Below are positions 1 to 58,190 of a DNA stretch of 58,190 nucleotides, piece after piece. The DNA lies in the IMG/VR virus record IMGVR_UViG_3300042934_000137, positions 1 through 58,190 of that record; one strand, given 5' to 3'. Positions within the stretch are counted from its first letter, which is position 1. Each line of letters starts with the position of its first letter. The DNA is from a virus. Its lineage: Duplodnaviria > Caudoviricetes. The position numbers were made by a program, and so were the translations under genes. The notes under the pieces are model-generated. The model searched no databases and had not been told where the DNA came from. It saw only the letters and a list, made by a program, of their open reading frames with translations.

Positions 1-38
1 CGATCCTGCACATTAGTGTCTCGGAATCCTTTCGGATA

Positions 39-70
39 TCCTCTCATTATAGGGTGTGTAATTCTTGCGA
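39..70 (-). promoter_or_regulatory. Conserved 32-bp phage promoter motif (same locus as 58082-58113)
   Basis: Minus strand TCGCA-AGAAT-TACAC-ACCC-TATAAT-GAGAGGA. Confidence 0.75.
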
Positions 71-74
71 GACC

Positions 75-103
75 GAAACCTAAAGCCCGTGTGGGCTTAG
101 GTT
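75..103 (-). terminator. Cassette-family hairpin
   Basis: Minus strand AACCTAAGCCC-ACAC-GGGCTTTAGGTT-TC downstream of gene 128-310. Confidence 0.7.
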
Positions 104-127
104 GATGAGGGGTTTGATGGGGGGGGG

Positions 128-310
128 TCAGTTGTTCTCGTTGTCCGAGAGCATCTTGCTCACCGCGTACTTGGCTCCGACGACTGCGGCAACGACACCA
201 ACGTGGATCGCGACGATTTTCGCGACCTGGATCTTGGTGGGGTTGTCCGAGTCGCCGGGGACGGCAACAGCGGTGTGGGTGATGTTCTTGTGACGGTTGA
301 TGAACGACAT
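128..310 (-). CDS. Small cassette protein with one hydrophobic helix, 60 aa
   Basis: MSFINRHKN...VAIHVGVVAAVVGAKYAVSKMLSDNENN; AAGGAG RBS; own promoter and hairpin. Confidence 0.8.
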   Translation of the reverse strand: MSFINRHKNITHTAVAVPGDSDNPTKIQVAKIVAIHVGVVAAVVGAKYAVSKMLSDNENN

Positions 311-328
311 GATAGTCTCCTTCATATA

Positions 329-360
329 GGGTCTCATTATAGGATGTGTAATTCCTGCGA
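329..360 (-). promoter_or_regulatory. Conserved 32-bp phage promoter motif
   Basis: TCGCA-GGAAT-TACAC-ATCC-TATAAT-GAGACCC followed by RBS. Confidence 0.8.
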
Positions 361-389
361 GATCCAAAAAATATAGTCCTTGTGCGGCG

Positions 390-432
390 AAACGTAGAGG
401 GCGTGTAATCTTTCTACACGCCCTCTACGTTT
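390..432 (-). terminator. Strong hairpin ending the late/lysis transcript
   Basis: Perfect 18-bp inverted repeat AAACGTAGAGGGCGTGTA / TACACGCCCTCTACGTTT. Confidence 0.75.
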
Positions 433-450
433 GTACCGGTCCTTGTCGGA

Positions 451-756
451 TCAGCGATTCAGCGGGGTCTTCAACACGCGGTCGAGAGCCCTCGAGGCCA
501 TAACATGACCATGCTCGTAGCCGACGATGATGAGGATCCCAGCCAGACTCCCCGCGACGGTGAGGATCGCATCGGCGCTCAGGGCCTTAGGCTTGTCGGC
601 GTAATCGACTTCCTTCAGCTTGTAGAGCTCCTTCAGCGATTCCAACATCGCGGGGTATTTCGGGTCTTGGGATCCAACCGTCTGCATTTCGGCGAGGATC
701 TTGTTGATGGCAGCTTCGAGGCCTTGCTCGTTGGCATTGGGCGTCCTGCGGAACAT
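451..756 (-). CDS. Membrane protein, 101 aa
   Basis: True start MFRRTPNAN with AGGAG RBS (the 302-aa track ORF is over-extended); C-terminal TM helix AILTVAGSLAGILIIVG. Confidence 0.75.
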   Translation of the reverse strand: MFRRTPNANEQGLEAAINKILAEMQTVGSQDPKYPAMLESLKELYKLKEVDYADKPKALSADAILTVAGSLAGILIIVGYEHGHVMASRALDRVLKTPLNR

Positions 757-780
757 AACTGTTCTCCTAACTATAGGGTT

Positions 781-812
781 GGCATCTATTACATGCTGTG
801 TAAAATATGCGA
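781..812 (-). promoter_or_regulatory. Variant of the 32-bp promoter motif
   Basis: TCGCA-TATTT-TACAC-AGCA-TGTAAT-AGATGCC, same spacing as the other copies. Confidence 0.65.
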
Positions 813-824
813 CCCTCGTTAGGA

Positions 825-1166
825 TTACTGGTTGTTGACCTTGAAGACGACCTCGGACTTGTCGTAGATTGCTTCCGGATGGGTGTTCAGGTCCAGCGAG
901 AACACCTTGCGACCGTCCTGGGTCACCTCGGGAGTGATCTCGCCGATGTACTTCTCGTCGCTCTTGTTGAACGACTCCGCGGCGTATCGCACCAGGACAC
1001 CGAGGAAGGTGTCGAGGACCGCGACCGAACCCACGACCTCTTCGGCCTTCGGCAGGTGCCAGATCTGGGCCAGACCGAAGTAGAGGGCGCCGAGGGCCGG
1101 CAGGAGGATCAGAGCGAAGAACTTCAGCTTGCTGTACATGCTGTCGCTCATCAGGGGCTTGTTCAT
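825..1166 (-). CDS. Holin (Dp-1-like)
   Basis: Two TM helices; LPALGALYFGLAQIWHLP...VVGSVAVLDTFLG pattern typical of Dp-1-type holins. Confidence 0.8.
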   Translation of the reverse strand: MNKPLMSDSMYSKLKFFALILLPALGALYFGLAQIWHLPKAEEVVGSVAVLDTFLGVLVRYAAESFNKSDEKYIGEITPEVTQDGRKVFSLDLNTHPEAIYDKSEVVFKVNNQ

Positions 1167-1180
1167 GTGAGAGTCTCTCC

Positions 1181-1519
1181 TCAGTTTGTTCGTCTGGCCT
1201 GAATGATTTCGGAGTACTTGTTTGGCGATCGAAGAGGGAGGTGTGAGACCTCCTCCATGATTCGCTCAGCGACACCGTTGCCGCCATAGGCCTTGTACGG
1301 TTCGTAGAGGTACTTACGAAACTCTTCGTACTCGTCCTTTGAGATCCAGCCTCGCTCAATATAGTTCAAGCCGAGCTGGGCGATCTTGTCGTAGGCAAGC
1401 CCCAACAAGAGACGGGTCATCGCGTCCTTGGAGTTATCACGCCTGGCTACCCAAGCCCAAAAACCAGAGGACGCGATGACCGTAGCAACCGAAGTCACTG
1501 CTATCGGCACCCAATCCAT
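1181..1519 (-). CDS. Holin-associated membrane protein
   Basis: N-terminal TM helix; YEPYKAYGGNG motif common in phage lysis modules. Confidence 0.6.
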   Translation of the reverse strand: MDWVPIAVTSVATVIASSGFWAWVARRDNSKDAMTRLLLGLAYDKIAQLGLNYIERGWISKDEYEEFRKYLYEPYKAYGGNGVAERIMEEVSHLPLRSPNKYSEIIQARRTN

Positions 1520-1538
1520 AAATATCCCTTAGAGTAGA

Positions 1539-2249
1539 TCAGCCTGTTTGTTTCCAGACACCTGCATTCTTTACCCAAGGGCGAGCCAGTCTCCACACAC
1601 CGTTGACCTTGACGTACGGAACAGCGATTCTCCATGTACCGTTGAACCGTATACGAGCGCCAGCAATAGTTGCTACCGACGCAGGAGGTCCCCAGGCACT
1701 CCATCCCTTAGCGTTATGCGTTCTTCCCCAGAAATACCACGTGGCACCTGGAGAGTGAAGCGCGCCGACCTCGGTGGATCCGTCAGAGACTGTTTGGTAT
1801 TGGACCTGAGTAGGGTTCGTGCCGTAGCCGATGACACGACTATCAATTGCGGCACCATTGTTAGCGCCATCGGCAAAAGTGACAAATACGGAGGTGGGGG
1901 TGACGTTTGTCAGAACCGGTTTGCCTGGGGGGTTTGGCGCTTTGGCTCGGTTAATCGCAACGCTGAACGTAGTCGGTCCACCAAGACCGCTCGTACCCGT
2001 ATTACCGAGCTTGAACGTTACTGTCTGGGTGGTCGTTACGTTCCATCGTCCGAGAAGATCCCAACCGGCGCCCTTTTCGTACCGGTGCTCTTTCCAGGCG
2101 CTTGTGACGCCATTAACCACGTACGCCCACGGCATCTGATAGGCGTACGTGGTCGAGTTTTGCGAGGTAATATAGAACTCGACGTAGGTACCCGTGTCCC
2201 GGATCATCATCTTACCGGAATTACCGGTATTCTTGGTATAGTCAGCCAT
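1539..2249 (-). CDS. Minor tail protein with FN3-like domain
   Basis: Beta-rich; PxxP...SVFVTF...NGAAI...YFWGRTHNAKGWSAWG FN3 pattern; end of tail module. Confidence 0.7.
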   Translation of the reverse strand: MADYTKNTGNSGKMMIRDTGTYVEFYITSQNSTTYAYQMPWAYVVNGVTSAWKEHRYEKGAGWDLLGRWNVTTTQTVTFKLGNTGTSGLGGPTTFSVAINRAKAPNPPGKPVLTNVTPTSVFVTFADGANNGAAIDSRVIGYGTNPTQVQYQTVSDGSTEVGALHSPGATWYFWGRTHNAKGWSAWGPPASVATIAGARIRFNGTWRIAVPYVKVNGVWRLARPWVKNAGVWKQTG

Positions 2250-2257
2250 AATGGCTC

Positions 2258-2494
2258 CTAGATGATCTTGAAGTGGATATCCCCGTCGCTGCCGCCCGTC
2301 GGGTCGCCAGTCCCGTACGTAATGCCCGCGGCGGTGCGATAGGCGGCCTTACCGCTTGGAATAAGACCACGCACCTGAGCGATGAAGTCTCTGGTTCGGT
2401 TGATTTCTCGCGCTCCCCAGCGGACTCGACCTTCCTCACCGGTATCCGGGACAAGCGGAAAGCCAGCCGCTGTGGCCTGATCGCCAACTGCCAT
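2258..2494 (-). CDS. Small tail-associated protein
   Basis: 78 aa, GTGDPTGGSDGDIHF C-terminal motif seen in tail fibers; synteny. Confidence 0.6.
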   Translation of the reverse strand: MAVGDQATAAGFPLVPDTGEEGRVRWGAREINRTRDFIAQVRGLIPSGKAAYRTAAGITYGTGDPTGGSDGDIHFKII

Positions 2495-2515
2495 CTAAAT
2501 ATCCCTTCTACGCAG

Positions 2516-3688
2516 CTAGGCGTTGCTCCAGTATTCGGTGGGTCCAGCGTCTTCCCATGTCTGGTTCTGATCCCAAGCGAGCCAAGACCCGGTTGAGATA
2601 TACTTGTTGAGAGAGAGCGTTGGGTACGAACGATCGCCTTGCGTATCGGAGATGAAGATCTGCTCCGTGACTCGCATTCTGTTAGTGGCGCCGTCCACGT
2701 TTCGCAACTCAACAAGGTCACCCAGGTTGTAGTCACGCCCGTACTTGTACTTGCTGTTTTGGTTGAGCTCCCCATCAAACGCGGCGAAGGACCGGTACTT
2801 GGCCAACTCTTCTCGACCCTTTTGGATCATCTTGGCGCTGGCAACTTCTGGATCTTCATCCGTGATGCTGTCTGCCTTGACAAGCAACATCTTACGTTCG
2901 AAGCCGGTCGTTCGAGTATCTACATCTTGCGCCCAAACGATTTCATGACCTCGAGGGGAGGCAACGTAGGCAACGTTCTTAACCAAGGCGATGGACGTAA
3001 GCGACTTGGTGTTCTGCAGATTGTCGAGATCCGGACTGAAGATCACCGGAGCCAACGTGGTCTGTGAGGCTGTCCTATCGCTGCCAGAATATACGTCGTA
3101 CCACAACTGTGTCGTGTCGTAGTTACGAACAAGACGAAAGCCCAGGTCGTACGCTTCACAAAATGCCTTGGTGATATTGTAGAGCGTATCCATATCGAGT
3201 TCGATTTGGATCGGCTCGATTGGTTCGGGGATCGTGTCTTCCGGAAAACTACCACGACCCATCTTGACGCCCGGCAACTTGTCTCCTACGTCTTGCGTCC
3301 CAAGGATGCAAATATCGTTGAAGAGCTTTCGCAGGACTGCGGCTGGAAGACCTTCGAGGGCGATCTTCGGCATGGCGTTCTCAGGAAACACAGTTGGCGA
3401 CACGGTTTTGTCGTCCAGCGCAATTTCCAAAGAGCGTCCGGTGAGGGTTAAAACCTTCCGACCCTCTTCATCCGTAGTGTCCTCGACAGTCTCTACCGTC
3501 ATGATCCTCTGCGACTCATCGAGAGCCAGTTTTGTCCCCGCAGGGAACCGGCGCCGATTCTCGGGAGTCGAGTGGAGCTTCAGCTGAAAGTCTCCAGCCG
3601 CGGCGTATCGCTCAGTCCAGATGAACGACTCGTACTTGTCGACCACTTGGGTACGACGGTAGAGAGCGTCGAGAATATAGCCTTCCAC
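2516..3688 (-). CDS. Minor tail / baseplate hub protein (ReqiPepy6 Gp37-like)
   Basis: GTG start overlapping the Dit stop; YESFIWTERY and YKYGRDYNLGDLV motifs; follows Dit. Confidence 0.8.
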   Translation of the reverse strand: MEGYILDALYRRTQVVDKYESFIWTERYAAAGDFQLKLHSTPENRRRFPAGTKLALDESQRIMTVETVEDTTDEEGRKVLTLTGRSLEIALDDKTVSPTVFPENAMPKIALEGLPAAVLRKLFNDICILGTQDVGDKLPGVKMGRGSFPEDTIPEPIEPIQIELDMDTLYNITKAFCEAYDLGFRLVRNYDTTQLWYDVYSGSDRTASQTTLAPVIFSPDLDNLQNTKSLTSIALVKNVAYVASPRGHEIVWAQDVDTRTTGFERKMLLVKADSITDEDPEVASAKMIQKGREELAKYRSFAAFDGELNQNSKYKYGRDYNLGDLVELRNVDGATNRMRVTEQIFISDTQGDRSYPTLSLNKYISTGSWLAWDQNQTWEDAGPTEYWSNA

Positions 3689-4533
3689 TACAGACCCCCA
3701 TACCTGGTGGTGTATTCGATCGTCCACGGAATTGGCGTTCCCGAGGTGTACACCCGAATGTAGTTTTCCCCTTGAGCTAGCTGAATCCAGTCAGACTGCG
3801 GAGCGATTGCCCACAGCAGAGAAGTATCAGTTAGCCCGCGGGTCAGCGTCACACTCTTTTGTCCAGGGATCGTTACGATAATGAGCTTGTCCGAGGTGCT
3901 CAGCGGCGCCTCAAAGTCCATCGTTAGAGCGATATCACCACTCTTCCTGTGGTAAATCGTGAACTCACTCAACGTACGAGTGCCTGTCCAGGGCATCTCC
4001 AACGTGAACTTTACCCCTGTGTCAACCGTTCCTTCGTAAGGGATGAGGAAACGACCGCTCTCGCTAGTCGTAGAATCGGTCGTTTCCCCGCTGATGATCA
4101 CAGGCTCTGGATCAATAAAGTCCGGATCAAAGCAGATGATCGAAACATCCACTCGAGGTTCCTTGGTGAAGGATGGCGCATCGCATGTCTCCACACGACC
4201 GTCGATCTGCACAACGAGCCCGTCCGAGTAGTAAAGGTGTAGGGTTACTTCAGACTTCGGCATGAAAAATCCGTATAGCCTGTTCCTCAGCCCTCGAACG
4301 GTGCTCGTTGTGAAGTTGGGCTTCAACTTGAGTCGAATGATGATGTTGCGCGTTGTACGACTGCTGTCTTGGTACTGAGCACCATCCAAGTTGGCCCAGT
4401 CAGACGTCACGAGTGTCGCCTTAACTGGGTCCAAGCCTTCGACTTCTTCGACCAAATATCCGCCGGTAGAATCAGCCAACGGAAGAGCTAGAACGCCGCC
4501 TAGCTTGTTTTTAACTTCTACCATGGTAAGCAT
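3688..4533 (-). CDS. Distal tail protein (Dit)
   Basis: Directly after the tape measure gene; DGAQY...RNI and W.QL..GEN.I motifs. Confidence 0.8.
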   Translation of the reverse strand: MLTMVEVKNKLGGVLALPLADSTGGYLVEEVEGLDPVKATLVTSDWANLDGAQYQDSSRTTRNIIIRLKLKPNFTTSTVRGLRNRLYGFFMPKSEVTLHLYYSDGLVVQIDGRVETCDAPSFTKEPRVDVSIICFDPDFIDPEPVIISGETTDSTTSESGRFLIPYEGTVDTGVKFTLEMPWTGTRTLSEFTIYHRKSGDIALTMDFEAPLSTSDKLIIVTIPGQKSVTLTRGLTDTSLLWAIAPQSDWIQLAQGENYIRVYTSGTPIPWTIEYTTRYGGL

Positions 4534-7500
4534 TACGGCGTCAGAACCTCCTTCGCTACAGATAGTTGATTCTTTGTGTTCCGGTAAATCTCGCCAGGGG
4601 ACAGAGCCTTAGGCGAGTAGTTGTTCTGTACGAACTTCAACTCCGTGTGGTTCGGAAGAGACTGCTCGACGGTACCGGAATCATCGGACTGAGTACGGTT
4701 AGACTGGTATTCATGAGCAGTGTTCCTCGCCTGAGCGTAAGCACCACTAACCGAGATCGGAGGCGTCTTCGGAAGGAAGCCGTTAAGGTTCTGAGCATCC
4801 TTCTTCACGCCAGACAGATCCAATACTGGAGTGATAACGGGATTTAGATCCACGTCACCCCTCACAAGATCGGACAGTCCAGAAAGAGACCCGCGAAGCT
4901 TGTCCAGGGCGGTCTTACCGACACCCATTGCAGACTTACCCACGAGACCAGCGAAGGACTTAAGACCGTTCGCCATACCTTCATCCGACCACTTACCCAG
5001 CTTGAAGAATTCCTTCGACGGGGAGTTAATCCCAAGAAGATTCTTCGCAGCGTCGAGTGCCGACTTAGCTGCATTTCTAGCAGCTGATGCGATTTCTCCA
5101 GCACCACTAGCCAGACCCTTGACCATTCCCTTGACGATGGCCGTAGCCAAACGTCCGCCAGCCTTACCCATCTCGCTCGACTTACTGTCGATCGTCTTCG
5201 AGAGAGTGTTTACGAACTTGATGATAAGGTCTGCTGCAGAGTTCGCGATTTTCGGGAGATTGTTGCTGATCCCCTTGAGGAACTGTGTGATCACGTTTGT
5301 TGCAGCCGTCACGAGCTTGCCTACGTTGTTGGCAATACCGTTCAGGATTCCCGTGATCATCTTCATGCCGGCATCGACGAGCTTGGGAATATACTTGACC
5401 ATGGTATCGAGAAATTTGGTCAAGAGGTTGTAGAGCGTGTCGATGATCGCCGGAGCGAGCGTATTGATCGAGGAAATGAGCGACATGAGCACTGTCGTGA
5501 TAGCCGCGGTGATGGCAGGTCCGCCATTCGCAATAACCCGAGCAAAGGCAATGACACCTTCACCGAGCTTTGCGAGTACGAGAGGGATGATCCCGACGAG
5601 ATCGAGAATAACCCTCTTGATGTTGTCTACCGCAACAGTACCCAACGCGGACAACGCAGTAAGACCGGTAGCGAAAGCGAGAACGCCCACACCAGCAGCC
5701 AAGACCGCGGCGCCGATCAGAAATATGGCCCCACCGAGAGCGAACAAGATGGGTACGACCGGTCCTAGAATAAGACCAGCAGCGCCAAGAATCACGAAGA
5801 CGCCCGCAAGCATCAGAAGACCCTTGCCGATCTCTTCCCAAGACATCTCTCCGAATGCCTGAAGAACGGGCTGAAGAACCGTAAGCGCTGCAGCCACAAC
5901 CAACAGAGCAAGTGCGCCTGGAATTGCAGCTGGCATAGCAATAAGCGCTGCAGCGATGATGAGAAGCGAACCAGCAAGAACCGTCATGGCCTTACCGATT
6001 TCTTCCCAGCTGAGTTGGCTCATCTCCTCGAGGAAATCACCAACCTTAGCCAGAGACATCGCGACGATCAGAACACCCGCTGCACCCAGAGCCGCCGTCG
6101 GCGGAATAACATACAACGCAGCTGCAATGAGCGTCAGAGCACCCAGCATTGCCGTGAGACCCTTACCGATCTCGCCCCAACTCATCTGACCCATCTGCTC
6201 GAGTGCGTCCGCGACCATTCCCATGGAAATGGCTACAAGCAGCACACCAGCGGCCGCAGCAGGTCCCGTTGGAGGAACCGACCGTAACGTCAAGGACATC
6301 AGGTTTAGCGCGATACCCATGGTCACCAACGAGCTTGCGATTTCTGCCCACGACATGTCCGTGAACTTTTCCATCGCTAGCGAGAGAACAAATATACCGC
6401 CCGCTAGAAGCAGAAGACCTGCTCCGGATGACAACCCGGTCTTGTCCACGTTGGAGAATCGAGTAAAGAGTCCTAGGGCCAGTAGAAGTGCGCCAACGCC
6501 AATAAGACCCTTAGCCATCTCTTCCCAGCTAAGGCCAGAAAGATCGGTTACTGCCGAAGCAAGAAGCTTAACCGCTCCAGCAAGAATAACCAATGCGACA
6601 GATGAGGAAATCATCTTCTTGTCATTCGGCATGTTCTGAACAGCAACCACAAGGGCTGCAATCAGAATAGTGACACCGAACAAACCTCGCGCAAGCTCAT
6701 CCCAACTCAGACCAGCAAGCTTCTCGACAGCCTTGGCCAAGACATTCACGGCAATACCGAGAACAATCATGGCTCCAGCAATTGCATACATCTTTGCAAT
6801 ATCGTCGAACTTCAGGTACTTCTCGAACGCGAACATTGCGGCGCCGAGTTGTGCGAACATCACGGTCATTGCCGAGAGGGCTCGAGTGAGGCCTTCCGAA
6901 TCGATCTTGGACAGAGCCACGATCGATATAGTCATGACAGCAATCGCCGCAGCGATCTGGATCAGTGTTGCAGCCCTCAGAGTGTTCTGAAGCGACGAGA
7001 AAGAGTCAGTTACGCCCTCGATCAGGTCGTTGATCTTCTCGAACGGGCCCATGCCACCCATGCCGCCGAACATCTTGGCGATGATTCCGCCAATGAGACC
7101 TGTACCAGCCAGACCGAGGCCGGCAAGGATGGTGTTCAGGACATCGTCCCAGGTGATGTTGGAAAGGCCCTTCTTGATCAGTTCCCCGATGTTGCCGAAG
7201 AACTCACCGACCTTACCGCCAAAGTCTCCGAGGTCGTCAAACATGTCGGAGAAGAACTGCTTGAACCCATCTCCTGCGCTGGGGTCAAAGCCGTTCCACA
7301 ATCCCGAGAGGAAGTTAGTGAGTCGCTTGATCAGGCTGATCGGTGCAGTGAGAACATCCTTCAGGCTCTCGAAGAACTTCTTGAGACCCTCGCCCTCACG
7401 CACTGCGTTACGCATCTCGACGACCCAGTCAGCAACCCTCGCAACCATCTCGAGAAAGCCACCGGAGCCCTTACCGACCGCACCGAAGAGATCGAAGACG

Positions 7501-8891
7501 ATCCCAACGACGCCCTTGACGACATCCCAACCGAGACTGAGAATTGCGAAGAAGCCTGCAAAGATTCGCTTGATTCGATCCGCAGTTTCTCCCCCTATTT
7601 TGAGCCCTTCAGTGAAGTCTCGGAATCGAACCGAGAGATCATACAACTGCTTGGCTGTAGTCGGTGGGAAGATTGACCGGAATGCTTCTCCGATCGGCTT
7701 TACAATGGCAACGAGAGCATCAAAGGCATTCTTGATTGCCTGAATGATGACTACGCGGCCACCCATGTCGTTCCAGTCGCCGATCAGCTTGTTTCGAGCG
7801 TCAGACGATCTTCCGATGAATCCGCCGATGACATCGTTAACACTAGTGAAGAGTTGTCGAGCCTCGAGGAAGTCGCCGAAGAGAAGTTGCCAGGTTTTGG
7901 CCCAACCCGAGGTTACACCTTCCTGAAGAGTACCGATCAACTGCGATACAGTCTTAACCTTTGTCGCGGCATCCTGAGCGGTCTTACCCATCTTCAAGAT
8001 ACCGGCGATTTGCTTGTCCGTGTAACCCATAGTCTTAAGCTGTTGAGCGTTGAGGTCGCCCGTAAACTTCGACAGGGTTTCGGTCAGGATCTCAGAGGTG
8101 ATCCAGCCCTTCTCAAGACTGTTTCGAAAACCACCAGCATCCTTTACCATCTTGTCGATGGCTACACCGTGAGTCCGTGCAGTCTCCATGAGCGAGTCTC
8201 GGAAGACCTTACCGCCCATACCAGCATTAACGACTGAGTTCCAGTCGATTAGGGTCAGCTTTCCTGCGGAGAGTGCCTGAGACAGCTGATACATAGCGCC
8301 AGCAGCCTGCTCGGCGTTCGAGCCAGAAACTGCGGCCAGGTTGGCGATACCCTTGATTGCCGCGGTTGAGGTGTCGAGGTCAACACCAGCCGCGGTGAAG
8401 GTACCAATATTCCGAGCCATTTCGGAGAAGTTGTAGATGGTCTGGTCCGAGTAATGGTTCAGCTCGTCCAGGGCTCCGCTAACTCGATTAAGACCCTTCT
8501 GACCTTCTAGGCCGGTGTTGGCCATAATGGTCTGGATCGAGTTCAAGTTGGTTTCGTATTCTCGAAGACCATCCATGACCGGGGCGATCGTCAATGACTT
8601 GACCAGTTGCGTACCAGCAAACATTGCCCTGTTGACAATATTGTTGATCACGCTGAATGCGACGGCGCCCATGGCACTGAATTTGTGACCGATGGCGTCG
8701 ACGGCGTTCATAAGATGGTCGAGTTTGACGTTCTTGGCCGCAGCGTTGATATTATCAAAACCCTTGGTGGCGCCCGGGAGTTGAAGGCTCTTGTTCAAAT
8801 TGTTGAGAGAGCCCATGGAGGTCTTGACACCGTGCTCAAACTGCGCGTTGTCGAACTTCATCGAAACTACGCGCTCGTCGATGGTGGTCAT
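4533..8891 (-). CDS. Tape measure protein, 1452 aa
   Basis: Start MTTIDERVVSM; long Ala/Gly/Leu helical repeats; tape-measure domain (YSDQTIYNFSEM); C-terminal GINSPSK. Confidence 0.95.
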   Translation of the reverse strand: MTTIDERVVSMKFDNAQFEHGVKTSMGSLNNLNKSLQLPGATKGFDNINAAAKNVKLDHLMNAVDAIGHKFSAMGAVAFSVINNIVNRAMFAGTQLVKSLTIAPVMDGLREYETNLNSIQTIMANTGLEGQKGLNRVSGALDELNHYSDQTIYNFSEMARNIGTFTAAGVDLDTSTAAIKGIANLAAVSGSNAEQAAGAMYQLSQALSAGKLTLIDWNSVVNAGMGGKVFRDSLMETARTHGVAIDKMVKDAGGFRNSLEKGWITSEILTETLSKFTGDLNAQQLKTMGYTDKQIAGILKMGKTAQDAATKVKTVSQLIGTLQEGVTSGWAKTWQLLFGDFLEARQLFTSVNDVIGGFIGRSSDARNKLIGDWNDMGGRVVIIQAIKNAFDALVAIVKPIGEAFRSIFPPTTAKQLYDLSVRFRDFTEGLKIGGETADRIKRIFAGFFAILSLGWDVVKGVVGIVFDLFGAVGKGSGGFLEMVARVADWVVEMRNAVREGEGLKKFFESLKDVLTAPISLIKRLTNFLSGLWNGFDPSAGDGFKQFFSDMFDDLGDFGGKVGEFFGNIGELIKKGLSNITWDDVLNTILAGLGLAGTGLIGGIIAKMFGGMGGMGPFEKINDLIEGVTDSFSSLQNTLRAATLIQIAAAIAVMTISIVALSKIDSEGLTRALSAMTVMFAQLGAAMFAFEKYLKFDDIAKMYAIAGAMIVLGIAVNVLAKAVEKLAGLSWDELARGLFGVTILIAALVVAVQNMPNDKKMISSSVALVILAGAVKLLASAVTDLSGLSWEEMAKGLIGVGALLLALGLFTRFSNVDKTGLSSGAGLLLLAGGIFVLSLAMEKFTDMSWAEIASSLVTMGIALNLMSLTLRSVPPTGPAAAAGVLLVAISMGMVADALEQMGQMSWGEIGKGLTAMLGALTLIAAALYVIPPTAALGAAGVLIVAMSLAKVGDFLEEMSQLSWEEIGKAMTVLAGSLLIIAAALIAMPAAIPGALALLVVAAALTVLQPVLQAFGEMSWEEIGKGLLMLAGVFVILGAAGLILGPVVPILFALGGAIFLIGAAVLAAGVGVLAFATGLTALSALGTVAVDNIKRVILDLVGIIPLVLAKLGEGVIAFARVIANGGPAITAAITTVLMSLISSINTLAPAIIDTLYNLLTKFLDTMVKYIPKLVDAGMKMITGILNGIANNVGKLVTAATNVITQFLKGISNNLPKIANSAADLIIKFVNTLSKTIDSKSSEMGKAGGRLATAIVKGMVKGLASGAGEIASAARNAAKSALDAAKNLLGINSPSKEFFKLGKWSDEGMANGLKSFAGLVGKSAMGVGKTALDKLRGSLSGLSDLVRGDVDLNPVITPVLDLSGVKKDAQNLNGFLPKTPPISVSGAYAQARNTAHEYQSNRTQSDDSGTVEQSLPNHTELKFVQNNYSPKALSPGEIYRNTKNQLSVAKEVLTP

Positions 8892-9268
8892 GCTGCGGAT
8901 TTCACCGCCTTCCAAACTCGGTCTGCGATCTTGTCGAACACAGGCTTGATTGCTGGGTTGATGAAGTCACGTCCCTGTACATAACCACCGGTGCCGGTAG
9001 AATATCCATACTGGAGCATGATGACAACAGGAAAACCGTTTTCTACGTCAGAGTTGGTCCACTCAATGGTGTAAACACCGCCTCTTCGATAGACCTTGTG
9101 TCCCCACGAATTAGCTGCGAGTCCACTCTCAAGAGGGGTCGCCGCTGCGAGAGCCGACGTCCCCTCTTGAGCTGATGCCGCCATGATGCTGAGAATATCC
9201 AGTTTGGAGACGTTCTGAAGGAACTTCTCCGTGTTCTTGAAGGAGCCCTTAACTTCGTAGCGAATCAT
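8888..9268 (-). CDS. Tail completion / neck protein (HK97 gp10-like)
   Basis: TPLESGLAANSW...LQYG...GRDFINPA motif. Confidence 0.7.
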   Translation of the reverse strand: MIRYEVKGSFKNTEKFLQNVSKLDILSIMAASAQEGTSALAAATPLESGLAANSWGHKVYRRGGVYTIEWTNSDVENGFPVVIMLQYGYSTGTGGYVQGRDFINPAIKPVFDKIADRVWKAVKSAA

Positions 9269-9282
9269 TAAGGGCTCCTCCC

Positions 9283-10638
9283 TTAAACGACGAAAATGGT
9301 TTCTACCGGATCGACCGTCGTACCGTTCCAGACACCGAGAACTTCGACAGTCTCGAGCGCCGTACCGTTCCAGACACCCATGATCTGTGGAGGAAGACCC
9401 AGCGGATCAGTAGCCTCATGCCGTCCGATCCAACTCCCAGCAGTATCTACGACCTTAACTCGCGAGATCGAAATATCCTGCAAGGAAGCCATGGTCTTGA
9501 CGCGTCCGAAAGAGAAGCCATTTGCCGCGACTCCTACCGCACCGGAAATAACACCCGAATCGTACAAGGGAGAGTTACTACCAAGTGCAAATGCGGCGCC
9601 TCGGATGGTTCCTGCGACGGTGTCGACCTGTGTTTCGATACGGAACACGCCGCCTAGGGCGAGAATTCCGGCGGAACGGAATGCTTCGGTACTGCTGGTG
9701 AGTTTCCAACGGAACTGACCTGGATTGAACGAACCAGCAAGGTCGTTACCCGTCAGAAGAGTGGCTCCCGACAAAGCGTGATATATAGCTGCAGCGGTAT
9801 CGGGCCAAGCAGTTGCTGGAGTGTGGAGATAGTACCGAACCGTGTACTTGCTGAGCGATGCTGTCGGCCAAGTCAAAGTGGCGACCGCGGCACCTTGAGT
9901 GAAGGTAGCTGCGTCGTAATCACCCTTGTCGACGATCGAGATCGTACCGCTGGAGACGGCGCCAGTGAACGAAGGATTACCCTCATTCCACTCGACACCC
10001 GTGACCGGAGGAACGTCCAGAATGGGAAGCTGGAAACCTACGCCGTTACCAAATGCAAACGACCAGTTAGACGTCCGATCGGCAGGGGTTCCGGTGTAAA
10101 CACCGACGTTTGCCGAAGGAACACTGGGGCCTTGCTGAACAGCCGTAGCGAGATCGGTCGTTGTGGGGGTGGTGTTGACATAGGACTGGAACGACCCAGA
10201 GTGCTTGATAAGGGAGAAGACCAGAATATCGTTGGTGCCATTACTCGCGGTGAGTGCAGGCGCCGACGTAATCAAAGTCGTCGTGTTTCCATCTTTCTGA
10301 GCCATCGGCCCAGGGGTTCCTGCATCTCCGGCGGAAGAATATCCGACGCAGACAGCAGCCATGTGCTGAGACGTGGATAGAGTGACCGGCAGAGATCCCA
10401 GCGTAATATCGTCAGCGGTTAGACGCTTCTTAAATGCGCCGTAACGCATGACACCGACAGTTACGCCAGCATTGTAGATGGTTGTACCTGGAAATGTGAA
10501 CGACGTACCCCAGGCCGGGTTGGATGCTCCAACGACAACTAGATCGTTGACTTGTGATCCGGTCGGAAGCGGGATGCTGTGCGAGAGAGCCGGAGCGATC
10601 GAGTTGTACGTCGATACGCCCCTACGAACAACAGCCAC
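9283..10638 (-). CDS. Virion structural protein (possible fiber or receptor-binding protein)
   Basis: 451 aa, Thr/Gly/Ser-rich beta composition, within the tail module. Confidence 0.55.
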   Translation of the reverse strand: MAVVRRGVSTYNSIAPALSHSIPLPTGSQVNDLVVVGASNPAWGTSFTFPGTTIYNAGVTVGVMRYGAFKKRLTADDITLGSLPVTLSTSQHMAAVCVGYSSAGDAGTPGPMAQKDGNTTTLITSAPALTASNGTNDILVFSLIKHSGSFQSYVNTTPTTTDLATAVQQGPSVPSANVGVYTGTPADRTSNWSFAFGNGVGFQLPILDVPPVTGVEWNEGNPSFTGAVSSGTISIVDKGDYDAATFTQGAAVATLTWPTASLSKYTVRYYLHTPATAWPDTAAAIYHALSGATLLTGNDLAGSFNPGQFRWKLTSSTEAFRSAGILALGGVFRIETQVDTVAGTIRGAAFALGSNSPLYDSGVISGAVGVAANGFSFGRVKTMASLQDISISRVKVVDTAGSWIGRHEATDPLGLPPQIMGVWNGTALETVEVLGVWNGTTVDPVETIFVV

Positions 10639-11132
10639 TACGCCACCTTCCGGACAACCAACGTCCCTGCCGGCAGAGTCGCCGGGATGTTGGCGGAGGT
10701 CTCACCGGCGTTGAGTGTGAATACGGTACCGACCGGGTTGTCGCATTGAGTCATACGACCCGTACCCCAGTTGACGCCCCACTTGATGTTGGAGGTCCTA
10801 CCAGTACGGCGATCTTCGATCTCGAGCGCATTTCCTGCGGTGTTGTCGCCGTTCTCAACAACCGCGCGAACCAGAGCATCAGCCCAGGACGTGTACGGGT
10901 TTCGTCCGCGGAGTGCACGCCACTCGTTCCACCAGGAGCGAACCACGCCGAGGACCTTTAGCTGCATCTGGTCGTCGTCACCGGTCTCCGGCTCCGCGGT
11001 TAGTTCAACCAGGGCCGGCATGGAACCAAGAACGCGATCGTCGAGGTCGTTGACCGCCGCGGCCAGATCTTGGTGATGCTGAACGTGCGCTGGATCGCCG
11101 ACGGTGATGTCTTCGTCGATGTTGTATGCCAT
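10638..11132 (-). CDS. Putative structural protein
   Basis: 164 aa, translationally coupled within the tail module. Confidence 0.55.
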   Translation of the reverse strand: MAYNIDEDITVGDPAHVQHHQDLAAAVNDLDDRVLGSMPALVELTAEPETGDDDQMQLKVLGVVRSWWNEWRALRGRNPYTSWADALVRAVVENGDNTAGNALEIEDRRTGRTSNIKWGVNWGTGRMTQCDNPVGTVFTLNAGETSANIPATLPAGTLVVRKVA

Positions 11133-11812
11133 TAGAAATACTCTCCAAACGTTGAGGTGAAGACATTCGGGGGAGTCGAGTTGAACATGGTGATCAGCTC
11201 GTCTGGACGAGGCATCCGAGGCACCAACACGTCCGTCCCATAAAGAATATCTTCGAGATCGGCCAGCGTGGCAGCCTTCGTCTTCGTCGAGTCCACGACG
11301 AAATGCGCGCTGGGCTTAAGGTTGGGCACCAATATCGGAGAGGTCGTGATGTCCCAGGTGAACGTCATTGCGTCCGGAGAGTTATCGATCGTCTCATTAT
11401 CGCGATTGGAGGGGGAAGCCAGTGCGTTGTAAATCAGGTGTATTTTGTATCCGAAGTTCTGACCGACAAAATCGTTCCCGACCTTGGTTCGGTAGGACAT
11501 GTCGAAAGCAACTCGAGGTTGCTGTGTTATCGAGAGGCCTTCGTAGATCTCGGCAGTACCATCGCACAAAGCGAACTCGTCCGGGTAGGTGAAGGCCTCG
11601 ATGGTGGCTTCAAATTCTTCCGGCGTAGATTCGTTGTAGTACTTGAAGCCGTCGATGTAATACGCCGAAGCGTTTCCACCGTCAGGCGACTCGCTAACCG
11701 AGATGAGTCCATTCCAAGGAACACCACCGGCATTGAGGGGGTACAAAACACCGCGGTCAACACCTGTTTCGTAACGTCGATCGCCAACGGAGTTCCAGTT
11801 AAGTCTTGTCAT
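11132..11812 (-). CDS. Major tail protein paralog
   Basis: [24 protein letters not shown] and [12 protein letters not shown] shared with 12406-13269. Confidence 0.85.
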   Translation of the reverse strand: MTRLNWNSVGDRRYETGVDRGVLYPLNAGGVPWNGLISVSESPDGGNASAYYIDGFKYYNESTPEEFEATIEAFTYPDEFALCDGTAEIYEGLSITQQPRVAFDMSYRTKVGNDFVGQNFGYKIHLIYNALASPSNRDNETIDNSPDAMTFTWDITTSPILVPNLKPSAHFVVDSTKTKAATLADLEDILYGTDVLVPRMPRPDELITMFNSTPPNVFTSTFGEYF

Positions 11813-11834
11813 ACCGAATTCCTCCCTTGACTAG

Positions 11835-12377
11835 TTACCCGGATGTGTTGAACTGAGCCTTACGCTCGGCATTGAGTTTACGGTTTCGCTGAGCGAGCTC
11901 GGCGGGACTCATCTTCTTCTTTGGAGCGTTCTTCTGGTCCGTGACGCGAATCAACGTCATCAGTTTGTTCAGATGCCATGTTTGACACTCGAACGGGATC
12001 GACAGACTGAGCATCATGTTGTAGATGACCTCAGCAGTGATGGTCTCTCGACTGGGTCTTTGGTTCGGATGATCACTGAACCAGGTCGCCGTTTGTTTGC
12101 CGTTGATGTACTTGTCGATCGCGTCGATGTTGTCTTGCGTGAGTCTGTAGAAAACCTCCGGAGGCACATTCGGGGTCAACGTCATTGCCTGGATGTACCA
12201 GAGTGTCTCTTCAGAGGTCTTCGGTTTGTCGCTTAGGAAGGGCTTCTCAAAGAAACTCTCCCATTTTGACAGTGAAGCCAGAGAGTGCTCCAGCTCCAAC
12301 ATGAAGTGTGATGACTCGACGAACGATTGAGTCGCTTCGTCGTAGCTCTCTGACATTGGGATGTTGATGCGGAGCAC
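11835..12377 (-). CDS. Tail assembly chaperone-like protein
   Basis: [13 protein letters not shown] and [12 protein letters not shown]; position downstream of the major tail gene. Confidence 0.6.
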
Positions 12378-12405
12378 TCTCTGGCCTCCTTTCTGTGATC
12401 TTCGC

Positions 12406-13269
12406 TTACGCGAAGTCGTAGAACCAGTCGTCGTCCGTGACGGCCGGGAACTTGTAACCCGGAGCCGGCTCGGCGGTGACGATGGTGTCCTCGGTGATCG
12501 TGACCTCGCCGGTGACGACCTCGCCGTCGATCTTGTAGACCACGCCGGTGACGGTCGGGATCGTGATGACCTTGGTGGTCGAGTTGTAGGTCGGCATCGT
12601 CGGGGTGGCCGAAGTGACCGTACCCTCGAACAGTGCGATGACCTCGGCCGGCGACGGCAGAGACGGGTCGGTACCCGCGGTGCCGTAGAGCAGATCCTCG
12701 AGAGCCGCCAGAGAAGCCCCGTTGACCTTGGTGGAATCCACGGTCAGCAGAGCCGACGGCTCGAAACCGGGAACCTCGACCGCGGTGGTCGTGACCTCCC
12801 AGCTGAAGGTCACCGCCTCCGGCGAATCGTTGACCGTCGTGAAGGCCTTCTCCGACGGAGCCGCCATGGCGCCGTACACGAGGTGCAGCTTGTAGCCGAC
12901 GTTCGAGTTCAGGTCGTTACCGACCTTGGTCCGGTAGCTCAGACCGAACGCCTTGCGCGGCTGCTGTCCGATGGACAGACCCGGGCTCGGCTCCGCCGTA
13001 CCGTCGCACTGCCCGAACTCGTCCGGGTAGGTGAAGGCTTCGATGGTGGCGCCGAACTCCTCGACCGAGGTCAGGTTGAGGTACTTGATGTTGTCCGCGT
13101 ACTGCGGGCTCGGCTCCGCGCCCGAGGGCGACTCGGTGACGGACACCAGGCCGTTCCAGGCGTAACCCGCGGTGTAGTCGCCGGTGTTGTCAGGGATGTA
13201 CAGAACGCCGTGGTCGACACCGGTCTCGTAGCGGCGCTCACCGACCTTGTCCCAAGCAAGCTTGGTCAC
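12406..13269 (-). CDS. Major tail protein
   Basis: Strong GC3 codon bias; phi13-like tail tube motifs; short Ig-like C-terminal extension. Confidence 0.9.
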
Positions 13270-13279
13270 TTGCAGCTCC

Positions 13280-13594
13280 TCAGTAGTAGAGATTGAAGAC
13301 GTCGTGGTTGAGATTGTTCGCCGTGTAGAACCGGTTGAAGGTACACATCGGCAGTGAGGCGATCTTTTGCAAGGTATCGCTGTCTGGCGTACTGCAAATA
13401 AGAGTCACCATGTACCGCTGAGTGAAGCGATACGGCGCATTACCCGCGAACAGAGTCTCCGCATTGTCTCGCTTGTAGACAATGCATGGATACTTCATCA
13501 TCAGGTTGCTTGGAGGTTGGAAATATACGAACTCGCTACCCAGCGTCTCCTTCAGGAGGAGATGGAGCTGTTCCCGTTGGCCCGTTGTAAACAC
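13280..13594 (-). CDS. Tail terminator
   Basis: VYFQPP...KYPCIVY motif; synteny. Confidence 0.75.
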   Translation of the reverse strand: MFTTGQREQLHLLLKETLGSEFVYFQPPSNLMMKYPCIVYKRDNAETLFAGNAPYRFTQRYMVTLICSTPDSDTLQKIASLPMCTFNRFYTANNLNHDVFNLYY

Positions 13595-13895
13595 CCCCCA
13601 AGCGCAGGATAAGGCGGGGGCTCTGCACCTCGACGTCCGAGACTTTCCACAGAGCCCCCTGCCACCTGATGTACCTCATGGCAAAGAAATGTTCGTTGGC
13701 ATACGCATCCGCGACGATACTGATGGAGTTGTTAACGGAAATATCGTCATTGACGCTAGCTCCGTCCTGCAACCGGCGTGTGTTCCGAATAACGTCGCCG
13801 AAATATGAATACTCGACAAGTTGCTCAGTCCACACGCCGGATGCAGTCTCTACAGTTCCGTCCGCGTATCCGATCTCACCGAAATATCTTGCCAT
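13536..13895 (-). CDS. Head-to-tail stopper / head closure protein
   Basis: ETASGVW...ISIVADAYA...WKVSDVEV; follows the capsid gene. Confidence 0.7.
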   Translation of the reverse strand: MARYFGEIGYADGTVETASGVWTEQLVEYSYFGDVIRNTRRLQDGASVNDDISVNNSISIVADAYANEHFFAMRYIRWQGALWKVSDVEVQSPRLILRLGGVYNGPTGTAPSPPEGDAG

Positions 13896-13910
13896 GGTGA
13901 GATCGGCCTA

Positions 13911-15899
13911 TCAGGCCCGACGGAAGAACGACCAGAAGGACTCGCCGTCGTTCGCGAAGTGGAAGTTCGCGTTCGGCACCGCCTGGACGTTGAGGGTCGC
14001 GCCGACCGCCAGAGCGGACTGAGCACCCGGCGTCAGGGTCGCACCGGTGTCCGAGTTCTTGTAGACGTAGTTGGTCGGGGTCGGGATGGTGACCACGCCA
14101 GTCGCCTTGTTGAACGTCGGGTCAGCCGGCTCGACCAGCAGCGCAGAAGCGGCAGTGGTGGAGCGGAGGACCAGGGCCGACTTGATGCGAGTCAGAGCAC
14201 CGGAGATGCGAGTCTCCATCAGGTACTTCTGACGGTTGTAGTCGATGTCGAAGTCGTCGAACATGTTGACCTCGCCACCCTTGTCGGCGCCGATGTTGTA
14301 GTCGTCCAGGTTGACGATGATGCCGATCAGGTCGGAGATCCGGCTGAACGTGTCGACCGTGACGACCTCGCGGACACCAAGAGCCTCGGCGACCTCGGCC
14401 TTGTTCTTGTAGTAGCGCCGGCCCTCGCCGTCCTTGGCCTTGAGGAACATGTTGAGGTGACGGATGGTGGTGTAGAACACCGGGGTACCCGTACCCTTGT
14501 AGTACTCCATGCCGTCGATGACCGCGTCCACGACCTCCTCGTAGTTCGAGTTGGTGTCGCCCACGTTCACCGAGATCTCGGTCTTGAAGAGCTCGTGCTC
14601 GTTCAGGATCGAGCGGATGCCCTGGCCGTCGGCCGCACCCAGCGGATCCTTGATCTTGTCCTCGGCACCCGGGCTGCGCCCGTCACCGACGAGGATCGCG
14701 CTGGCGATCTCCTCCTCCAGCATGAGCCGCATCTCGGCCTTGAGCCAGGCCACGACGTCGAAGTCGGTGATGTCCAGGACGTCGTCCCGGTCCAGCTGCT
14801 GCTTCTTGTAGATCGTGGTCGGGGACGTGGTGCGCTTGGTGACGCCGATCCACTCCTCGATCTTGTACGCGCCCTTCACGTAACCCTTGGCGCGCGCCTC
14901 CTCCTGGGTGAGGTCGGCGGTGATCGTCTTGATCCGGGAGAACGGGCTGTGACGGACGCCGTTGAGCACGCTGGCGACCCACTCGGTCCGACGCTTGTCG
15001 AACTCGGGGGTGTTGCTCAGCGCCTTGGCGTCCGGGAACAGGGTGCCGATGTTGTCGATACCGTGCGCCAGGGCGTACTTCTCGACGGCGCCCTTGAGCG
15101 AGCCGTTCCGGACGGCGTCGGCGACGATGCCCTTGACGTCATCGTGCGACAGGGTGTGACGGTCCTCGGTCTGGGTACCGCCGTTGCGCTCGAAGATGTT
15201 GTGCACCTCGGTGTTTCCTTCCTGGTGAGTGAGGCCGGCGTCGGTGTCCGAGTGCGCGGCGGAGTTCTTCTTGGTGGCCTGGTCGACGGCCACCGCGATC
15301 ATGTAGTTGACGACGGTCTGCTCCTCCTCCGTCATGGCGTCGTAGACGTCCTGAACGGTGAGGTCCTCGTCGGCGTGCTCGAGGTCGCTGTCGTCCTCGT
15401 CGTCCTCGTCGACGTCGTCAGCAGTGCCGGAGTGCTCGAGGGTGAGACCGGTGTAGATGATGGCCTCGTCCTCCAGATCCTGGACGAAACCGTCACCGTG
15501 GGCGATGCTGACCTGATCGATCTTGGCGCCCGGGTTGGCGCCCGAGAGAACCAGGCTGACCTCACGGATCATGCCGTGGAAGACCTGGCTGGCCCGCTCC
15601 TTGAGCTTGTTGGCGTAGATCGACAGCATCGTGATGTCGCCGTGCTGCACCAGCTGCTTGGCGGCCTTACCCGCGGAGGTGTCGTTGAAGTAGCCGTAGG
15701 CGTAGACGCCGTCCGACCGGCTCTCCAGGACCGCGTGGCCGAGAACGTTGGTGGGTTCGTTGTGGGCGTGCTGCCAGACCAGAGGAACGGTCATCTTGTC
15801 CATGTGCTTGAAGGCACCCGGCATGATCGTTCGACCGTCGGAGCACTCGAGACCAGCCTTGGTGGCGTAGCCGCTGAAGTCAGCGTTAACGTCTCCCAT
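13911..15899 (-). CDS. Prohead protease-major capsid protein fusion
   Basis: N-terminal HK97-type protease (FSGYAT, PLVWQH, LSIYA, EVSLV..GANP), acidic linker, HK97-fold capsid domain, C-terminal Ig-like segment. Confidence 0.92.
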   Translation of the reverse strand: MGDVNADFSGYATKAGLECSDGRTIMPGAFKHMDKMTVPLVWQHAHNEPTNVLGHAVLESRSDGVYAYGYFNDTSAGKAAKQLVQHGDITMLSIYANKLKERASQVFHGMIREVSLVLSGANPGAKIDQVSIAHGDGFVQDLEDEAIIYTGLTLEHSGTADDVDEDDEDDSDLEHADEDLTVQDVYDAMTEEEQTVVNYMIAVAVDQATKKNSAAHSDTDAGLTHQEGNTEVHNIFERNGGTQTEDRHTLSHDDVKGIVADAVRNGSLKGAVEKYALAHGIDNIGTLFPDAKALSNTPEFDKRRTEWVASVLNGVRHSPFSRIKTITADLTQEEARAKGYVKGAYKIEEWIGVTKRTTSPTTIYKKQQLDRDDVLDITDFDVVAWLKAEMRLMLEEEIASAILVGDGRSPGAEDKIKDPLGAADGQGIRSILNEHELFKTEISVNVGDTNSNYEEVVDAVIDGMEYYKGTGTPVFYTTIRHLNMFLKAKDGEGRRYYKNKAEVAEALGVREVVTVDTFSRISDLIGIIVNLDDYNIGADKGGEVNMFDDFDIDYNRQKYLMETRISGALTRIKSALVLRSTTAASALLVEPADPTFNKATGVVTIPTPTNYVYKNSDTGATLTPGAQSALAVGATLNVQAVPNANFHFANDGESFWSFFRRA

Positions 15900-16569
15900 T
15901 TTGACTGTTCTCCTTCCTTACTCGAGGGATGGATGCGGCTCCGACGGAGCCGACCTGTGTGTGGAATTGTTTCGATGGAGAGGTAGTTGGCTTCGTTCGC
16001 GGAGGGATGAAGTTAGCTTGTTCTCGCATCAACTTGATCTTTGCCTGGATAGCCTTGATCTTTGTGTCAAGATCTTTGACCTGATCGGCGAGAATCTTGT
16101 CCTTGTTCTTCTCGTAGTACTCTTCAGCGGCCTTCTCCTGTGCAGCTTGCTGTTCGGGAGTGAGCTTCTCTGGAGTTTTCTCAGGCTTTTTGGTTGGCTT
16201 TTGAGAGGTTCCAGGCTTACCGGCTTCCGTCGGGTCAGCACCCGAGCGGATCTGGGCTTCTTTTACGAGTTGACGAAGAACTTCTCGAAGTTGTTCGAGA
16301 CGAGCCTTGAGTTCGGCCACACGGGCTTCTATCTCGGCCGTCTTAGACGTCTTCGGTTTCGGCTTCAGCTCGGGCCTTTTCGCGGGTTGTGTCGTGAACG
16401 GAAGGGTGGCCCGCTCACGATCACGAACCGTTGGTGCTGATGGACGACCAATACCGATCTTTTTACGACCCTTTAGCTCTCGAGTCCTGAGGTAGTACTC
16501 TCGACGCTGTTGGGGGTCGTAGTCGGCATCATGAATCAGTTCCTGAATGAATTCATCAGACAAGAACAT
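15886..16569 (-). CDS. Basic coiled-coil head-associated protein
   Basis: MFLSDEFIQELIH-DADYDP...; lies between portal and capsid genes; N-terminal L-x-H motif. Confidence 0.65.
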   Translation of the reverse strand: MFLSDEFIQELIHDADYDPQQRREYYLRTRELKGRKKIGIGRPSAPTVRDRERATLPFTTQPAKRPELKPKPKTSKTAEIEARVAELKARLEQLREVLRQLVKEAQIRSGADPTEAGKPGTSQKPTKKPEKTPEKLTPEQQAAQEKAAEEYYEKNKDKILADQVKDLDTKIKAIQAKIKLMREQANFIPPRTKPTTSPSKQFHTQVGSVGAASIPRVRKENSQNGRR

Positions 16570-16573
16570 ACCA

Positions 16574-17875
16574 TCACATCCCAAGATCGGCGAAGATCTC
16601 GTCGATCGTGCTACTCAGAGAGTCAAGTGAATCCTTGACTGCGGAATCTTCTCCATCATCAACGCCCTCATTTTGACCCTCAACCGGCTCAGCTGGCTGT
16701 GGCATGTTGGCGTTCTCGAGCTTGTCAGCGCTCGGATCCTTGGATGGTTTCCACCCAACGACCTGACGCATCTCGTTCGAGGTAGCGATCTTGTTCCGCG
16801 TGAACTTGTCCGCGATCTCGGCGATCGAAGCGATCGGAACGAGCTTGAACGGGTCACGGAAGAACATGATGGACTGCTTCTGAGTACGAGCAGTCTTCGT
16901 CAAGAAGCGACGCTTCATGGACTCAGTGATTGCCGACACAATTGGTTCAATTGTGCGATTCATGTAGTTCAACATGGTCGCTTCGTCGGCAGTACCCTTC
17001 ATGATCTCGGGAGTGAGACCAAGCTGGCCGTACAACATCTCAGTCAGGTACTCGACCGTCTTGAGGAGGTTGTTCTCGGCTGGACGGTTTAGTTGGGTGA
17101 CCTTCTCGGTACCGTCCGTGTAAGCGATGCCATACTTGTTGTTCCTGAGTTGGAACTCGATGTCCTGACGACGCTGCTCAGCCTGCTGTCGACGAGCTTC
17201 AGACTTGATGACATACGGCAGCTGGATGATGAGATCGAGCTTGCCCGAGCCGGCCTGCTCGTCAACGGTGTCCAGAAGATTGAGCTTCCTGACGAGTCGC
17301 TGAAGAGTAGAGTTCGGTTCGTTCATGACCGCGTAAAGCGGATTCTCGATGATCGCGACATGTCGCTTGTTGAGGACGAGCTGTTCACGATAGCCCTTGA
17401 GCTCGTTGTAGACCTCGACCTTGACGTGTTGAGGCATCCACGAAACGATCTCGCCGACTCGCATGGTCTTGATGTCGTATGAGCCGAGGTTAGGATCAAT
17501 GGTGGTGTCCACGGGGACGATTGCGGCTACGCCCTTGTCTAGGACGGTCATCGCTACGTCGAAGCGGAACTGTCGAGCTGCCTGATCAATGTTTGCCTCG
17601 AGGGTGAGGCACTCATTAAGTCCGCTATTGATGTCCTCAAGATAACGATCTTCCTCGTCCAAACGGACGTGTCGGATGTCGCTGGAAGCGATGTCAATAG
17701 CGAGTCGAGTGTAGATCGAAGAAATAATCGATCGCTCGTTAGTGAACGTCAACCTCGGTCGGTCAGAACGAACGCTGTATGAGACTCCACCTGCGGTGTG
17801 AGTTCGAAAGCGCTCTTCGACTTTCTCATCGACGAACGTATTCCATGCGTGTGAGATTCGGTCTCTGATTCCCAT
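16574..17875 (-). CDS. Portal protein
   Basis: 433 aa, HK97-type portal layout, between terminase region and capsid gene. Confidence 0.9.
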   Translation of the reverse strand: MGIRDRISHAWNTFVDEKVEERFRTHTAGGVSYSVRSDRPRLTFTNERSIISSIYTRLAIDIASSDIRHVRLDEEDRYLEDINSGLNECLTLEANIDQAARQFRFDVAMTVLDKGVAAIVPVDTTIDPNLGSYDIKTMRVGEIVSWMPQHVKVEVYNELKGYREQLVLNKRHVAIIENPLYAVMNEPNSTLQRLVRKLNLLDTVDEQAGSGKLDLIIQLPYVIKSEARRQQAEQRRQDIEFQLRNNKYGIAYTDGTEKVTQLNRPAENNLLKTVEYLTEMLYGQLGLTPEIMKGTADEATMLNYMNRTIEPIVSAITESMKRRFLTKTARTQKQSIMFFRDPFKLVPIASIAEIADKFTRNKIATSNEMRQVVGWKPSKDPSADKLENANMPQPAEPVEGQNEGVDDGEDSAVKDSLDSLSSTIDEIFADLGM

Positions 17876-17916
17876 GTCTCACCCCCTCCCATTTTGAGTA
17901 GTTGATGGAAGATCTA

Positions 17917-18951
17917 CTAGCCTCGAGTGTCTCGACGGCTGACGAACAGATCGGTAACCGGAACGCTAGAGACGAAATCCAGAACGTCTCGGGCTGCGAG
18001 CTTTCCGCTCTCGACACGCTTTCGCTGAGCCTCGAGATCACCGAGGGCCTTGTCGACTCGCCTGTTGTACCGACCCTTACCCCCATAGAGGCCAATGCCG
18101 ACACCTCGGCCTACACGCTCTCCAACGGTCGCTCCGCGTCCTTCTCGAGCTCGCTTGAGGACCGCAGTGTTTCGCTGGTTCTGGTCGAGAATAGCGCCAG
18201 CGACACGATTGCCCTTCTTGCGAACTCCCCACTTCATGCCCTTGACGCCGTAGTGGAGTAGTTCTTCTGGACTCCCGGGCTTGTCGTTGTACGACATACC
18301 CATTCCTTCCTCTAAGTGTTGTGCCTCGTTGACATCGTATGCCATCTCAGTAAGTCCACCGAAGACGATGTCGTCTTCCATCTCCTTGGCGGTGGGTTCT
18401 TTGACGACCTTGAAACCGAGCTTCTCGTAGATATGACGCGCATCCGGAGAGTTCTTGGGGACCTCAAGAGTGAGCTTCTTAAAACCCTCTTGTCGTCCAA
18501 ACTCGGCGCCGGCCTTCATGACTGCGGTGGCATAACCCTGACCTCGAGCCGACTTGTTGATACCAAGCCACACCAGATTCAGTTCGTCCTTGCTCTTCTT
18601 CGCTACTTGAGCTTCGCCGATCTTCTTACCCGAGCCATCATGGATTGTCAGATATGCCTGGTCCGCATAACTCTCTCGGAACTTCTTGCTTCTGCGACCC
18701 ATGAAGTTTTGGAATCGGGACGGAGGAATTTTGCTTAGACGAACCTCTTCTCCAGATGCGGTCTTACGAACGACCGAGTCTGGACCGAGAGATTTAAGCG
18801 GAGCCTTCTGCGAAGACCGATCCTTTCGGACACCCCACTTCATGCCCTTGACGCCGAAGTGTGTTATCGGTTCGTCATTGATGTTTGCGAGCTGAGTCTC
18901 GAGAATATCGAGAAAGCTCCCATACACATTCTCGAGATTGAACTGGTCCAC
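17917..18951 (-). CDS. HxGVKGMKWG-tagged GNAT acetyltransferase fused to a second tagged basic module
   Basis: GNAT motif A (LGINKSARGQGYATAVM) and motif B (ARHIYEKLGF); two tags; probable internal start near 18297-18303 after GAGGAAGG. Confidence 0.8.
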   Translation of the reverse strand: MDQFNLENVYGSFLDILETQLANINDEPITHFGVKGMKWGVRKDRSSQKAPLKSLGPDSVVRKTASGEEVRLSKIPPSRFQNFMGRRSKKFRESYADQAYLTIHDGSGKKIGEAQVAKKSKDELNLVWLGINKSARGQGYATAVMKAGAEFGRQEGFKKLTLEVPKNSPDARHIYEKLGFKVVKEPTAKEMEDDIVFGGLTEMAYDVNEAQHLEEGMGMSYNDKPGSPEELLHYGVKGMKWGVRKKGNRVAGAILDQNQRNTAVLKRAREGRGATVGERVGRGVGIGLYGGKGRYNRRVDKALGDLEAQRKRVESGKLAARDVLDFVSSVPVTDLFVSRRDTRG

Positions 18952-18982
18952 TCAATATCTCCTTTGCTGCCTTGTTTGGCGG

Positions 18983-19633
18983 CTAGAAGTTCTTGAGGAA
19001 CTCAGACGCCGACATCCCAGGCTTGATGTTGTTGGCGTTCTTAAGCTGAGAAAATGCGGTCTTGCCCGCCTTGAGGATAGCCTTGTCGACACCACTTCGA
19101 TGCGCCCACATGGCACCACCTGCAATCATCGCTGCAGCCGCGGAAGCGTATTGTGGGTTTCCTCGAACGTAGTGACTGATGCCGCGAGTGGTCTTGGCAG
19201 CGCTACCGGCGACGTTCTTCCGCTTCCGCTCTCGCTTGGCTTTAGACGCGTGAACCGCCATGTCCTGTTTTGCGAGATGGTGATCGAAAGCCCTCTTGTA
19301 GTTCGGGTCCTTCTTGCTCAGCGTCTCGACCTTAGCCTTGATCAGCTTTCGACGAGTGCCGGCGCCATCTCCGTAGAACATCTTAGCTCGAGCGAATTCG
19401 CGAGCATCCTTCAGAGCGGCCTTGTTGGTGCCTCGAGAAACACCTTCGGGACGATCCTTTCGGACGCCCCACTTCATGCCCTTGACGCCGAAGTGCTCGA
19501 TAACATCTTCGGAGAAATCGGAGACGTCCAACGCAGTGAATCCAGCAGCTTCGCTGCGCCGCTTAAGATCATACTCAAGCTCTTCTCTCGACGAATATGC
19601 CGAAGGAATTATCATACCAGGAGTTCTAGTCAT
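18983..19633 (-). CDS. HxGVKGMKWG-tagged basic protein
   Basis: EDVIEH-FGVKGMKWGVRKD then a Lys/Arg-rich helical region and a hydrophobic C-terminal helix. Confidence 0.75.
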   Translation of the reverse strand: MTRTPGMIIPSAYSSREELEYDLKRRSEAAGFTALDVSDFSEDVIEHFGVKGMKWGVRKDRPEGVSRGTNKAALKDAREFARAKMFYGDGAGTRRKLIKAKVETLSKKDPNYKRAFDHHLAKQDMAVHASKAKRERKRKNVAGSAAKTTRGISHYVRGNPQYASAAAAMIAGGAMWAHRSGVDKAILKAGKTAFSQLKNANNIKPGMSASEFLKNF

Positions 19634-20366
19634 GCTTCACCTCTTCTCTGAATGGAGTATCGTTGAGTCCCAGTTCTCGGTGGAGGGTTTCTCCCCACAC
19701 CGTCACAAAACTAGGCGGGTTTGAACTCCAATGGTACTGAGAAAATAGCTCAGCTTCAACCTCTTCTCGCATTCCGGATGTCGCTGCATAATCCGAAACC
19801 TTAGACGAGAAAAGATGGCTAGGTATTCCATCTCTTTGTGCCGCTTTAATCGCCGCTTTAATTGCTTTATCCCGGGCCTTGATGTTTCCGCCGACAATTC
19901 TCGGACCAGCGAACCCTGTTTTCACTTTTTGTTCGGCATGAAAAATGGCATGTGCCGATTCATGAGTAAGGAAAGCTCGGACGTTACCACAATCTTTCCC
20001 GAACCAACCAATGTCTTCGCCGTGTTTTAGTTGCTTTCGGACGTCGGTATGGGCTGTGTAAATAACGCCCTCACGCCGTCCTGGCGTACCCTGTACAAAA
20101 CCGATTGTACCCGTGCCATACTCCGGGTGCCCTGGTTCTATAGATTTGAGTGCGCTGATTTTAAAACCGTACCTCTCGCCGATCAGAGAAGCTACTTCTT
20201 TACCGGCACTTTTTGTCGATTGCGGTAGCGTCGAATCGATCGTTGGTCCTGGTCCTTGGAGTCGGTATACACCGTCTTCTTGATCCTTTCGGACGCCCCA
20301 CTTCATGCCTTTGACGCCGTAGTGAAGAAGCTCTTCGGGCGACGCAGGCTTCTTCAAATACGTCAT
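19626..20366 (-). CDS. HxGVKGMKWG-tagged zincin-like metallopeptidase
   Basis: EELLH-YGVKGMKWG; HExxH (THESAH) with downstream S.YA...E..AE.F third-ligand pattern. Confidence 0.7.
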   Translation of the reverse strand: MTYLKKPASPEELLHYGVKGMKWGVRKDQEDGVYRLQGPGPTIDSTLPQSTKSAGKEVASLIGERYGFKISALKSIEPGHPEYGTGTIGFVQGTPGRREGVIYTAHTDVRKQLKHGEDIGWFGKDCGNVRAFLTHESAHAIFHAEQKVKTGFAGPRIVGGNIKARDKAIKAAIKAAQRDGIPSHLFSSKVSDYAATSGMREEVEAELFSQYHWSSNPPSFVTVWGETLHRELGLNDTPFREEVKHD

Positions 20367-22105
20367 TCGAAGGCCTCCTTGTGTGCCTTGTATGCGACGT
20401 AAGCGTCCATCATTGCGGCGACGTTATCGATCTTTTCGTCATAGCGCTTCTTCAGGAGCTTTCTGTTTCCGTTCGTGTCTTCCATAGTAATGGCGTTACC
20501 CATTGCGAAAGACATCAACCCTTGGTCGAATCGGAGCAGGCGTTCTTCACTAAGAATCTTCAGTTCTCCGAGAGGAACAGATTCCGTCTTAGAACCCTGA
20601 ATAACCTTCTCGATACCGAAAGGCCCGTTCTCTTGACCCCAACGTGTAACGAATTCTTTTGCGTTGTATGGATCGTAACCAAGAGAACGAACGTCGTATC
20701 CACGCTCCTGAATATGCTGATCGAGATCTTCGTAGACCTCCATCATGTCGAGAACGGTGCCCTCAATGATATGAAGACTTCCTTCTCTGATGAACTCGTC
20801 GTACTTGGCACGCATAGCTCCGGGAAGCTTCTTCAACGTGAGTGACGTAATATAGCTTCGAGTCTTGACACCGAAACCTCGTCGCAAAGGGAAGAGGAAT
20901 GTGAAAGCACAGAAGTCGTCACCCTGCGAGAGGTCGGCGCCCAAAGCACAAGGCATGTCATCAAAGTTCTGACGACGGTGAGGAAGCGTCTCTTCGTAGG
21001 TAAAGAAGTAGGTGTAGCCCTCCATCGGAATGCCGAACCGCTTAGCGAGAATATCGTTCCTTGCGGCCGGGGCCTTCTCGGCTCGTTCGACGTCGAGCTG
21101 GTAGGTCTCATAACTAACAGTGAGACCAAGATTTGGGTTTGCCTTTACCCACATCGCTGGATTGGCGACTTCTTCCAGATCATCCAATTTGTAATGGAAA
21201 ATAGAGATGTGTGGGGCTATGTACTCGCCCTTTAGGATCTCCATCAACTCCATCTTGATAGTGTCGCCGCTGCCGTTACGAACAGTTCCTTCCGAGCTAA
21301 CCGCGAGAATCATGTAATCCTCGAGCTTGGAAGCACCCTGCTCTACGGCGCCAATGACATCCTCTCGGAGGTCTCCGGAAAGCCACTCATCAATAGTGTT
21401 GCATTTGGTTCTAAGGCCCTGCAACTTAGTGATCGCCATAGGACGAATCTCGAGCAGAGAGTTCGTAAGAAAGTTCTCAATGCCCTTCTTCGTTGGGATC
21501 AGCTTCTGTCGAAGAGCTCTGGCGCCCGTGGTGTTCTGAAGGGATCCCTCAGTCAAGAATTTAAACAAGGGGCCACGGGCTCGAGCGATCGCAGTCCGGA
21601 TGGGACTCATGATCTCTTCAGCCTGCTTCATCGTTGGAGCAGTTGTGATCTGGTGCGTTGTCGACGTATCAATCGTCAGAATATAGGCCTGTACGAGAGA
21701 CTCATACAAGGACTTGGCTGCACCTCTAGCGACGATGAGATACTGCTTCTTAGTTAGACGAACCTTGATAGTCTTGGTGACGAAATGACCCTCACCACCA
21801 GTGGTCGACGGTATGTAGACCTGTCTATCAATGAAGTAGTACCAACCAAATAACTGTTCGCCCCAAAGCTTGAAGGACGGAAGCAACGTCAAGTCACTAC
21901 CATCCGTCAACGTCATCTCAGACTCGCAGAAAAGGATCCAGCCTTCTACCGGTCCAGGATCGTAGTAAATGTTCGGGTTGGCGATGAGCTGATCGATGCG
22001 ATTCATCTCCATCGCGATCTCCCGATTCACAGGAATATCGCCCCGAAGCACAGCCTCGCGGAACTGCCCGTAATACCTGGGTGTTGCCGTGTTCGACAAG
22101 CCCAT
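20363..22105 (-). CDS. terL: Terminase large subunit
   Basis: Start MGLSNTATP; Walker A variant VARGAAKS, Walker B TIDE, nuclease GADLS...D and KIDNVAA. Confidence 0.93.
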   Translation of the reverse strand: MGLSNTATPRYYGQFREAVLRGDIPVNREIAMEMNRIDQLIANPNIYYDPGPVEGWILFCESEMTLTDGSDLTLLPSFKLWGEQLFGWYYFIDRQVYIPSTTGGEGHFVTKTIKVRLTKKQYLIVARGAAKSLYESLVQAYILTIDTSTTHQITTAPTMKQAEEIMSPIRTAIARARGPLFKFLTEGSLQNTTGARALRQKLIPTKKGIENFLTNSLLEIRPMAITKLQGLRTKCNTIDEWLSGDLREDVIGAVEQGASKLEDYMILAVSSEGTVRNGSGDTIKMELMEILKGEYIAPHISIFHYKLDDLEEVANPAMWVKANPNLGLTVSYETYQLDVERAEKAPAARNDILAKRFGIPMEGYTYFFTYEETLPHRRQNFDDMPCALGADLSQGDDFCAFTFLFPLRRGFGVKTRSYITSLTLKKLPGAMRAKYDEFIREGSLHIIEGTVLDMMEVYEDLDQHIQERGYDVRSLGYDPYNAKEFVTRWGQENGPFGIEKVIQGSKTESVPLGELKILSEERLLRFDQGLMSFAMGNAITMEDTNGNRKLLKKRYDEKIDNVAAMMDAYVAYKAHKEAFE

Positions 22106-22121
22106 CACCAACCTCCTTTCA

Positions 22122-23081
22122 TCAACTACCGATAGCCTTGCGAGAGACGTCAATGACGTTCCTCGAGACGTACGCGTTCGTTCGGAATGGACCGCTGTTG
22201 TTCATCTTGGCGTTGACTGCAGCACCGAGAATGAGAGGGACCGCAATCTTTCCGACTTCGCCCAAAATCTTGAGCGCTGCCATTCGCTTTTCAGATCGCC
22301 GCTTGGCATCTTCGTTGATGACGTCACGAAGCTTCTTCTCCAACTCGAGGCGCTTGCGCATCTCCTCCAGTCGCTTGCTGGACATCTTGTGTAGACCGCC
22401 GGCCTTGTTGATGGCCTGTTGGTATTCCGACTGAGTCTTGTTGGTCTTGTAGCTGAGTTTCTCAGCTCGGTTCAACATCTCAGGCTTGTTGATCCCAATA
22501 CGACCGTCTGGATCCCTTCGGATTCCCCACTTCATGCCCTTGACGCCATAGTGAGCGAGCTCGCTCATTCTCACCTCCTCCGAGTAATATCGTTCCTTGA
22601 GTCGAAACTCGGTGCCCTCGTAATCGCCGGTCCAGAGAGCGATGCGATCGAAGGTCACCCAAGAAATATTGCGCGTCCAGTCGTCCTTTGTCACGAGAGG
22701 TTTAGCCGGAGTTTCCGGGTACCCCAGCGTGAGATGTGGAGTCCATGACGGGTACTGCTCTATCGAGTGGTAAGCCCGGAAAATGTTCGGATCTTGGAGG
22801 AGGTATGCTCGAGCTTCCTCCATCATCCGAGTGTCTCGCTGCTTGAAGAACACGACATCCGCGCGCTTCTCGCCTAGTAAACCACGTCGATCGACTTCTA
22901 GGCCGAACTGATAGAGCGAGGTGTTGGTGACGTGTTGCAGGTAGCTCGTGATCCGTCCCAGCTCGTCGATGTCGCTCACATCCCCGAGGAATAAGAGCGT
23001 CAGATGAGGGACCTTCTCGCTTGAGATCTGCCAGACGTAGTCTTCCTCAGAAGGAATGGCTACGATGGCGACTCCAGTCAC
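22122..23081 (-). CDS. 2H phosphoesterase fused to an HYGVKGMKWG-tagged module
   Basis: Two HxT motifs (VPHLTL, TPHLTL); probable nested start MSELAH-YGVKG at 22568 with GGAGG RBS. Confidence 0.8.
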   Translation of the reverse strand: MTGVAIVAIPSEEDYVWQISSEKVPHLTLLFLGDVSDIDELGRITSYLQHVTNTSLYQFGLEVDRRGLLGEKRADVVFFKQRDTRMMEEARAYLLQDPNIFRAYHSIEQYPSWTPHLTLGYPETPAKPLVTKDDWTRNISWVTFDRIALWTGDYEGTEFRLKERYYSEEVRMSELAHYGVKGMKWGIRRDPDGRIGINKPEMLNRAEKLSYKTNKTQSEYQQAINKAGGLHKMSSKRLEEMRKRLELEKKLRDVINEDAKRRSEKRMAALKILGEVGKIAVPLILGAAVNAKMNNSGPFRTNAYVSRNVIDVSRKAIGS

Positions 23082-23482
23082 CAGACACCCCCGATGGGCT
23101 CTTCGACCACCACGACAGGTGGATTAGGGTTGACCCAATCCACACTCTCTCGTTGCACACTGATACGCCACTCGAGCTGTTCAGCTTGCTTGTTCATGGC
23201 TTCGAGATGAAATGACGTCTGTGGTGGATCGAAGATCATGCGAACCTTGAGGAAGACGTACTGTTTGACGAAGTTCATCTTCAGGTCATCGCCGAGGTAG
23301 GTGTCCCACGTAGTCGTGTCATCCTCGATCATGAACCCTGCCTCGGGACCGACCCCCAGCTGTGTCAACGTTGCGAACACGGAATTGATGTGAAACACAA
23401 TGTCCGTGTCGAACGCCTTGTAGCTTGGGTCGATACTAAGGACCTTCTTTATGCTGTTTAGAATGCTGTCCACGTGGGACAC
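23078..23482 (-). CDS. Head-to-tail adaptor
   Basis: SILNSIKKVL...FDTDI..HINS...LTQLGVG...FDPP, gp6/gp15-like helical connector pattern. Confidence 0.65.
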   Translation of the reverse strand: MSHVDSILNSIKKVLSIDPSYKAFDTDIVFHINSVFATLTQLGVGPEAGFMIEDDTTTWDTYLGDDLKMNFVKQYVFLKVRMIFDPPQTSFHLEAMNKQAEQLEWRISVQRESVDWVNPNPPVVVVEEPIGGVW

Positions 23483-23505
23483 CTCCTCTCATTTTGACGG
23501 GTTGG

Positions 23506-24258
23506 TTACTGGTAGCCGTACGCCCGCATCTTGGCGAAGGTCAGCGGGCCGACCTCACCGTCCTGCTTCAGACCCGTCCGCTCCTGGAACTCCTTGACCC
23601 AGGCGGTGGTCTGAGGGCCGAAGTTTCCATCGACCGAGATGACTTGACCTCGCTTGACGGACACCGAGTTCCGGTACCCCGGGAAGTTCCGACGGAAGAA
23701 GTCCTGGATCTTCCGAGGAACGGCGCCAGAGTCGCCCTCCTTGTAGACCTTCTCGGCCGGAGGAGTCGGCTTCGCCGGAGGCTTGGGTGCGGCCGGCTTG
23801 CCGAGCTCGCCCAGGTGGTAGTTCACGCCGGTGGCGGAGTCCGCGGCCTGGGTGAAGTCGGAGTTCACGTGCATGTGCTGCGTGTGAAGGTTCTTACCGG
23901 TGTAGCTCCGGGTCTTGAAGCCATCCGACTTGTGCCAGATCCGCTTGTTGAAGATGATGTAGCGCAGGTGCGGAAGGCGACCTGCACGAGCCAGCTTCAC
24001 CAGGTGCTGGACGACCATCTCCATGGTCACGCCGCCGGCGTCCTTGAGGTCGGCGTCGAAGTCGCGAGCACGAACCTCGTCCTTGCTGTCTCCGTCGCGG
24101 TGTTCCGGGTTCCCGGTCTTGTCCGGGTTGTGGCTGGACGAACTGGCCTTGTGGCTGGTGTCGCCGATCGAGCCGTCGCTGGCCTTGTCGCGCTTCGGGA
24201 AGCGCTTGTTCATCTGGTCGCGGAGCTCTTCCAGGTTTGGAACGACAACCCACGCCAT
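23506..24258 (-). CDS. Endolysin: Zn-peptidase plus C-terminal peptidoglycan-binding domain
   Basis: SSHNP...ARDF...HMHVN LAS-type motif; Pro-rich linker; DGNFGPQT..WVKEFQ...L..DGEVGP.T binding domain. Confidence 0.85.
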   Translation of the reverse strand: MAWVVVPNLEELRDQMNKRFPKRDKASDGSIGDTSHKASSSSHNPDKTGNPEHRDGDSKDEVRARDFDADLKDAGGVTMEMVVQHLVKLARAGRLPHLRYIIFNKRIWHKSDGFKTRSYTGKNLHTQHMHVNSDFTQAADSATGVNYHLGELGKPAAPKPPAKPTPPAEKVYKEGDSGAVPRKIQDFFRRNFPGYRNSVSVKRGQVISVDGNFGPQTTAWVKEFQERTGLKQDGEVGPLTFAKMRAYGYQ

Positions 24259-24518
24259 CAGTTGTTCACCTCCACGGAACCGCTCGGCCAGTCAGTCTGG
24301 CTGTCATCGTGCCACGGGTCGTCGATGACATCGCCGAGGTGCTGCTCCGGGTCTTCGTCCACCTCGTGGGCGGGCGAAGAGTTCACCGGGGCTGCAGCCA
24401 GCTCCTTGTCGGGAGAAGCATCTACCGGCTTCGCGGCCGGCTCGTCGGCCTTGGGGGCCGGGGTCGGGGTGGTGTTGGTCGGCTTGTTGGTGACCTTCTT
24501 GCTACCACTTTGGGGCAT
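24258..24518 (-). CDS. Hypothetical Pro/acidic protein
   Basis: 86 aa, AGGAGG RBS, coupled to the endolysin. Confidence 0.6.
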   Translation of the reverse strand: MPQSGSKKVTNKPTNTTPTPAPKADEPAAKPVDASPDKELAAAPVNSSPAHEVDEDPEQHLGDVIDDPWHDDSQTDWPSGSVEVNN

Positions 24519-24630
24519 CCCTAATCCTCCTTATGGATCTTGGGCAAAAAGTGACAGTCCTTGTATCGCAAGAATTGGATCTTGAGGCAAAAAGTAACAG
24601 CCCATGTATCGCAAAACTTGCAAGCACTGT

Positions 24631-25329
24631 CTACCGGCCTTCCTGGTCTCCCATTTTGGCCGGAGCATCGAAGTCCTGGAACGTGTTGGGCGCGATCGCC
24701 TTCAACTGAGCCAGAACGAGTTGAGCCACCTGACGGAACTCCTCGTCCGCGGTAGGAGAGAGCCGCTTCCAGAGCATCTCTCGCCAACAACGCATGTTGC
24801 CGGAGATGAGGATCTTGGTTTCGGTTCCGCTGACGAGTGCGTGACGAGCAGCCTGGCGGGCCTTCTTGCGTTCGGTACCCTTTCCAGCCAGGTCAGCCAT
24901 CACAGCCTCGTAAGCCTCTCGTCCAGCCTTGATGGCGAAGAGAAGCTTCTCCCGAGCATCCTTGTCGATCCCGACGAGACCGGGGTGTTCGGCGAATGCG
25001 AACGAACCGACATCGACGTAGCGCTGACTCACCTCGCTGTAACCGAAGTGACGGTGGCGAATGTGCTCGTGCGTGAAGTTGCGAGTAACGCCATCGATGT
25101 AGATCGTGGCGCTTGCGTGTTCCATGACCGAGTAGTGACCCTGATCGAGAATGTTGCCGAGGTAGCCCTCGTTGGTGGCAGTCTTCGGGTTGGGTCGAGG
25201 CCATGATTCATAGCAGAGCCGTCCGGCTTCCTCGGCCAGTTCGTCGGAATCGGTCACGAGATCATTGTGAGGGATGTAGCCCGGGATGTGACCAACGAGA
25301 GTCGTGACAGCAATCAGCTTGGCACGCAT
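24631..25329 (-). CDS. thyX: Flavin-dependent thymidylate synthase
   Basis: GHYSVMEH and RHRHFGYSEVSQRY ThyX signature. Confidence 0.93.
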   Translation of the reverse strand: MRAKLIAVTTLVGHIPGYIPHNDLVTDSDELAEEAGRLCYESWPRPNPKTATNEGYLGNILDQGHYSVMEHASATIYIDGVTRNFTHEHIRHRHFGYSEVSQRYVDVGSFAFAEHPGLVGIDKDAREKLLFAIKAGREAYEAVMADLAGKGTERKKARQAARHALVSGTETKILISGNMRCWREMLWKRLSPTADEEFRQVAQLVLAQLKAIAPNTFQDFDAPAKMGDQEGR

Positions 25330-25340
25330 AGAGAGGGGTC

Positions 25341-25832
25341 CTACTTTCGATGTGACGGCGTTACGCCGTTCTGTCCTTGATAGTGGTTCCCGTTACCCGG
25401 TCCGTAGAGAACGTCGGTCGGCTCGTCCAGGTGCATAAAATAGACCTGTCCGATAGGCTCGCCGATGACTAGACGAATCGCGTCTTTGTGATGCAAGTTC
25501 TTCAGCTCGAGAGTGATGTTGCCGAAGAAGCCAGGGTCAATAAGTCCCGCGGCTTCAATCTGCAAACCTTCTCTTGCGTGAGTACTCTTACCCACCACAA
25601 ACCCAACGAGAAAATCAGGCATGGCAAACGTCTCGATCGTCCCGCCCAAGCAGAACTCTCCGGGGCTGAGAAAAACGGCGTCGTCGTTGTAGGGAATGTC
25701 GTGTAGCACCATCTGCGAGAGATGAAGGTCGATTGAGACCGGCTCAATCTTCAGAGGCTTGTCGTCTTGACGACGAACCAAATTTCTTGTGCGGCAGAGT
25801 CGCTCAAGAGTCTGCCTACTAAGGATTGACAT
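25341..25832 (-). CDS. dcd: dCTP deaminase (trimeric dUTPase superfamily)
   Basis: P.SIDLHL, GKSTHAREGL, AGLIDPGFFGNITLE and YQGQ motifs. Confidence 0.85.
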   Translation of the reverse strand: MSILSRQTLERLCRTRNLVRRQDDKPLKIEPVSIDLHLSQMVLHDIPYNDDAVFLSPGEFCLGGTIETFAMPDFLVGFVVGKSTHAREGLQIEAAGLIDPGFFGNITLELKNLHHKDAIRLVIGEPIGQVYFMHLDEPTDVLYGPGNGNHYQGQNGVTPSHRK

Positions 25833-25835
25833 CGC

Positions 25836-26258
25836 TCACCAGAGTTTTGTATCGCCAGGCCTGCGTTCGACGAGTTGCTTGGGTAGGAGTCTCTCGTCGC
25901 CGTAGTGGATGGCATTGTGGGTTAGATGGGTGGTAGTGATCAGGAACTCGGGGTTGAGGATATGAGAGCCTCCGCCGAGGATGTCATCAGGAACCATCGG
26001 GTTCATGTGATGAATCGTGAGTCGACTGTGGATCTCGTAACCTTCGATGCCGAGATCACACCCATTGTCTCGGATGATGATCTCGTGTCGGATGTCTTTC
26101 CACTGCTTCGATCGGTAAAATGCCTGATTGATGTAGCGGTCGAATCCGAAGGTTGCGTCACCCACAACCCCACGGAGTTTGAGATACTCGAAACGCTCTT
26201 GAAGGGTGTCGAGTCGACTCAGTTCCGAATAAGTCCTAATCCTCGTCGTAGTAGTCAT
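25836..26258 (-). CDS. HNH endonuclease (packaging-associated)
   Basis: FYRS..W...R..IIIRDNGC...IHHMNP...LI.T...THNAIH; start MTTTTRIRTY. Confidence 0.85.
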   Translation of the reverse strand: MTTTTRIRTYSELSRLDTLQERFEYLKLRGVVGDATFGFDRYINQAFYRSKQWKDIRHEIIIRDNGCDLGIEGYEIHSRLTIHHMNPMVPDDILGGGSHILNPEFLITTTHLTHNAIHYGDERLLPKQLVERRPGDTKLW

Positions 26259-26592
26259 GCGATTCCTCCGGTTCGTGCCCGGCATAGGATCGCATCGCGG
26301 CGATGGCGCCTTCGTACAGCGCTTCGACTCGGTGAGCTGCTTCGAGAGCTTCACGCTTGGCATCGAGAAGAAGGTTCTCCTTGGCCAGGCGTTCTTGCTC
26401 GAGCTTCTCTCGCGAGGATCCCAGCTTGAGGTAGTGAGAAATTACCTGAGACGAAGCCGTCCCGTTTCGCATCTGTGTTTCGGCGAGATCGGTGGCTAGA
26501 GCGATCAGTTGGTTCTCTCGTGCCTCAGGAGTCGTTGCCGGCGGGCGCCTGCTGGGCGGTTCTACCGGCTCGGATCTGCGGCGGCCTGCCAA
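26236..26592 (-). CDS. Putative terminase small subunit
   Basis: 118 aa helical, TTG start with AAAGGAG RBS; near the putative cos site and overlapping the HNH gene; function from position only. Confidence 0.5.
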   Translation of the reverse strand: MAGRRRSEPVEPPSRRPPATTPEARENQLIALATDLAETQMRNGTASSQVISHYLKLGSSREKLEQERLAKENLLLDAKREALEAAHRVEALYEGAIAAMRSYAGHEPEESHDYYDED

Positions 26593-26628
26593 AGCTTCAA
26601 CTCCTTTCAGATTATAGGGTTAGGGGGT

Positions 26629-26670
26629 GGGTGCCCCACGACCAAGGGGAAGTGTAGTCGTGGGGCACCC
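26629..26670. terminator. Perfect 14-bp hairpin after the head fiber gene
   Basis: GGGTGCCCCACGAC / GTCGTGGGGCACCC. Confidence 0.6.
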
Positions 26671-26691
26671 GCTGTCGCCGACGGTAATACG

Positions 26692-26928
26692 TCAGCTGGT
26701 ACGCATGAGACCCGCGGTACGCAGCTTGGCGAGCAGCGCGTTGAAGTCAGCCTTCAGCCCGGTGACGTCGGTCGCGGTGGAATCAGCCTGCGGCGCCGCG
26801 GGAGTGGCCAGCGGAACGAGCGGAGTGACCCCGTCGGCCTTGAACAGGGCGAGCTGAAGGGGGAGAGTGTTGGGAACAGACGCGGACGAGTTGACCACGA
26901 CCGCCTTCGTGACGCTTCCTTGGGACAT
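26692..26928 (-). CDS. Head fiber / decoration-like protein
   Basis: QADSTATDVTGLKADFNALLAKLRTAGLM head-fiber trimerization motif. Confidence 0.7.
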   Translation of the reverse strand: MSQGSVTKAVVVNSSASVPNTLPLQLALFKADGVTPLVPLATPAAPQADSTATDVTGLKADFNALLAKLRTAGLMRTS

Positions 26929-27095
26929 TGCTTACCTCCGGTGAGACTTCCGAGTGGTTTGGGAGTAGTTTGTAACAAGAAGGTCTTTGATCCAGGCGGG
27001 TTGCTTGGTACAGTCACCAGCGTCGGCCCGGCTCTACCCGATAGCGCTCACCCTGATGCCTCCAACCAGCCCGCCGGGATCAAAGACCTTCCGCG

Positions 27096-27170
27096 AAAAT
27101 TCCCCCCGGGGAAAAAATGGGGACGGCGGCGATGCGGAGGGGGGGTTACTTTCGCGACCCCCCCTCCCCC
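27096..27170. other. Putative cos / genome-end region
   Basis: Minus-strand CGCCGCCGT (27123-27131) between a CCCCCCGGGG dyad and an 11-bp G/C inverted repeat (27136-27167), at the replication/packaging module boundary. Confidence 0.55.
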
Positions 27171-27182
27171 GTCATCGATGAC

Positions 27183-27425
27183 TCAGGAATTCACAACAAC
27201 TTTGCGGTGAACTCCTGATGCATTGATACGAACAATCTCTTCAATCGCATCTTCGAGAGCTTGATCCTGATCTGCATCAGACAAAGCTTCCGAAGTACGA
27301 ACGATCCTTGCCTGTAGTGCCAGCGTGTGGTGGCCAGCAGCTGTGTCATAGGCATACCACTCATCGAACTGAGTAGAAGGATCGAATGGATTGTCCACTG
27401 TAGTGAGCATGTGTTTGGCCATCAA
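27183..27425 (-). CDS. Hypothetical protein
   Basis: 80 aa, MLTTVDNPFDP...FDEW; overlaps the RNAP stop codon. Confidence 0.75.
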   Translation of the reverse strand: MMAKHMLTTVDNPFDPSTQFDEWYAYDTAAGHHTLALQARIVRTSEALSDADQDQALEDAIEEIVRINASGVHRKVVVNS

Positions 27426-30118
27426 TCCTCCTCACTCAAGCTCTTCTGTAGAATGGACACTGAGACACCCAATTGTTCCGCGATCTCGCCCTGTGTGAAG
27501 CCTTGGTTAGCCATAGAGCGGGCACGAGCCATCATGCCACTACTCATGGTGGTGCTAGACCTAGGTGTAGCCAACTCCTTGATCCGCTCGATGTTGGCGT
27601 GAGTGAGAATCTGGTTCAGCTTGTGATTGCTGATAGCACCAGCTTGAATAGCATCCCACTCGGCATCAGTGATGTCGAAGTCGTCTTTGCCTGCACCTAC
27701 CCTAAGACGAGCCGTCTTCAGAGCTAAGAACTTAATCTTCTTCTCTTCAGACTTCTCCATGTCTGGATACTCAGCACGCTTGGCCTTGTATAGGGCGTTG
27801 GCTATGACCTGGGCTTGTCTTTCGAGGGGGGCGTTTCTGAGGGCGGCGTTCAACTTCTGATTGAGGGAGGCCACTTCCTTAGCATAGGCGGTCCTTGCTG
27901 AGGGAGAGTAGGGGATGTTCTTGATGGCCACCATGTTCTTACGTGCTTCGTTCCCCATACCCTTCAACTGGTTGGAGTGCTCAGCATAGATGGTCTCGAT
28001 GCGCGTCTTGTGTGGAGACACAAGCTTGAAAGCGTCATCGGTTTCAGCCAGGAGCTTCTTACCCCTGTCCATACGAAAGACCGTCTTACCAGAAGTTGGG
28101 TCTACGTATGTAGCGCCCGTCTCCGTGTAGATCTTCTTTCCCGTAACAGGGTCTACCTTGTAGCCCTGCTTTCGTTCGCGAACATCCACCTTTCGACCAG
28201 CCCTCGAGATGAGGGTTGCCGCACCACCAGTCTTCTTTCCCTGATACTTCTCCATGAGTGCAGGGATTCCGTTGTCCTTTGCAGACTGACGGTAATTGAG
28301 CTTGTGCTTTTCTGCGTCGATGACAACCATTGAATGACGGACTGCTCGAGCAAGTTCGTCAGCGTTGGCGCCACCGATGGTCATGTCTGTGATGAGGTTC
28401 GATACGATCCCCATCTGCATACCCTTTTCACGAGGCGTCATCAGCTTCATGCCAGGGTATTCCGGATACCGAGCCTTAGCGTCAAAGTCCTCAAGACCCT
28501 TTAGTGCAGGCGAGCTCTTGACTTTCCCGTGATTGTTCGGGATGACAAGGACTGTGTCCCCATCGAAGTCAGCGCCAGACAGTCGCTCAGCCACCCTGCT
28601 GTTGATGCCGATGGCATCGGTTGCATCCTTGAGGAGCTTCTTTGCTTGAGCATGGCGGTTGTTCACGGTGAGTTCAGGGATCTCGAAAGTTCCACCGTGA
28701 GGGAAGCGAACAAGAACTACGCGTTCACCATTCTTGAACGTGGGCGCGTAGACTTCAGTTTCCTTCAACGTGTTTACGGGAAGGATGACCTTGTTCGCCT
28801 GACGAGGAAGAGCCGCAGCCTTCAGATGTACTGCCGACGAATCGACATCATCAGCATAGGCCTCGAGCAACCGCTTCTTGACAGCGGGATTGTTGAGACT
28901 CATGATCTCGTCGAGTTCACGACGCTTTCGTTCAGCGGTCGCGGTCAGCTGTGTCTTAGCAAGGTTTGGACTCTGCTTAGACAGGAACTGTGACGACAGC
29001 GATCGAGACCACTGCTCCCAACTACCTTCCTCGTTCACCATGTTCATGACCGAGGTGACCTTCTTGCCGTCGGGCGTGGTGATCTGCCGACGAATAACAG
29101 CACCGAATGGGTTGTCTTCGTCGAGCTTCCCATCCTTCGTTGTCTGCATCTTCTTCAGAGCATCGAGTTTGTTACCCGTATTGCTCTTGTTCGTGTTGAA
29201 CATGAGATCAACGCCATCAGGCAGATCATCCTTGTACATCGCCATACCCTTGATGTAGTGCGTACCGTCAACAGCGATACGAACCTGAGCATAGCGAGCC
29301 TTACCCATCGACAGATCATTGACGCCAGGTCGGACATAAACAACACCGTCAGCGTCAGCGCCACCCTCTTCCTTGTAGCGAACCCCAACGCGCTTGGAAT
29401 CAATCGAGATCGGGGGCTTGATCGCCAGGAAGGACTTGCCTCCGTCATTTGAATATCCAGCAACGCTCTGGATCTTGTCGCGATTCTGAAAGACTTCGGC
29501 ATACTCGGTGCCGGGCTTAACCAAGACCTTCATCGTGGTCTCATGCCTCGTGCCCAGCTGCTGTACCTTTACGTAGTACAGCTTGTAGTCCTCTTCCTTA
29601 GTGAGGCGAGAAATAGCAGCTCGGAGTTTGGTGTCGCTGACGTTCATGTAGTGCTCGGTACCAGTACCGACGTCGAGATATCCCTTCTTCTCGACCTGGT
29701 CCTTGAGGAAGTTAGAGGTAGACTCCAGAACATCAACTCGAGCTTTTGCGCTCGGAGCGAGAAGAGCACGAACAGAGGATTCAGGAATCCCCATCTTCTC
29801 ACCAATCTTGACGTTGGACCATCCATGCTCCTTCAACCTCTGGGCCATGGAAATATCCGCGGCCTTCTTGGCGTTGCGAGCGATGGTTACGGCGTTGCGA
29901 AACTCCGTGGTCGTCCAGGGCTTTCCGTTCTCGGTGTAGAGAGACATGCCCTTAGCAATCTCTCCGTCACTCAGACCCTTTGACCGAAGATCGGCGACAG
30001 TGCCGAGAAAGTCTCGACCACGCTGTCCTGGATCCTCGCCGCTTCCCCACGGGTAGCGTCCCGATCGACGCAGGATGCCGTAGTGGGCGAGGTAGTTCTC
30101 CTCAGGGATGATCGCCAC
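27422..30118 (-). CDS. Single-chain two-barrel (YonO/cellular-RdRP-like) RNA polymerase with HTH domains
   Basis: AQVRI, KGMA, RFPH and LSGADFDGD motifs; HTH-like segments at both ends; N-terminal LAH-YGILRRSGRYPWG. Confidence 0.8.
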   Translation of the reverse strand: MAIIPEENYLAHYGILRRSGRYPWGSGEDPGQRGRDFLGTVADLRSKGLSDGEIAKGMSLYTENGKPWTTTEFRNAVTIARNAKKAADISMAQRLKEHGWSNVKIGEKMGIPESSVRALLAPSAKARVDVLESTSNFLKDQVEKKGYLDVGTGTEHYMNVSDTKLRAAISRLTKEEDYKLYYVKVQQLGTRHETTMKVLVKPGTEYAEVFQNRDKIQSVAGYSNDGGKSFLAIKPPISIDSKRVGVRYKEEGGADADGVVYVRPGVNDLSMGKARYAQVRIAVDGTHYIKGMAMYKDDLPDGVDLMFNTNKSNTGNKLDALKKMQTTKDGKLDEDNPFGAVIRRQITTPDGKKVTSVMNMVNEEGSWEQWSRSLSSQFLSKQSPNLAKTQLTATAERKRRELDEIMSLNNPAVKKRLLEAYADDVDSSAVHLKAAALPRQANKVILPVNTLKETEVYAPTFKNGERVVLVRFPHGGTFEIPELTVNNRHAQAKKLLKDATDAIGINSRVAERLSGADFDGDTVLVIPNNHGKVKSSPALKGLEDFDAKARYPEYPGMKLMTPREKGMQMGIVSNLITDMTIGGANADELARAVRHSMVVIDAEKHKLNYRQSAKDNGIPALMEKYQGKKTGGAATLISRAGRKVDVRERKQGYKVDPVTGKKIYTETGATYVDPTSGKTVFRMDRGKKLLAETDDAFKLVSPHKTRIETIYAEHSNQLKGMGNEARKNMVAIKNIPYSPSARTAYAKEVASLNQKLNAALRNAPLERQAQVIANALYKAKRAEYPDMEKSEEKKIKFLALKTARLRVGAGKDDFDITDAEWDAIQAGAISNHKLNQILTHANIERIKELATPRSSTTMSSGMMARARSMANQGFTQGEIAEQLGVSVSILQKSLSEED

Positions 30119-30675
30119 TAGGCCTCCTTAAGAGTGTTGATGAACTTGTCGAGGTACTTGATCTTCTCCATGATGTGGAAGATCTCGTCGGGGTCAGGGT
30201 CGTGCAGCCGAGCCTCGTCGTTCTGATAGATACGAAGATCCATCAGAATATCGAACGGTCGGAAGTTGTACTCCAGACAGAACAAAGCTGCGTAGACCTC
30301 GAGTTGCTTCATGGACGCTTCGGTCACTCCGGTTTTGAGATCGAAGATACGAAGTTTGTTGTTCTTGAATCCGCAGGCATCCGCAGTTCCGAAACAGTTG
30401 TCCGAGTAATGCAAAAGCCATTCGGGACTCATCTTGAACCCGATGCAGTCGTTGACGTACAAGTTCAGGGTCTGGCTGGTGTCCGGGAGTCGCACACCTT
30501 CGGAGATCAAGATCTGAGCGAGGTTATGATGACGCGTCCCTCGAGCAGCGGCCTCCTGGGTGAAGAACACCTTGGCCATCTTGTCGTCATCGTAGTTGAG
30601 CCAATGATAGTTGCTAGGGCTCAGAATCGCATGTTTATTAGCGACGAGCGTGGGGGAATGCCTCTTCAAGTTCAC
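30118..30675 (-). CDS. PD-(D/E)XK (Cas4-like) exonuclease
   Basis: LSPS, A.RGT..H, FGTAD, IFDLKTG and QL.VYA motifs; GTG start. Confidence 0.8.
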   Translation of the reverse strand: MNLKRHSPTLVANKHAILSPSNYHWLNYDDDKMAKVFFTQEAAARGTRHHNLAQILISEGVRLPDTSQTLNLYVNDCIGFKMSPEWLLHYSDNCFGTADACGFKNNKLRIFDLKTGVTEASMKQLEVYAALFCLEYNFRPFDILMDLRIYQNDEARLHDPDPDEIFHIMEKIKYLDKFINTLKEA

Positions 30676-30946
30676 GAAGGATTTCCTCTTCGTTTTCGGG
30701 GTGGACCGTTGCCGAGTAACACATGTCGGCGAACAAACCCAAGTAGTATTCCTGGTTCGGTCGGTATGGTTCCCTGGAAGACTTCTTGAATTCCAGTACC
30801 GCCCAACCGCCTCCAGCGAACAACACCGTTCGGTCGGGAATACCCTGTCGGAGACCGGAGTCATTCTTCGGAAGCACGAAACAGTGGAACAGATCTTCCA
30901 GTAGTCCCACGAACCTCGGCTCGAAGTCTCGCTCCAAGCGTCCCAC
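30638..30946 (-). CDS. VRR-NUC nuclease / resolvase
   Basis: LERDF...GIPD...LEFK...RPNQ motif. Confidence 0.8.
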   Translation of the reverse strand: MGRLERDFEPRFVGLLEDLFHCFVLPKNDSGLRQGIPDRTVLFAGGGWAVLEFKKSSREPYRPNQEYYLGLFADMCYSATVHPENEEEILRELEEAFPHARR

Positions 30947-30987
30947 AGGTCCCTCCTGTCTCTAAAAACTAAAAGGCTTGATTCCAC

Positions 30988-31019
30988 CCCTTCTATTATT
31001 CCCTGCGTTTTCCATACTA
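30988..31019 (-). promoter_or_regulatory. Degenerate copy of the 32-bp promoter upstream of the nuclease-RNAP operon
   Basis: TAGTA-TGGAA-AACGC-AGGG-AATAAT-AGAAGGG; spacing is kept but the boxes are degenerate. Confidence 0.35.
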
Positions 31020-31520
31020 GTTGGTATCTGCGTCCACAATTCGGAATGTTTGGTACGTTGGCCAGACATATGTCCGGTTGAGCGTGCGGATATAAACATC
31101 CCGATCGAGAAGCCCCCAAGTTAGAGAGACATGCCAGGAGTCTTTGTACAGTTCACCGGTCCTCTGATCCTCGAGAGGCTTCAGAAGGTGGGGGGTCGGG
31201 TTCAGAAATTGCTTGAAGTACTCACTGGCAAACCAACGAGGGCGCCACATCAGATTGGAAGCTTGGTTGTTTCGACGATCACCATCCAGGTTGATGGGGG
31301 TATCGAACGAGTCGAGAGGATGGGTGGGGAGGAACGCTTCGGCGACCAGGAGGGAGACAGACCGCTTGTACTGAACTCGGTCTCTGGTCAAACCGACATT
31401 GACGATCCCACGCTGGTTGACGAGGAGAGAGAGGATATAACCCGTCTCATCGTTTCGAACGCGACCTCGGTCGCTGATCGAGTAACCAGGGAACTCGTCA
31501 ATGAAACGCCAGTCTTCCAT
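31017..31520 (-). CDS. NUMOD4-HNH homing endonuclease-like protein (degenerate HNH)
   Basis: W..I..FPGYSISDRGRV; LVAEAF...NLDGDRRNN..SNL.W; catalytic His replaced. Confidence 0.75.
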   Translation of the reverse strand: MEDWRFIDEFPGYSISDRGRVRNDETGYILSLLVNQRGIVNVGLTRDRVQYKRSVSLLVAEAFLPTHPLDSFDTPINLDGDRRNNQASNLMWRPRWFASEYFKQFLNPTPHLLKPLEDQRTGELYKDSWHVSLTWGLLDRDVYIRTLNRTYVWPTYQTFRIVDADTN

Positions 31521-31810
31521 GAGGGGGTTGTGCTCCTTGCTATGGGGTCTTGTGTGGGGGTTGTCAAAAACGAAAATTTTCGTGATTTTTTACTCTGTTG
31601 TGTGCATCCTGGTATCTAGATATCAGTTTTAACATCGCACGTATAAAAATTAAAGGTTTTTTTCGTTTTTGACAGATTGGTGCGACAAAACGGACACCGG
31701 TATCTGTCAAGGCTAACGAACGAGTCCGGGTATGTCCGCTTTTGTAATATTGGATACCATTACGTATTGATACGCCGGACTTACCCTATACCACACCAGT
31801 ACGATGGCTT
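31521..31810. other. AT-rich intergenic region with nested inverted repeats (candidate replication origin)
   Basis: Perfect 15-bp IR at 31562-31576/31660-31674; further IRs at 31669-31677/31702-31710 and 31685-31696/31733-31745. Confidence 0.5.
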
Positions 31811-32293
31811 TCATACTAACTTAAGCCGATATCCCCTACTTTGGAACTCGTAGCCGCTAACACGCTTCCCCTTAGGGATGGTGATGGCAGACGTGTAACC
31901 CAGTCGTCGACCGGCTTCGTTGAGTGATTGGTACTCCTCACCGGTGTCAAGATTGAGGACTCGGACCGGTTCTTTCACCAAACCAAGCCGCTCGAGATGG
32001 TCTCTATGTTCCTCTCGAGTGATGAGCTCAAGATTACGAAGGGTGTTGTTCGAAAGGTCTCCGTCGATATGCCTAACCTCGAACCCCTCGATCCCATCTT
32101 CAAAGAACGAACCAGCAACCAAACGATGTACCTGAACTAAGAAGTAACCGTATTCGTTCCTGAGATTTACCTCACGACGACCTTTTGCCCGTACCAGCTG
32201 AGGCACGAGCAAGCCTCCTTCTTCGGTTACCTCGCCCAGGTTGGAGACCAAGAAGTCAGGGAACCCCTTGGCCTCCACCCAGATTTCATTCAC
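31811..32293 (-). CDS. NUMOD4-HNH endonuclease
   Basis: VSNLGEV; VHRLVA..F...VRHIDGDLSNN...NLE; NUMOD1-like C-terminus. Confidence 0.8.
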   Translation of the reverse strand: MNEIWVEAKGFPDFLVSNLGEVTEEGGLLVPQLVRAKGRREVNLRNEYGYFLVQVHRLVAGSFFEDGIEGFEVRHIDGDLSNNTLRNLELITREEHRDHLERLGLVKEPVRVLNLDTGEEYQSLNEAGRRLGYTSAITIPKGKRVSGYEFQSRGYRLKLV

Positions 32294-32529
32294 GTATCAT
32301 TCCTCTTCGCTCGGAAGTCATTGAAGCAACGAGCACAGCGACATATGTGCGGCATAGCCCTAGGCAACAAGCAGCGATGGTCTACTGGGCTGCGCTGGTC
32401 GTACCCCCTACAGGTTCTTGGCGTCCACTCACGAAAGCAGGGGGTTTCGAATATAGCGTCGTCGAAGGTCAACAACTTCTTCATCTGACCCCCTATCCAT
32501 CTATTCACATCGAACTGCCAGTTCTGCAC
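32290..32529 (-). CDS. Cys/His-rich hypothetical protein
   Basis: 79 aa, H.C...H.C.C..C; coupled to neighbouring genes. Confidence 0.5.
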   Translation of the reverse strand: MQNWQFDVNRWIGGQMKKLLTFDDAIFETPCFREWTPRTCRGYDQRSPVDHRCLLPRAMPHICRCARCFNDFRAKRNDT

Positions 32530-33756
32530 TCACTCGCCTTTCCACTGATTCACGAACCGCTTCTCGCTGAAGTTCTTCTTCTTGCGTAGCGAATCACGCA
32601 CGGCGTTGTCGATGACGGAGTTGCTGGTGAGGTTGTAATAATAGAGGTCTTTGTAGGGCGTGGTGAGTCGATCGATTCGCCCATGAGCCTGCTCCCACTG
32701 CTTGTACGAATATGTTCTAGAGAAGAACACAGTCGCGTTAGTTGTGATGCAGTTCCAACCCTCGGCGCCGGCGGTGTACTGGACTAGATATAGCCACCGG
32801 TCAGTCTCTGGAACGGGGTGATGGTTCTTACCGTTCCACTCAGCAACTGTAATATCGCTAGCCAGTGTCCTCAGCATCTCCAGCTCGTAATTGAAGTTGT
32901 AGAACACAATCAGCCGCGGGTGTTTAGACATCAGAGACTTGACAGCCTGCAACCGTGATGAGTCGGAATTTACAACCCGCCTCATCACAGCGAACATCTC
33001 AGCTACGTCCCGAAGGGGTCTGTCCTTATAAACATGCCATCGCTGTTTATAGACCCGTTCCAGTAGTTGCTCGTCATAGGGGAGTACCACATCCACAGGG
33101 TGCCTAGTGGTGTGTCTCTCATACGGCATCTCAACCAAGATCTGGTTGCGTAGTCGCACGAGACGTCCAACACCCACAAACCGGTCGACCTTAGGGAATC
33201 TGGTATATGAGTTGAACTTGACGTGATTGTCGAGGAACTCAGTCCGATTCTTGAAAAAGCCGTTGGCAATGAAGACGGGAATATAGTCCAGCCAGGTGTC
33301 CCCTGGAGTCGCAGACAACAGAATCCATCTGTTACTCTTTGCGATCTTAAGGAACGTCTTAGCCCACTCCCCGCTACCGACCAGTCTTTGCTCGTCGAAT
33401 ATGAAGAAAGCACCCTTGACGTCGATGTAGCGCCCGATGTTGTTCCAGGAGTCGACGGTGAGACGACCCGAGGTCGTAGCTCCAATCTCCTTCCAGACTC
33501 CATACTTGATGAACTCCTTCTCCCAGTCGAGATCATCACGCTTCTTTGCCGTAGTGATCACGTAGACATCGGCGTCTGCTTCGACCTTCACGTAATATGC
33601 AACAGCCGTAAGGGACTTCCCCGTTCCTACACCACCAACAAGGATCTTGCCGCTGTCTAACTCATTGACGGCGTCGTGCTGGTGGCTTTGCAGCTGGACC
33701 GGAGAAGCACCAACCCTTACCGCATACTCATGAAGATCGGTCTTAGCTCGCGCCAT
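32530..33756 (-). CDS. SF2 (SNF2-like) DNA helicase
   Basis: GVGTGKS, FDEQ, LSATP, EGWN and QAHGRIDR motifs. Confidence 0.9.
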
Positions 33757-34546
33757 AGTCCTTACCGCAGGTCTGGCAGACCATTCCCTTGGTCACACGA
33801 GAAGGTCCTTGGCAGGTCGGGCACTTGATCTTCTTCTTGAGTCGCTCGATCTCCCCTTCATCAAGACCCAACATCCGCATGTTTTCGACGATGGTCTTGA
33901 CGCTGTTCTCGTACACCGACCGAACAACTTGACGAGCCTCTTGTTTTAGCTCGTACATCTTGAACACGTGCTCACGGATATGAGCTGCGATCTTCTCAAT
34001 CAGGTCAAGACCGTCGATTACCACCCAGGATGAATCAATCTGAGCAATATACCCTTCTTGTACTTTGTAGTGGAAGCCGAGAGGCTTGTCCTCGAATCGG
34101 GTCTCCTTCACTCGCCGAGCTCTTTGCAACCCCCATTCGGGCGTAACATCGAGGAAGAAGGTCACGTCAGGATATAACCCATTAGTCGCCCACTCCGAGA
34201 GCTCTCGAATCTCGTTTCGAGGAAGACCTTCAGCATGGCCCTGATATGCCACACTCGAGGCAATGTAGCGATCACAAATAACCACCTCACCTCGAGCCAG
34301 TGCTGGAGCGACAATACTCTCGACGTGATCGGCTCGATTTGCCGCGAGAAGCAGAGCCTGAGTTTTCGCCGACATGGGTGGACCAAGACGATCGAGAAGA
34401 ATCTCCCGAAGCTCATCCCCTAGCGGCGTACCACCAGGTTCTTTCGTCAGGATGAAGGGGATCTCCTTCTCCTTAAGAGCTTCGGCGAGCTTCAGTGCTT
34501 GAGTGGTCTTACCGGAACCTTCGCCACCTTCAAAGACAATGAACAT
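33743..34546 (-). CDS. tmk: Thymidylate kinase with C-terminal CxxC-CxxC extension
   Basis: [21 protein letters not shown] and CDRY..SS.AYQG motifs. Confidence 0.92.
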
Positions 34547-34558
34547 GAATATAGCCTC

Positions 34559-34684
34559 TCAGTAGCGCTTGACGGGGTTGTCCTTCTGGAGCTGCTTGCG
34601 GTGGTTCTCGCTGCACCATGGGGCATTGCGGAAGCACATCGGCTTCTCGTTGTCGGGCTTACCACAGACTTCACAGTTGTGCAT
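34559..34684 (-). CDS. 41-aa zinc-finger peptide (not in the ORF track)
   Basis: MHNCEVCGKP...PWCSENHRKQ; AAGGA RBS. Confidence 0.65.
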   Translation of the reverse strand: MHNCEVCGKPDNEKPMCFRNAPWCSENHRKQLQKDNPVKRY

Positions 34685-34693
34685 TAGTGTTCC

Positions 34694-35020
34694 TTATCCG
34701 TAGTGCCAGATCCCTCGGTCTTCCGAGCGATAGTGGATCTCTCCGAAGGGAACGTCTTCGGAGACTTCGATTTGGATAGAGCCATCACCAAGGTATGTGG
34801 TGACCTTGACCCCGTACTTCCCACCCAACAAAGCACGAGCACAGACCTCGTCGATGCGCGCTCTAACTTGAGCAACGTACTGGTCCACATAGCTGTTGAA
34901 CTCGACGTGGAATGGCGCCGTTTCCATAGGGGGTAGTTGACTGACCCGCTTGAGGTAGCTCTCGGGCGTCTCTTCGCCGACATACTTCGGCTTCTTGAGG
35001 TTCTCCTCGTTGTCCGTCAC
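34694..35020 (-). CDS. Hypothetical protein
   Basis: GTG start, GGAGGAG RBS, coupled to neighbours. Confidence 0.65.
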   Translation of the reverse strand: MTDNEENLKKPKYVGEETPESYLKRVSQLPPMETAPFHVEFNSYVDQYVAQVRARIDEVCARALLGGKYGVKVTTYLGDGSIQIEVSEDVPFGEIHYRSEDRGIWHYG

Positions 35021-35571
35021 TCCTCCTCCTTCTTGTTCGCCTCGTCGACGATCTCCTGAACCTCGCGAACCTGGTCGAAGAACGTCATCTTCACGTCCAG
35101 ACCTTGAGCATCCTCTTCGACGGTTGCTTTTCCGATCGTCTGATAACGCAGCTGGTCAAACGAACCGGGCTTCTGGCAACGCTCACAGTTACCCGCTGCA
35201 TCTGCTGGATGGTTGTAAACGGTAACGAGCCGGTAACAGTCCATACCTTCGTCGGGGTGACACAACCATTCTTTGGCGGCCGACGCGTAACCCTTCATCG
35301 ACTCGCCGCAGTGTCCGCAGATCTTGAACAGGTTCGGATCGAACTCGAACAGGGCGTCCGGGTTACCGTCGTGCGTACCCCAGCGGTAGTCCACACCGAT
35401 GCTGCCATGGCCGTCCGGACAAGACTTGAAGTACCAGCTGACGTTACTGTCCTGGTCGCCAGAGTTCTTGATCTCAGCCTGAGCCTTAACCAACTTGAGT
35501 TCCTTGGCGCAGACGGGGCAGAACTTGCACAGCTTGTTGAGAATATCGACCAGCCTATCGTACTCGTTCAT
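35017..35571 (-). CDS. Multi-CxxC zinc-binding protein
   Basis: CPVC, CPDGH, CGHC and CERC motifs. Confidence 0.7.
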   Translation of the reverse strand: MNEYDRLVDILNKLCKFCPVCAKELKLVKAQAEIKNSGDQDSNVSWYFKSCPDGHGSIGVDYRWGTHDGNPDALFEFDPNLFKICGHCGESMKGYASAAKEWLCHPDEGMDCYRLVTVYNHPADAAGNCERCQKPGSFDQLRYQTIGKATVEEDAQGLDVKMTFFDQVREVQEIVDEANKKEEE

Positions 35572-35801
35572 GCCGGGTTGTCCTGCTCACAAACCGCGCA
35601 CTCCACAGCCTCCAGTCGGAGCATGACTCCACAGACCGGGCACTTCTTGTAAGGCGGCAGATCACCGGTCACGGTGATGACACAGAGCTTGCGCTTCTTT
35701 ACCGCGCGGTCCCAGGCCTCCTGGATCTCCTCCTTCGGGCGCTCGAGGAACGCGGCAGCCGCGGGAACGACCCAGGCGTGTCCGATAAACATCTGGTACA
35801 T
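35568..35801 (-). CDS. Zinc-ribbon protein
   Basis: CPVC...CAVC; AGGAG RBS. Confidence 0.65.
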   Translation of the reverse strand: MYQMFIGHAWVVPAAAAFLERPKEEIQEAWDRAVKKRKLCVITVTGDLPPYKKCPVCGVMLRLEAVECAVCEQDNPA

Positions 35802-35810
35802 ATATCACTC

Positions 35811-35978
35811 CTAGTTGTTTCGCTCATCAAGGGATGAATGCTCGTACGTCCAAACCACTCGACCGTTATCGACAATGCTCGATAACTTAGGAAGGCAGAC
35901 ACAGTCCTTAGGTTCGTGTCGAATCAAGTCAGTCCGGGGGAGTATGTGCATGTCATTACCGAAAAACTTGATAACCAT
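35811..35978 (-). CDS. Small His/Cys protein
   Basis: MVIKFFG...H....CVC.P...H; AGGAG RBS. Confidence 0.55.
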   Translation of the reverse strand: MVIKFFGNDMHILPRTDLIRHEPKDCVCLPKLSSIVDNGRVVWTYEHSSLDERNN

Positions 35979-36013
35979 CACGGTAGACTCTCCTGAGGGG
36001 CAAAAATGAAAAT

Positions 36014-36277
36014 CTATGCTTCGAGCAGATCCAGAATTTCCTTGCAATGCTCGCATTTGTCGGGACACCAGCGGTGCACGATCATCTCGTAGTTGGTTTT
36101 CTGGTTGCAGTGCTGGACTAGGGGGAGGGTCCGAAGAATATCGTCCTTCGCGATCTTCAGTTCGAGCTTGTGAATGGCGATGAGGTTTCGGATCTTCTTC
36201 GAGACCGCGTAGGCGAACAGTAAGTCACCCACAGCGAAGATGACGAAAACCAGAGCGATCCAGAAAGCCAAAGACAT
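36014..36277 (-). CDS. Membrane protein with Cys-rich tail
   Basis: Start MSLAFWIALVFVIF; AAAGGA RBS. Confidence 0.65.
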   Translation of the reverse strand: MSLAFWIALVFVIFAVGDLLFAYAVSKKIRNLIAIHKLELKIAKDDILRTLPLVQHCNQKTNYEMIVHRWCPDKCEHCKEILDLLEA

Positions 36278-36301
36278 CGAGGGGTCCTTTCGAGATATGG
36301 C

Positions 36302-36337
36302 GAAACCCAAAACCCTTGTGGGGGTCTTGGGCGTGAG
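36302..36337 (-). terminator. Cassette-family hairpin
   Basis: CCCAAGACCC-loop-GGGTTTTGGG-TTTCG. Confidence 0.7.
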
Positions 36338-36338
36338 A

Positions 36339-36563
36339 TCAGTACTCTCGTTCTTTGTGAAGCGTCTCGTATCGGTTTCGCACGTGGAAGTAGTCGTCAC
36401 TGGCAGCATCCCACCCAGCGCTGAACCCGGTCTTCCAACCAAGGTCGTCGGCCTCGCGAGTGGCGATTTCGATGTTCCTGGTGGCAATCCTCTGGGTGAT
36501 CAGGTAGGTGGCAATAATGCCGGTGACGAGCGCAACCACGGCAACAACGACGTAGAGCATCAT
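36339..36563 (-). CDS. Cassette membrane protein, 74 aa
   Basis: MMLYVVVAVVALVTGIIATYLI N-terminal TM helix; own promoter. Confidence 0.75.
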   Translation of the reverse strand: MMLYVVVAVVALVTGIIATYLITQRIATRNIEIATREADDLGWKTGFSAGWDAASDDYFHVRNRYETLHKEREY

Positions 36564-36577
36564 AACGTCCTTTCGTA

Positions 36578-36609
36578 GGGTCTCATTATAAGCCATGTAT
36601 CCTACGCGA
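36578..36609 (-). promoter_or_regulatory. Conserved 32-bp promoter motif
   Basis: TCGCG-TAGGA-TACAT-GGCT-TATAAT-GAGACCC. Confidence 0.8.
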
Positions 36610-36610
36610 G

Positions 36611-36641
36611 GAAAAGCTAGAGCCCGTGTTAGGGGCCCTAG
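36611..36641 (-). terminator. Cassette-family hairpin
   Basis: CTAGGGCCC-CTAACAC-GGGCTCTAG-CTTTTC. Confidence 0.65.
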
Positions 36642-36648
36642 TGGTGAT

Positions 36649-36924
36649 TCACTCCTGAGGGGTCTCGGGGTTGAACTTCTTAACGATCTCTTGAATCATC
36701 TCCTGGTTCTTCTGGTGTTGTTCGAGCAGGTTCTTAGAGAGCGAGGCGTTCATTCGCAAAGCGGCGATGATCTTGTAGACGTTCTCCTTCGGAAAGCCAT
36801 AGGCTTCCGCGGGCGTCTCAGTCATCAGTGCTTCGATCTTGTTCGCGATCTCGTTCCCGTCAGAAATGATCGAGTGGACCAGAGCCAGGGCGGTGAGGTC
36901 AGAGTCGATGTTAAAGTCCATCAT
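36649..36924 (-). CDS. Cassette coiled-coil protein, 91 aa
   Basis: MMDFNIDSD...; AAAGGA RBS; own promoter. Confidence 0.7.
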   Translation of the reverse strand: MMDFNIDSDLTALALVHSIISDGNEIANKIEALMTETPAEAYGFPKENVYKIIAALRMNASLSKNLLEQHQKNQEMIQEIVKKFNPETPQE

Positions 36925-36939
36925 ATAATCCTTTCGGAG

Positions 36940-36971
36940 GGGTTTCATTATACTGCGTGTAATCCCCGCGA
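36940..36971 (-). promoter_or_regulatory. Conserved 32-bp promoter motif
   Basis: TCGCG-GGGAT-TACAC-GCAG-TATAAT-GAAACCC. Confidence 0.8.
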
Positions 36972-36973
36972 GG

Positions 36974-37255
36974 TTATGCAGGATCGAAGTTTCGAATGAA
37001 CTGAGCGTGGCTGTAAACACCAAAACCGTACTTTTTTCTTACGATCCAGTCACCGACAAAGCCACGACCCTTACGCTCGTTTGGGTCCTTAATCGTCAAA
37101 ATATAGCGCTTCATCTTCCCCGTGGCGACGTTTCGGTTGTCCCTCTCTTCGATCTCTCGAACGTCCGACCCAGACCATCTGGCGAGCTCTTCCATGTTTT
37201 CTTCGGTGATTTGGAAGGCGTCTACGTAAACCGGCTTGAGTACAAAGCGAGCCAT
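36974..37255 (-). CDS. GD[WY]-family small protein, paralog 1
   Basis: KPVYVDAFQIT...VGDWIV...F...F. Confidence 0.75.
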   Translation of the reverse strand: MARFVLKPVYVDAFQITEENMEELARWSGSDVREIEERDNRNVATGKMKRYILTIKDPNERKGRGFVGDWIVRKKYGFGVYSHAQFIRNFDPA

Positions 37256-37277
37256 TAGAAATATCCCTTCGAACAAC

Positions 37278-37312
37278 GAAACCCAAAACCCGTGTAGGGT
37301 CTTGGGCGTGAG
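37278..37312 (-). terminator. Cassette-family hairpin
   Basis: CCCAAGACCC-TACAC-GGGTTTTGGG-TTTCG. Confidence 0.7.
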
Positions 37313-37322
37313 GTTGATGGGG

Positions 37323-37529
37323 TCAGTTGCTCTCGTTCAGCTTCGTCTCGAGCTTCTTGAGGCCGACGTACATCACTCCCATGGCTGCAGCACTGAGGAC
37401 AGCTCCCGTAGCGAAGGCCGTCGCGTGGACGATCTTCTGGTGTTTGGGGCTGGACTCGTACTTCAGTCGCTGGTTGGTGACGAAGTCGGACTCGATGAAG
37501 CTCTCGGGGAGCAGATCAACGATTCGCAT
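37323..37529 (-). CDS. Cassette protein with one hydrophobic helix, 68 aa
   Basis: MRIVDLL...ATGAVLSAAAMGVMYVGLKK...ESN. Confidence 0.75.
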   Translation of the reverse strand: MRIVDLLPESFIESDFVTNQRLKYESSPKHQKIVHATAFATGAVLSAAAMGVMYVGLKKLETKLNESN

Positions 37530-37545
37530 TATGATTCCTTTCATA

Positions 37546-37610
37546 GGGTCTCATTATACGCCGTGTAATATATGCGAAACCCAAAGCCCCCGTAGGGGCC
37601 TGGGCATGAG
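37546..37610 (-). promoter_or_regulatory. Fused hairpin plus 32-bp promoter junction
   Basis: Hairpin 37580-37604; its TTTCG tail overlaps TCGCA-TATAT-TACAC-GGCG-TATAAT-GAGACCC (37546-37577). Confidence 0.8.
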
Positions 37611-37611
37611 A

Positions 37612-37860
37612 TCAGTTGTTGGTCAGATTGGGGTCTCTCATGAGGATGAGGTCGACGCCCTTGATGGTGAAGACTCCGACGTAGCCCGCGTGCAGTCGAC
37701 GCAGTCCATCCTGCGTCACCTCGAGCAGGATCTTGTTGTCGTAGTGCTTGTGCATTGCGAACGCAGTGATTCCTGCCGCGGTGACGCCGGCGGTTGCGGC
37801 GATGACGATGGTCTTGTTGTCGGTGAGCTTCTTCTTGAGGGCGAGCAGCTTCTCGTTCAT
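37612..37860 (-). CDS. Cassette protein with one hydrophobic helix, 82 aa
   Basis: MNEKLLALKKK...IVIAATAGVTAAGITAFAM...TNN. Confidence 0.75.
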   Translation of the reverse strand: MNEKLLALKKKLTDNKTIVIAATAGVTAAGITAFAMHKHYDNKILLEVTQDGLRRLHAGYVGVFTIKGVDLILMRDPNLTNN

Positions 37861-37881
37861 GACGATTCCTTTCGTAGGATA

Positions 37882-37946
37882 TGGTCTCACTATACTCCGT
37901 GTAATATCTGCGAAACCTAAAACCCTTGTGGGGTTCTAGGCGTGAG
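37882..37946 (-). promoter_or_regulatory. Fused hairpin plus 32-bp promoter junction
   Basis: Hairpin 37916-37940 then TCGCA-GATAT-TACAC-GGAG-TATAGT-GAGACCA (37882-37913). Confidence 0.8.
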
Positions 37947-37947
37947 A

Positions 37948-38127
37948 TCACTGTCGAGGGATACCGATATAAGTCCAAGCACGAACGTGAGCGAACTCGC
38001 CGAGGGCTTCACAGGCTTCTTGCAACGTGTCATAGAATCCGACAATGCGTCGGGATTCTGAATGAATCGTGCAACCATCCTCGTCCCACTCGACGACGTT
38101 CGAGTCGTCTCGGTCCTTGTTGATCAT
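37948..38127 (-). CDS. Cassette acidic protein, 59 aa
   Basis: MINKDRDDS...; AAGGAG RBS; own promoter. Confidence 0.7.
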   Translation of the reverse strand: MINKDRDDSNVVEWDEDGCTIHSESRRIVGFYDTLQEACEALGEFAHVRAWTYIGIPRQ

Positions 38128-38145
38128 AATGGTCTCCTTCATATA

Positions 38146-38177
38146 GGGTCTCATTATAAGCCGTGTATCTCATGCGA
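38146..38177 (-). promoter_or_regulatory. Conserved 32-bp promoter motif
   Basis: TCGCA-TGAGA-TACAC-GGCT-TATAAT-GAGACCC. Confidence 0.8.
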
Positions 38178-38187
38178 AAAATGAAAG

Positions 38188-38233
38188 ACCGTGTATGGGG
38201 TGAGAGCCCCGAAGGACCCCCACCCCACACGGT
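38188..38233 (-). terminator. Hairpin insulating the cassette array
   Basis: Plus strand ACCGTGT..GGGGTG / CACCCCACACGGT; T-rich tail on the minus strand. Confidence 0.6.
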
Positions 38234-38240
38234 GCGGCGC

Positions 38241-38405
38241 TTAGATATCGGCGATCCGTTCGTTCAAGTGACGCGTACACAACCAGGCCGGAACCTGCTT
38301 ATTGTTCACGTCCTCCTCGTACGGACACAGCGTGAGTTGAACCTCACCTTCACAAGGAAGCGAAACTATCCATGCGTCATCGCACTCCACCCGAATCTCG
38401 TCCAT
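38241..38405 (-). CDS. 54-aa Cys-containing protein (not in the ORF track)
   Basis: MDEIRVEC...C...CPYEEDVNN...LCTRH...DI. Confidence 0.55.
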   Translation of the reverse strand: MDEIRVECDDAWIVSLPCEGEVQLTLCPYEEDVNNKQVPAWLCTRHLNERIADI

Positions 38406-38487
38406 CCAGAACCGCCTCACAGGTCGTTGTCTACAACCTGTAAATAACGACGTGGGCGGAGGATGCCAAACTCAGGCGGGTGTTATG

Positions 38488-38787
38488 TCATCGAAGCGAT
38501 ACCGTACGGAAGTAAACCTTCGACTCCTCATCGAGAGACTCCCAGAAGAGAAACATCTCAGGCCTCGAGACCGGGCGTCCGGGAACGCTGAAGAAATGGA
38601 TCAGCTCAGCAAGGCTGTTGATGTTTGCGAGGTACTCGGACGTAGGAACGATTTGCATCGTACGCCCAACACAGACGTCGTAGATATGGGCCCGTTCAAG
38701 GTTCTTGACGAGCCAATCCTTCGTCTCATCCGGGGTTCCGTTGAAGACCGGTCGCATGGACTTGGTGAGTACGGCATCGAAAAACAT
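38488..38787 (-). CDS. Hypothetical protein
   Basis: 99 aa, AAAGGAG RBS. Confidence 0.7.
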   Translation of the reverse strand: MFFDAVLTKSMRPVFNGTPDETKDWLVKNLERAHIYDVCVGRTMQIVPTSEYLANINSLAELIHFFSVPGRPVSRPEMFLFWESLDEESKVYFRTVSLR

Positions 38788-38814
38788 TACTGCTCCTTTA
38801 AGACATATAATGGG

Positions 38815-38910
38815 TTAAGACAACAGAACCAGGGCAAGACTCACGCCGAAGAACAGACCAAGAAGGCCGGCCAAACAGAGAACGATCGTTGTCAACAACT
38901 TAGGTGGCAT
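38815..38910 (-). CDS. 31-aa single-TM peptide (not in the ORF track)
   Basis: MPPKLLTTIVLCLAGLLGLFFGVSLALVLLS; AGGAG RBS. Confidence 0.6.
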   Translation of the reverse strand: MPPKLLTTIVLCLAGLLGLFFGVSLALVLLS

Positions 38911-38919
38911 GTCGATCTC

Positions 38920-39309
38920 CTACCAGAACTCGCCTGTGTAGAACCTGAACCCATTCGCATCAAGCCAACCGCGGCCCATCTGGATGTCGCCATCCAAATA
39001 TCGCTGACCGTCCGGACCTGCTACCCAGGGCTTCTGCGCCTCGAGCCAGGCGATCGGATCGGGAATCAGCTCCTTGCGCTCAGTCCAGAGCTCGCCAGGA
39101 ATCTCGGTGAAGACGCGGCGCCAATCCTCGACAGATATGACGGCGAATCCGACCGGAGATTCCGTGTCGTAACCCCAGTCGGGGTAATCCTCGTTCAGGA
39201 GCTTGTGTGGATACGCCTGCCAGGTACCAGACGACTTCCCCACGTGGATCTCTTCGTAGCGGTTGCAGGAACCGCACTGACGGAACCGCCAGTAGTAGTT
39301 GGTCCCCAT
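38920..39309 (-). CDS. Hypothetical phage protein
   Basis: MGTNYY...CGSC...HVGKSS.W pattern. Confidence 0.75.
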   Translation of the reverse strand: MGTNYYWRFRQCGSCNRYEEIHVGKSSGTWQAYPHKLLNEDYPDWGYDTESPVGFAVISVEDWRRVFTEIPGELWTERKELIPDPIAWLEAQKPWVAGPDGQRYLDGDIQMGRGWLDANGFRFYTGEFW

Positions 39310-39791
39310 CAGAGAGTGACCCGGATCAGGAACTCCATGTCGGTCTCCTTCGGTTTATGGCAGTTGCAGTCTACCTGCTGACACGCCCGAGAGAAGTAAC
39401 CGAGGCACTTGTCGCAGCAACCCTTGTCGCAGCAACCCTTGTCGCCGACCGGGATCATGCTGTCCAGCTTGACGATCCAGGAGTCGCTCTTGCTGCATCG
39501 CCGCTTTCGCTTAGTACCGTCCGCGTACGTGGCGATGAATACGAAAGTATGTTCGGTGAGCCTGACGCTGTCGATCATGCACCAGCGGTTGATCTCCCGA
39601 AGCCGGTACAGGTTCATCTCGGCTGACGGAGACTGGGGATCCAACTCCACGAGGCTCTCTCGGTGCTCTGGACCGTCGATCAGAACGATCATGCCGTCCT
39701 TGAGCTCGGGGCTCTCGAGCAGATCCTCGGTGTCGGGGGTCATCTCGTAGTACTTACTGACGAAACCCTCGGGGATGCGGGACAGGTCCAT
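39309..39791 (-). CDS. Hypothetical protein with Cys-rich tail
   Basis: True start MDLSRIPE (AAGGAG RBS); tail GCCDKGCCDKC...C...CNCH. Confidence 0.7.
   Translation of the reverse strand: MDLSRIPEGFVSKYYEMTPDTEDLLESPELKDGMIVLIDGPEHRESLVELDPQSPSAEMNLYRLREINRWCMIDSVRLTEHTFVFIATYADGTKRKRRCSKSDSWIVKLDSMIPVGDKGCCDKGCCDKCLGYFSRACQQVDCNCHKPKETDMEFLIRVTL
39408..39445. repeat. 15-bp tandem repeat, 2.5 copies
   Basis: CTTGTCGCAGCAACC twice plus CTTGTCGC. Confidence 0.85.
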
Positions 39792-39982
39792 CTTTGTGCT
39801 CCTTCGAATATAGGGGTCTTGAACTGGAGAGCTAGTAGCGTGCGCCGCTACACCATACGCATTGATAGCCCGACGCGAGACAGGCATTCCAATCTGGCTC
39901 TGCGTAAGTTGGGATTCGAACCCAAAACCTCTACTAGCCCAGGAAGGGGCACGGAACGTGAATATCCCGTACCCCAACCTGA

Positions 39983-41050
39983 TCAGTTCTTGGGCGTGTT
40001 ACTGCCCGCGTCGACGATCACGGAAGAGCCGCCGCTCATCATGCAGAAGCCCGGCTCCTTGCCGATCTCCTTCGCCGCCTGGATGCAGTTGGCCTGGTTC
40101 ACCGCGGGATCCTTGAGGGACTCCTGGAGAGCCTTGTTGGCCTTGGACTTGGCGGCGTTGGTCGCCTCCTCCTCAGCTGCCAGGCGGGTCTTCGCCTTCT
40201 GGGCCTGGACGTTCGAGATCGACTGGTCCGTCGCGTCGTCGTAGTCCGGAACCGCCAGATCGACAGACATGATGTTGAGCTCACTGTCGAACTCACGTCG
40301 CAACTCGTCCAGGGCCAGCTGGTTCAGCGTGCCCAGGGACTGGTTCTTCTCCTCGATGAGCGGGTTGTGTCCGGAGAACACCTTCCCCAACGCCACTCGG
40401 GAGGAGCTGTAGACGAAGTTCTTGGTGAGTCGCTCGAAGGAACGGTAGGTCTTGAACAACTCCACCGCGTTCTTCCGCTCGGCCTCGGTGCCCGCCTTCA
40501 TCTGCCAGGCCACCACGCCGTTCAGACAGGCCGTCGCCTGACCCTCGAGCTTGACCTGGATGCAGGGGTACTCCTTCTTGTCCAGGTCCTCCTCGTTGTT
40601 GCCCTTGCCGTTGAACCGCAGGAACTGACGGGTTCCGTCGAACTCCGTCTTGATCTCCCACGGCGCCTTGGCGTGGAATCCGTTGCTGTAGGCGGACTGC
40701 GGCTTGCCGAACGAGGTCATGATGCCAACCTGGTTCGTCCCGACCACCACGAAGAGACTCATGATGAACAGGAAGACCGCCACGCCACCCACAACGCCGA
40801 CGCCCCACCCGAGACCACGTCGCATGTAGTGCGTTTCGACGTTGTCCTTCTCGTGCTCGAACTTGCTCTGGTTCCAGGCCTTGACTGCCGTGGTGTACGG
40901 ATCGCCGTAGACATCCCGACGCACCCCCTCGAAGTCAGCCCGGTCGGGCTTCTCCTCGGTGAACGGGGTGACCTTGACTCGGGTACGAACGATCCAGATG
41001 ATGAGAGCCATCACCGCAACGATCATGGCCCAGAGGAACCAAGCGTCCAT
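39983..41050 (-). CDS. SPFH / band-7 membrane protein
   Basis: Two TM helices, V....VGI.TSFGK...GFH.K.PW, C-terminal coiled coil. Confidence 0.85.
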   Translation of the reverse strand: MDAWFLWAMIVAVMALIIWIVRTRVKVTPFTEEKPDRADFEGVRRDVYGDPYTTAVKAWNQSKFEHEKDNVETHYMRRGLGWGVGVVGGVAVFLFIMSLFVVVGTNQVGIMTSFGKPQSAYSNGFHAKAPWEIKTEFDGTRQFLRFNGKGNNEEDLDKKEYPCIQVKLEGQATACLNGVVAWQMKAGTEAERKNAVELFKTYRSFERLTKNFVYSSSRVALGKVFSGHNPLIEEKNQSLGTLNQLALDELRREFDSELNIMSVDLAVPDYDDATDQSISNVQAQKAKTRLAAEEEATNAAKSKANKALQESLKDPAVNQANCIQAAKEIGKEPGFCMMSGGSSVIVDAGSNTPKN

Positions 41051-41158
41051 TCTTGCACTCCTTTAAAGAGGGGTTTTGAATATAACCAGAGAAGTGTCTG
41101 ACTTCTCCGGGAAAGGGGAAGGATCATACGAATATGACCCATCCCCCACCCGCAACTG

Positions 41159-41422
41159 TCAGATCCCAGACATGTACTGCTGCAGTCGCTCCTTCGCGAT
41201 GTGGCACTGCTCGATACGCGTCTCGATCTCCTCGTTCACGGCCTGAACGATCTGGGCCGACTCGAGGGCGTCCTGGTTCCCGGAACCTTCGAGGATGCCG
41301 TAGATCGCACCACCCGCGGCCTGACCCTTCTCCAGGGACAGCTGAAGACCGGCGACACAGCCCTCCAGATCATTCAGAGCTGCGTTGATCAGAGCCTTCA
41401 GACCTTCGACGTTCATGTTCAT
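41159..41422 (-). CDS. Helical hairpin protein (WXG100-like size)
   Basis: 87 aa, two amphipathic helices around ILEGS; paralog of the upstream gene. Confidence 0.7.
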   Translation of the reverse strand: MNMNVEGLKALINAALNDLEGCVAGLQLSLEKGQAAGGAIYGILEGSGNQDALESAQIVQAVNEEIETRIEQCHIAKERLQQYMSGI

Positions 41423-41436
41423 TTTTTGTTCCTCCC

Positions 41437-41937
41437 CTAGAGTTTGTTCATATATTGTTGCATCTGCTCGATGCTCTTCTGAAGAGTAGCCACGAGCTCG
41501 TGGATTCGCTCAACAGACTCGAAGCCGACCTCGCAGGTCACCATGATGGCTTCATCTTCCGAACCCTGGATCAAACCGGCAAGAGACGCCGAACTCCGCT
41601 CCAAGATTCCTTCGGCGGTGACAAGTCGCTCGATGGCTCTGTTGTGCGCGTCGATGGCCTTGTTGATGTGATTCTTAATGTCTTCGACCCTAAGAATCTC
41701 TCCGCCCTCCCAGTGAGAAGGAACCCGGTTAGGATCCCCAACAGCAAAACCCGAAGAATTCTTGACGATCTTTGGGTCGACGAAAGGTTTCGCATCACGA
41801 CCGGGACTCAATGAGGGGTCGTCAGCTGGAAGTTCCGCGAGAATTCGCTTAGTGATGCGTCCCTCGGGACTGAATCCACCACTGTCCGGATGCCTCTTCC
41901 GAATATTGTCAGCGTCGTGAACTTCACCCTCGTCCAT
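41437..41937 (-). CDS. Helical hairpin protein with N-terminal extension
   Basis: C-terminal ~85 aa align with 41159-41422 (IN.A, LIQGS, QQYM). Confidence 0.7.
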   Translation of the reverse strand: MDEGEVHDADNIRKRHPDSGGFSPEGRITKRILAELPADDPSLSPGRDAKPFVDPKIVKNSSGFAVGDPNRVPSHWEGGEILRVEDIKNHINKAIDAHNRAIERLVTAEGILERSSASLAGLIQGSEDEAIMVTCEVGFESVERIHELVATLQKSIEQMQQYMNKL

Positions 41938-41940
41938 GGG

Positions 41941-42201
41941 TCAGGCGACCTTCCCGAAGATAACGTCGAGCTCGCGCTCCACCATCTCCTTGATCTTCAC
42001 GGCCGTGCTCTTGGGCTTGATGCGCGGCGCCTCGCCGAACTTCTGCACCCGGTTCCCCTTGACGCTCCGACCGGACGGCTTCCCGCGGCCCGTCAGGGCG
42101 CGACCCCGGTTGTCGAACTTCTTGGTGGAGAACGCCTTCCCGTTCTTGCGGTTGTCGTTCCGCGTGCCGGGGGTCTTCTTCTTGCCGTCCTTCTTCGCCA
42201 T
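41941..42201 (-). CDS. Lys/Arg-rich basic protein
   Basis: 86 aa, GC3-biased, highly basic. Confidence 0.65.
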   Translation of the reverse strand: MAKKDGKKKTPGTRNDNRKNGKAFSTKKFDNRGRALTGRGKPSGRSVKGNRVQKFGEAPRIKPKSTAVKIKEMVERELDVIFGKVA

Positions 42202-42262
42202 TGGAATATGATCTTTCTGTGAGGGATGAGCGTTGAGGGGTTTGAGTTGCAGGTGTGACTGA

Positions 42263-42658
42263 TCAGGCGTCGAGAGCGGGGATGGTCACGCCCTTGTTCG
42301 CGCAGGCGTTGCGCAACACGGCGTACTTGGTCACGAGGTTGGAGTTCAGCTCGTCGAGTTGCTGCTGGTTGGAATCCGCCAGACGGAGGTTCATCGTGTA
42401 CGCCGCCTCGACGAAGTTCGTCCCGGCGGTACGGATGGCCTCGTCCTTCGAGAGCCCGAACTCCGTGAGACGCTGCTTGCGCCACTCCTCGTCCAGCGTG
42501 GCCGGAGAAGACGACTTCGCCATCTGCATGCACACGGAAACGCCGGAGTCCTTCTGCGCGGTCACAGTCTCCGGTGCGAACATCCGGATCACGCCGACGA
42601 CGAGGGTGAGTGCGATCACCAGGACCGCAATGGTGGGGATGATGTAGCGCTTGCTCAT
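42263..42658 (-). CDS. Membrane-anchored or secreted protein
   Basis: N-terminal TM/signal, two Cys; GAGGAG RBS. Confidence 0.7.
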   Translation of the reverse strand: MSKRYIIPTIAVLVIALTLVVGVIRMFAPETVTAQKDSGVSVCMQMAKSSSPATLDEEWRKQRLTEFGLSKDEAIRTAGTNFVEAAYTMNLRLADSNQQQLDELNSNLVTKYAVLRNACANKGVTIPALDA

Positions 42659-42930
42659 GGTTCTCTCCTCTGAATTTTATTACTACGAATATGGGGTGTA
42701 CCACTCGGAGCCCTCGTGCTGCTCTTTATCCTCTCCACAACCGCTATATGATGTGGGCGAGATATAGCCACCAAGGGCTCCGAGCCTAGTAGGGAAATGA
42801 AGAACGAGATGGTGCCAGGGCCGACGAACTAAGAAATCAACGGGTACGGGTGCTCGTTCTCATTGCTATCACCTCCTAACGTTCCAGGAAGGGGAGCCGA
42901 GTCCTAAGACCCGACCCCCAACCTGAGGCG

Positions 42931-43329
42931 TCAGTTGCAGGCGTTGTCGCCGTACGTCAACCGAAGAGCGAGGTCCTCCGGCGTGAAGTCGGCGTTGTCG
43001 CCGTGGATCAGAGACGGACGCTCGAAGCTGGCGTTGAAGGCCTTGTCGGTGTAGACCTTGAAACCACCCGAGGGGGTGTACAGAACCCAGTCGCCTACGA
43101 ACGCCTGAGTCTGCCGCGGGAAGAGCGGCCGATTGACGTTCACCTGGATGTACGGTCCGGTACGACCGTCGTGCTCACCGAGAGCCTTGACCTCTCCGCC
43201 GCACCACCGAGCCACCTGAGGCATGTTTCGCTCGGTGACTCGTACGACCTGAACGACGAACGGCTTGCGGACGTACTCCTCGATCTGGAGACCGACGGCG
43301 GGAGGAGCGGGAACGGGGTGGGTGGTCAT
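42931..43329 (-). CDS. GD[WY]-family small protein, paralog 2
   Basis: Start MTTHPV; RKPFVVQVVRVT...WCGG...VGDWVL...F..Y...F. Confidence 0.75.
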   Translation of the reverse strand: MTTHPVPAPPAVGLQIEEYVRKPFVVQVVRVTERNMPQVARWCGGEVKALGEHDGRTGPYIQVNVNRPLFPRQTQAFVGDWVLYTPSGGFKVYTDKAFNASFERPSLIHGDNADFTPEDLALRLTYGDNACN

Positions 43330-43408
43330 GATTCCTCTTTCTTTGAGCATGTTTTGGATCGTTCTGATGAGGCTTCGATGGTGAGAATATCCCCGCCGCG
43401 GCTTCATG

Positions 43409-43780
43409 TCAGTCTCGGAGCTCGGCGACGGTAGGTTCGAGAAGAAGGGTGAGTTGCCCCTTCTTGTGGTACTCGTCGACGTAGAGCTCGTTGGTCTCGC
43501 CGTTGAAGGTGAGTTCAAAGTACCGGTTGTCCTCGATGATGGTGCTACACAAGGCCTTCCAGTTCTTCAGGGTCTTGGTAAACCAGACGACGAAGACGTC
43601 TTGCTCGAGAATCGGGAGATCGTCGAGGCGAAGGATGTTGGTTCGGTAGTACTTGGCAACAGCCTGCTTGGCCATCAGCTGGAAATCGGTGGGAGTGACC
43701 ACTCCGCTCTGACCGCCCGGATCCGCCTTGTACGTGTAGTCGACTGCAGGAACACCGCTGGGGTATGTTCGCATGTCCAT
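43409..43780 (-). CDS. DUF6275-like protein
   Basis: VFVVWF.KTL.NWKAL.ST...YFELT.NG...ELY.D.Y motif. Confidence 0.7.
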   Translation of the reverse strand: MDMRTYPSGVPAVDYTYKADPGGQSGVVTPTDFQLMAKQAVAKYYRTNILRLDDLPILEQDVFVVWFTKTLKNWKALCSTIIEDNRYFELTFNGETNELYVDEYHKKGQLTLLLEPTVAELRD

Positions 43781-43872
43781 GTCAGGACTCCTTCTTGTCC
43801 TTCGAGGAAATGACGGCGCCGAAGATCACCCCGACAAGAGCAATCAACGCGCCAACGACCATCTCGAACACG

Positions 43873-44103
43873 TCAGATCCTTTCGTAGTTCCATGCCGGG
43901 TCGTTCGGTGGAAGCTGGGTACGCAGTCGGTTACTGATGGGCCCATGCATCTCGAAGATATGGACCTCTTCGTGCTTCGGTGTTCTTGTGACATATAGTG
44001 AAAGGCCGATTCCAATGAGAACCCCGACAAGGAGAATCACCAGAATCGACCCCACCACGATAAATGCGTCGAACACGTCAGTCGGCCGGGAGAACGTCGG
44101 CAT
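43873..44103 (-). CDS. Small membrane protein
   Basis: One long TM helix; overlaps the end of the SSB gene. Confidence 0.55.
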   Translation of the reverse strand: MPTFSRPTDVFDAFIVVGSILVILLVGVLIGIGLSLYVTRTPKHEEVHIFEMHGPISNRLRTQLPPNDPAWNYERI

Positions 44104-44572
44104 ACTTGAGGTCCAGGTCGTCCTCGAACTGGGTGAGGTACATCTTCCGCAGATATGCGGTGACGCCGCTGTCGCCCCGAACGGTCCAGTTGTACGGCGA
44201 GAACCGAAGGTCGCACTCAGCGATCTCGACCGTGTCCAACAGGGGAACGAGGCCCTCGTCCAGCATGTTTCGGCGCCGCGTCTTCGAGCCGATCAGGTAG
44301 ATCTCGGGAGCACGCCCCTTGTAACTGACCTTGACCTGAACGTACGGGTCGCCGATCGCGCCAGCCTCGTCGTCGCTGTCGTTGTCGCGCGGCTTGCGGC
44401 GCTTGATGTTGTAGCCATCACGCGCCATCATCTCGGCAACGTCCTCGGGAAGGATGACGCAGAAGTTGCGATCTCCCGCACGGTTGTACTGCCCCTCTTC
44501 ACCGGCGAAGTTCCGGTAGAGCAGAGTGGCGTTCTCGATGGTGATGATCTCCGTGGCACGACGAGTGGGCAT
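44078..44572 (-). CDS. Putative single-stranded DNA-binding protein
   Basis: OB-like layout (ITIENA...RNFAG...RNFCV...AYL..MY) with acidic C-terminus, near the polymerase. Confidence 0.65.
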   Translation of the reverse strand: MPTRRATEIITIENATLLYRNFAGEEGQYNRAGDRNFCVILPEDVAEMMARDGYNIKRRKPRDNDSDDEAGAIGDPYVQVKVSYKGRAPEIYLIGSKTRRRNMLDEGLVPLLDTVEIAECDLRFSPYNWTVRGDSGVTAYLRKMYLTQFEDDLDLKYADVLPAD

Positions 44573-44830
44573 TTACTGTTCCTTCTTTCCGTTTTTGAGC
44601 TGGAGCCCCTCACAGGGCTTTAGTAGAAATTCTTTGCTATGGCAGGGGCACGCCCAGCAGATCGAACACTCATAACCTACTGGGCTTTCGACCATGTTGT
44701 GACCGAGCAACTCAGCGCGTCGATCTGAATTGCGCCATTCCGTACCCAGATCAACCGCGTCATGTAGCTCATCAAGGTGTGGAATATCGTCCGCGGTGTA
44801 GGTGGGGTGTTCGTCGATCAAACCTTCCAC
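44573..44830 (-). CDS. Hypothetical Cys/His protein
   Basis: 85 aa, H...CSIC..C.CH. Confidence 0.55.
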   Translation of the reverse strand: MEGLIDEHPTYTADDIPHLDELHDAVDLGTEWRNSDRRAELLGHNMVESPVGYECSICWACPCHSKEFLLKPCEGLQLKNGKKEQ

Positions 44831-45099
44831 CCACCTAGGCGCTTGCGCTTCTTACTCCAGTCGTACCGCGGCTTGTTCCTCTTGTGTCCCGCCCACTTTC
44901 GGTCCGAGACAGTTCGGAAGCAGGAGCGGTGCTTCGGCTTCGGGTACAACTTCTTGGCGAGCCGTCGGTTCACGTAGAGGATCTGCTTCATGTCCAGCTT
45001 GCTGTAGAGCTTCATCGCCTCCGTCGCCGACTGCATCCCAGAAATGAACTTGTCGATGTTGACATCGGCCAAAGCCAAGTGCTTCTTCAGGTCGCTCAC
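44818..45099 (-). CDS. Basic hypothetical protein
   Basis: 93 aa, GTG start overlapping the WhiB stop. Confidence 0.6.
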   Translation of the reverse strand: MSDLKKHLALADVNIDKFISGMQSATEAMKLYSKLDMKQILYVNRRLAKKLYPKPKHRSCFRTVSDRKWAGHKRNKPRYDWSKKRKRLGGWKV

Positions 45100-45386
45100 T
45101 TCTTGTCTCCGTACTTCTTCATGGCGCTCTCAAACATCTTTCGCCAGCTCGAAATTTGTGGATGACGACGTAGCAATGCCCGACGCTCTCGTTCGGTCAT
45201 GCCTCCCCAGACGCCAAACTCGATTCCGTTGTCGAGTGCGTCAGCCAAACAGCTGTACTTGATTGGGCAGCTTCGGCAGATGCGCTTCTCGATGTTCTGC
45301 TCGCGTCCTTGCACGAACATTCTATCGGGATTCTGTCCTCTACACGCAGCCTGTGACCAATCGGAATATAACTTGAGATGCTCCAC
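45096..45386 (-). CDS. whiB: WhiB-family Fe-S transcription factor (WhiB4/WblA-like)
   Basis: C...CxxC.....C and ALDN..EFGVWGGMTERERRALLRR.P...SWR. Confidence 0.92.
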   Translation of the reverse strand: MEHLKLYSDWSQAACRGQNPDRMFVQGREQNIEKRICRSCPIKYSCLADALDNGIEFGVWGGMTERERRALLRRHPQISSWRKMFESAMKKYGDKK

Positions 45387-45407
45387 TGCATACCTGCCCT
45401 TCGCAGG

Positions 45408-45683
45408 TTAGATGAGTTCGTACTGGGACTCGAACTCCTTCCCGGACATGACTCGAATACCGCCTCGGGGGTCCTTGACCACGTAGTCACCCAAGGAAGC
45501 TCGCTTGATCTCTTGCTCCGTGGGGATGTTGAGTGCGATAAATACGAGAGACTTCGTGTCCGGATCGACCTCAGTCACCTCGAATCCACCACACCAGAGC
45601 GCTGCCCGCTGAACGCTATCGGGCTCGATCTTGATGGCTTCGACAGACACCGGAATCAGACGATACCGCTTAGGCATCGTCAT
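45408..45683 (-). CDS. GD[WY]-family small protein, paralog 3
   Basis: PVSVEAIKI...WCGG...LGDYVV...F...YE. Confidence 0.75.
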   Translation of the reverse strand: MTMPKRYRLIPVSVEAIKIEPDSVQRAALWCGGFEVTEVDPDTKSLVFIALNIPTEQEIKRASLGDYVVKDPRGGIRVMSGKEFESQYELI

Positions 45684-45997
45684 CCCTCCAGATCCTGATC
45701 CGGATAGTGGGCCGTACGAAGCGGAAGACGCACCATCGAGGGGCCCGGTCCGTAGTCCGCCCGACCCTGGTAGAAGCTGGGGAAGGGTTCGTCGGAGCTT
45801 CTCACGACCGGCATGATTTCGGGCGCCAACGAGAGTCCGGTCACCAGTCCTTCGGTCATCGCGGAAATCATTTCGTTGCCCAGCTCAGGCCTGAGAGTGA
45901 TGTGAGCGTAGACGCCATCGTCCTTGGTCTCGAGCCTGGCCTTTCCGATGAGGTTCCCGTTAGGGCCCGTCACCGGAATATCGGTAATCCTGTCCAT
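45680..45997 (-). CDS. Hypothetical protein
   Basis: 105 aa, AAGGAGG RBS. Confidence 0.65.
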   Translation of the reverse strand: MDRITDIPVTGPNGNLIGKARLETKDDGVYAHITLRPELGNEMISAMTEGLVTGLSLAPEIMPVVRSSDEPFPSFYQGRADYGPGPSMVRLPLRTAHYPDQDLEG

Positions 45998-46208
45998 GTT
46001 CCTCCTTAAGAAGAAATGCCGAGAGGCGGGCAGGTCCGTACCCCACCCGCCTCTACCGGCGTTACGCTTGAGATGTAAGCAAGCGGTGTTACCAGTCCCT
46101 ATCGACAGCAGGGTAGGGCGACCCTGTGGGCAAACCAGGTCTCTAATCCGGCTCTGTCGTGAAGCGGCTAGGTATCGAGCCTAACCGCCCCCTGAGGGGA
46201 TCTAACCC

Positions 46209-46403
46209 TCAAACTTTGACGCCGCCGTATCGCTTGATCAGCAACGCCTTTGCGCTGTGGAAAACCCAGCAGTCACACTTGTTCGTGCGTTCACTCACTA
46301 ACTGACCTGCCGGAGAATTTACTCGCTTACAGGACGAGTGGTGTCGGTTTCGATCAGTATTGTGTGCGATCTGCTGGGCCTCCCTGTCGAACTCGTCGTC
46401 CAC
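46209..46403 (-). CDS. Small hypothetical protein
   Basis: GTG-DDEFDREA...HHSSC...CDC; weak RBS. Confidence 0.4.
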   Translation of the reverse strand: MDDEFDREAQQIAHNTDRNRHHSSCKRVNSPAGQLVSERTNKCDCWVFHSAKALLIKRYGGVKV

Positions 46404-46408
46404 CTGAA

Positions 46409-46681
46409 TCAGGTGTCGGAGCGGGTGTTCTTGACCAGCTCGTAGCGCTCCTCGAACTCGTCGGCCGGCATGACACGAACACCCTGCCCCTTGGTGATGA
46501 CCACGTAGTCGCCGATGTTGGCAACTCGCGGAACGCCGTCGAACGACGGCAGCCGGAGGGTCTGGACACCGTTGTCGTCCGCCTTCTGGCCGAAGCACAG
46601 GTTCGCGGCGTAGTCGATGGTCGAGGCGCTGATCTGGATGGCCTTGACGCTGGAGCCCTTCGGGCGGAAGGTACGTTCCAT
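46409..46681 (-). CDS. GD[WY]-family small protein, paralog 4
   Basis: VKAIQIS...IGDYVV...F...YE; AAAGGA RBS. Confidence 0.75.
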   Translation of the reverse strand: MERTFRPKGSSVKAIQISASTIDYAANLCFGQKADDNGVQTLRLPSFDGVPRVANIGDYVVITKGQGVRVMPADEFEERYELVKNTRSDT

Positions 46682-46704
46682 GAGAGGTGTGTTTCCTTTC
46701 GGGG

Positions 46705-49700
46705 TCAGAGAATGAATTCTTCGAAGTCGCCGAACTTCTCGATGGTCTTTCGAGCCTTCTCGGCGAGCAGCTCGAAATACGACATGTCGATCGCATCGAG
46801 CGGAAGGGTCTTGGCCACGTCGGCCTCAACCCACAAATATCCCTTCGTACCGGCGACGGCGTAGGCCTTGTTGTCGTCGATCCGCCAGAGGAGTCCCCCT
46901 CCGAATCCCTCTCGTACGGGAACGAACCGACCAGTTCGACCGACAAACTGCATCGTGTCGAAACCACCGTCATCGAACATCGGCTTCTGTACGCAGTCGA
47001 AATCAAGGTACATGGAACCCTTCGACACAGACTTGGTCTCGCACAGATCGTCGAAACCAATATCGGCGTCCAGATCGAACAGCGTCTTGAAGACGTAGGG
47101 ATGTTGGAACTGTGCACCAACGGCAGACCAGGTTCTACGAAGCTCGCCACTGCAGACGGACTCGTAGTTGATTTCCTGAGCCTCTTCGTCCATGACGAGC
47201 CACTCACCATTGATGCACTCGTCCTTGCGGGCAATATAGACCGCGTCGTTGACGAGAGCCATCTTGGCGTAGGTTGCCTCGTGTTCGAAGGTGTAGCCGT
47301 ACTTGGCGCCGAACTGCGTAACGAACTCAATGATCTCCGGGGTGGCGTTGGGGATCTTGATGGAGTCCGTCTTGATATGAGCAACTGTGAATCCCCGTTC
47401 CTGAACAGCGTGCTTCAGGTCGATCATGAACAGGGCACCACGCTTCGCAACGATGTTGTCGACGTTACGAATATCGCGGAACGGGTTGTCGAACTTCGCC
47501 GAGGTCAGACCGTAGACGATGTTGATCGCGATCTTGAGTGCGAACCTCAGCGTTGCTGCGGATGCCTTGGCAGCAGCGGGATCGTCAAGCCGTTCAAGGT
47601 CGTTGAGGTACGGCGTGAGCTTCCCGCCGAGCATTCCCTTGGCCGATTCGAAGTCGCCGTGCTTGATTGCCAGTTGTGCCTCGACGAGCGACATGAACTT
47701 GGGTGTGTACTCGCCGAAAAGACGAAGTTGTCCAATCGATGTAGGGTGCATCGAAGCGACGTCAAGAAGCGCGACATTGTGATGAATGCCCGTCTCAGCG
47801 AAGACATAGCCGCCTTCGCCAACTTCCTCGCCACGATATGTGGACTTGCCTCTTTCGAACTCATAGCCAGGGAACTCCTTCGCCAGGTTCGTGTAGATGA
47901 AGCTACTCTGTGGGTTGCGGTCCTCTCCGAAAATGATTCGAGCAGTGTGCTTCTGCGTGGTGTCGTTAGGACTGAGACCACTCAACTCGGCTAGAATAAG
48001 CCTTGCCGTGTAGTCGCCCTTCCGAGCCTTGTGAACTGCTTCGGTGGAACGAACGTCGTTGCAGCAGTAGTCGACGACGTCCTGGATGCGTTCCTTGGGT
48101 ACCGGCTTGTCCCAAGGAATATCCATCTCCTTGTGTTGGATCCCGAGCTCGATCTGGAACTTCTTCAGTCCCTGCTTCTTCGAGCTGTAGTCGTAGATGT
48201 CGGTCCACGACAGGTTGTACGCCTCACCGAACAATGCTCCAACGACATTGTCGATGATCTTCTTGGATAGCTTGTAGAGCTGCTCGTTGTCGTACCCGAG
48301 GTAACGGGCGTACAAGATATGGTTGTCGTACTTTCGATTGTTGAAGCCGACCAACTTGAGCTTGAACAGCTTCTCGATGTCCTGAGGGGTAGGGTTAACC
48401 ATGGGGACAACGGTGTCACTGTCCTCGTACTTCCAGCACACGACAAAGAGGTTTGGATATACCTCAACGTCGTAGAAGACGACACGATCATCATCGGTCG
48501 GGACAGTTTCGTGTTCGACCTGCAAGCCCAATGGGTCCTGCTTGTCCGACGACTTGAACTTCATCGCCATGACCGTCTTCAAACACACGAGCGGCTGGTT
48601 AGTACTGTTGTTGGCGAAGGCGATCAGTCGACCTCGAATGTCCGAGACATCATACTCCATCTCGGATTGGTACGCCTCTTCGAGGATATGGTAGATGAAG
48701 TCGATCGAGGGCTTGGTTCCCGGGTGGATCTCCTTTCGCAGATTCCTGTCGATCAGTTCCCGAAGACCCTTTTCGCTCTGGATCTTCTCCATCTGGAGCA
48801 CTTTCTTTTTCTCCTTGAGGGGTAGCTGACCGAAGACCAACAACGCAATTGGAACGCTGTTACACTTCGTCAGGCGACGACGGAGAGAGGAGTCACCCGA
48901 ATATACCTTGATCTCGATTCCATCAGCGTAGGTACGAGATAGCTCGGAGACGTCTCCGTCGTAGTTGTAGTGGAGATGGACCCCTGCACCGGACTTACTG
49001 AGTTCAGCATAGGTAGCAGGCCACTCGGAGGCGGCTTCGAGGTTTCGCTCGAGGGATTTGTTGCCATCTTCGTCCTTGAGGTCGAAGTCGATCACAATAT
49101 GGTTTTCAGGCACCTTAACGTAGTGCACCAGAGAGCTATCGATCTCAGCCAACGTGGTCTTGACTGTTGCCCAACGCTTACGAGGAAATCCGTCGTCATT
49201 AGCCAGCTGAGCGGCCGACTCAGCAAACTCCAGATCGAACAGAGACTTCGTCTCGTCCAGCACGAGAGAGAATATAGTTGCGGGCTCGGCGGTTGGGGTC
49301 TTGAATTGCCTAGCATTGAAGCCAGCGTAGTAGCTCCTGAAAGGCTCCCCGTCGATCGTGATGCGGTCGTGGAACTCGTCGAAGTAGTTAGCCAACTCCG
49401 CTCGAACTTTGTACCGCGGCAACGGCTTCTCAATGCCGGTCTCTCCGCAGAACTCCTTGTACATCACGTAGGCCTGCTGTAGAGAAACTCCATCTTGTCG
49501 TTTGAATATATCGAAGTTCGACTCGATGAAGTTGAAGAAAATGTCCGTCTGGAGCATCATCTCCAAAGGCTGGTACGCATTGTAGAAGTTCTTACCCATG
49601 TCCCGATAAATATCGAGGCAGTGTTGAGCGATAGCCCCCAACTCGAAGTCGATCCGGGACATGAGGGTGTGGTAGTGGTTGGGCTGGAGCTTCTCGCCGG

Positions 49701-50592
49701 TGGGGTGGACGTCGATCAAACGTCGAATGATACCTGACTTTGCGTCAGAGATCTTAACCGGCTTGTTTGTTCCCATGAACAGAAATGCGTTGACCCGAGC
49801 AGTGTACTGGGGCTTGTGCTTCTCGTTCATGACCATGTCTTCGTGCGAGATGATCGAGTTGAGACGGGTGTTGTCCTCGATCTTAGACAAGTCGCCATCG
49901 TGTTGGATCGCAACAAGAGGGTTGGACTTGAATACCTCAGTGGCGAAGCCGTTCGAGTTAGACCCGAGAGCCTTAGCGTCGAACGTTGTGGTGTAGCCCT
50001 CGAACAGTTTCTGGATGATCTTGAGGATGGTGCCCTTACCAGCCCCCGGGGGTCCGTACAAAACCAGGAATTTCTCGATCTTCACCGAGTCCCCAGCAAT
50101 GACGGACCCAATAGCCCATTCTATCTTTGCGCGCTCCTCTGGAGGATATAGGGTTCCGACCAGCTCGTCCCAGGCGCTGCAGTCGCCCGGAACTAACTGA
50201 TACGAAAGGCGTCGACTGACGTAGTCAGATTTCTTCGTCTCTGTGTTCGCGAAAGCAAGAGTTGCGTCGAGTTGCTTGCTGTTATCGCTCACATTGGCCA
50301 AGAACTTACGGAACTGCACCCAGCCGTTACTGTTGAAAGAGCGCATGTACTTGACGTTGCCTTGAATATCGTTCTTCTCGGCGAACTCGCGCAGCTTTGC
50401 GTCGACTAGTCGCTGCACATCGTATTCGTCAGTGGACCAAAGGCCCTGCTCTTCATCCCAGATTGCATAGAACGACTTTCCTCGAACCATGAGATCCTTG
50501 GATCGACCAACAATGAAGTCGGGATATACTTCGAGTTGACCTTTCTTTGGACCTCGCTCAATCTCTCGCGTACAGATCTGAAAGAAATCCAT
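46705..50592 (-). CDS. SF3 helicase-AEP primase-family B DNA polymerase fusion, 1295 aa
   Basis: Walker A GPPGAGKGT; AEP motifs IDFD and SKSGAGVHLHY; exonuclease YDVE, GFNN..YD, YC.ND; PolB LDVASMHP, KIAINIVYG, KTDS. Confidence 0.92.
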   Translation of the reverse strand: MDFFQICTREIERGPKKGQLEVYPDFIVGRSKDLMVRGKSFYAIWDEEQGLWSTDEYDVQRLVDAKLREFAEKNDIQGNVKYMRSFNSNGWVQFRKFLANVSDNSKQLDATLAFANTETKKSDYVSRRLSYQLVPGDCSAWDELVGTLYPPEERAKIEWAIGSVIAGDSVKIEKFLVLYGPPGAGKGTILKIIQKLFEGYTTTFDAKALGSNSNGFATEVFKSNPLVAIQHDGDLSKIEDNTRLNSIISHEDMVMNEKHKPQYTARVNAFLFMGTNKPVKISDAKSGIIRRLIDVHPTGEKLQPNHYHTLMSRIDFELGAIAQHCLDIYRDMGKNFYNAYQPLEMMLQTDIFFNFIESNFDIFKRQDGVSLQQAYVMYKEFCGETGIEKPLPRYKVRAELANYFDEFHDRITIDGEPFRSYYAGFNARQFKTPTAEPATIFSLVLDETKSLFDLEFAESAAQLANDDGFPRKRWATVKTTLAEIDSSLVHYVKVPENHIVIDFDLKDEDGNKSLERNLEAASEWPATYAELSKSGAGVHLHYNYDGDVSELSRTYADGIEIKVYSGDSSLRRRLTKCNSVPIALLVFGQLPLKEKKKVLQMEKIQSEKGLRELIDRNLRKEIHPGTKPSIDFIYHILEEAYQSEMEYDVSDIRGRLIAFANNSTNQPLVCLKTVMAMKFKSSDKQDPLGLQVEHETVPTDDDRVVFYDVEVYPNLFVVCWKYEDSDTVVPMVNPTPQDIEKLFKLKLVGFNNRKYDNHILYARYLGYDNEQLYKLSKKIIDNVVGALFGEAYNLSWTDIYDYSSKKQGLKKFQIELGIQHKEMDIPWDKPVPKERIQDVVDYCCNDVRSTEAVHKARKGDYTARLILAELSGLSPNDTTQKHTARIIFGEDRNPQSSFIYTNLAKEFPGYEFERGKSTYRGEEVGEGGYVFAETGIHHNVALLDVASMHPTSIGQLRLFGEYTPKFMSLVEAQLAIKHGDFESAKGMLGGKLTPYLNDLERLDDPAAAKASAATLRFALKIAINIVYGLTSAKFDNPFRDIRNVDNIVAKRGALFMIDLKHAVQERGFTVAHIKTDSIKIPNATPEIIEFVTQFGAKYGYTFEHEATYAKMALVNDAVYIARKDECINGEWLVMDEEAQEINYESVCSGELRRTWSAVGAQFQHPYVFKTLFDLDADIGFDDLCETKSVSKGSMYLDFDCVQKPMFDDGGFDTMQFVGRTGRFVPVREGFGGGLLWRIDDNKAYAVAGTKGYLWVEADVAKTLPLDAIDMSYFELLAEKARKTIEKFGDFEEFIL

Positions 50593-50612
50593 CTACCCTC
50601 CTCTCGTTCTAT

Positions 50613-51143
50613 CTAGTCCATCTCCAGCAGATATGCGTGCATCTGATCCCAGAGCTCGACGTCTCGCTGGTTCGCTCTGGCCCTCTTCAGAGGAAATAGG
50701 CCACCCACACCACTAGGACGGTATGTTCGCCAAATAACCTCGTCGAGAGTCTTATCGATCTCTTTGACGGGGACTAGTGAGTTGTCGTTGTACTTTTCCA
50801 GACCCAGATTTTCCATGAGACGCCAGAACCAAGCACGCGGCTCGTTATCGTCTTGGAAGGCGAGCCGCTGTGCTAGTCCTATCAGAAGCTCAAGCATCGA
50901 ACACTCAAGCTGCATCCACTCTGAGTCTGTGAAGTCGATCTCCTCCTCTCGGAGAAAATCAACTCGAAGGGTACGTCCGTCTTCTGCTCGGTTGTCGTCG
51001 TTAGGAATAAGCCATAAGAATGGCTTTGTATAAAGCTGCTTTAGCACCTTCCAATACGACCTTGAGGGGTTTCGTTCGGTAACCGAGCCGACTTGACTGT
51101 AGAGCCATGTGAAATATAGCTCGTCAAGCGGCGGGCGACTCAT
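50613..51143 (-). CDS. Hypothetical protein
   Basis: YFTWL...DDNRAEDG..LR...CSMLE...GGLFPL...ELW.QM. Confidence 0.8.
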   Translation of the reverse strand: MSRPPLDELYFTWLYSQVGSVTERNPSRSYWKVLKQLYTKPFLWLIPNDDNRAEDGRTLRVDFLREEEIDFTDSEWMQLECSMLELLIGLAQRLAFQDDNEPRAWFWRLMENLGLEKYNDNSLVPVKEIDKTLDEVIWRTYRPSGVGGLFPLKRARANQRDVELWDQMHAYLLEMD

Positions 51144-51958
51144 TCAGAGTCACCCCGAGATGCCCTCGCCATGGGACGGCGGATGGGCTCCTGTGTGGGG
51201 CGTTCGTCTTCGGTGAAGCCGGCGACTGCAACCGAGTACTTGCCTCCGTGTCGAGCCACCTCGAAGTCGATCTCCACCTTCTCGCTTCGGATATAGACGA
51301 TGTGGTTCTGATCCGAGCGATGACCGAAACGGAGGTTGTCTTCCGAACCGATGTACTTCTCGTACTCGAAGTCGGGAATGATCGTGTCCTGATCGTCGGT
51401 CAAGACATCATCCCCGGAGTACCACGTGAGACAGACCTTGTCGAACTCGCCCGCTTCGAACTCCTCCGCGGAAATGATGTACGGCCTCTCCGAAGAGCGA
51501 GCCGCCACCTCCTCGTCGTAGTTGAAGTCGACGCCCTCCACCGGCTGTGGGTCGGTGAATATGTTCCGGTTCACCTGCCTCGGCGTGGTGGCGAGAGGGT
51601 GCTTGACCGTACGTACGTCGTTGGGGATGGGCATCTCGGGGTGGTACCGCTCGAAAGCCTCGGAAGCCTTCTCCACCGAAGACGGCTCCTCCTCGACCTC
51701 CACACCAAGCGCCTCGGCGGCACTCTCTGGTGTGGCGAACTCGTCGGCCTTCGCCTGCTTCTTGTACTTCCGCTCGAGCCACTCACTGGTGCGCTCGATC
51801 TCGGCTTCCATCTTCTCGTCGAACTCGCCAATGAGCTTCTTTCGGGCGTAGAAATATCCCGAACCCGTTCCAGCAGCGAACGCCACAACAGCAACGCTGC
51901 CGGCGATCACCGTCCTCTTCTTTGCCACCTCCAAGAGGCGGGCCGTGAATGTATTCAT
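51140..51958 (-). CDS. Membrane-anchored acidic protein
   Basis: True start MNTFTARL; N-terminal TM helix; PYIIS.EEF domain. Confidence 0.75.
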   Translation of the reverse strand: MNTFTARLLEVAKKRTVIAGSVAVVAFAAGTGSGYFYARKKLIGEFDEKMEAEIERTSEWLERKYKKQAKADEFATPESAAEALGVEVEEEPSSVEKASEAFERYHPEMPIPNDVRTVKHPLATTPRQVNRNIFTDPQPVEGVDFNYDEEVAARSSERPYIISAEEFEAGEFDKVCLTWYSGDDVLTDDQDTIIPDFEYEKYIGSEDNLRFGHRSDQNHIVYIRSEKVEIDFEVARHGGKYSVAVAGFTEDERPTQEPIRRPMARASRGDSE

Positions 51959-51966
51959 GATGCCTC

Positions 51967-52863
51967 TCAGATCTTGTCGATGCTGGCGTAGATCGGACCG
52001 TCCACATTGAAGTCCAGCTGAACAGCCGCGGCCTGACCCCGGTACATGAAGTCCCGGATGCCGCCACCATTCTCGTCCCAGCAACCGAAGTCGACGTAGC
52101 CGTCACCGTTACCGTCCTTGAGCCAGCCGGTGACGCATCCGACGGTGGTGCGGGGCATCCCCAGCTGCTCGAGAACGTCGTTCAGCAGAACGAAACCGTA
52201 GCTGTTGAGACGCTCGTTGGCCGCAGCCTGTGCTGCCCGAAGGAAAATGAAATTATACTCCGGGTTCGGCGACCAGTTCTTGCTCGTCTCGTTGCTGAAG
52301 AACGGGGTGTAGAGACCGCCCATTCCAGCGGACTCCTTGACCTTGATGACCTCCGGGCCGTTCTCGCCGTCGACGACGACCTCGCGCTCGTTCACGCCGA
52401 AGAAGAGCTCACGCTCCTTGTCGCCGCCCAGCTCGTCCGCGACACGGTTACGGTAGGCCTTCAGGCTCTTCTCGAGGGTGGCCATACCGATGGTCAGGCC
52501 GGCGATGCGGTTGTTCTGGATGTTGTGGGCGCCGGTCAGGGCGGCGACGGAAGCGATGCCCAGCAGGATGGCCGGACCGTAGAGCTTGCCGAGCTTCATG
52601 GTCGCGTGGGTGTAGGCCGCGATGCGGGTCTGCTGCTTCTGCTGCTCGGTTGAGAGACCGGCCTCGTGGACCTGGTCGACCTTGTTGAGGTTGGCGTCGA
52701 GCTCGTCCAGGATCGGCTCCACCTTGAGGGTGGCCCGGCAGGCGAGTACGACGGTGGCGCCCATTCCGACGACGCCGCCGGTCAGCAACAGAGTCGGGGA
52801 GTGCTTCTTGAGGGTCAGCATCTGCCGACCGAACTGGCGAGTGAGGGTGGTCTTGACGCTCAT
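51967..52863 (-). CDS. DUF6353-like protein
   Basis: KHSP.LL..G...A.LK...YGPA...LNDV...LG...GW...LDFNVDG. Confidence 0.75.
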   Translation of the reverse strand: MSVKTTLTRQFGRQMLTLKKHSPTLLLTGGVVGMGATVVLACRATLKVEPILDELDANLNKVDQVHEAGLSTEQQKQQTRIAAYTHATMKLGKLYGPAILLGIASVAALTGAHNIQNNRIAGLTIGMATLEKSLKAYRNRVADELGGDKERELFFGVNEREVVVDGENGPEVIKVKESAGMGGLYTPFFSNETSKNWSPNPEYNFIFLRAAQAAANERLNSYGFVLLNDVLEQLGMPRTTVGCVTGWLKDGNGDGYVDFGCWDENGGGIRDFMYRGQAAAVQLDFNVDGPIYASIDKI

Positions 52864-52875
52864 TGAAATATCTCC

Positions 52876-53010
52876 TCAGACTTTCTTCTGCTGCTGAAGG
52901 TTCTTGAAAATAGCAACGACTTGGGGATCGGGCATGGCCTGGACCTTACGGAACCACTTGGCTCCCTTGTAAGCGTTCTTGATGGCCTCCCGCATTTGTT
53001 CGACGGACAC
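52876..53010 (-). CDS. 44-aa protein (not in the ORF track)
   Basis: GTG-SVEQMREAI..AY.G.KW..KV..MPD.QV.AI; GAAGGG RBS. Confidence 0.65.
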   Translation of the reverse strand: MSVEQMREAIKNAYKGAKWFRKVQAMPDPQVVAIFKNLQQQKKV

Positions 53011-53019
53011 GGTCCCTTC

Positions 53020-53133
53020 CTAAGGCTTGAATATGCTTCCACAGCCAATGCAGACGACGGTTCCTCTTGGGAAAATCCACGCGCTGTGATGATGACGGAT
53101 GGTCCACAAGAAGAAGCGGATACGCCAGATCAC
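53020..53133 (-). CDS. 37-aa CxxC peptide (not in the ORF track)
   Basis: GTGA overlap with the upstream stop; ...VVCIGCGSIFKP. Confidence 0.4.
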   Translation of the reverse strand: MIWRIRFFLWTIRHHHSAWIFPRGTVVCIGCGSIFKP

Positions 53134-53771
53134 TTGAGGTGCTCGGGGCGAGGTAGATCCACGATGAATCCGTCACGGACCTTCTTGGGCTCAACACCGC
53201 GGAGATCCGTCCAACCCCAGTTCTCGTCAGGTGGGGTGGAGGAGTTGTTGGTGAACTGATAGAACTCAGCGACTGTAACGAGCTCGTATCGCTTGAGTCG
53301 CTCGAACATCCTGTCGATGACCTCGTTGGCCTCGGCTCGAGTGGACAGTACGACCTCGTCGAAGTCGTGCATCGCCCTTGCTCGGCTGCTGGGACCCAAT
53401 CGATCGCGAGGATCATCACGTCGAACCGTAGTCTTGCTCGACGCATACCGATCATAGCTGACGTACGGGGAGTTTCGTGAATGCCGGCTGCTCGACCCAC
53501 CTCCACCATTTCGGTAGAGGATCCTGTCAAGGGCTTCCTGCCCGGCATCGCGGATCATGTCCTTGGCCGCGGGGATGAGTACCTCCATCGCCACGTACCC
53601 CAGAACGCTCTTGGGAGTCTCCCCGCTGAAGAACGACTCGACGAATCGCTTACCCAGGGACTTCTTACGGATGACGCCATCGGCGACGGCCTCGACCTTG
53701 TTCTCTTCGATCTGAGGCGTTTGCTCATTCGGAGCCGGCCTGGGCTGCTTGCTGTTGCTGGGGAAGTCCAT
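53130..53771 (-). CDS. Hypothetical protein (C-terminus resembles the DUF6353 C-terminal region)
   Basis: Y..VTVAEFY...D.NWGWTDL. Confidence 0.75.
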   Translation of the reverse strand: MDFPSNSKQPRPAPNEQTPQIEENKVEAVADGVIRKKSLGKRFVESFFSGETPKSVLGYVAMEVLIPAAKDMIRDAGQEALDRILYRNGGGGSSSRHSRNSPYVSYDRYASSKTTVRRDDPRDRLGPSSRARAMHDFDEVVLSTRAEANEVIDRMFERLKRYELVTVAEFYQFTNNSSTPPDENWGWTDLRGVEPKKVRDGFIVDLPRPEHLK

Positions 53772-53792
53772 TTATCCTCGTTCCTGGGGGGC

Positions 53793-53824
53793 GAAACCTA
53801 GAGCCCGTGTTAGGGGCTCATAGG
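53793..53824 (-). terminator. Cassette-family hairpin
   Basis: CCTATGAGCCC-CTAACAC-GGGCTCTAGG-TTTCG. Confidence 0.7.
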
Positions 53825-53844
53825 GTTGAGTGGTGATGATGAGG

Positions 53845-53997
53845 TCAGTCTTCGGTGGTGGGCTTCAGCTTGTCGAAGTACTCGTCGATCTTGAGGTTGG
53901 TCAGCTTCTCCCCCTTGATCAGATAACCGATCGCGGCGGAGCCAACTGCACCAACAGCAGCCTTGACGGCGAACTTGGCGAACTTGTGCTTGTTCAT
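53845..53997 (-). CDS. 50-aa cassette protein (not in the ORF track)
   Basis: MNKHKFAKFAVKAAVGAVGSAAIGYLIKG...TED; AAAGGA RBS; own promoter and hairpin. Confidence 0.75.
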   Translation of the reverse strand: MNKHKFAKFAVKAAVGAVGSAAIGYLIKGEKLTNLKIDEYFDKLKPTTED

Positions 53998-54016
53998 ACG
54001 AATATGTCCTTTCATT

Positions 54017-54048
54017 GGGTCTCACTAAGACCCATGTAATTTGTGCGA
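54017..54048 (-). promoter_or_regulatory. 32-bp promoter motif variant
   Basis: TCGCA-CAAAT-TACAT-GGGT-CTTAGT-GAGACCC. Confidence 0.7.
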
Positions 54049-54052
54049 GGGG

Positions 54053-54289
54053 TTAGTTGTCGATGGGGTCGAGATGTTTGAGTTTTTCGATGCCAACAAG
54101 CATGTCGTTGGTCAGATCTTGGGTTTTCTTCCGAAGGCGTTCCACTCGCCGGTTGTGTCGCTCCTTAGCGGCGAAGACCTTTCGAACCTGATATGTGTTC
54201 CAGACGATACGAAACGCCATCTTCAGGTTGCCGTTCTTGGCGAAACATTTAGCAAGCATCTTTGCTCGCGCCAGCTGCGATTCATCCAT
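54053..54289 (-). CDS. Hypothetical protein
   Basis: 78 aa, basic and helical. Confidence 0.6.
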   Translation of the reverse strand: MDESQLARAKMLAKCFAKNGNLKMAFRIVWNTYQVRKVFAAKERHNRRVERLRKKTQDLTNDMLVGIEKLKHLDPIDN

Positions 54290-54298
54290 CGTTAACCC

Positions 54299-54535
54299 CT
54301 ACTTGCAGATTCGCTTGATGATCTGGTAGGCAGCCATGACGCCACCAACGGTAAGTGCGGTGTGAGTGATGAAGTCCTTGGCCACCTCAGAATATGCCGC
54401 CAGGACTTCGACCCCCTCGAAAGGATCGTAGTTCTTGTCGTCTTCGTCGATGGTTGGTGCGTTCGGGTTGTCAACGAGCGAGACGTTGACCGCGTGCTTC
54501 TGGACATACTTCTTGACGCGGTTGCGCATGAACAT
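54299..54535 (-). CDS. Small protein with C-terminal hydrophobic helix
   Basis: Start MFMRNRVKK; AAAGGA RBS. Confidence 0.65.
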   Translation of the reverse strand: MFMRNRVKKYVQKHAVNVSLVDNPNAPTIDEDDKNYDPFEGVEVLAAYSEVAKDFITHTALTVGGVMAAYQIIKRICK

Positions 54536-54722
54536 GTAATCGATTCCTTTCGAGGATGAATATATGGAGAGGGGTGTGGGGCACAATGACTCGTTACGTC
54601 TTATAGAAATAAGCAGTAACCATCGGCTGTCGTTTTGTGAACCAGCATCCGGGTAAGCGGGTGGCGAAGACCCCTCAAACACCACCCAACTTGCTGGAAC
54701 CCCCACACTAACTCATTGCGGA

Positions 54723-55319
54723 TCAGACCCCAGGCGCGGGCTGCTGAGAGTTGACCCGCTTCAGCATGGCAGCGGCCATCTCCTCCTTGGGCATGGCCAT
54801 CAGCTCCGTCTTGGTTGGAAATCGGTTCTCCCGAATCCACGCCGGACGGTTGTCCTCCTCGGTCGCCGGCGTTCCGGTGTTGTTGAACTGGCTCTTTGGG
54901 TCCTGACCCGGAGTCGCCACCGTCGTACCGGTGAAGTCCATCTGCTTCGCCCAGTCCGCGGGAACGATCGACCGGAAGAACGCGGCGCCGGCCTCGGCGT
55001 CGGTCACCAGGCTCATGAAGAAGGCGGAATATGCCTCCGTCTGCATGAAGTCGTTCGCGACCTCCTCGGTACGGACGAACCGCTTGCCGTCCCGCTTGCC
55101 GACCGACTTGGCGATCATGTCCTTGAAGAACTTGATGATCACCTTCGCGTCCTTGGTGGCGAAGAGCTCCTTGACCCGCTTCTCGAGGGCGCCTTCGTCC
55201 AGGGTACCGCCGAACTCCATCTGCATCTCGACGACGTCAGCCTTGGTGAGGTGGAAGTGCCAGTCCTCCTCCTGCTGCTCACCGTCGAAGTCCGTGTACT
55301 TGATGGTCTGCTTGAGCAC
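54723..55319 (-). CDS. Hypothetical protein, probably highly expressed
   Basis: MLKQTIKYTDFDG...FHLTKAD; strong GC3 bias. Confidence 0.8.
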   Translation of the reverse strand: MLKQTIKYTDFDGEQQEEDWHFHLTKADVVEMQMEFGGTLDEGALEKRVKELFATKDAKVIIKFFKDMIAKSVGKRDGKRFVRTEEVANDFMQTEAYSAFFMSLVTDAEAGAAFFRSIVPADWAKQMDFTGTTVATPGQDPKSQFNNTGTPATEEDNRPAWIRENRFPTKTELMAMPKEEMAAAMLKRVNSQQPAPGV

Positions 55320-55403
55320 TGTTTCGTTTACCTTTCAAGGGGTTGGTTTAGCTGAATATGTCTATCCGAATTGCCATGGACCGCGGAGAGCCGCGTTAGA
55401 TCT

Positions 55404-56183
55404 TCAACGGTGTCCGTGCCAATATCCCCGGAACGGCCTGACGTTGAAACGGAAGGCGAGACATGGCTTCTGGTCGTCGGACAAGACCGCCGAGAACTCA
55501 AGCTCGAGTTGGTTGCTGTCTGCCGTCCATCCGACCTCGTCCGAACCCTCCGTTCCTCGAAGACCGATACGGTTGTAGAAGTCCGTAAGCGAAGCGTAGC
55601 TGTCGCCGAGGATCTGGTAGTTCGTGTCGTTCTGAGCCTTTCTTAGGGCCTCCATGTTGCTCAGGAAATAACGCCCGCTATACAGGTCGTAGCAGAGGTG
55701 GTCGCCTCCGCCGGTGACGATGACCTGCGTGCTGCTCGGTGGATTAGCGTTGACCCGGTCCTGCGCGATCTCGTCCTGAATATCGCGCTCCTTGTTCTCG
55801 CCGATCTTCTCCTTGACCTTCTCCTTGTACTCGGAGAAGAGTCGGTCCCCCACAGAAACAGCGGTAGCCAGAGCCGCGGCACGCTTGTCGCTGATTCGGT
55901 TAGACGAGATCATCGAGACGATCGTCAGGGCACCCAGACCTGCCGCCGGAATATAGAGCCTCCAGCAGATCTGAACCTTCTCCTTGGGTTCGAGAGGACG
56001 AGACTTCTCGTTCAGGTCGAGCCGAACCTGTGCGTCAGTGAGAAGCTCAGCGGCCCGGAATGAAGCCTTCGCCGTCAGATATGCCGTACCGACGACGCCA
56101 GCAACGCTGACCCCCGTGAGGATTGCTGGAGCATTGTCCGCGGCGAACTTCTTGGCCTGGTTGAGGATGTCAGCGACCGTCAT
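55404..56183 (-). CDS. DUF6353-like protein (paralog of 51967-52863)
   Basis: NAPAILTG..V.G...TAYL..KA...YIPA...YD.YSGRYF...GW. Confidence 0.75.
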   Translation of the reverse strand: MTVADILNQAKKFAADNAPAILTGVSVAGVVGTAYLTAKASFRAAELLTDAQVRLDLNEKSRPLEPKEKVQICWRLYIPAAGLGALTIVSMISSNRISDKRAAALATAVSVGDRLFSEYKEKVKEKIGENKERDIQDEIAQDRVNANPPSSTQVIVTGGGDHLCYDLYSGRYFLSNMEALRKAQNDTNYQILGDSYASLTDFYNRIGLRGTEGSDEVGWTADSNQLELEFSAVLSDDQKPCLAFRFNVRPFRGYWHGHR

Positions 56184-56382
56184 GTGTGGTCCCCCAAATA
56201 TAGTCGTTCGTGTTGTAGATCTTCATCTGTCGATCCTGCATCTCAGCGCGCTTGCGGTCCTGGTAGTTGAACAGGGTCTTGAGTCCCCAGGCGCTGAAGA
56301 GCCAGACAAGTCCAATGGCGACGAATCCGACGATGATCAGCAGAAGAAACTCACGCAAGGTCTCGAGCTCAGCGATAGTCAT
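56170..56382 (-). CDS. Small membrane protein
   Basis: One TM helix; AAAGGAG RBS. Confidence 0.65.
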   Translation of the reverse strand: MTIAELETLREFLLLIIVGFVAIGLVWLFSAWGLKTLFNYQDRKRAEMQDRQMKIYNTNDYIWGTTHDGR

Positions 56383-56656
56383 CGTGGATCATCTCCTTTG
56401 CTCCGGTGAAGAACTCCATGGTCTTGTCGTCGTTCGGCTTTGCCTTAACGATCCCGACCGAGTACTGGCAGTCGAATCGATGCGTTTGTGCCTGACGCTC
56501 CTTCTTGTTGCGAAGTCGGTCGCGCTTGATGTCCTTGGTGAAATCGATAGCCAAGGCGATAATGATGGTTCCCGAGAAGAGACCGGACACGAAGAGCATG
56601 CCCCAAAGCGTGATCTTGAAGATCTCAAGCATGGTGGCGAGGTCGAGCTTTTCCAT
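56369..56656 (-). CDS. Small membrane protein
   Basis: TM helix ITLWGMLFVSGLFSGTIIIALAI. Confidence 0.65.
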   Translation of the reverse strand: MEKLDLATMLEIFKITLWGMLFVSGLFSGTIIIALAIDFTKDIKRDRLRNKKERQAQTHRFDCQYSVGIVKAKPNDDKTMEFFTGAKEMIHDDYR

Positions 56657-56670
56657 GAATATAATGCCTT

Positions 56671-57015
56671 TCAGGCAACGCAGAGGGAGCTGGTCGGGAT
56701 GTTCTTTCGGGCCTTCTGACCCAACTCGTAGAGGATCTCGAACGCGAGGATTCGGGCCATCATCTGGCGCTCCATCTCCTCGCCCCAGATCGCTCCGACT
56801 GGACGAGTTTCGTAGGTGTCGTAGTTACCGCCGTAGTTCTTGACGACGGGGATGATCTGGGTGTCATCGGAGATGTCGACGGGGGAGGCCTTGTACCCCT
56901 TGTACTCGTATGTCACCTCACCCTGACTCGGGAGCAGGAGGACCACGATACCGGCGATGATCAGGGCCGGGTAAACCAGGGAGAGCATGAACGGGTGGAT
57001 GAAAATGGCGAGCAT
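56671..57015 (-). CDS. Membrane protein
   Basis: N-terminal TM helix; AAAGGA RBS. Confidence 0.65.
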   Translation of the reverse strand: MLAIFIHPFMLSLVYPALIIAGIVVLLLPSQGEVTYEYKGYKASPVDISDDTQIIPVVKNYGGNYDTYETRPVGAIWGEEMERQMMARILAFEILYELGQKARKNIPTSSLCVA

Positions 57016-57060
57016 CGTGGTATTCCTTTACAGGGTGAGGGGGGTTTACAAATATATAGG

Positions 57061-57411
57061 TCAGGCGAGAGCGTTGAGCTCAGCTTCGATCTTGTCGACC
57101 GCGGTCTGGAAAACAGGGGGAAGGGTCGGACCGTTGCGCTTGAAGTGAAGAACCATTCGCATCACAGCCATCGACTCATCACGAGTGAGGTTCATGAAGG
57201 GGGCGTGATGCTTGTCAACGAGTTGTAGTGACAGATCTGCCACGGAAGCCATCGAGGCCAACTCTTCGAGTGAGGGGGCTCGTCGATCTCCTCGAAAATC
57301 GCGCCAACGAGATTCAGTGATTCGAGACTGGTTGGCGAACTGCCTGTTGTCGAGCTGCTTCCGCTGACGTCTGTCATCAAGCTTCTGAATAAGCCTCTTT
57401 GCGCTGATCAT
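57061..57411 (-). CDS. XRE-HTH-like protein
   Basis: RQFANQSRITESRWRDF.G.RRAPSLEEL resembles an XRE-type HTH. Confidence 0.5.
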   Translation of the reverse strand: MISAKRLIQKLDDRRQRKQLDNRQFANQSRITESRWRDFRGDRRAPSLEELASMASVADLSLQLVDKHHAPFMNLTRDESMAVMRMVLHFKRNGPTLPPVFQTAVDKIEAELNALA

Positions 57412-57444
57412 TTGGAGGGGTCTCCTGGGGGATATAGAGAAACA

Positions 57445-57480
57445 GAAACCTAAAACCCGTGTGGGGTCTTAGGCGTTGAG
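57445..57480 (-). terminator. Cassette-family hairpin
   Basis: CCTAAGACCC-CACAC-GGGTTTTAGG-TTTC. Confidence 0.7.
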
Positions 57481-57495
57481 GTATTGTCGGGGGTA

Positions 57496-57672
57496 TCAGT
57501 TCTCGGTGTTGGCGTTGGCCTTCTTCTCGTAGAGCTTCACAGCGATGACAACAGCAGTGGTCACGGCAGCGGGAATGACGATCTTCGTCACTACCAGCTT
57601 CCGGAGCAGCTTGCGGCTGGCGGCGTTGAGCTCGGCGGGGGTCATGTTGGCGGTCGCGTCGGCGAGGTTCAT
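57496..57672 (-). CDS. 58-aa cassette protein with one hydrophobic helix
   Basis: MNLADATAN...KIVIPAAVTTAVVIAVKLYEKK...TEN. Confidence 0.75.
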   Translation of the reverse strand: MNLADATANMTPAELNAASRKLLRKLVVTKIVIPAAVTTAVVIAVKLYEKKANANTEN

Positions 57673-57690
57673 GATGTGCTCCTTCATATA

Positions 57691-57722
57691 GGGTCTCACT
57701 ATAGGATGTGTAATTTCTGCGA
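57691..57722 (-). promoter_or_regulatory. Conserved 32-bp promoter motif
   Basis: TCGCA-GAAAT-TACAC-ATCC-TATAGT-GAGACCC. Confidence 0.8.
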
Positions 57723-57725
57723 CCC

Positions 57726-57917
57726 CTAGCGGTTCTTGAGCTTCGCAGCAACCTGCTTTGCGTAGGCGCGGGACCCGGCGTTGTGTCCGACAGCATCGAC
57801 CAACTTGGCGGTCGCGGTGATCAGTGCTGCCGTGGCCATGATGACTACAACCGGGTTCTCCTCAGCGGCGGTCTTGAGGTTCTGGACGAAGCGCGAGTTC
57901 TTGATCTTCCACAACAC
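57726..57917 (-). CDS. 63-aa protein with hydrophobic helix
   Basis: GTG-LWKIKN...ENPVVVIMATAALITATAKL. Confidence 0.65.
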   Translation of the reverse strand: MLWKIKNSRFVQNLKTAAEENPVVVIMATAALITATAKLVDAVGHNAGSRAYAKQVAAKLKNR

Positions 57918-57969
57918 GAATATACCCTCTTTCAAAGTAGAAACTTAAAGCCTTTGTGAGGCTAAAATT

Positions 57970-58089
57970 TGAGAGGATGTAACAGCCCAACTAAAACTGT
58001 TCATTAACTAGCTATCTCCATTGCTAGCACTCCGGGCAGGTAACGATCCTGCACATTAGTGTCTCGGAATCCTTTCGGATATCCTCTCA
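57970..58089 (-). ncRNA. Candidate structured small RNA (~120 nt) in its own promoter-hairpin cassette
   Basis: 5' and 3' ends pair (UGAGAGGAU / AUCCUCUCA); internal stems include a GAAA tetraloop; G-U pairs work only on the minus strand. Confidence 0.55.
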
Positions 58090-58190
58090 TTATAGGGTGT
58101 GTAATTCTTGCGAGACCGAAACCTAAAGCCCGTGTGGGCTTAGGTTGATGAGGGGTTTGATGGGGGGGGTCAGTTGTTCTCGTTGTCCGA
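58044..58190. repeat. Terminal direct repeat / circular assembly overlap (right copy)
   Basis: Matches 1-148. Confidence 0.95.

Follow-up and report, generated by a model that had tools for sequence, protein, structure and literature searches.

Two-barrel RNA polymerases transcribe all cellular genomes and depend on sigma or basal factors to locate promoters. Phages encode single-chain versions of these enzymes. YonO from the Bacillus prophage SPbeta is a proven processive DNA-dependent RNA polymerase and, in the available part of their report, its authors explicitly leave open how single-chain phage enzymes find promoters (Forrest et al. 2017, PMC5467207). In Thermus phages, the non-virion enzymes P23-45 gp64 and P74-26 gp62 and the virion enzyme gp96, which is fused to the tape measure protein, are also single-chain two-barrel polymerases; the gp64-type enzymes and gp96 are each reported to read their own conserved promoter motif, and the terms 'helix-turn-helix', 'YonO' and 'Actinobacteria' are all absent from that source (PMC10770324). 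Phage phi14:2, which is crAss-like, packages a two-barrel single chain, gp66, which enters with the DNA and transcribes the early genes (bioRxiv 10.1101/2020.03.07.982082). A further family, PHROG 4291, was described by Koert et al. (bioRxiv 10.1101/842583), who reported motifs resembling those of RNA-dependent RNA polymerases (RdRPs), helix-turn-helix (HTH) segments at the N and C termini, and an HHpred score of 95.68% to RdRP for the family alignment. The available text of this preprint holds no occurrence of 'promoter', 'repeat' or 'transcription' and makes no mention of virions. Our literature search found no bench work on PHROG 4291 polymerases, only this preprint and genome announcements.

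Here, we analyze a member of this family from an uncultured soil phage, in a 58,190-nt stretch of DNA hereafter called the window. The gene encodes 898 aa and begins with GTG, with AAGGAGG located 4 nt 5' of the start codon, which shares one base with the stop codon (TAG) of the exonuclease gene before it (Table 1). The protein matches the PHROG 4291 profile with E=0 and 1313.6 bits (residues 6-897 against positions 8-908 of 909). The family holds 250 phage records, with at least 80% of the protein covered in all but one (249/250), and forms 2269 clusters at 50% identity; its cultured members infect Streptomyces, Arthrobacter, Gordonia and Lactococcus hosts. Among deposited phages, even the best match falls short of 60% identity; a metagenomic protein 92% identical to ours exists. 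The preliminary description of this gene overstated its novelty: the family is known, its members carry the RefSeq product name 'RNA-dependent RNA polymerase', and its RdRP motifs and terminal HTHs are in Koert et al. The gene is one more member of a known family, and the window adds no new principle.

The catalytic motifs that had been read from the sequence are all present in the open reading frame. LSGADFDGD occupies residues 513-521 (nt 28556-28582) and is preceded by AQVRI (residues 277-281), KGM (290-292) and RFPH (471-474). Across an alignment of 91 members with 44-54% identity, Q278, R280, K290, G291, R471, P473, H474, D517, D519, G520 and D521 are invariant, and the best-conserved 20-residue block, at 501-520, surrounds the metal loop (mean column identity 0.83). 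D517, D519 and D521 correspond to the D-x-D-x-D metal-binding loop of the two-barrel superfamily, while R471 and P473 correspond to the R-x-P found upstream of it (R446 and P448 of Rpb1) and are placed by hhalign on the R-x-P of YonO. R280 and K290 lie on adjacent strands of the first barrel in the structural model described below, and we infer that they are the equivalents of the basic residues K979 and K987 of Rpb2.

The order of these motifs had been taken as the mark of a two-barrel polymerase, and structure prediction bears this out. In an AlphaFold model (mean pLDDT 87.2, pTM 0.79), residues 235-732 superpose in VIA-align on RDR2 (7w82; Z 17.6, rmsd 4.0, 348 aligned residues), QDE-1 (2j7n_A; Z 17.2, rmsd 4.7, 379 aligned) and the Thermus-phage gp64/gp62 type (8f72_B; Z 13.8, 354 aligned), and residues 432-632 align with Rpb1-type largest subunits at Z of about 11; global TM-scores to solved structures are low (0.28-0.31). 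Of the Foldseek rows listed, every one at E<=1e-3 is a two-barrel polymerase, with QDE-1 first at 1.2e-10, and the named BFVD matches are phage 'RdRP' proteins and P23-45 and viral RNAP subunits. Because the model aligns with RDR2, QDE-1 and gp64-type polymerases, the two-barrel reading stands and, on its predicted fold, the protein belongs to the two-barrel RNA polymerases. Sequence searches gave less: phmmer returned 0 matches among PDB sequences, the family profile retrieved from them only HTH proteins and designed helical repeats, and the Pfam RdRP match (PF05183) at residues 508-606 is below its gathering cut-off (13.7 bits against 23.8, E=0.025). A Pfam scan of 51 of the 91 aligned sequences found the same Pfam family in 19 of them at E<=0.01, the best match reaching 2.9e-5.

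QDE-1 and RDR2 are the best structural matches, with an alignment that in the model covers both barrels and the connector. They are only 11-14% identical to the phage protein, are eukaryotic, and act on RNA or single-stranded templates; to our knowledge, neither has promoter-reading HTH modules. The shared fold tells nothing of template choice.

Among phage proteins, the closest described relatives are orf75 of Lactococcus phage 1706, gp55 of Streptomyces phage Scap1 and gp98 of Arthrobacter phage Circum, full-length homologues with 38.5-58% identity that share the N-terminal tag, the HTHs at both ends and the catalytic motifs. Their genes are last but one before the genome end and follow an exonuclease gene, as here, and each genome carries the same promoter-like motif; we see no difference in kind. 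For the kinship to YonO put forward in the preliminary description, the direct sequence link is marginal. YonO, with 839 aa against 898, is likewise one chain of about this length and shares a collinear R-x-P-H stretch, D-x-D-G-D loop and G-x-x-S-N-x-I-T stretch. hhalign against a YonO-family profile is collinear over the three motifs at E=0.043, with a probability of 1.2% over 115 columns, and against the single YonO sequence gives only a spurious 19-column match. The YonO relatives listed have no HTH-family Pfam match on record and YonO ends in a cysteine-rich stretch, whereas our protein has HTHs at both ends.

As had been pointed out, the protein is far smaller than gp66 (2,180 residues) and the N4 virion RNA polymerase (about 3,500). 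Its kind includes shorter enzymes, namely YonO and, with about 595 residues, the gp64-type chains. The Foldseek match of the model to gp96 has E=1.7e-4, and that to gp66 is weak (E=3.9e-3). The life-cycle role of gp66 is the one that we propose below for our protein. The two differ in that early transcripts of phi14:2 lack a common upstream motif in the data presented (bioRxiv 10.1101/2020.03.07.982082), whereas the PHROG 4291 family has a sharply conserved one.

That candidate promoter is a tripartite element of about 31 bp, in which 3 nt separate a TCGCA box from an ATTACAC box and 4 more nt lead to TATAAT-GAGACC. The window contains nine distinct copies, on the coding strand only, every one followed by an SD and start codon and some preceded by a hairpin. 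A 31-nt pattern finds 8 matches (7 distinct) against 0.00 expected, and a 21-nt pattern finds 10 (9 distinct) against 0.03 expected. One duplicate reflects the overlap of the window ends, where positions 1-126 are identical to 58044-58169. The element is also the nearest promoter-like element upstream of the gene string that contains the polymerase gene.

Scap1, 1706 and Circum show the same architecture on their coding strands. There are 6 copies in Scap1 and 11 in 1706; in Circum, 8 regex matches, one a chance overlap, represent about 7 distinct copies and one copy stands directly 5' of the endonuclease-exonuclease-polymerase block. In 80 metagenomic loci, 15 copies lie on the polymerase strand and 1 on the opposite strand, and at only 12 of the loci do the 10 kb upstream of the polymerase gene contain the motif. 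Four of five further whole records hold 15 matches between them, all on the polymerase strand, with 0 on the opposite strand and 0 for a reversed-pattern control; the fifth has no copy. The pattern gave 0 matches in phiC31, sk1 and L5, which we assume lack the polymerase.

Table 1. Features of the polymerase gene and copies of the promoter-like motif in the window
Feature	Position	Strand	Basis
Whole gene, single-chain two-barrel RNA polymerase homologue, PHROG 4291	27422..30118	-	ORF; full-length profile match; SD and GTG coupled to exonuclease gene
N-terminal conserved tag L-A-H-Y-G...G-R-Y-P-W-G-S-G, residues 10-27, predicted disordered	30038..30091	-	pattern conservation; pLDDT 46-52 for residues 1-30
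Predicted N-terminal DNA-binding module, residues 31-145, two tandem HTH units joined by long helix	29684..30028	-	HTH_23, Sigma70_r4; domain model pLDDT 89.1
Predicted catalytic core, residues 235-732	27923..29416	-	VIA-align to RDR2, QDE-1, 8f72_B; Foldseek to QDE-1
Predicted first (beta-like) barrel region, residues 244-363	29030..29389	-	strands E276-283, E287-295; invariant Q278, R280, K290, G291; inside 235-732
Predicted second (beta-prime-like) barrel, residues 441-527	28538..28798	-	R471-x-P473-H474 and D517-F-D519-G-D521 metal loop; invariant columns; RdRP and Rpb1-type alignments
Predicted C-terminal HTH, residues 857-898	27425..27550	-	Sigma70_r4_2, HTH_3; helices 860-871, 876-883, 887-897
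Motif copy nearest upstream of co-directional gene string ending in polymerase gene	36579..36609	-	21-nt pattern; terminator-like hairpin 36641-36617 just upstream
Motif copy	36941..36971	-	2 mismatches to 31-nt pattern
Motif copy	37547..37577	-	0 mismatches to 31-nt pattern
Motif copy	37883..37913	-	1 mismatch to 31-nt pattern
Motif copy	38147..38177	-	2 mismatches to 31-nt pattern
Motif copy, most divergent	54018..54048	-	2 mismatches to 21-nt pattern
Motif copy	57692..57722	-	1 mismatch to 31-nt pattern
Motif copy	330..360	-	0 mismatches to 31-nt pattern
Motif copy	40..70	-	31-nt pattern; identical with 58083-58113 owing to the overlapping window ends

The polymerase itself carries candidate readers for such a motif. 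Three HTH-like segments, at residues 48-58, 99-117 and 873-888, had been picked out from the sequence, and the model shows each as a helix-turn-helix-helix unit (H32-46/H51-57/H70-, H-97/H102-109/H113-120 and H860-871/H876-883/H887-897). Pfam backs the second, with HTH_23 at residues 91-119 and Sigma70_r4 (PF04545) within 91-120, and the third, with HTH_3 at residues 871-892 and Sigma70_r4_2 (PF08281) at 872-888, the latter barely above its cut-off (26.2 bits against 25.7, summed over two stretches); the first has no Pfam match of its own in this protein. Among the family members scanned, HTH_23 is found in 50 of 51 and Sigma70_r4_2 in 47 of 51. In fold comparisons, sigma region 4 is matched weakly (Z 4.4-4.7, rmsd 7-9 A). 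For the N-terminal module alone, Foldseek gave nothing at E<=0.001 (best 0.61, an IstA transposase), and an exhaustive VIA search gave one chain at Z>=5, the DeoR DNA-binding domain, to which the second HTH unit aligns weakly (Z 5.3, rmsd 1.6 A, 49 residues). These results fit a small HTH domain and are not proof of one. We also considered a role like that of a small terminase, suggested by weak PHROG matches (E 0.0011-0.009), and rejected it because these matches cover only the C-terminal HTH. Co-occurrence and strand bias of the motif across phages make it plausible that the built-in HTHs read it.

The extreme N terminus offers a possible route into the virion. The L-A-H-Y-G...W-G string at residues 10-25, part of which had been noticed as LAH-YG, follows a pattern that is present within the first 80 residues of 120 of 121 proteins (the query and the homologues listed), and also in 1706 orf75. 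It is reminiscent of DUF7211 (PF23847), for which the polymerase has no Pfam match at E<=1. Four neighboring proteins, encoded around the terminase and portal genes, do carry DUF7211 (41-83 bits), and after the polymerase itself they are the best four matches to an HMM of the tag in this genome. The resemblance to the 25-residue DUF7211 motif is limited to its first nine positions (E-x-x-L-x-H-Y-G-hydrophobic), and the half-matches with a custom HMM reach only 5-7 bits. We found no literature related to the DUF7211 peptide string. The capsid precursor has 5 instances of L-x-H within residues 154-279, compared with 22 among 13,749 residues genome-wide. In GenBank, 1706 orf75 is annotated as a 'structural protein'. 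That database label and the half-match of the tag to DUF7211 make carriage of the enzyme in the virion plausible.

In our best explanation of the locus, the gene product, a member of the family of 1706 orf75, Scap1 gp55 and Circum gp98, is probably a DNA-dependent RNA polymerase with two barrels in a single chain. Synthesis of RNA on the double-stranded DNA of the phage is the part in which we have high confidence. With less assurance than for RNA synthesis, we favor an enzyme that would need no sigma factor, because the two N-terminal HTHs and the C-terminal HTH would dock it on the TCGCA / ATTACAC / TATAAT-GAGACC promoter, which would stand at the head of the cassettes of early and middle genes, among them the string ending in the polymerase's own gene. 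We are more hesitant about delivery: copies made late may be loaded into the head through the disordered L-x-H-Y-G tag, enter the next cell with the DNA and start transcription from the motif. In contrast to gp96, which rides the tape measure protein into the virion, this enzyme would use its N-terminal tag. The structural gene block of about 26 kb contains no copy of the motif by either the 31-nt or the 21-nt pattern, so its genes would be transcribed by read-through or by another enzyme.

The main alternative, which we consider unlikely but a serious contender, is a role like that of YonO, outside the virion. Early on, host RNA polymerase would read the motif's TATAAT, possibly with a phage regulator on the two upstream boxes aiding or blocking it, and the phage polymerase would be a middle product that transcribes another class, such as the structural genes, from other promoters. 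Since the third box matches a host-type -10 hexamer perfectly, host RNA polymerase with a phage regulator could account for the motif and for some of the conservation that it shows across phyla. The geometry argues against this: the upstream boxes stand 4 and 12-13 nt from the hexamer, which does not fit sigma-70 and is not the position of a -35 box, and a sigma-70 scan of 36000-38600 called 3 sites against 1.7 expected, none of which pairs a -35 box with the TATAAT belonging to a motif copy. Conservation also extends downstream of the hexamer, and the architecture is kept together with the polymerase from actinophages of about 55-60% GC to an AT-rich Lactococcus phage. YonO itself, the sole enzyme of this branch whose tested biology we compared, transcribes late genes, and the available text does not report it from virions (PMC5467207). 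The lack of the motif in the structural block requires a second promoter class or read-through, and the phage encodes a WhiB-like factor (45099-45386); both suit a YonO-like role. Support for the polymerase in virions is indirect, although the structural label of 1706 orf75 speaks for it.

The RefSeq name suggests an RNA-dependent RNA polymerase; an enzyme that makes RNA primers for replication would be a related possibility, and we regard both as improbable. The closest solved folds are indeed QDE-1 and RDR2, and QDE-1 is active on both DNA and RNA templates (PMC9508822). Against this, the phage has a dsDNA genome and no known RNA template, and the tested phage relatives YonO, gp66, gp64 and gp96 are reported as DNA-dependent (PMC5467207; bioRxiv 10.1101/2020.03.07.982082; PMC10770324). 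The phage DNA polymerase already has a primase-like region (residues 114-416 match primase PHROGs), and sequence-specific HTH modules with a promoter-like motif fit transcription better. Finally, a DNA-binding regulator with a catalytically dead polymerase-like core, as suggested by the name 'helix-turn-helix DNA-binding domain protein' in most GenBank records and by HTH families being the only Pfam matches above cut-off, is very improbable given the invariant metal-binding aspartates, R-x-P pair and first-barrel basic residues in the 91 sequences, the conservation peak around the metal loop, and a predicted core that superposes on active polymerases with high confidence.

PHROG 4291 is very common, has cultured members and comes with an obvious candidate promoter. 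If the DNA-dependent RNA polymerase that we favor proves promoter-specific and complete, it would offer a compact system in which to study how this polymerase lineage recognizes promoters, and possibly an orthogonal expression tool. As read from sequence, promoter reading and virion delivery are plausible ideas. A bolder version, which we put forward only tentatively, is a minimal machine of about 900 residues with its own promoter readers (tandem HTHs at the N terminus, reading the two upstream boxes, and one HTH at the C terminus), loaded into the capsid via a protease-site tag, ejected with the DNA and firing from a tripartite promoter nearly unchanged from Lactococcus phages to actinophages. 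If so, it would be the smallest known virion RNA polymerase and, among two-barrel enzymes, the first to have sigma-like promoter recognition built covalently into its chain.

Two longer forms of the protein, P0133 (1789 aa, with a portal-like N terminus joined to the polymerase core) and P0148 (1809 aa), each constitute a single-member cluster; they may be gene-calling or assembly artifacts and were left out of the evidence. An Atlas search also returned, beside the PHROG 4291 family, an RdRP-bearing cluster at 0.87, which we record as a lead only.

The reading frame under study, its 898-residue length and all of the motifs named for it in the preliminary description lie where they had been placed, the LSGADFDGD string exactly so (table). 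Its GTG start codon overlaps the stop codon of the exonuclease gene and is preceded by AAGGAGG 4 nt upstream. Among 91 homologues (44-54% identity), residues Q278, R280, K290, G291, R471, P473, H474, D517, D519, G520 and D521 are invariant, and the best conserved 20-residue block (501-520) lies around the metal loop. The protein matches PHROG 4291, annotated "RNA-dependent RNA polymerase", from end to end (E=0). Using tblastn, we found the family in 250 deposited phages, with coverage of at least 80% in 249 of them and identity below 60% in all. The organism names point to Arthrobacter for 95 of these phages, Gordonia for 55, Streptomyces for 54 and Lactococcus for 13; fewer carry the names Curtobacterium, Rhodococcus, Microbacterium, Faecalibacterium, Siphovirus or Caudovirus. 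At least 8000 candidates were scored among 90% clusters, all at E<=1e-10, the nearest homologue among the matches listed being 92% identical; among 50% clusters, 2269 matched at E<=0.001, 900 of them at E<=1e-30. The gene adds an ordinary new member to a widespread family already catalogued and described by computation. Ruprich-Robert and Thuriaux (PMC2919709) place a phage-1706 family among YonO-like proteins and define eight invariant residues. Koert et al. (bioRxiv 10.1101/842583) describe the protein family studied here, with an HHpred match to RdRP, HTHs at both ends and a D-x-D-G-D loop, and propose polymerase activity for it. No bench work on PHROG 4291 was found in the literature searched, where most subscription journals fell outside coverage.

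Sequence methods barely reach characterised enzymes from this polymerase. Its core has no match among PDB sequences, Pfam RdRP falls under the cut-off in the window's protein and matches 19 of 51 family members, and hhalign against a 34-sequence profile of YonO, the SPbeta enzyme, gives E=0.043 with an alignment that is collinear across the R-x-P-H, D-x-D-G-D and G-x-x-S-N-x-I-T stretches. When the AlphaFold model (mean pLDDT 87.2, pTM 0.79) was submitted to Foldseek, 32 solved chains were retrieved at E<=1e-3; those listed are without exception two-barrel polymerases, including QDE-1 (1.2e-10), the Thermus-phage gp64 type (2.6e-8), RDR2 (5.9e-8), P23-45 gp96 (1.7e-4) and Pol IV (2.1e-4); a bacterial beta-prime subunit (1.3e-3) and crAss gp66 (3.9e-3) come slightly above that threshold. 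With VIA-align, model residues 235-732 align to RDR2 (Z 17.6, rmsd 4.0 Å, 348 residues), QDE-1 (Z 17.2, 4.7 Å, 379 residues) and gp64/gp62 (Z 13.8), and residues 432-632 to Rpb1-type subunits (Z ~11). Global TM-scores to solved structures are low (0.28-0.31), which we attribute to the extra terminal domains and to domain placement. Matches in a viral structure library are phage "RdRP" proteins, the P23-45 protein and giant-virus RNAP subunits. The two-barrel fold first proposed from the sequence is thus borne out by a confident model with strong structural matches to two-barrel polymerases, and the modelling supports placing the protein in this type of RNA polymerase.

Three helix-turn-helix units had also been proposed. 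The model has three, a tandem pair at residues 32-120 linked by a long helix and a third at 860-897. Pfam HTH families match residues 91-120 and 869-893, and across the family HTH_23 is found in 50 of 51 members and Sigma70_r4_2 in 47 of 51. Residues 31-160 modelled alone (pLDDT 89.1) had no significant Foldseek match among solved structures, and exhaustive alignment gave weak matches of HTH type only: the DeoR DNA-binding domain (Z 5.3, rmsd 1.6 Å, 49 residues) and chains of sigma region 4, for which Z is 4.4-4.7 and the rmsd poor. Profiles and secondary structure therefore speak for the three units, and a strong fold match is lacking.

The window carries a tripartite promoter-like motif, which reads on the coding strand TCGCA, 3 nt, ATTACAC, 4 nt, TATAATGAGACC. 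Allowing up to three mismatches, this 31-nt pattern has 8 matches in the window when 0.00 are expected; the overlap of the window ends reduces them to 7 distinct copies. A 21-nt version matches 10 times (9 distinct copies), where 0.03 would be expected. All copies lie on the minus strand, each with a Shine-Dalgarno sequence and a start codon within ~25 nt downstream. They form two clusters (table), and the structural block has none. The hexamer lies 4 and 12-13 nt from the two upstream boxes, a geometry unlike that of -35/-10 promoters, and no copy was called in a sigma-70 scan of 36000-38600; since the motif includes a perfect -10 hexamer, the host RNA polymerase is still a possible reader. 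In the scanned 36-38.6 kb cluster, a terminator-like hairpin stands immediately upstream of two copies, and further hairpin-like repeats adjoin other copies. We also observed G+C-rich hairpins followed by T-runs directly upstream of several copies. Such hairpins and T-runs point to terminator-promoter-SD-gene cassettes for very small genes. In a 302-aa ORF we found a weaker copy, in which TGTAAT replaces TATAAT; this would be an internal start for the part that follows, or else the ORF is over-called.

Streptomyces phage Scap1 has 6 coding-strand copies of the same motif architecture. In Arthrobacter phage Circum, 8 regex matches on the coding strand, one a chance overlap, reduce to ~7 distinct copies, and one copy stands immediately upstream of the endonuclease-exonuclease-polymerase block. 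Lactococcus phage 1706 has 11 coding-strand copies, in which AGAAAG and not GAGACC follows the hexamer; the stricter pattern used for the control set gives 1 match in this phage. In 80 metagenomic loci, each comprising the polymerase gene and up to 10 kb on either side, a loose pattern matched 15 times on the gene strand and once on the opposite strand, in 12 of the 80 loci. A fixed pattern gave 15 matches in four of five further whole viral records, always on the gene strand, and its reversed control gave 0. No match was found in the control phages phiC31, sk1 and L5, which we take to lack the polymerase, and the single match in SPbeta, which encodes YonO and not a member of PHROG 4291, equals that of its control. 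The motif thus accompanies the polymerase across host phyla, which would fit the idea that the phage enzyme recognises it.

The window, classed as a virus record in the genome database, holds a complete, circularly permuted siphophage genome of ~58,043 bp; its ends are identical over 126 bases, which indicates a circular assembly or a terminal repeat. The phage DNA is present in two soil metagenomes. The minus strand carries nearly all of the genes; in its reading direction they start with small early genes, the primase-polymerase fusion, WhiB and further small genes. Thymidylate kinase, helicase, HNH and a Cas4/RecB-like exonuclease then lead to the polymerase gene and an 80-aa gene. After a gap of ~0.8 kb come HNH, dCTP deaminase, ThyX, a connector, a 2H-phosphoesterase protein and the large terminase, followed by three further small proteins, the portal, a protease-spacer-capsid fusion and the tail genes. 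A PHROG scan of the genome recognised no small terminase. In deposited relatives, the polymerase homologue is the last-but-one gene before the right genome end; the gap sits where the physical ends of these genomes fall. With ThyX, dCTP deaminase and thymidylate kinase all encoded, the phage supplies its own dTTP pathway.

Coordinates of the features discussed, in window positions
Feature	Position	Strand	Remark
Identical ends	1-126 and 58044-58169		126 bases
Motif, first cluster	58113-57692, 360-330 and 54048	minus	start of early region
Motif, second cluster	38177-36579	minus	heads tightly packed gene string ending with polymerase gene
Hairpins with T-runs	36224-37307 and 57445-58166	minus
Weaker motif copy	781-812	minus
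302-aa ORF	451-1359
Primase-polymerase fusion	50592-46705	minus
Polymerase gene	30118-27422	minus	898 aa
LSGADFDGD	28556-28582	minus
Gap	26363-27183		between 80-aa gene and HNH gene
ThyX, dCTP deaminase, thymidylate kinase	24631-25832 and 33743-34546	minus
DUF7211 carriers	17917-23081	minus	around terminase and portal genes
Capsid precursor	13911-15899	minus	662 aa

Residues 1-30 of the polymerase are predicted to be disordered and hold the tag, L-A-H-Y-G...G-R-Y-P-W-G-S-G, whose pattern is shared by 120 of the 121 proteins compared. By Pfam, the polymerase is not DUF7211 (H-Y/F-G-V-K-G-M-K-W-G), a motif with five copies in four other proteins of this genome. One is the 2H phosphoesterase, where the tag is internal (residue 175); a GNAT acetyltransferase carries two tags, and the others are an H-E-x-x-H protein and a 216-aa protein. 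In these four carriers, the motif is joined to unrelated protein parts. Scap1 gp06, whose gene is directly upstream of the Scap1 terminase, also has one. The DUF7211 carriers look like swappable head cargo. When an HMM of the polymerase tag was run against the genome's minus-strand proteins, exactly these four ranked next after the polymerase, matching over the first nine positions only (5-7 bits). The capsid precursor has six L-x-H, five of them in residues 154-279 between its protease and capsid parts, against 22 in 13,749 residues genome-wide. The L-x-H strings match the start of the tags and are candidate maturation sites; their clustering would fit a putative head-protease site and hence a putative head-loading tag. 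In GenBank, 1706 orf75, the polymerase homologue, is labelled "structural protein".

Built-in promoter reading and delivery in the virion would form a coherent scheme, which rests on comparative inference. YonO is a proven DNA-dependent enzyme that serves late genes and whose promoter recognition is unknown (PMC5467207). The crAss enzyme gp66, of 2,180 residues, is injected and serves early genes (bioRxiv 10.1101/2020.03.07.982082). Phage P23-45 has two enzymes, one in the virion as a fusion to the tape measure and one that is non-virion, each with a separate promoter motif (PMC10770324). We also observed long polymerase forms in other metagenomes (P0133, P0148 and P0157), each a single-member cluster and possibly an artefact. 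Two of ~1800 aa have ~1050 residues in place of the tag and first HTH, one of them beginning portal-like, and in the 1062-aa form a phrog_24711 (2H-like) domain precedes a complete tagged polymerase.
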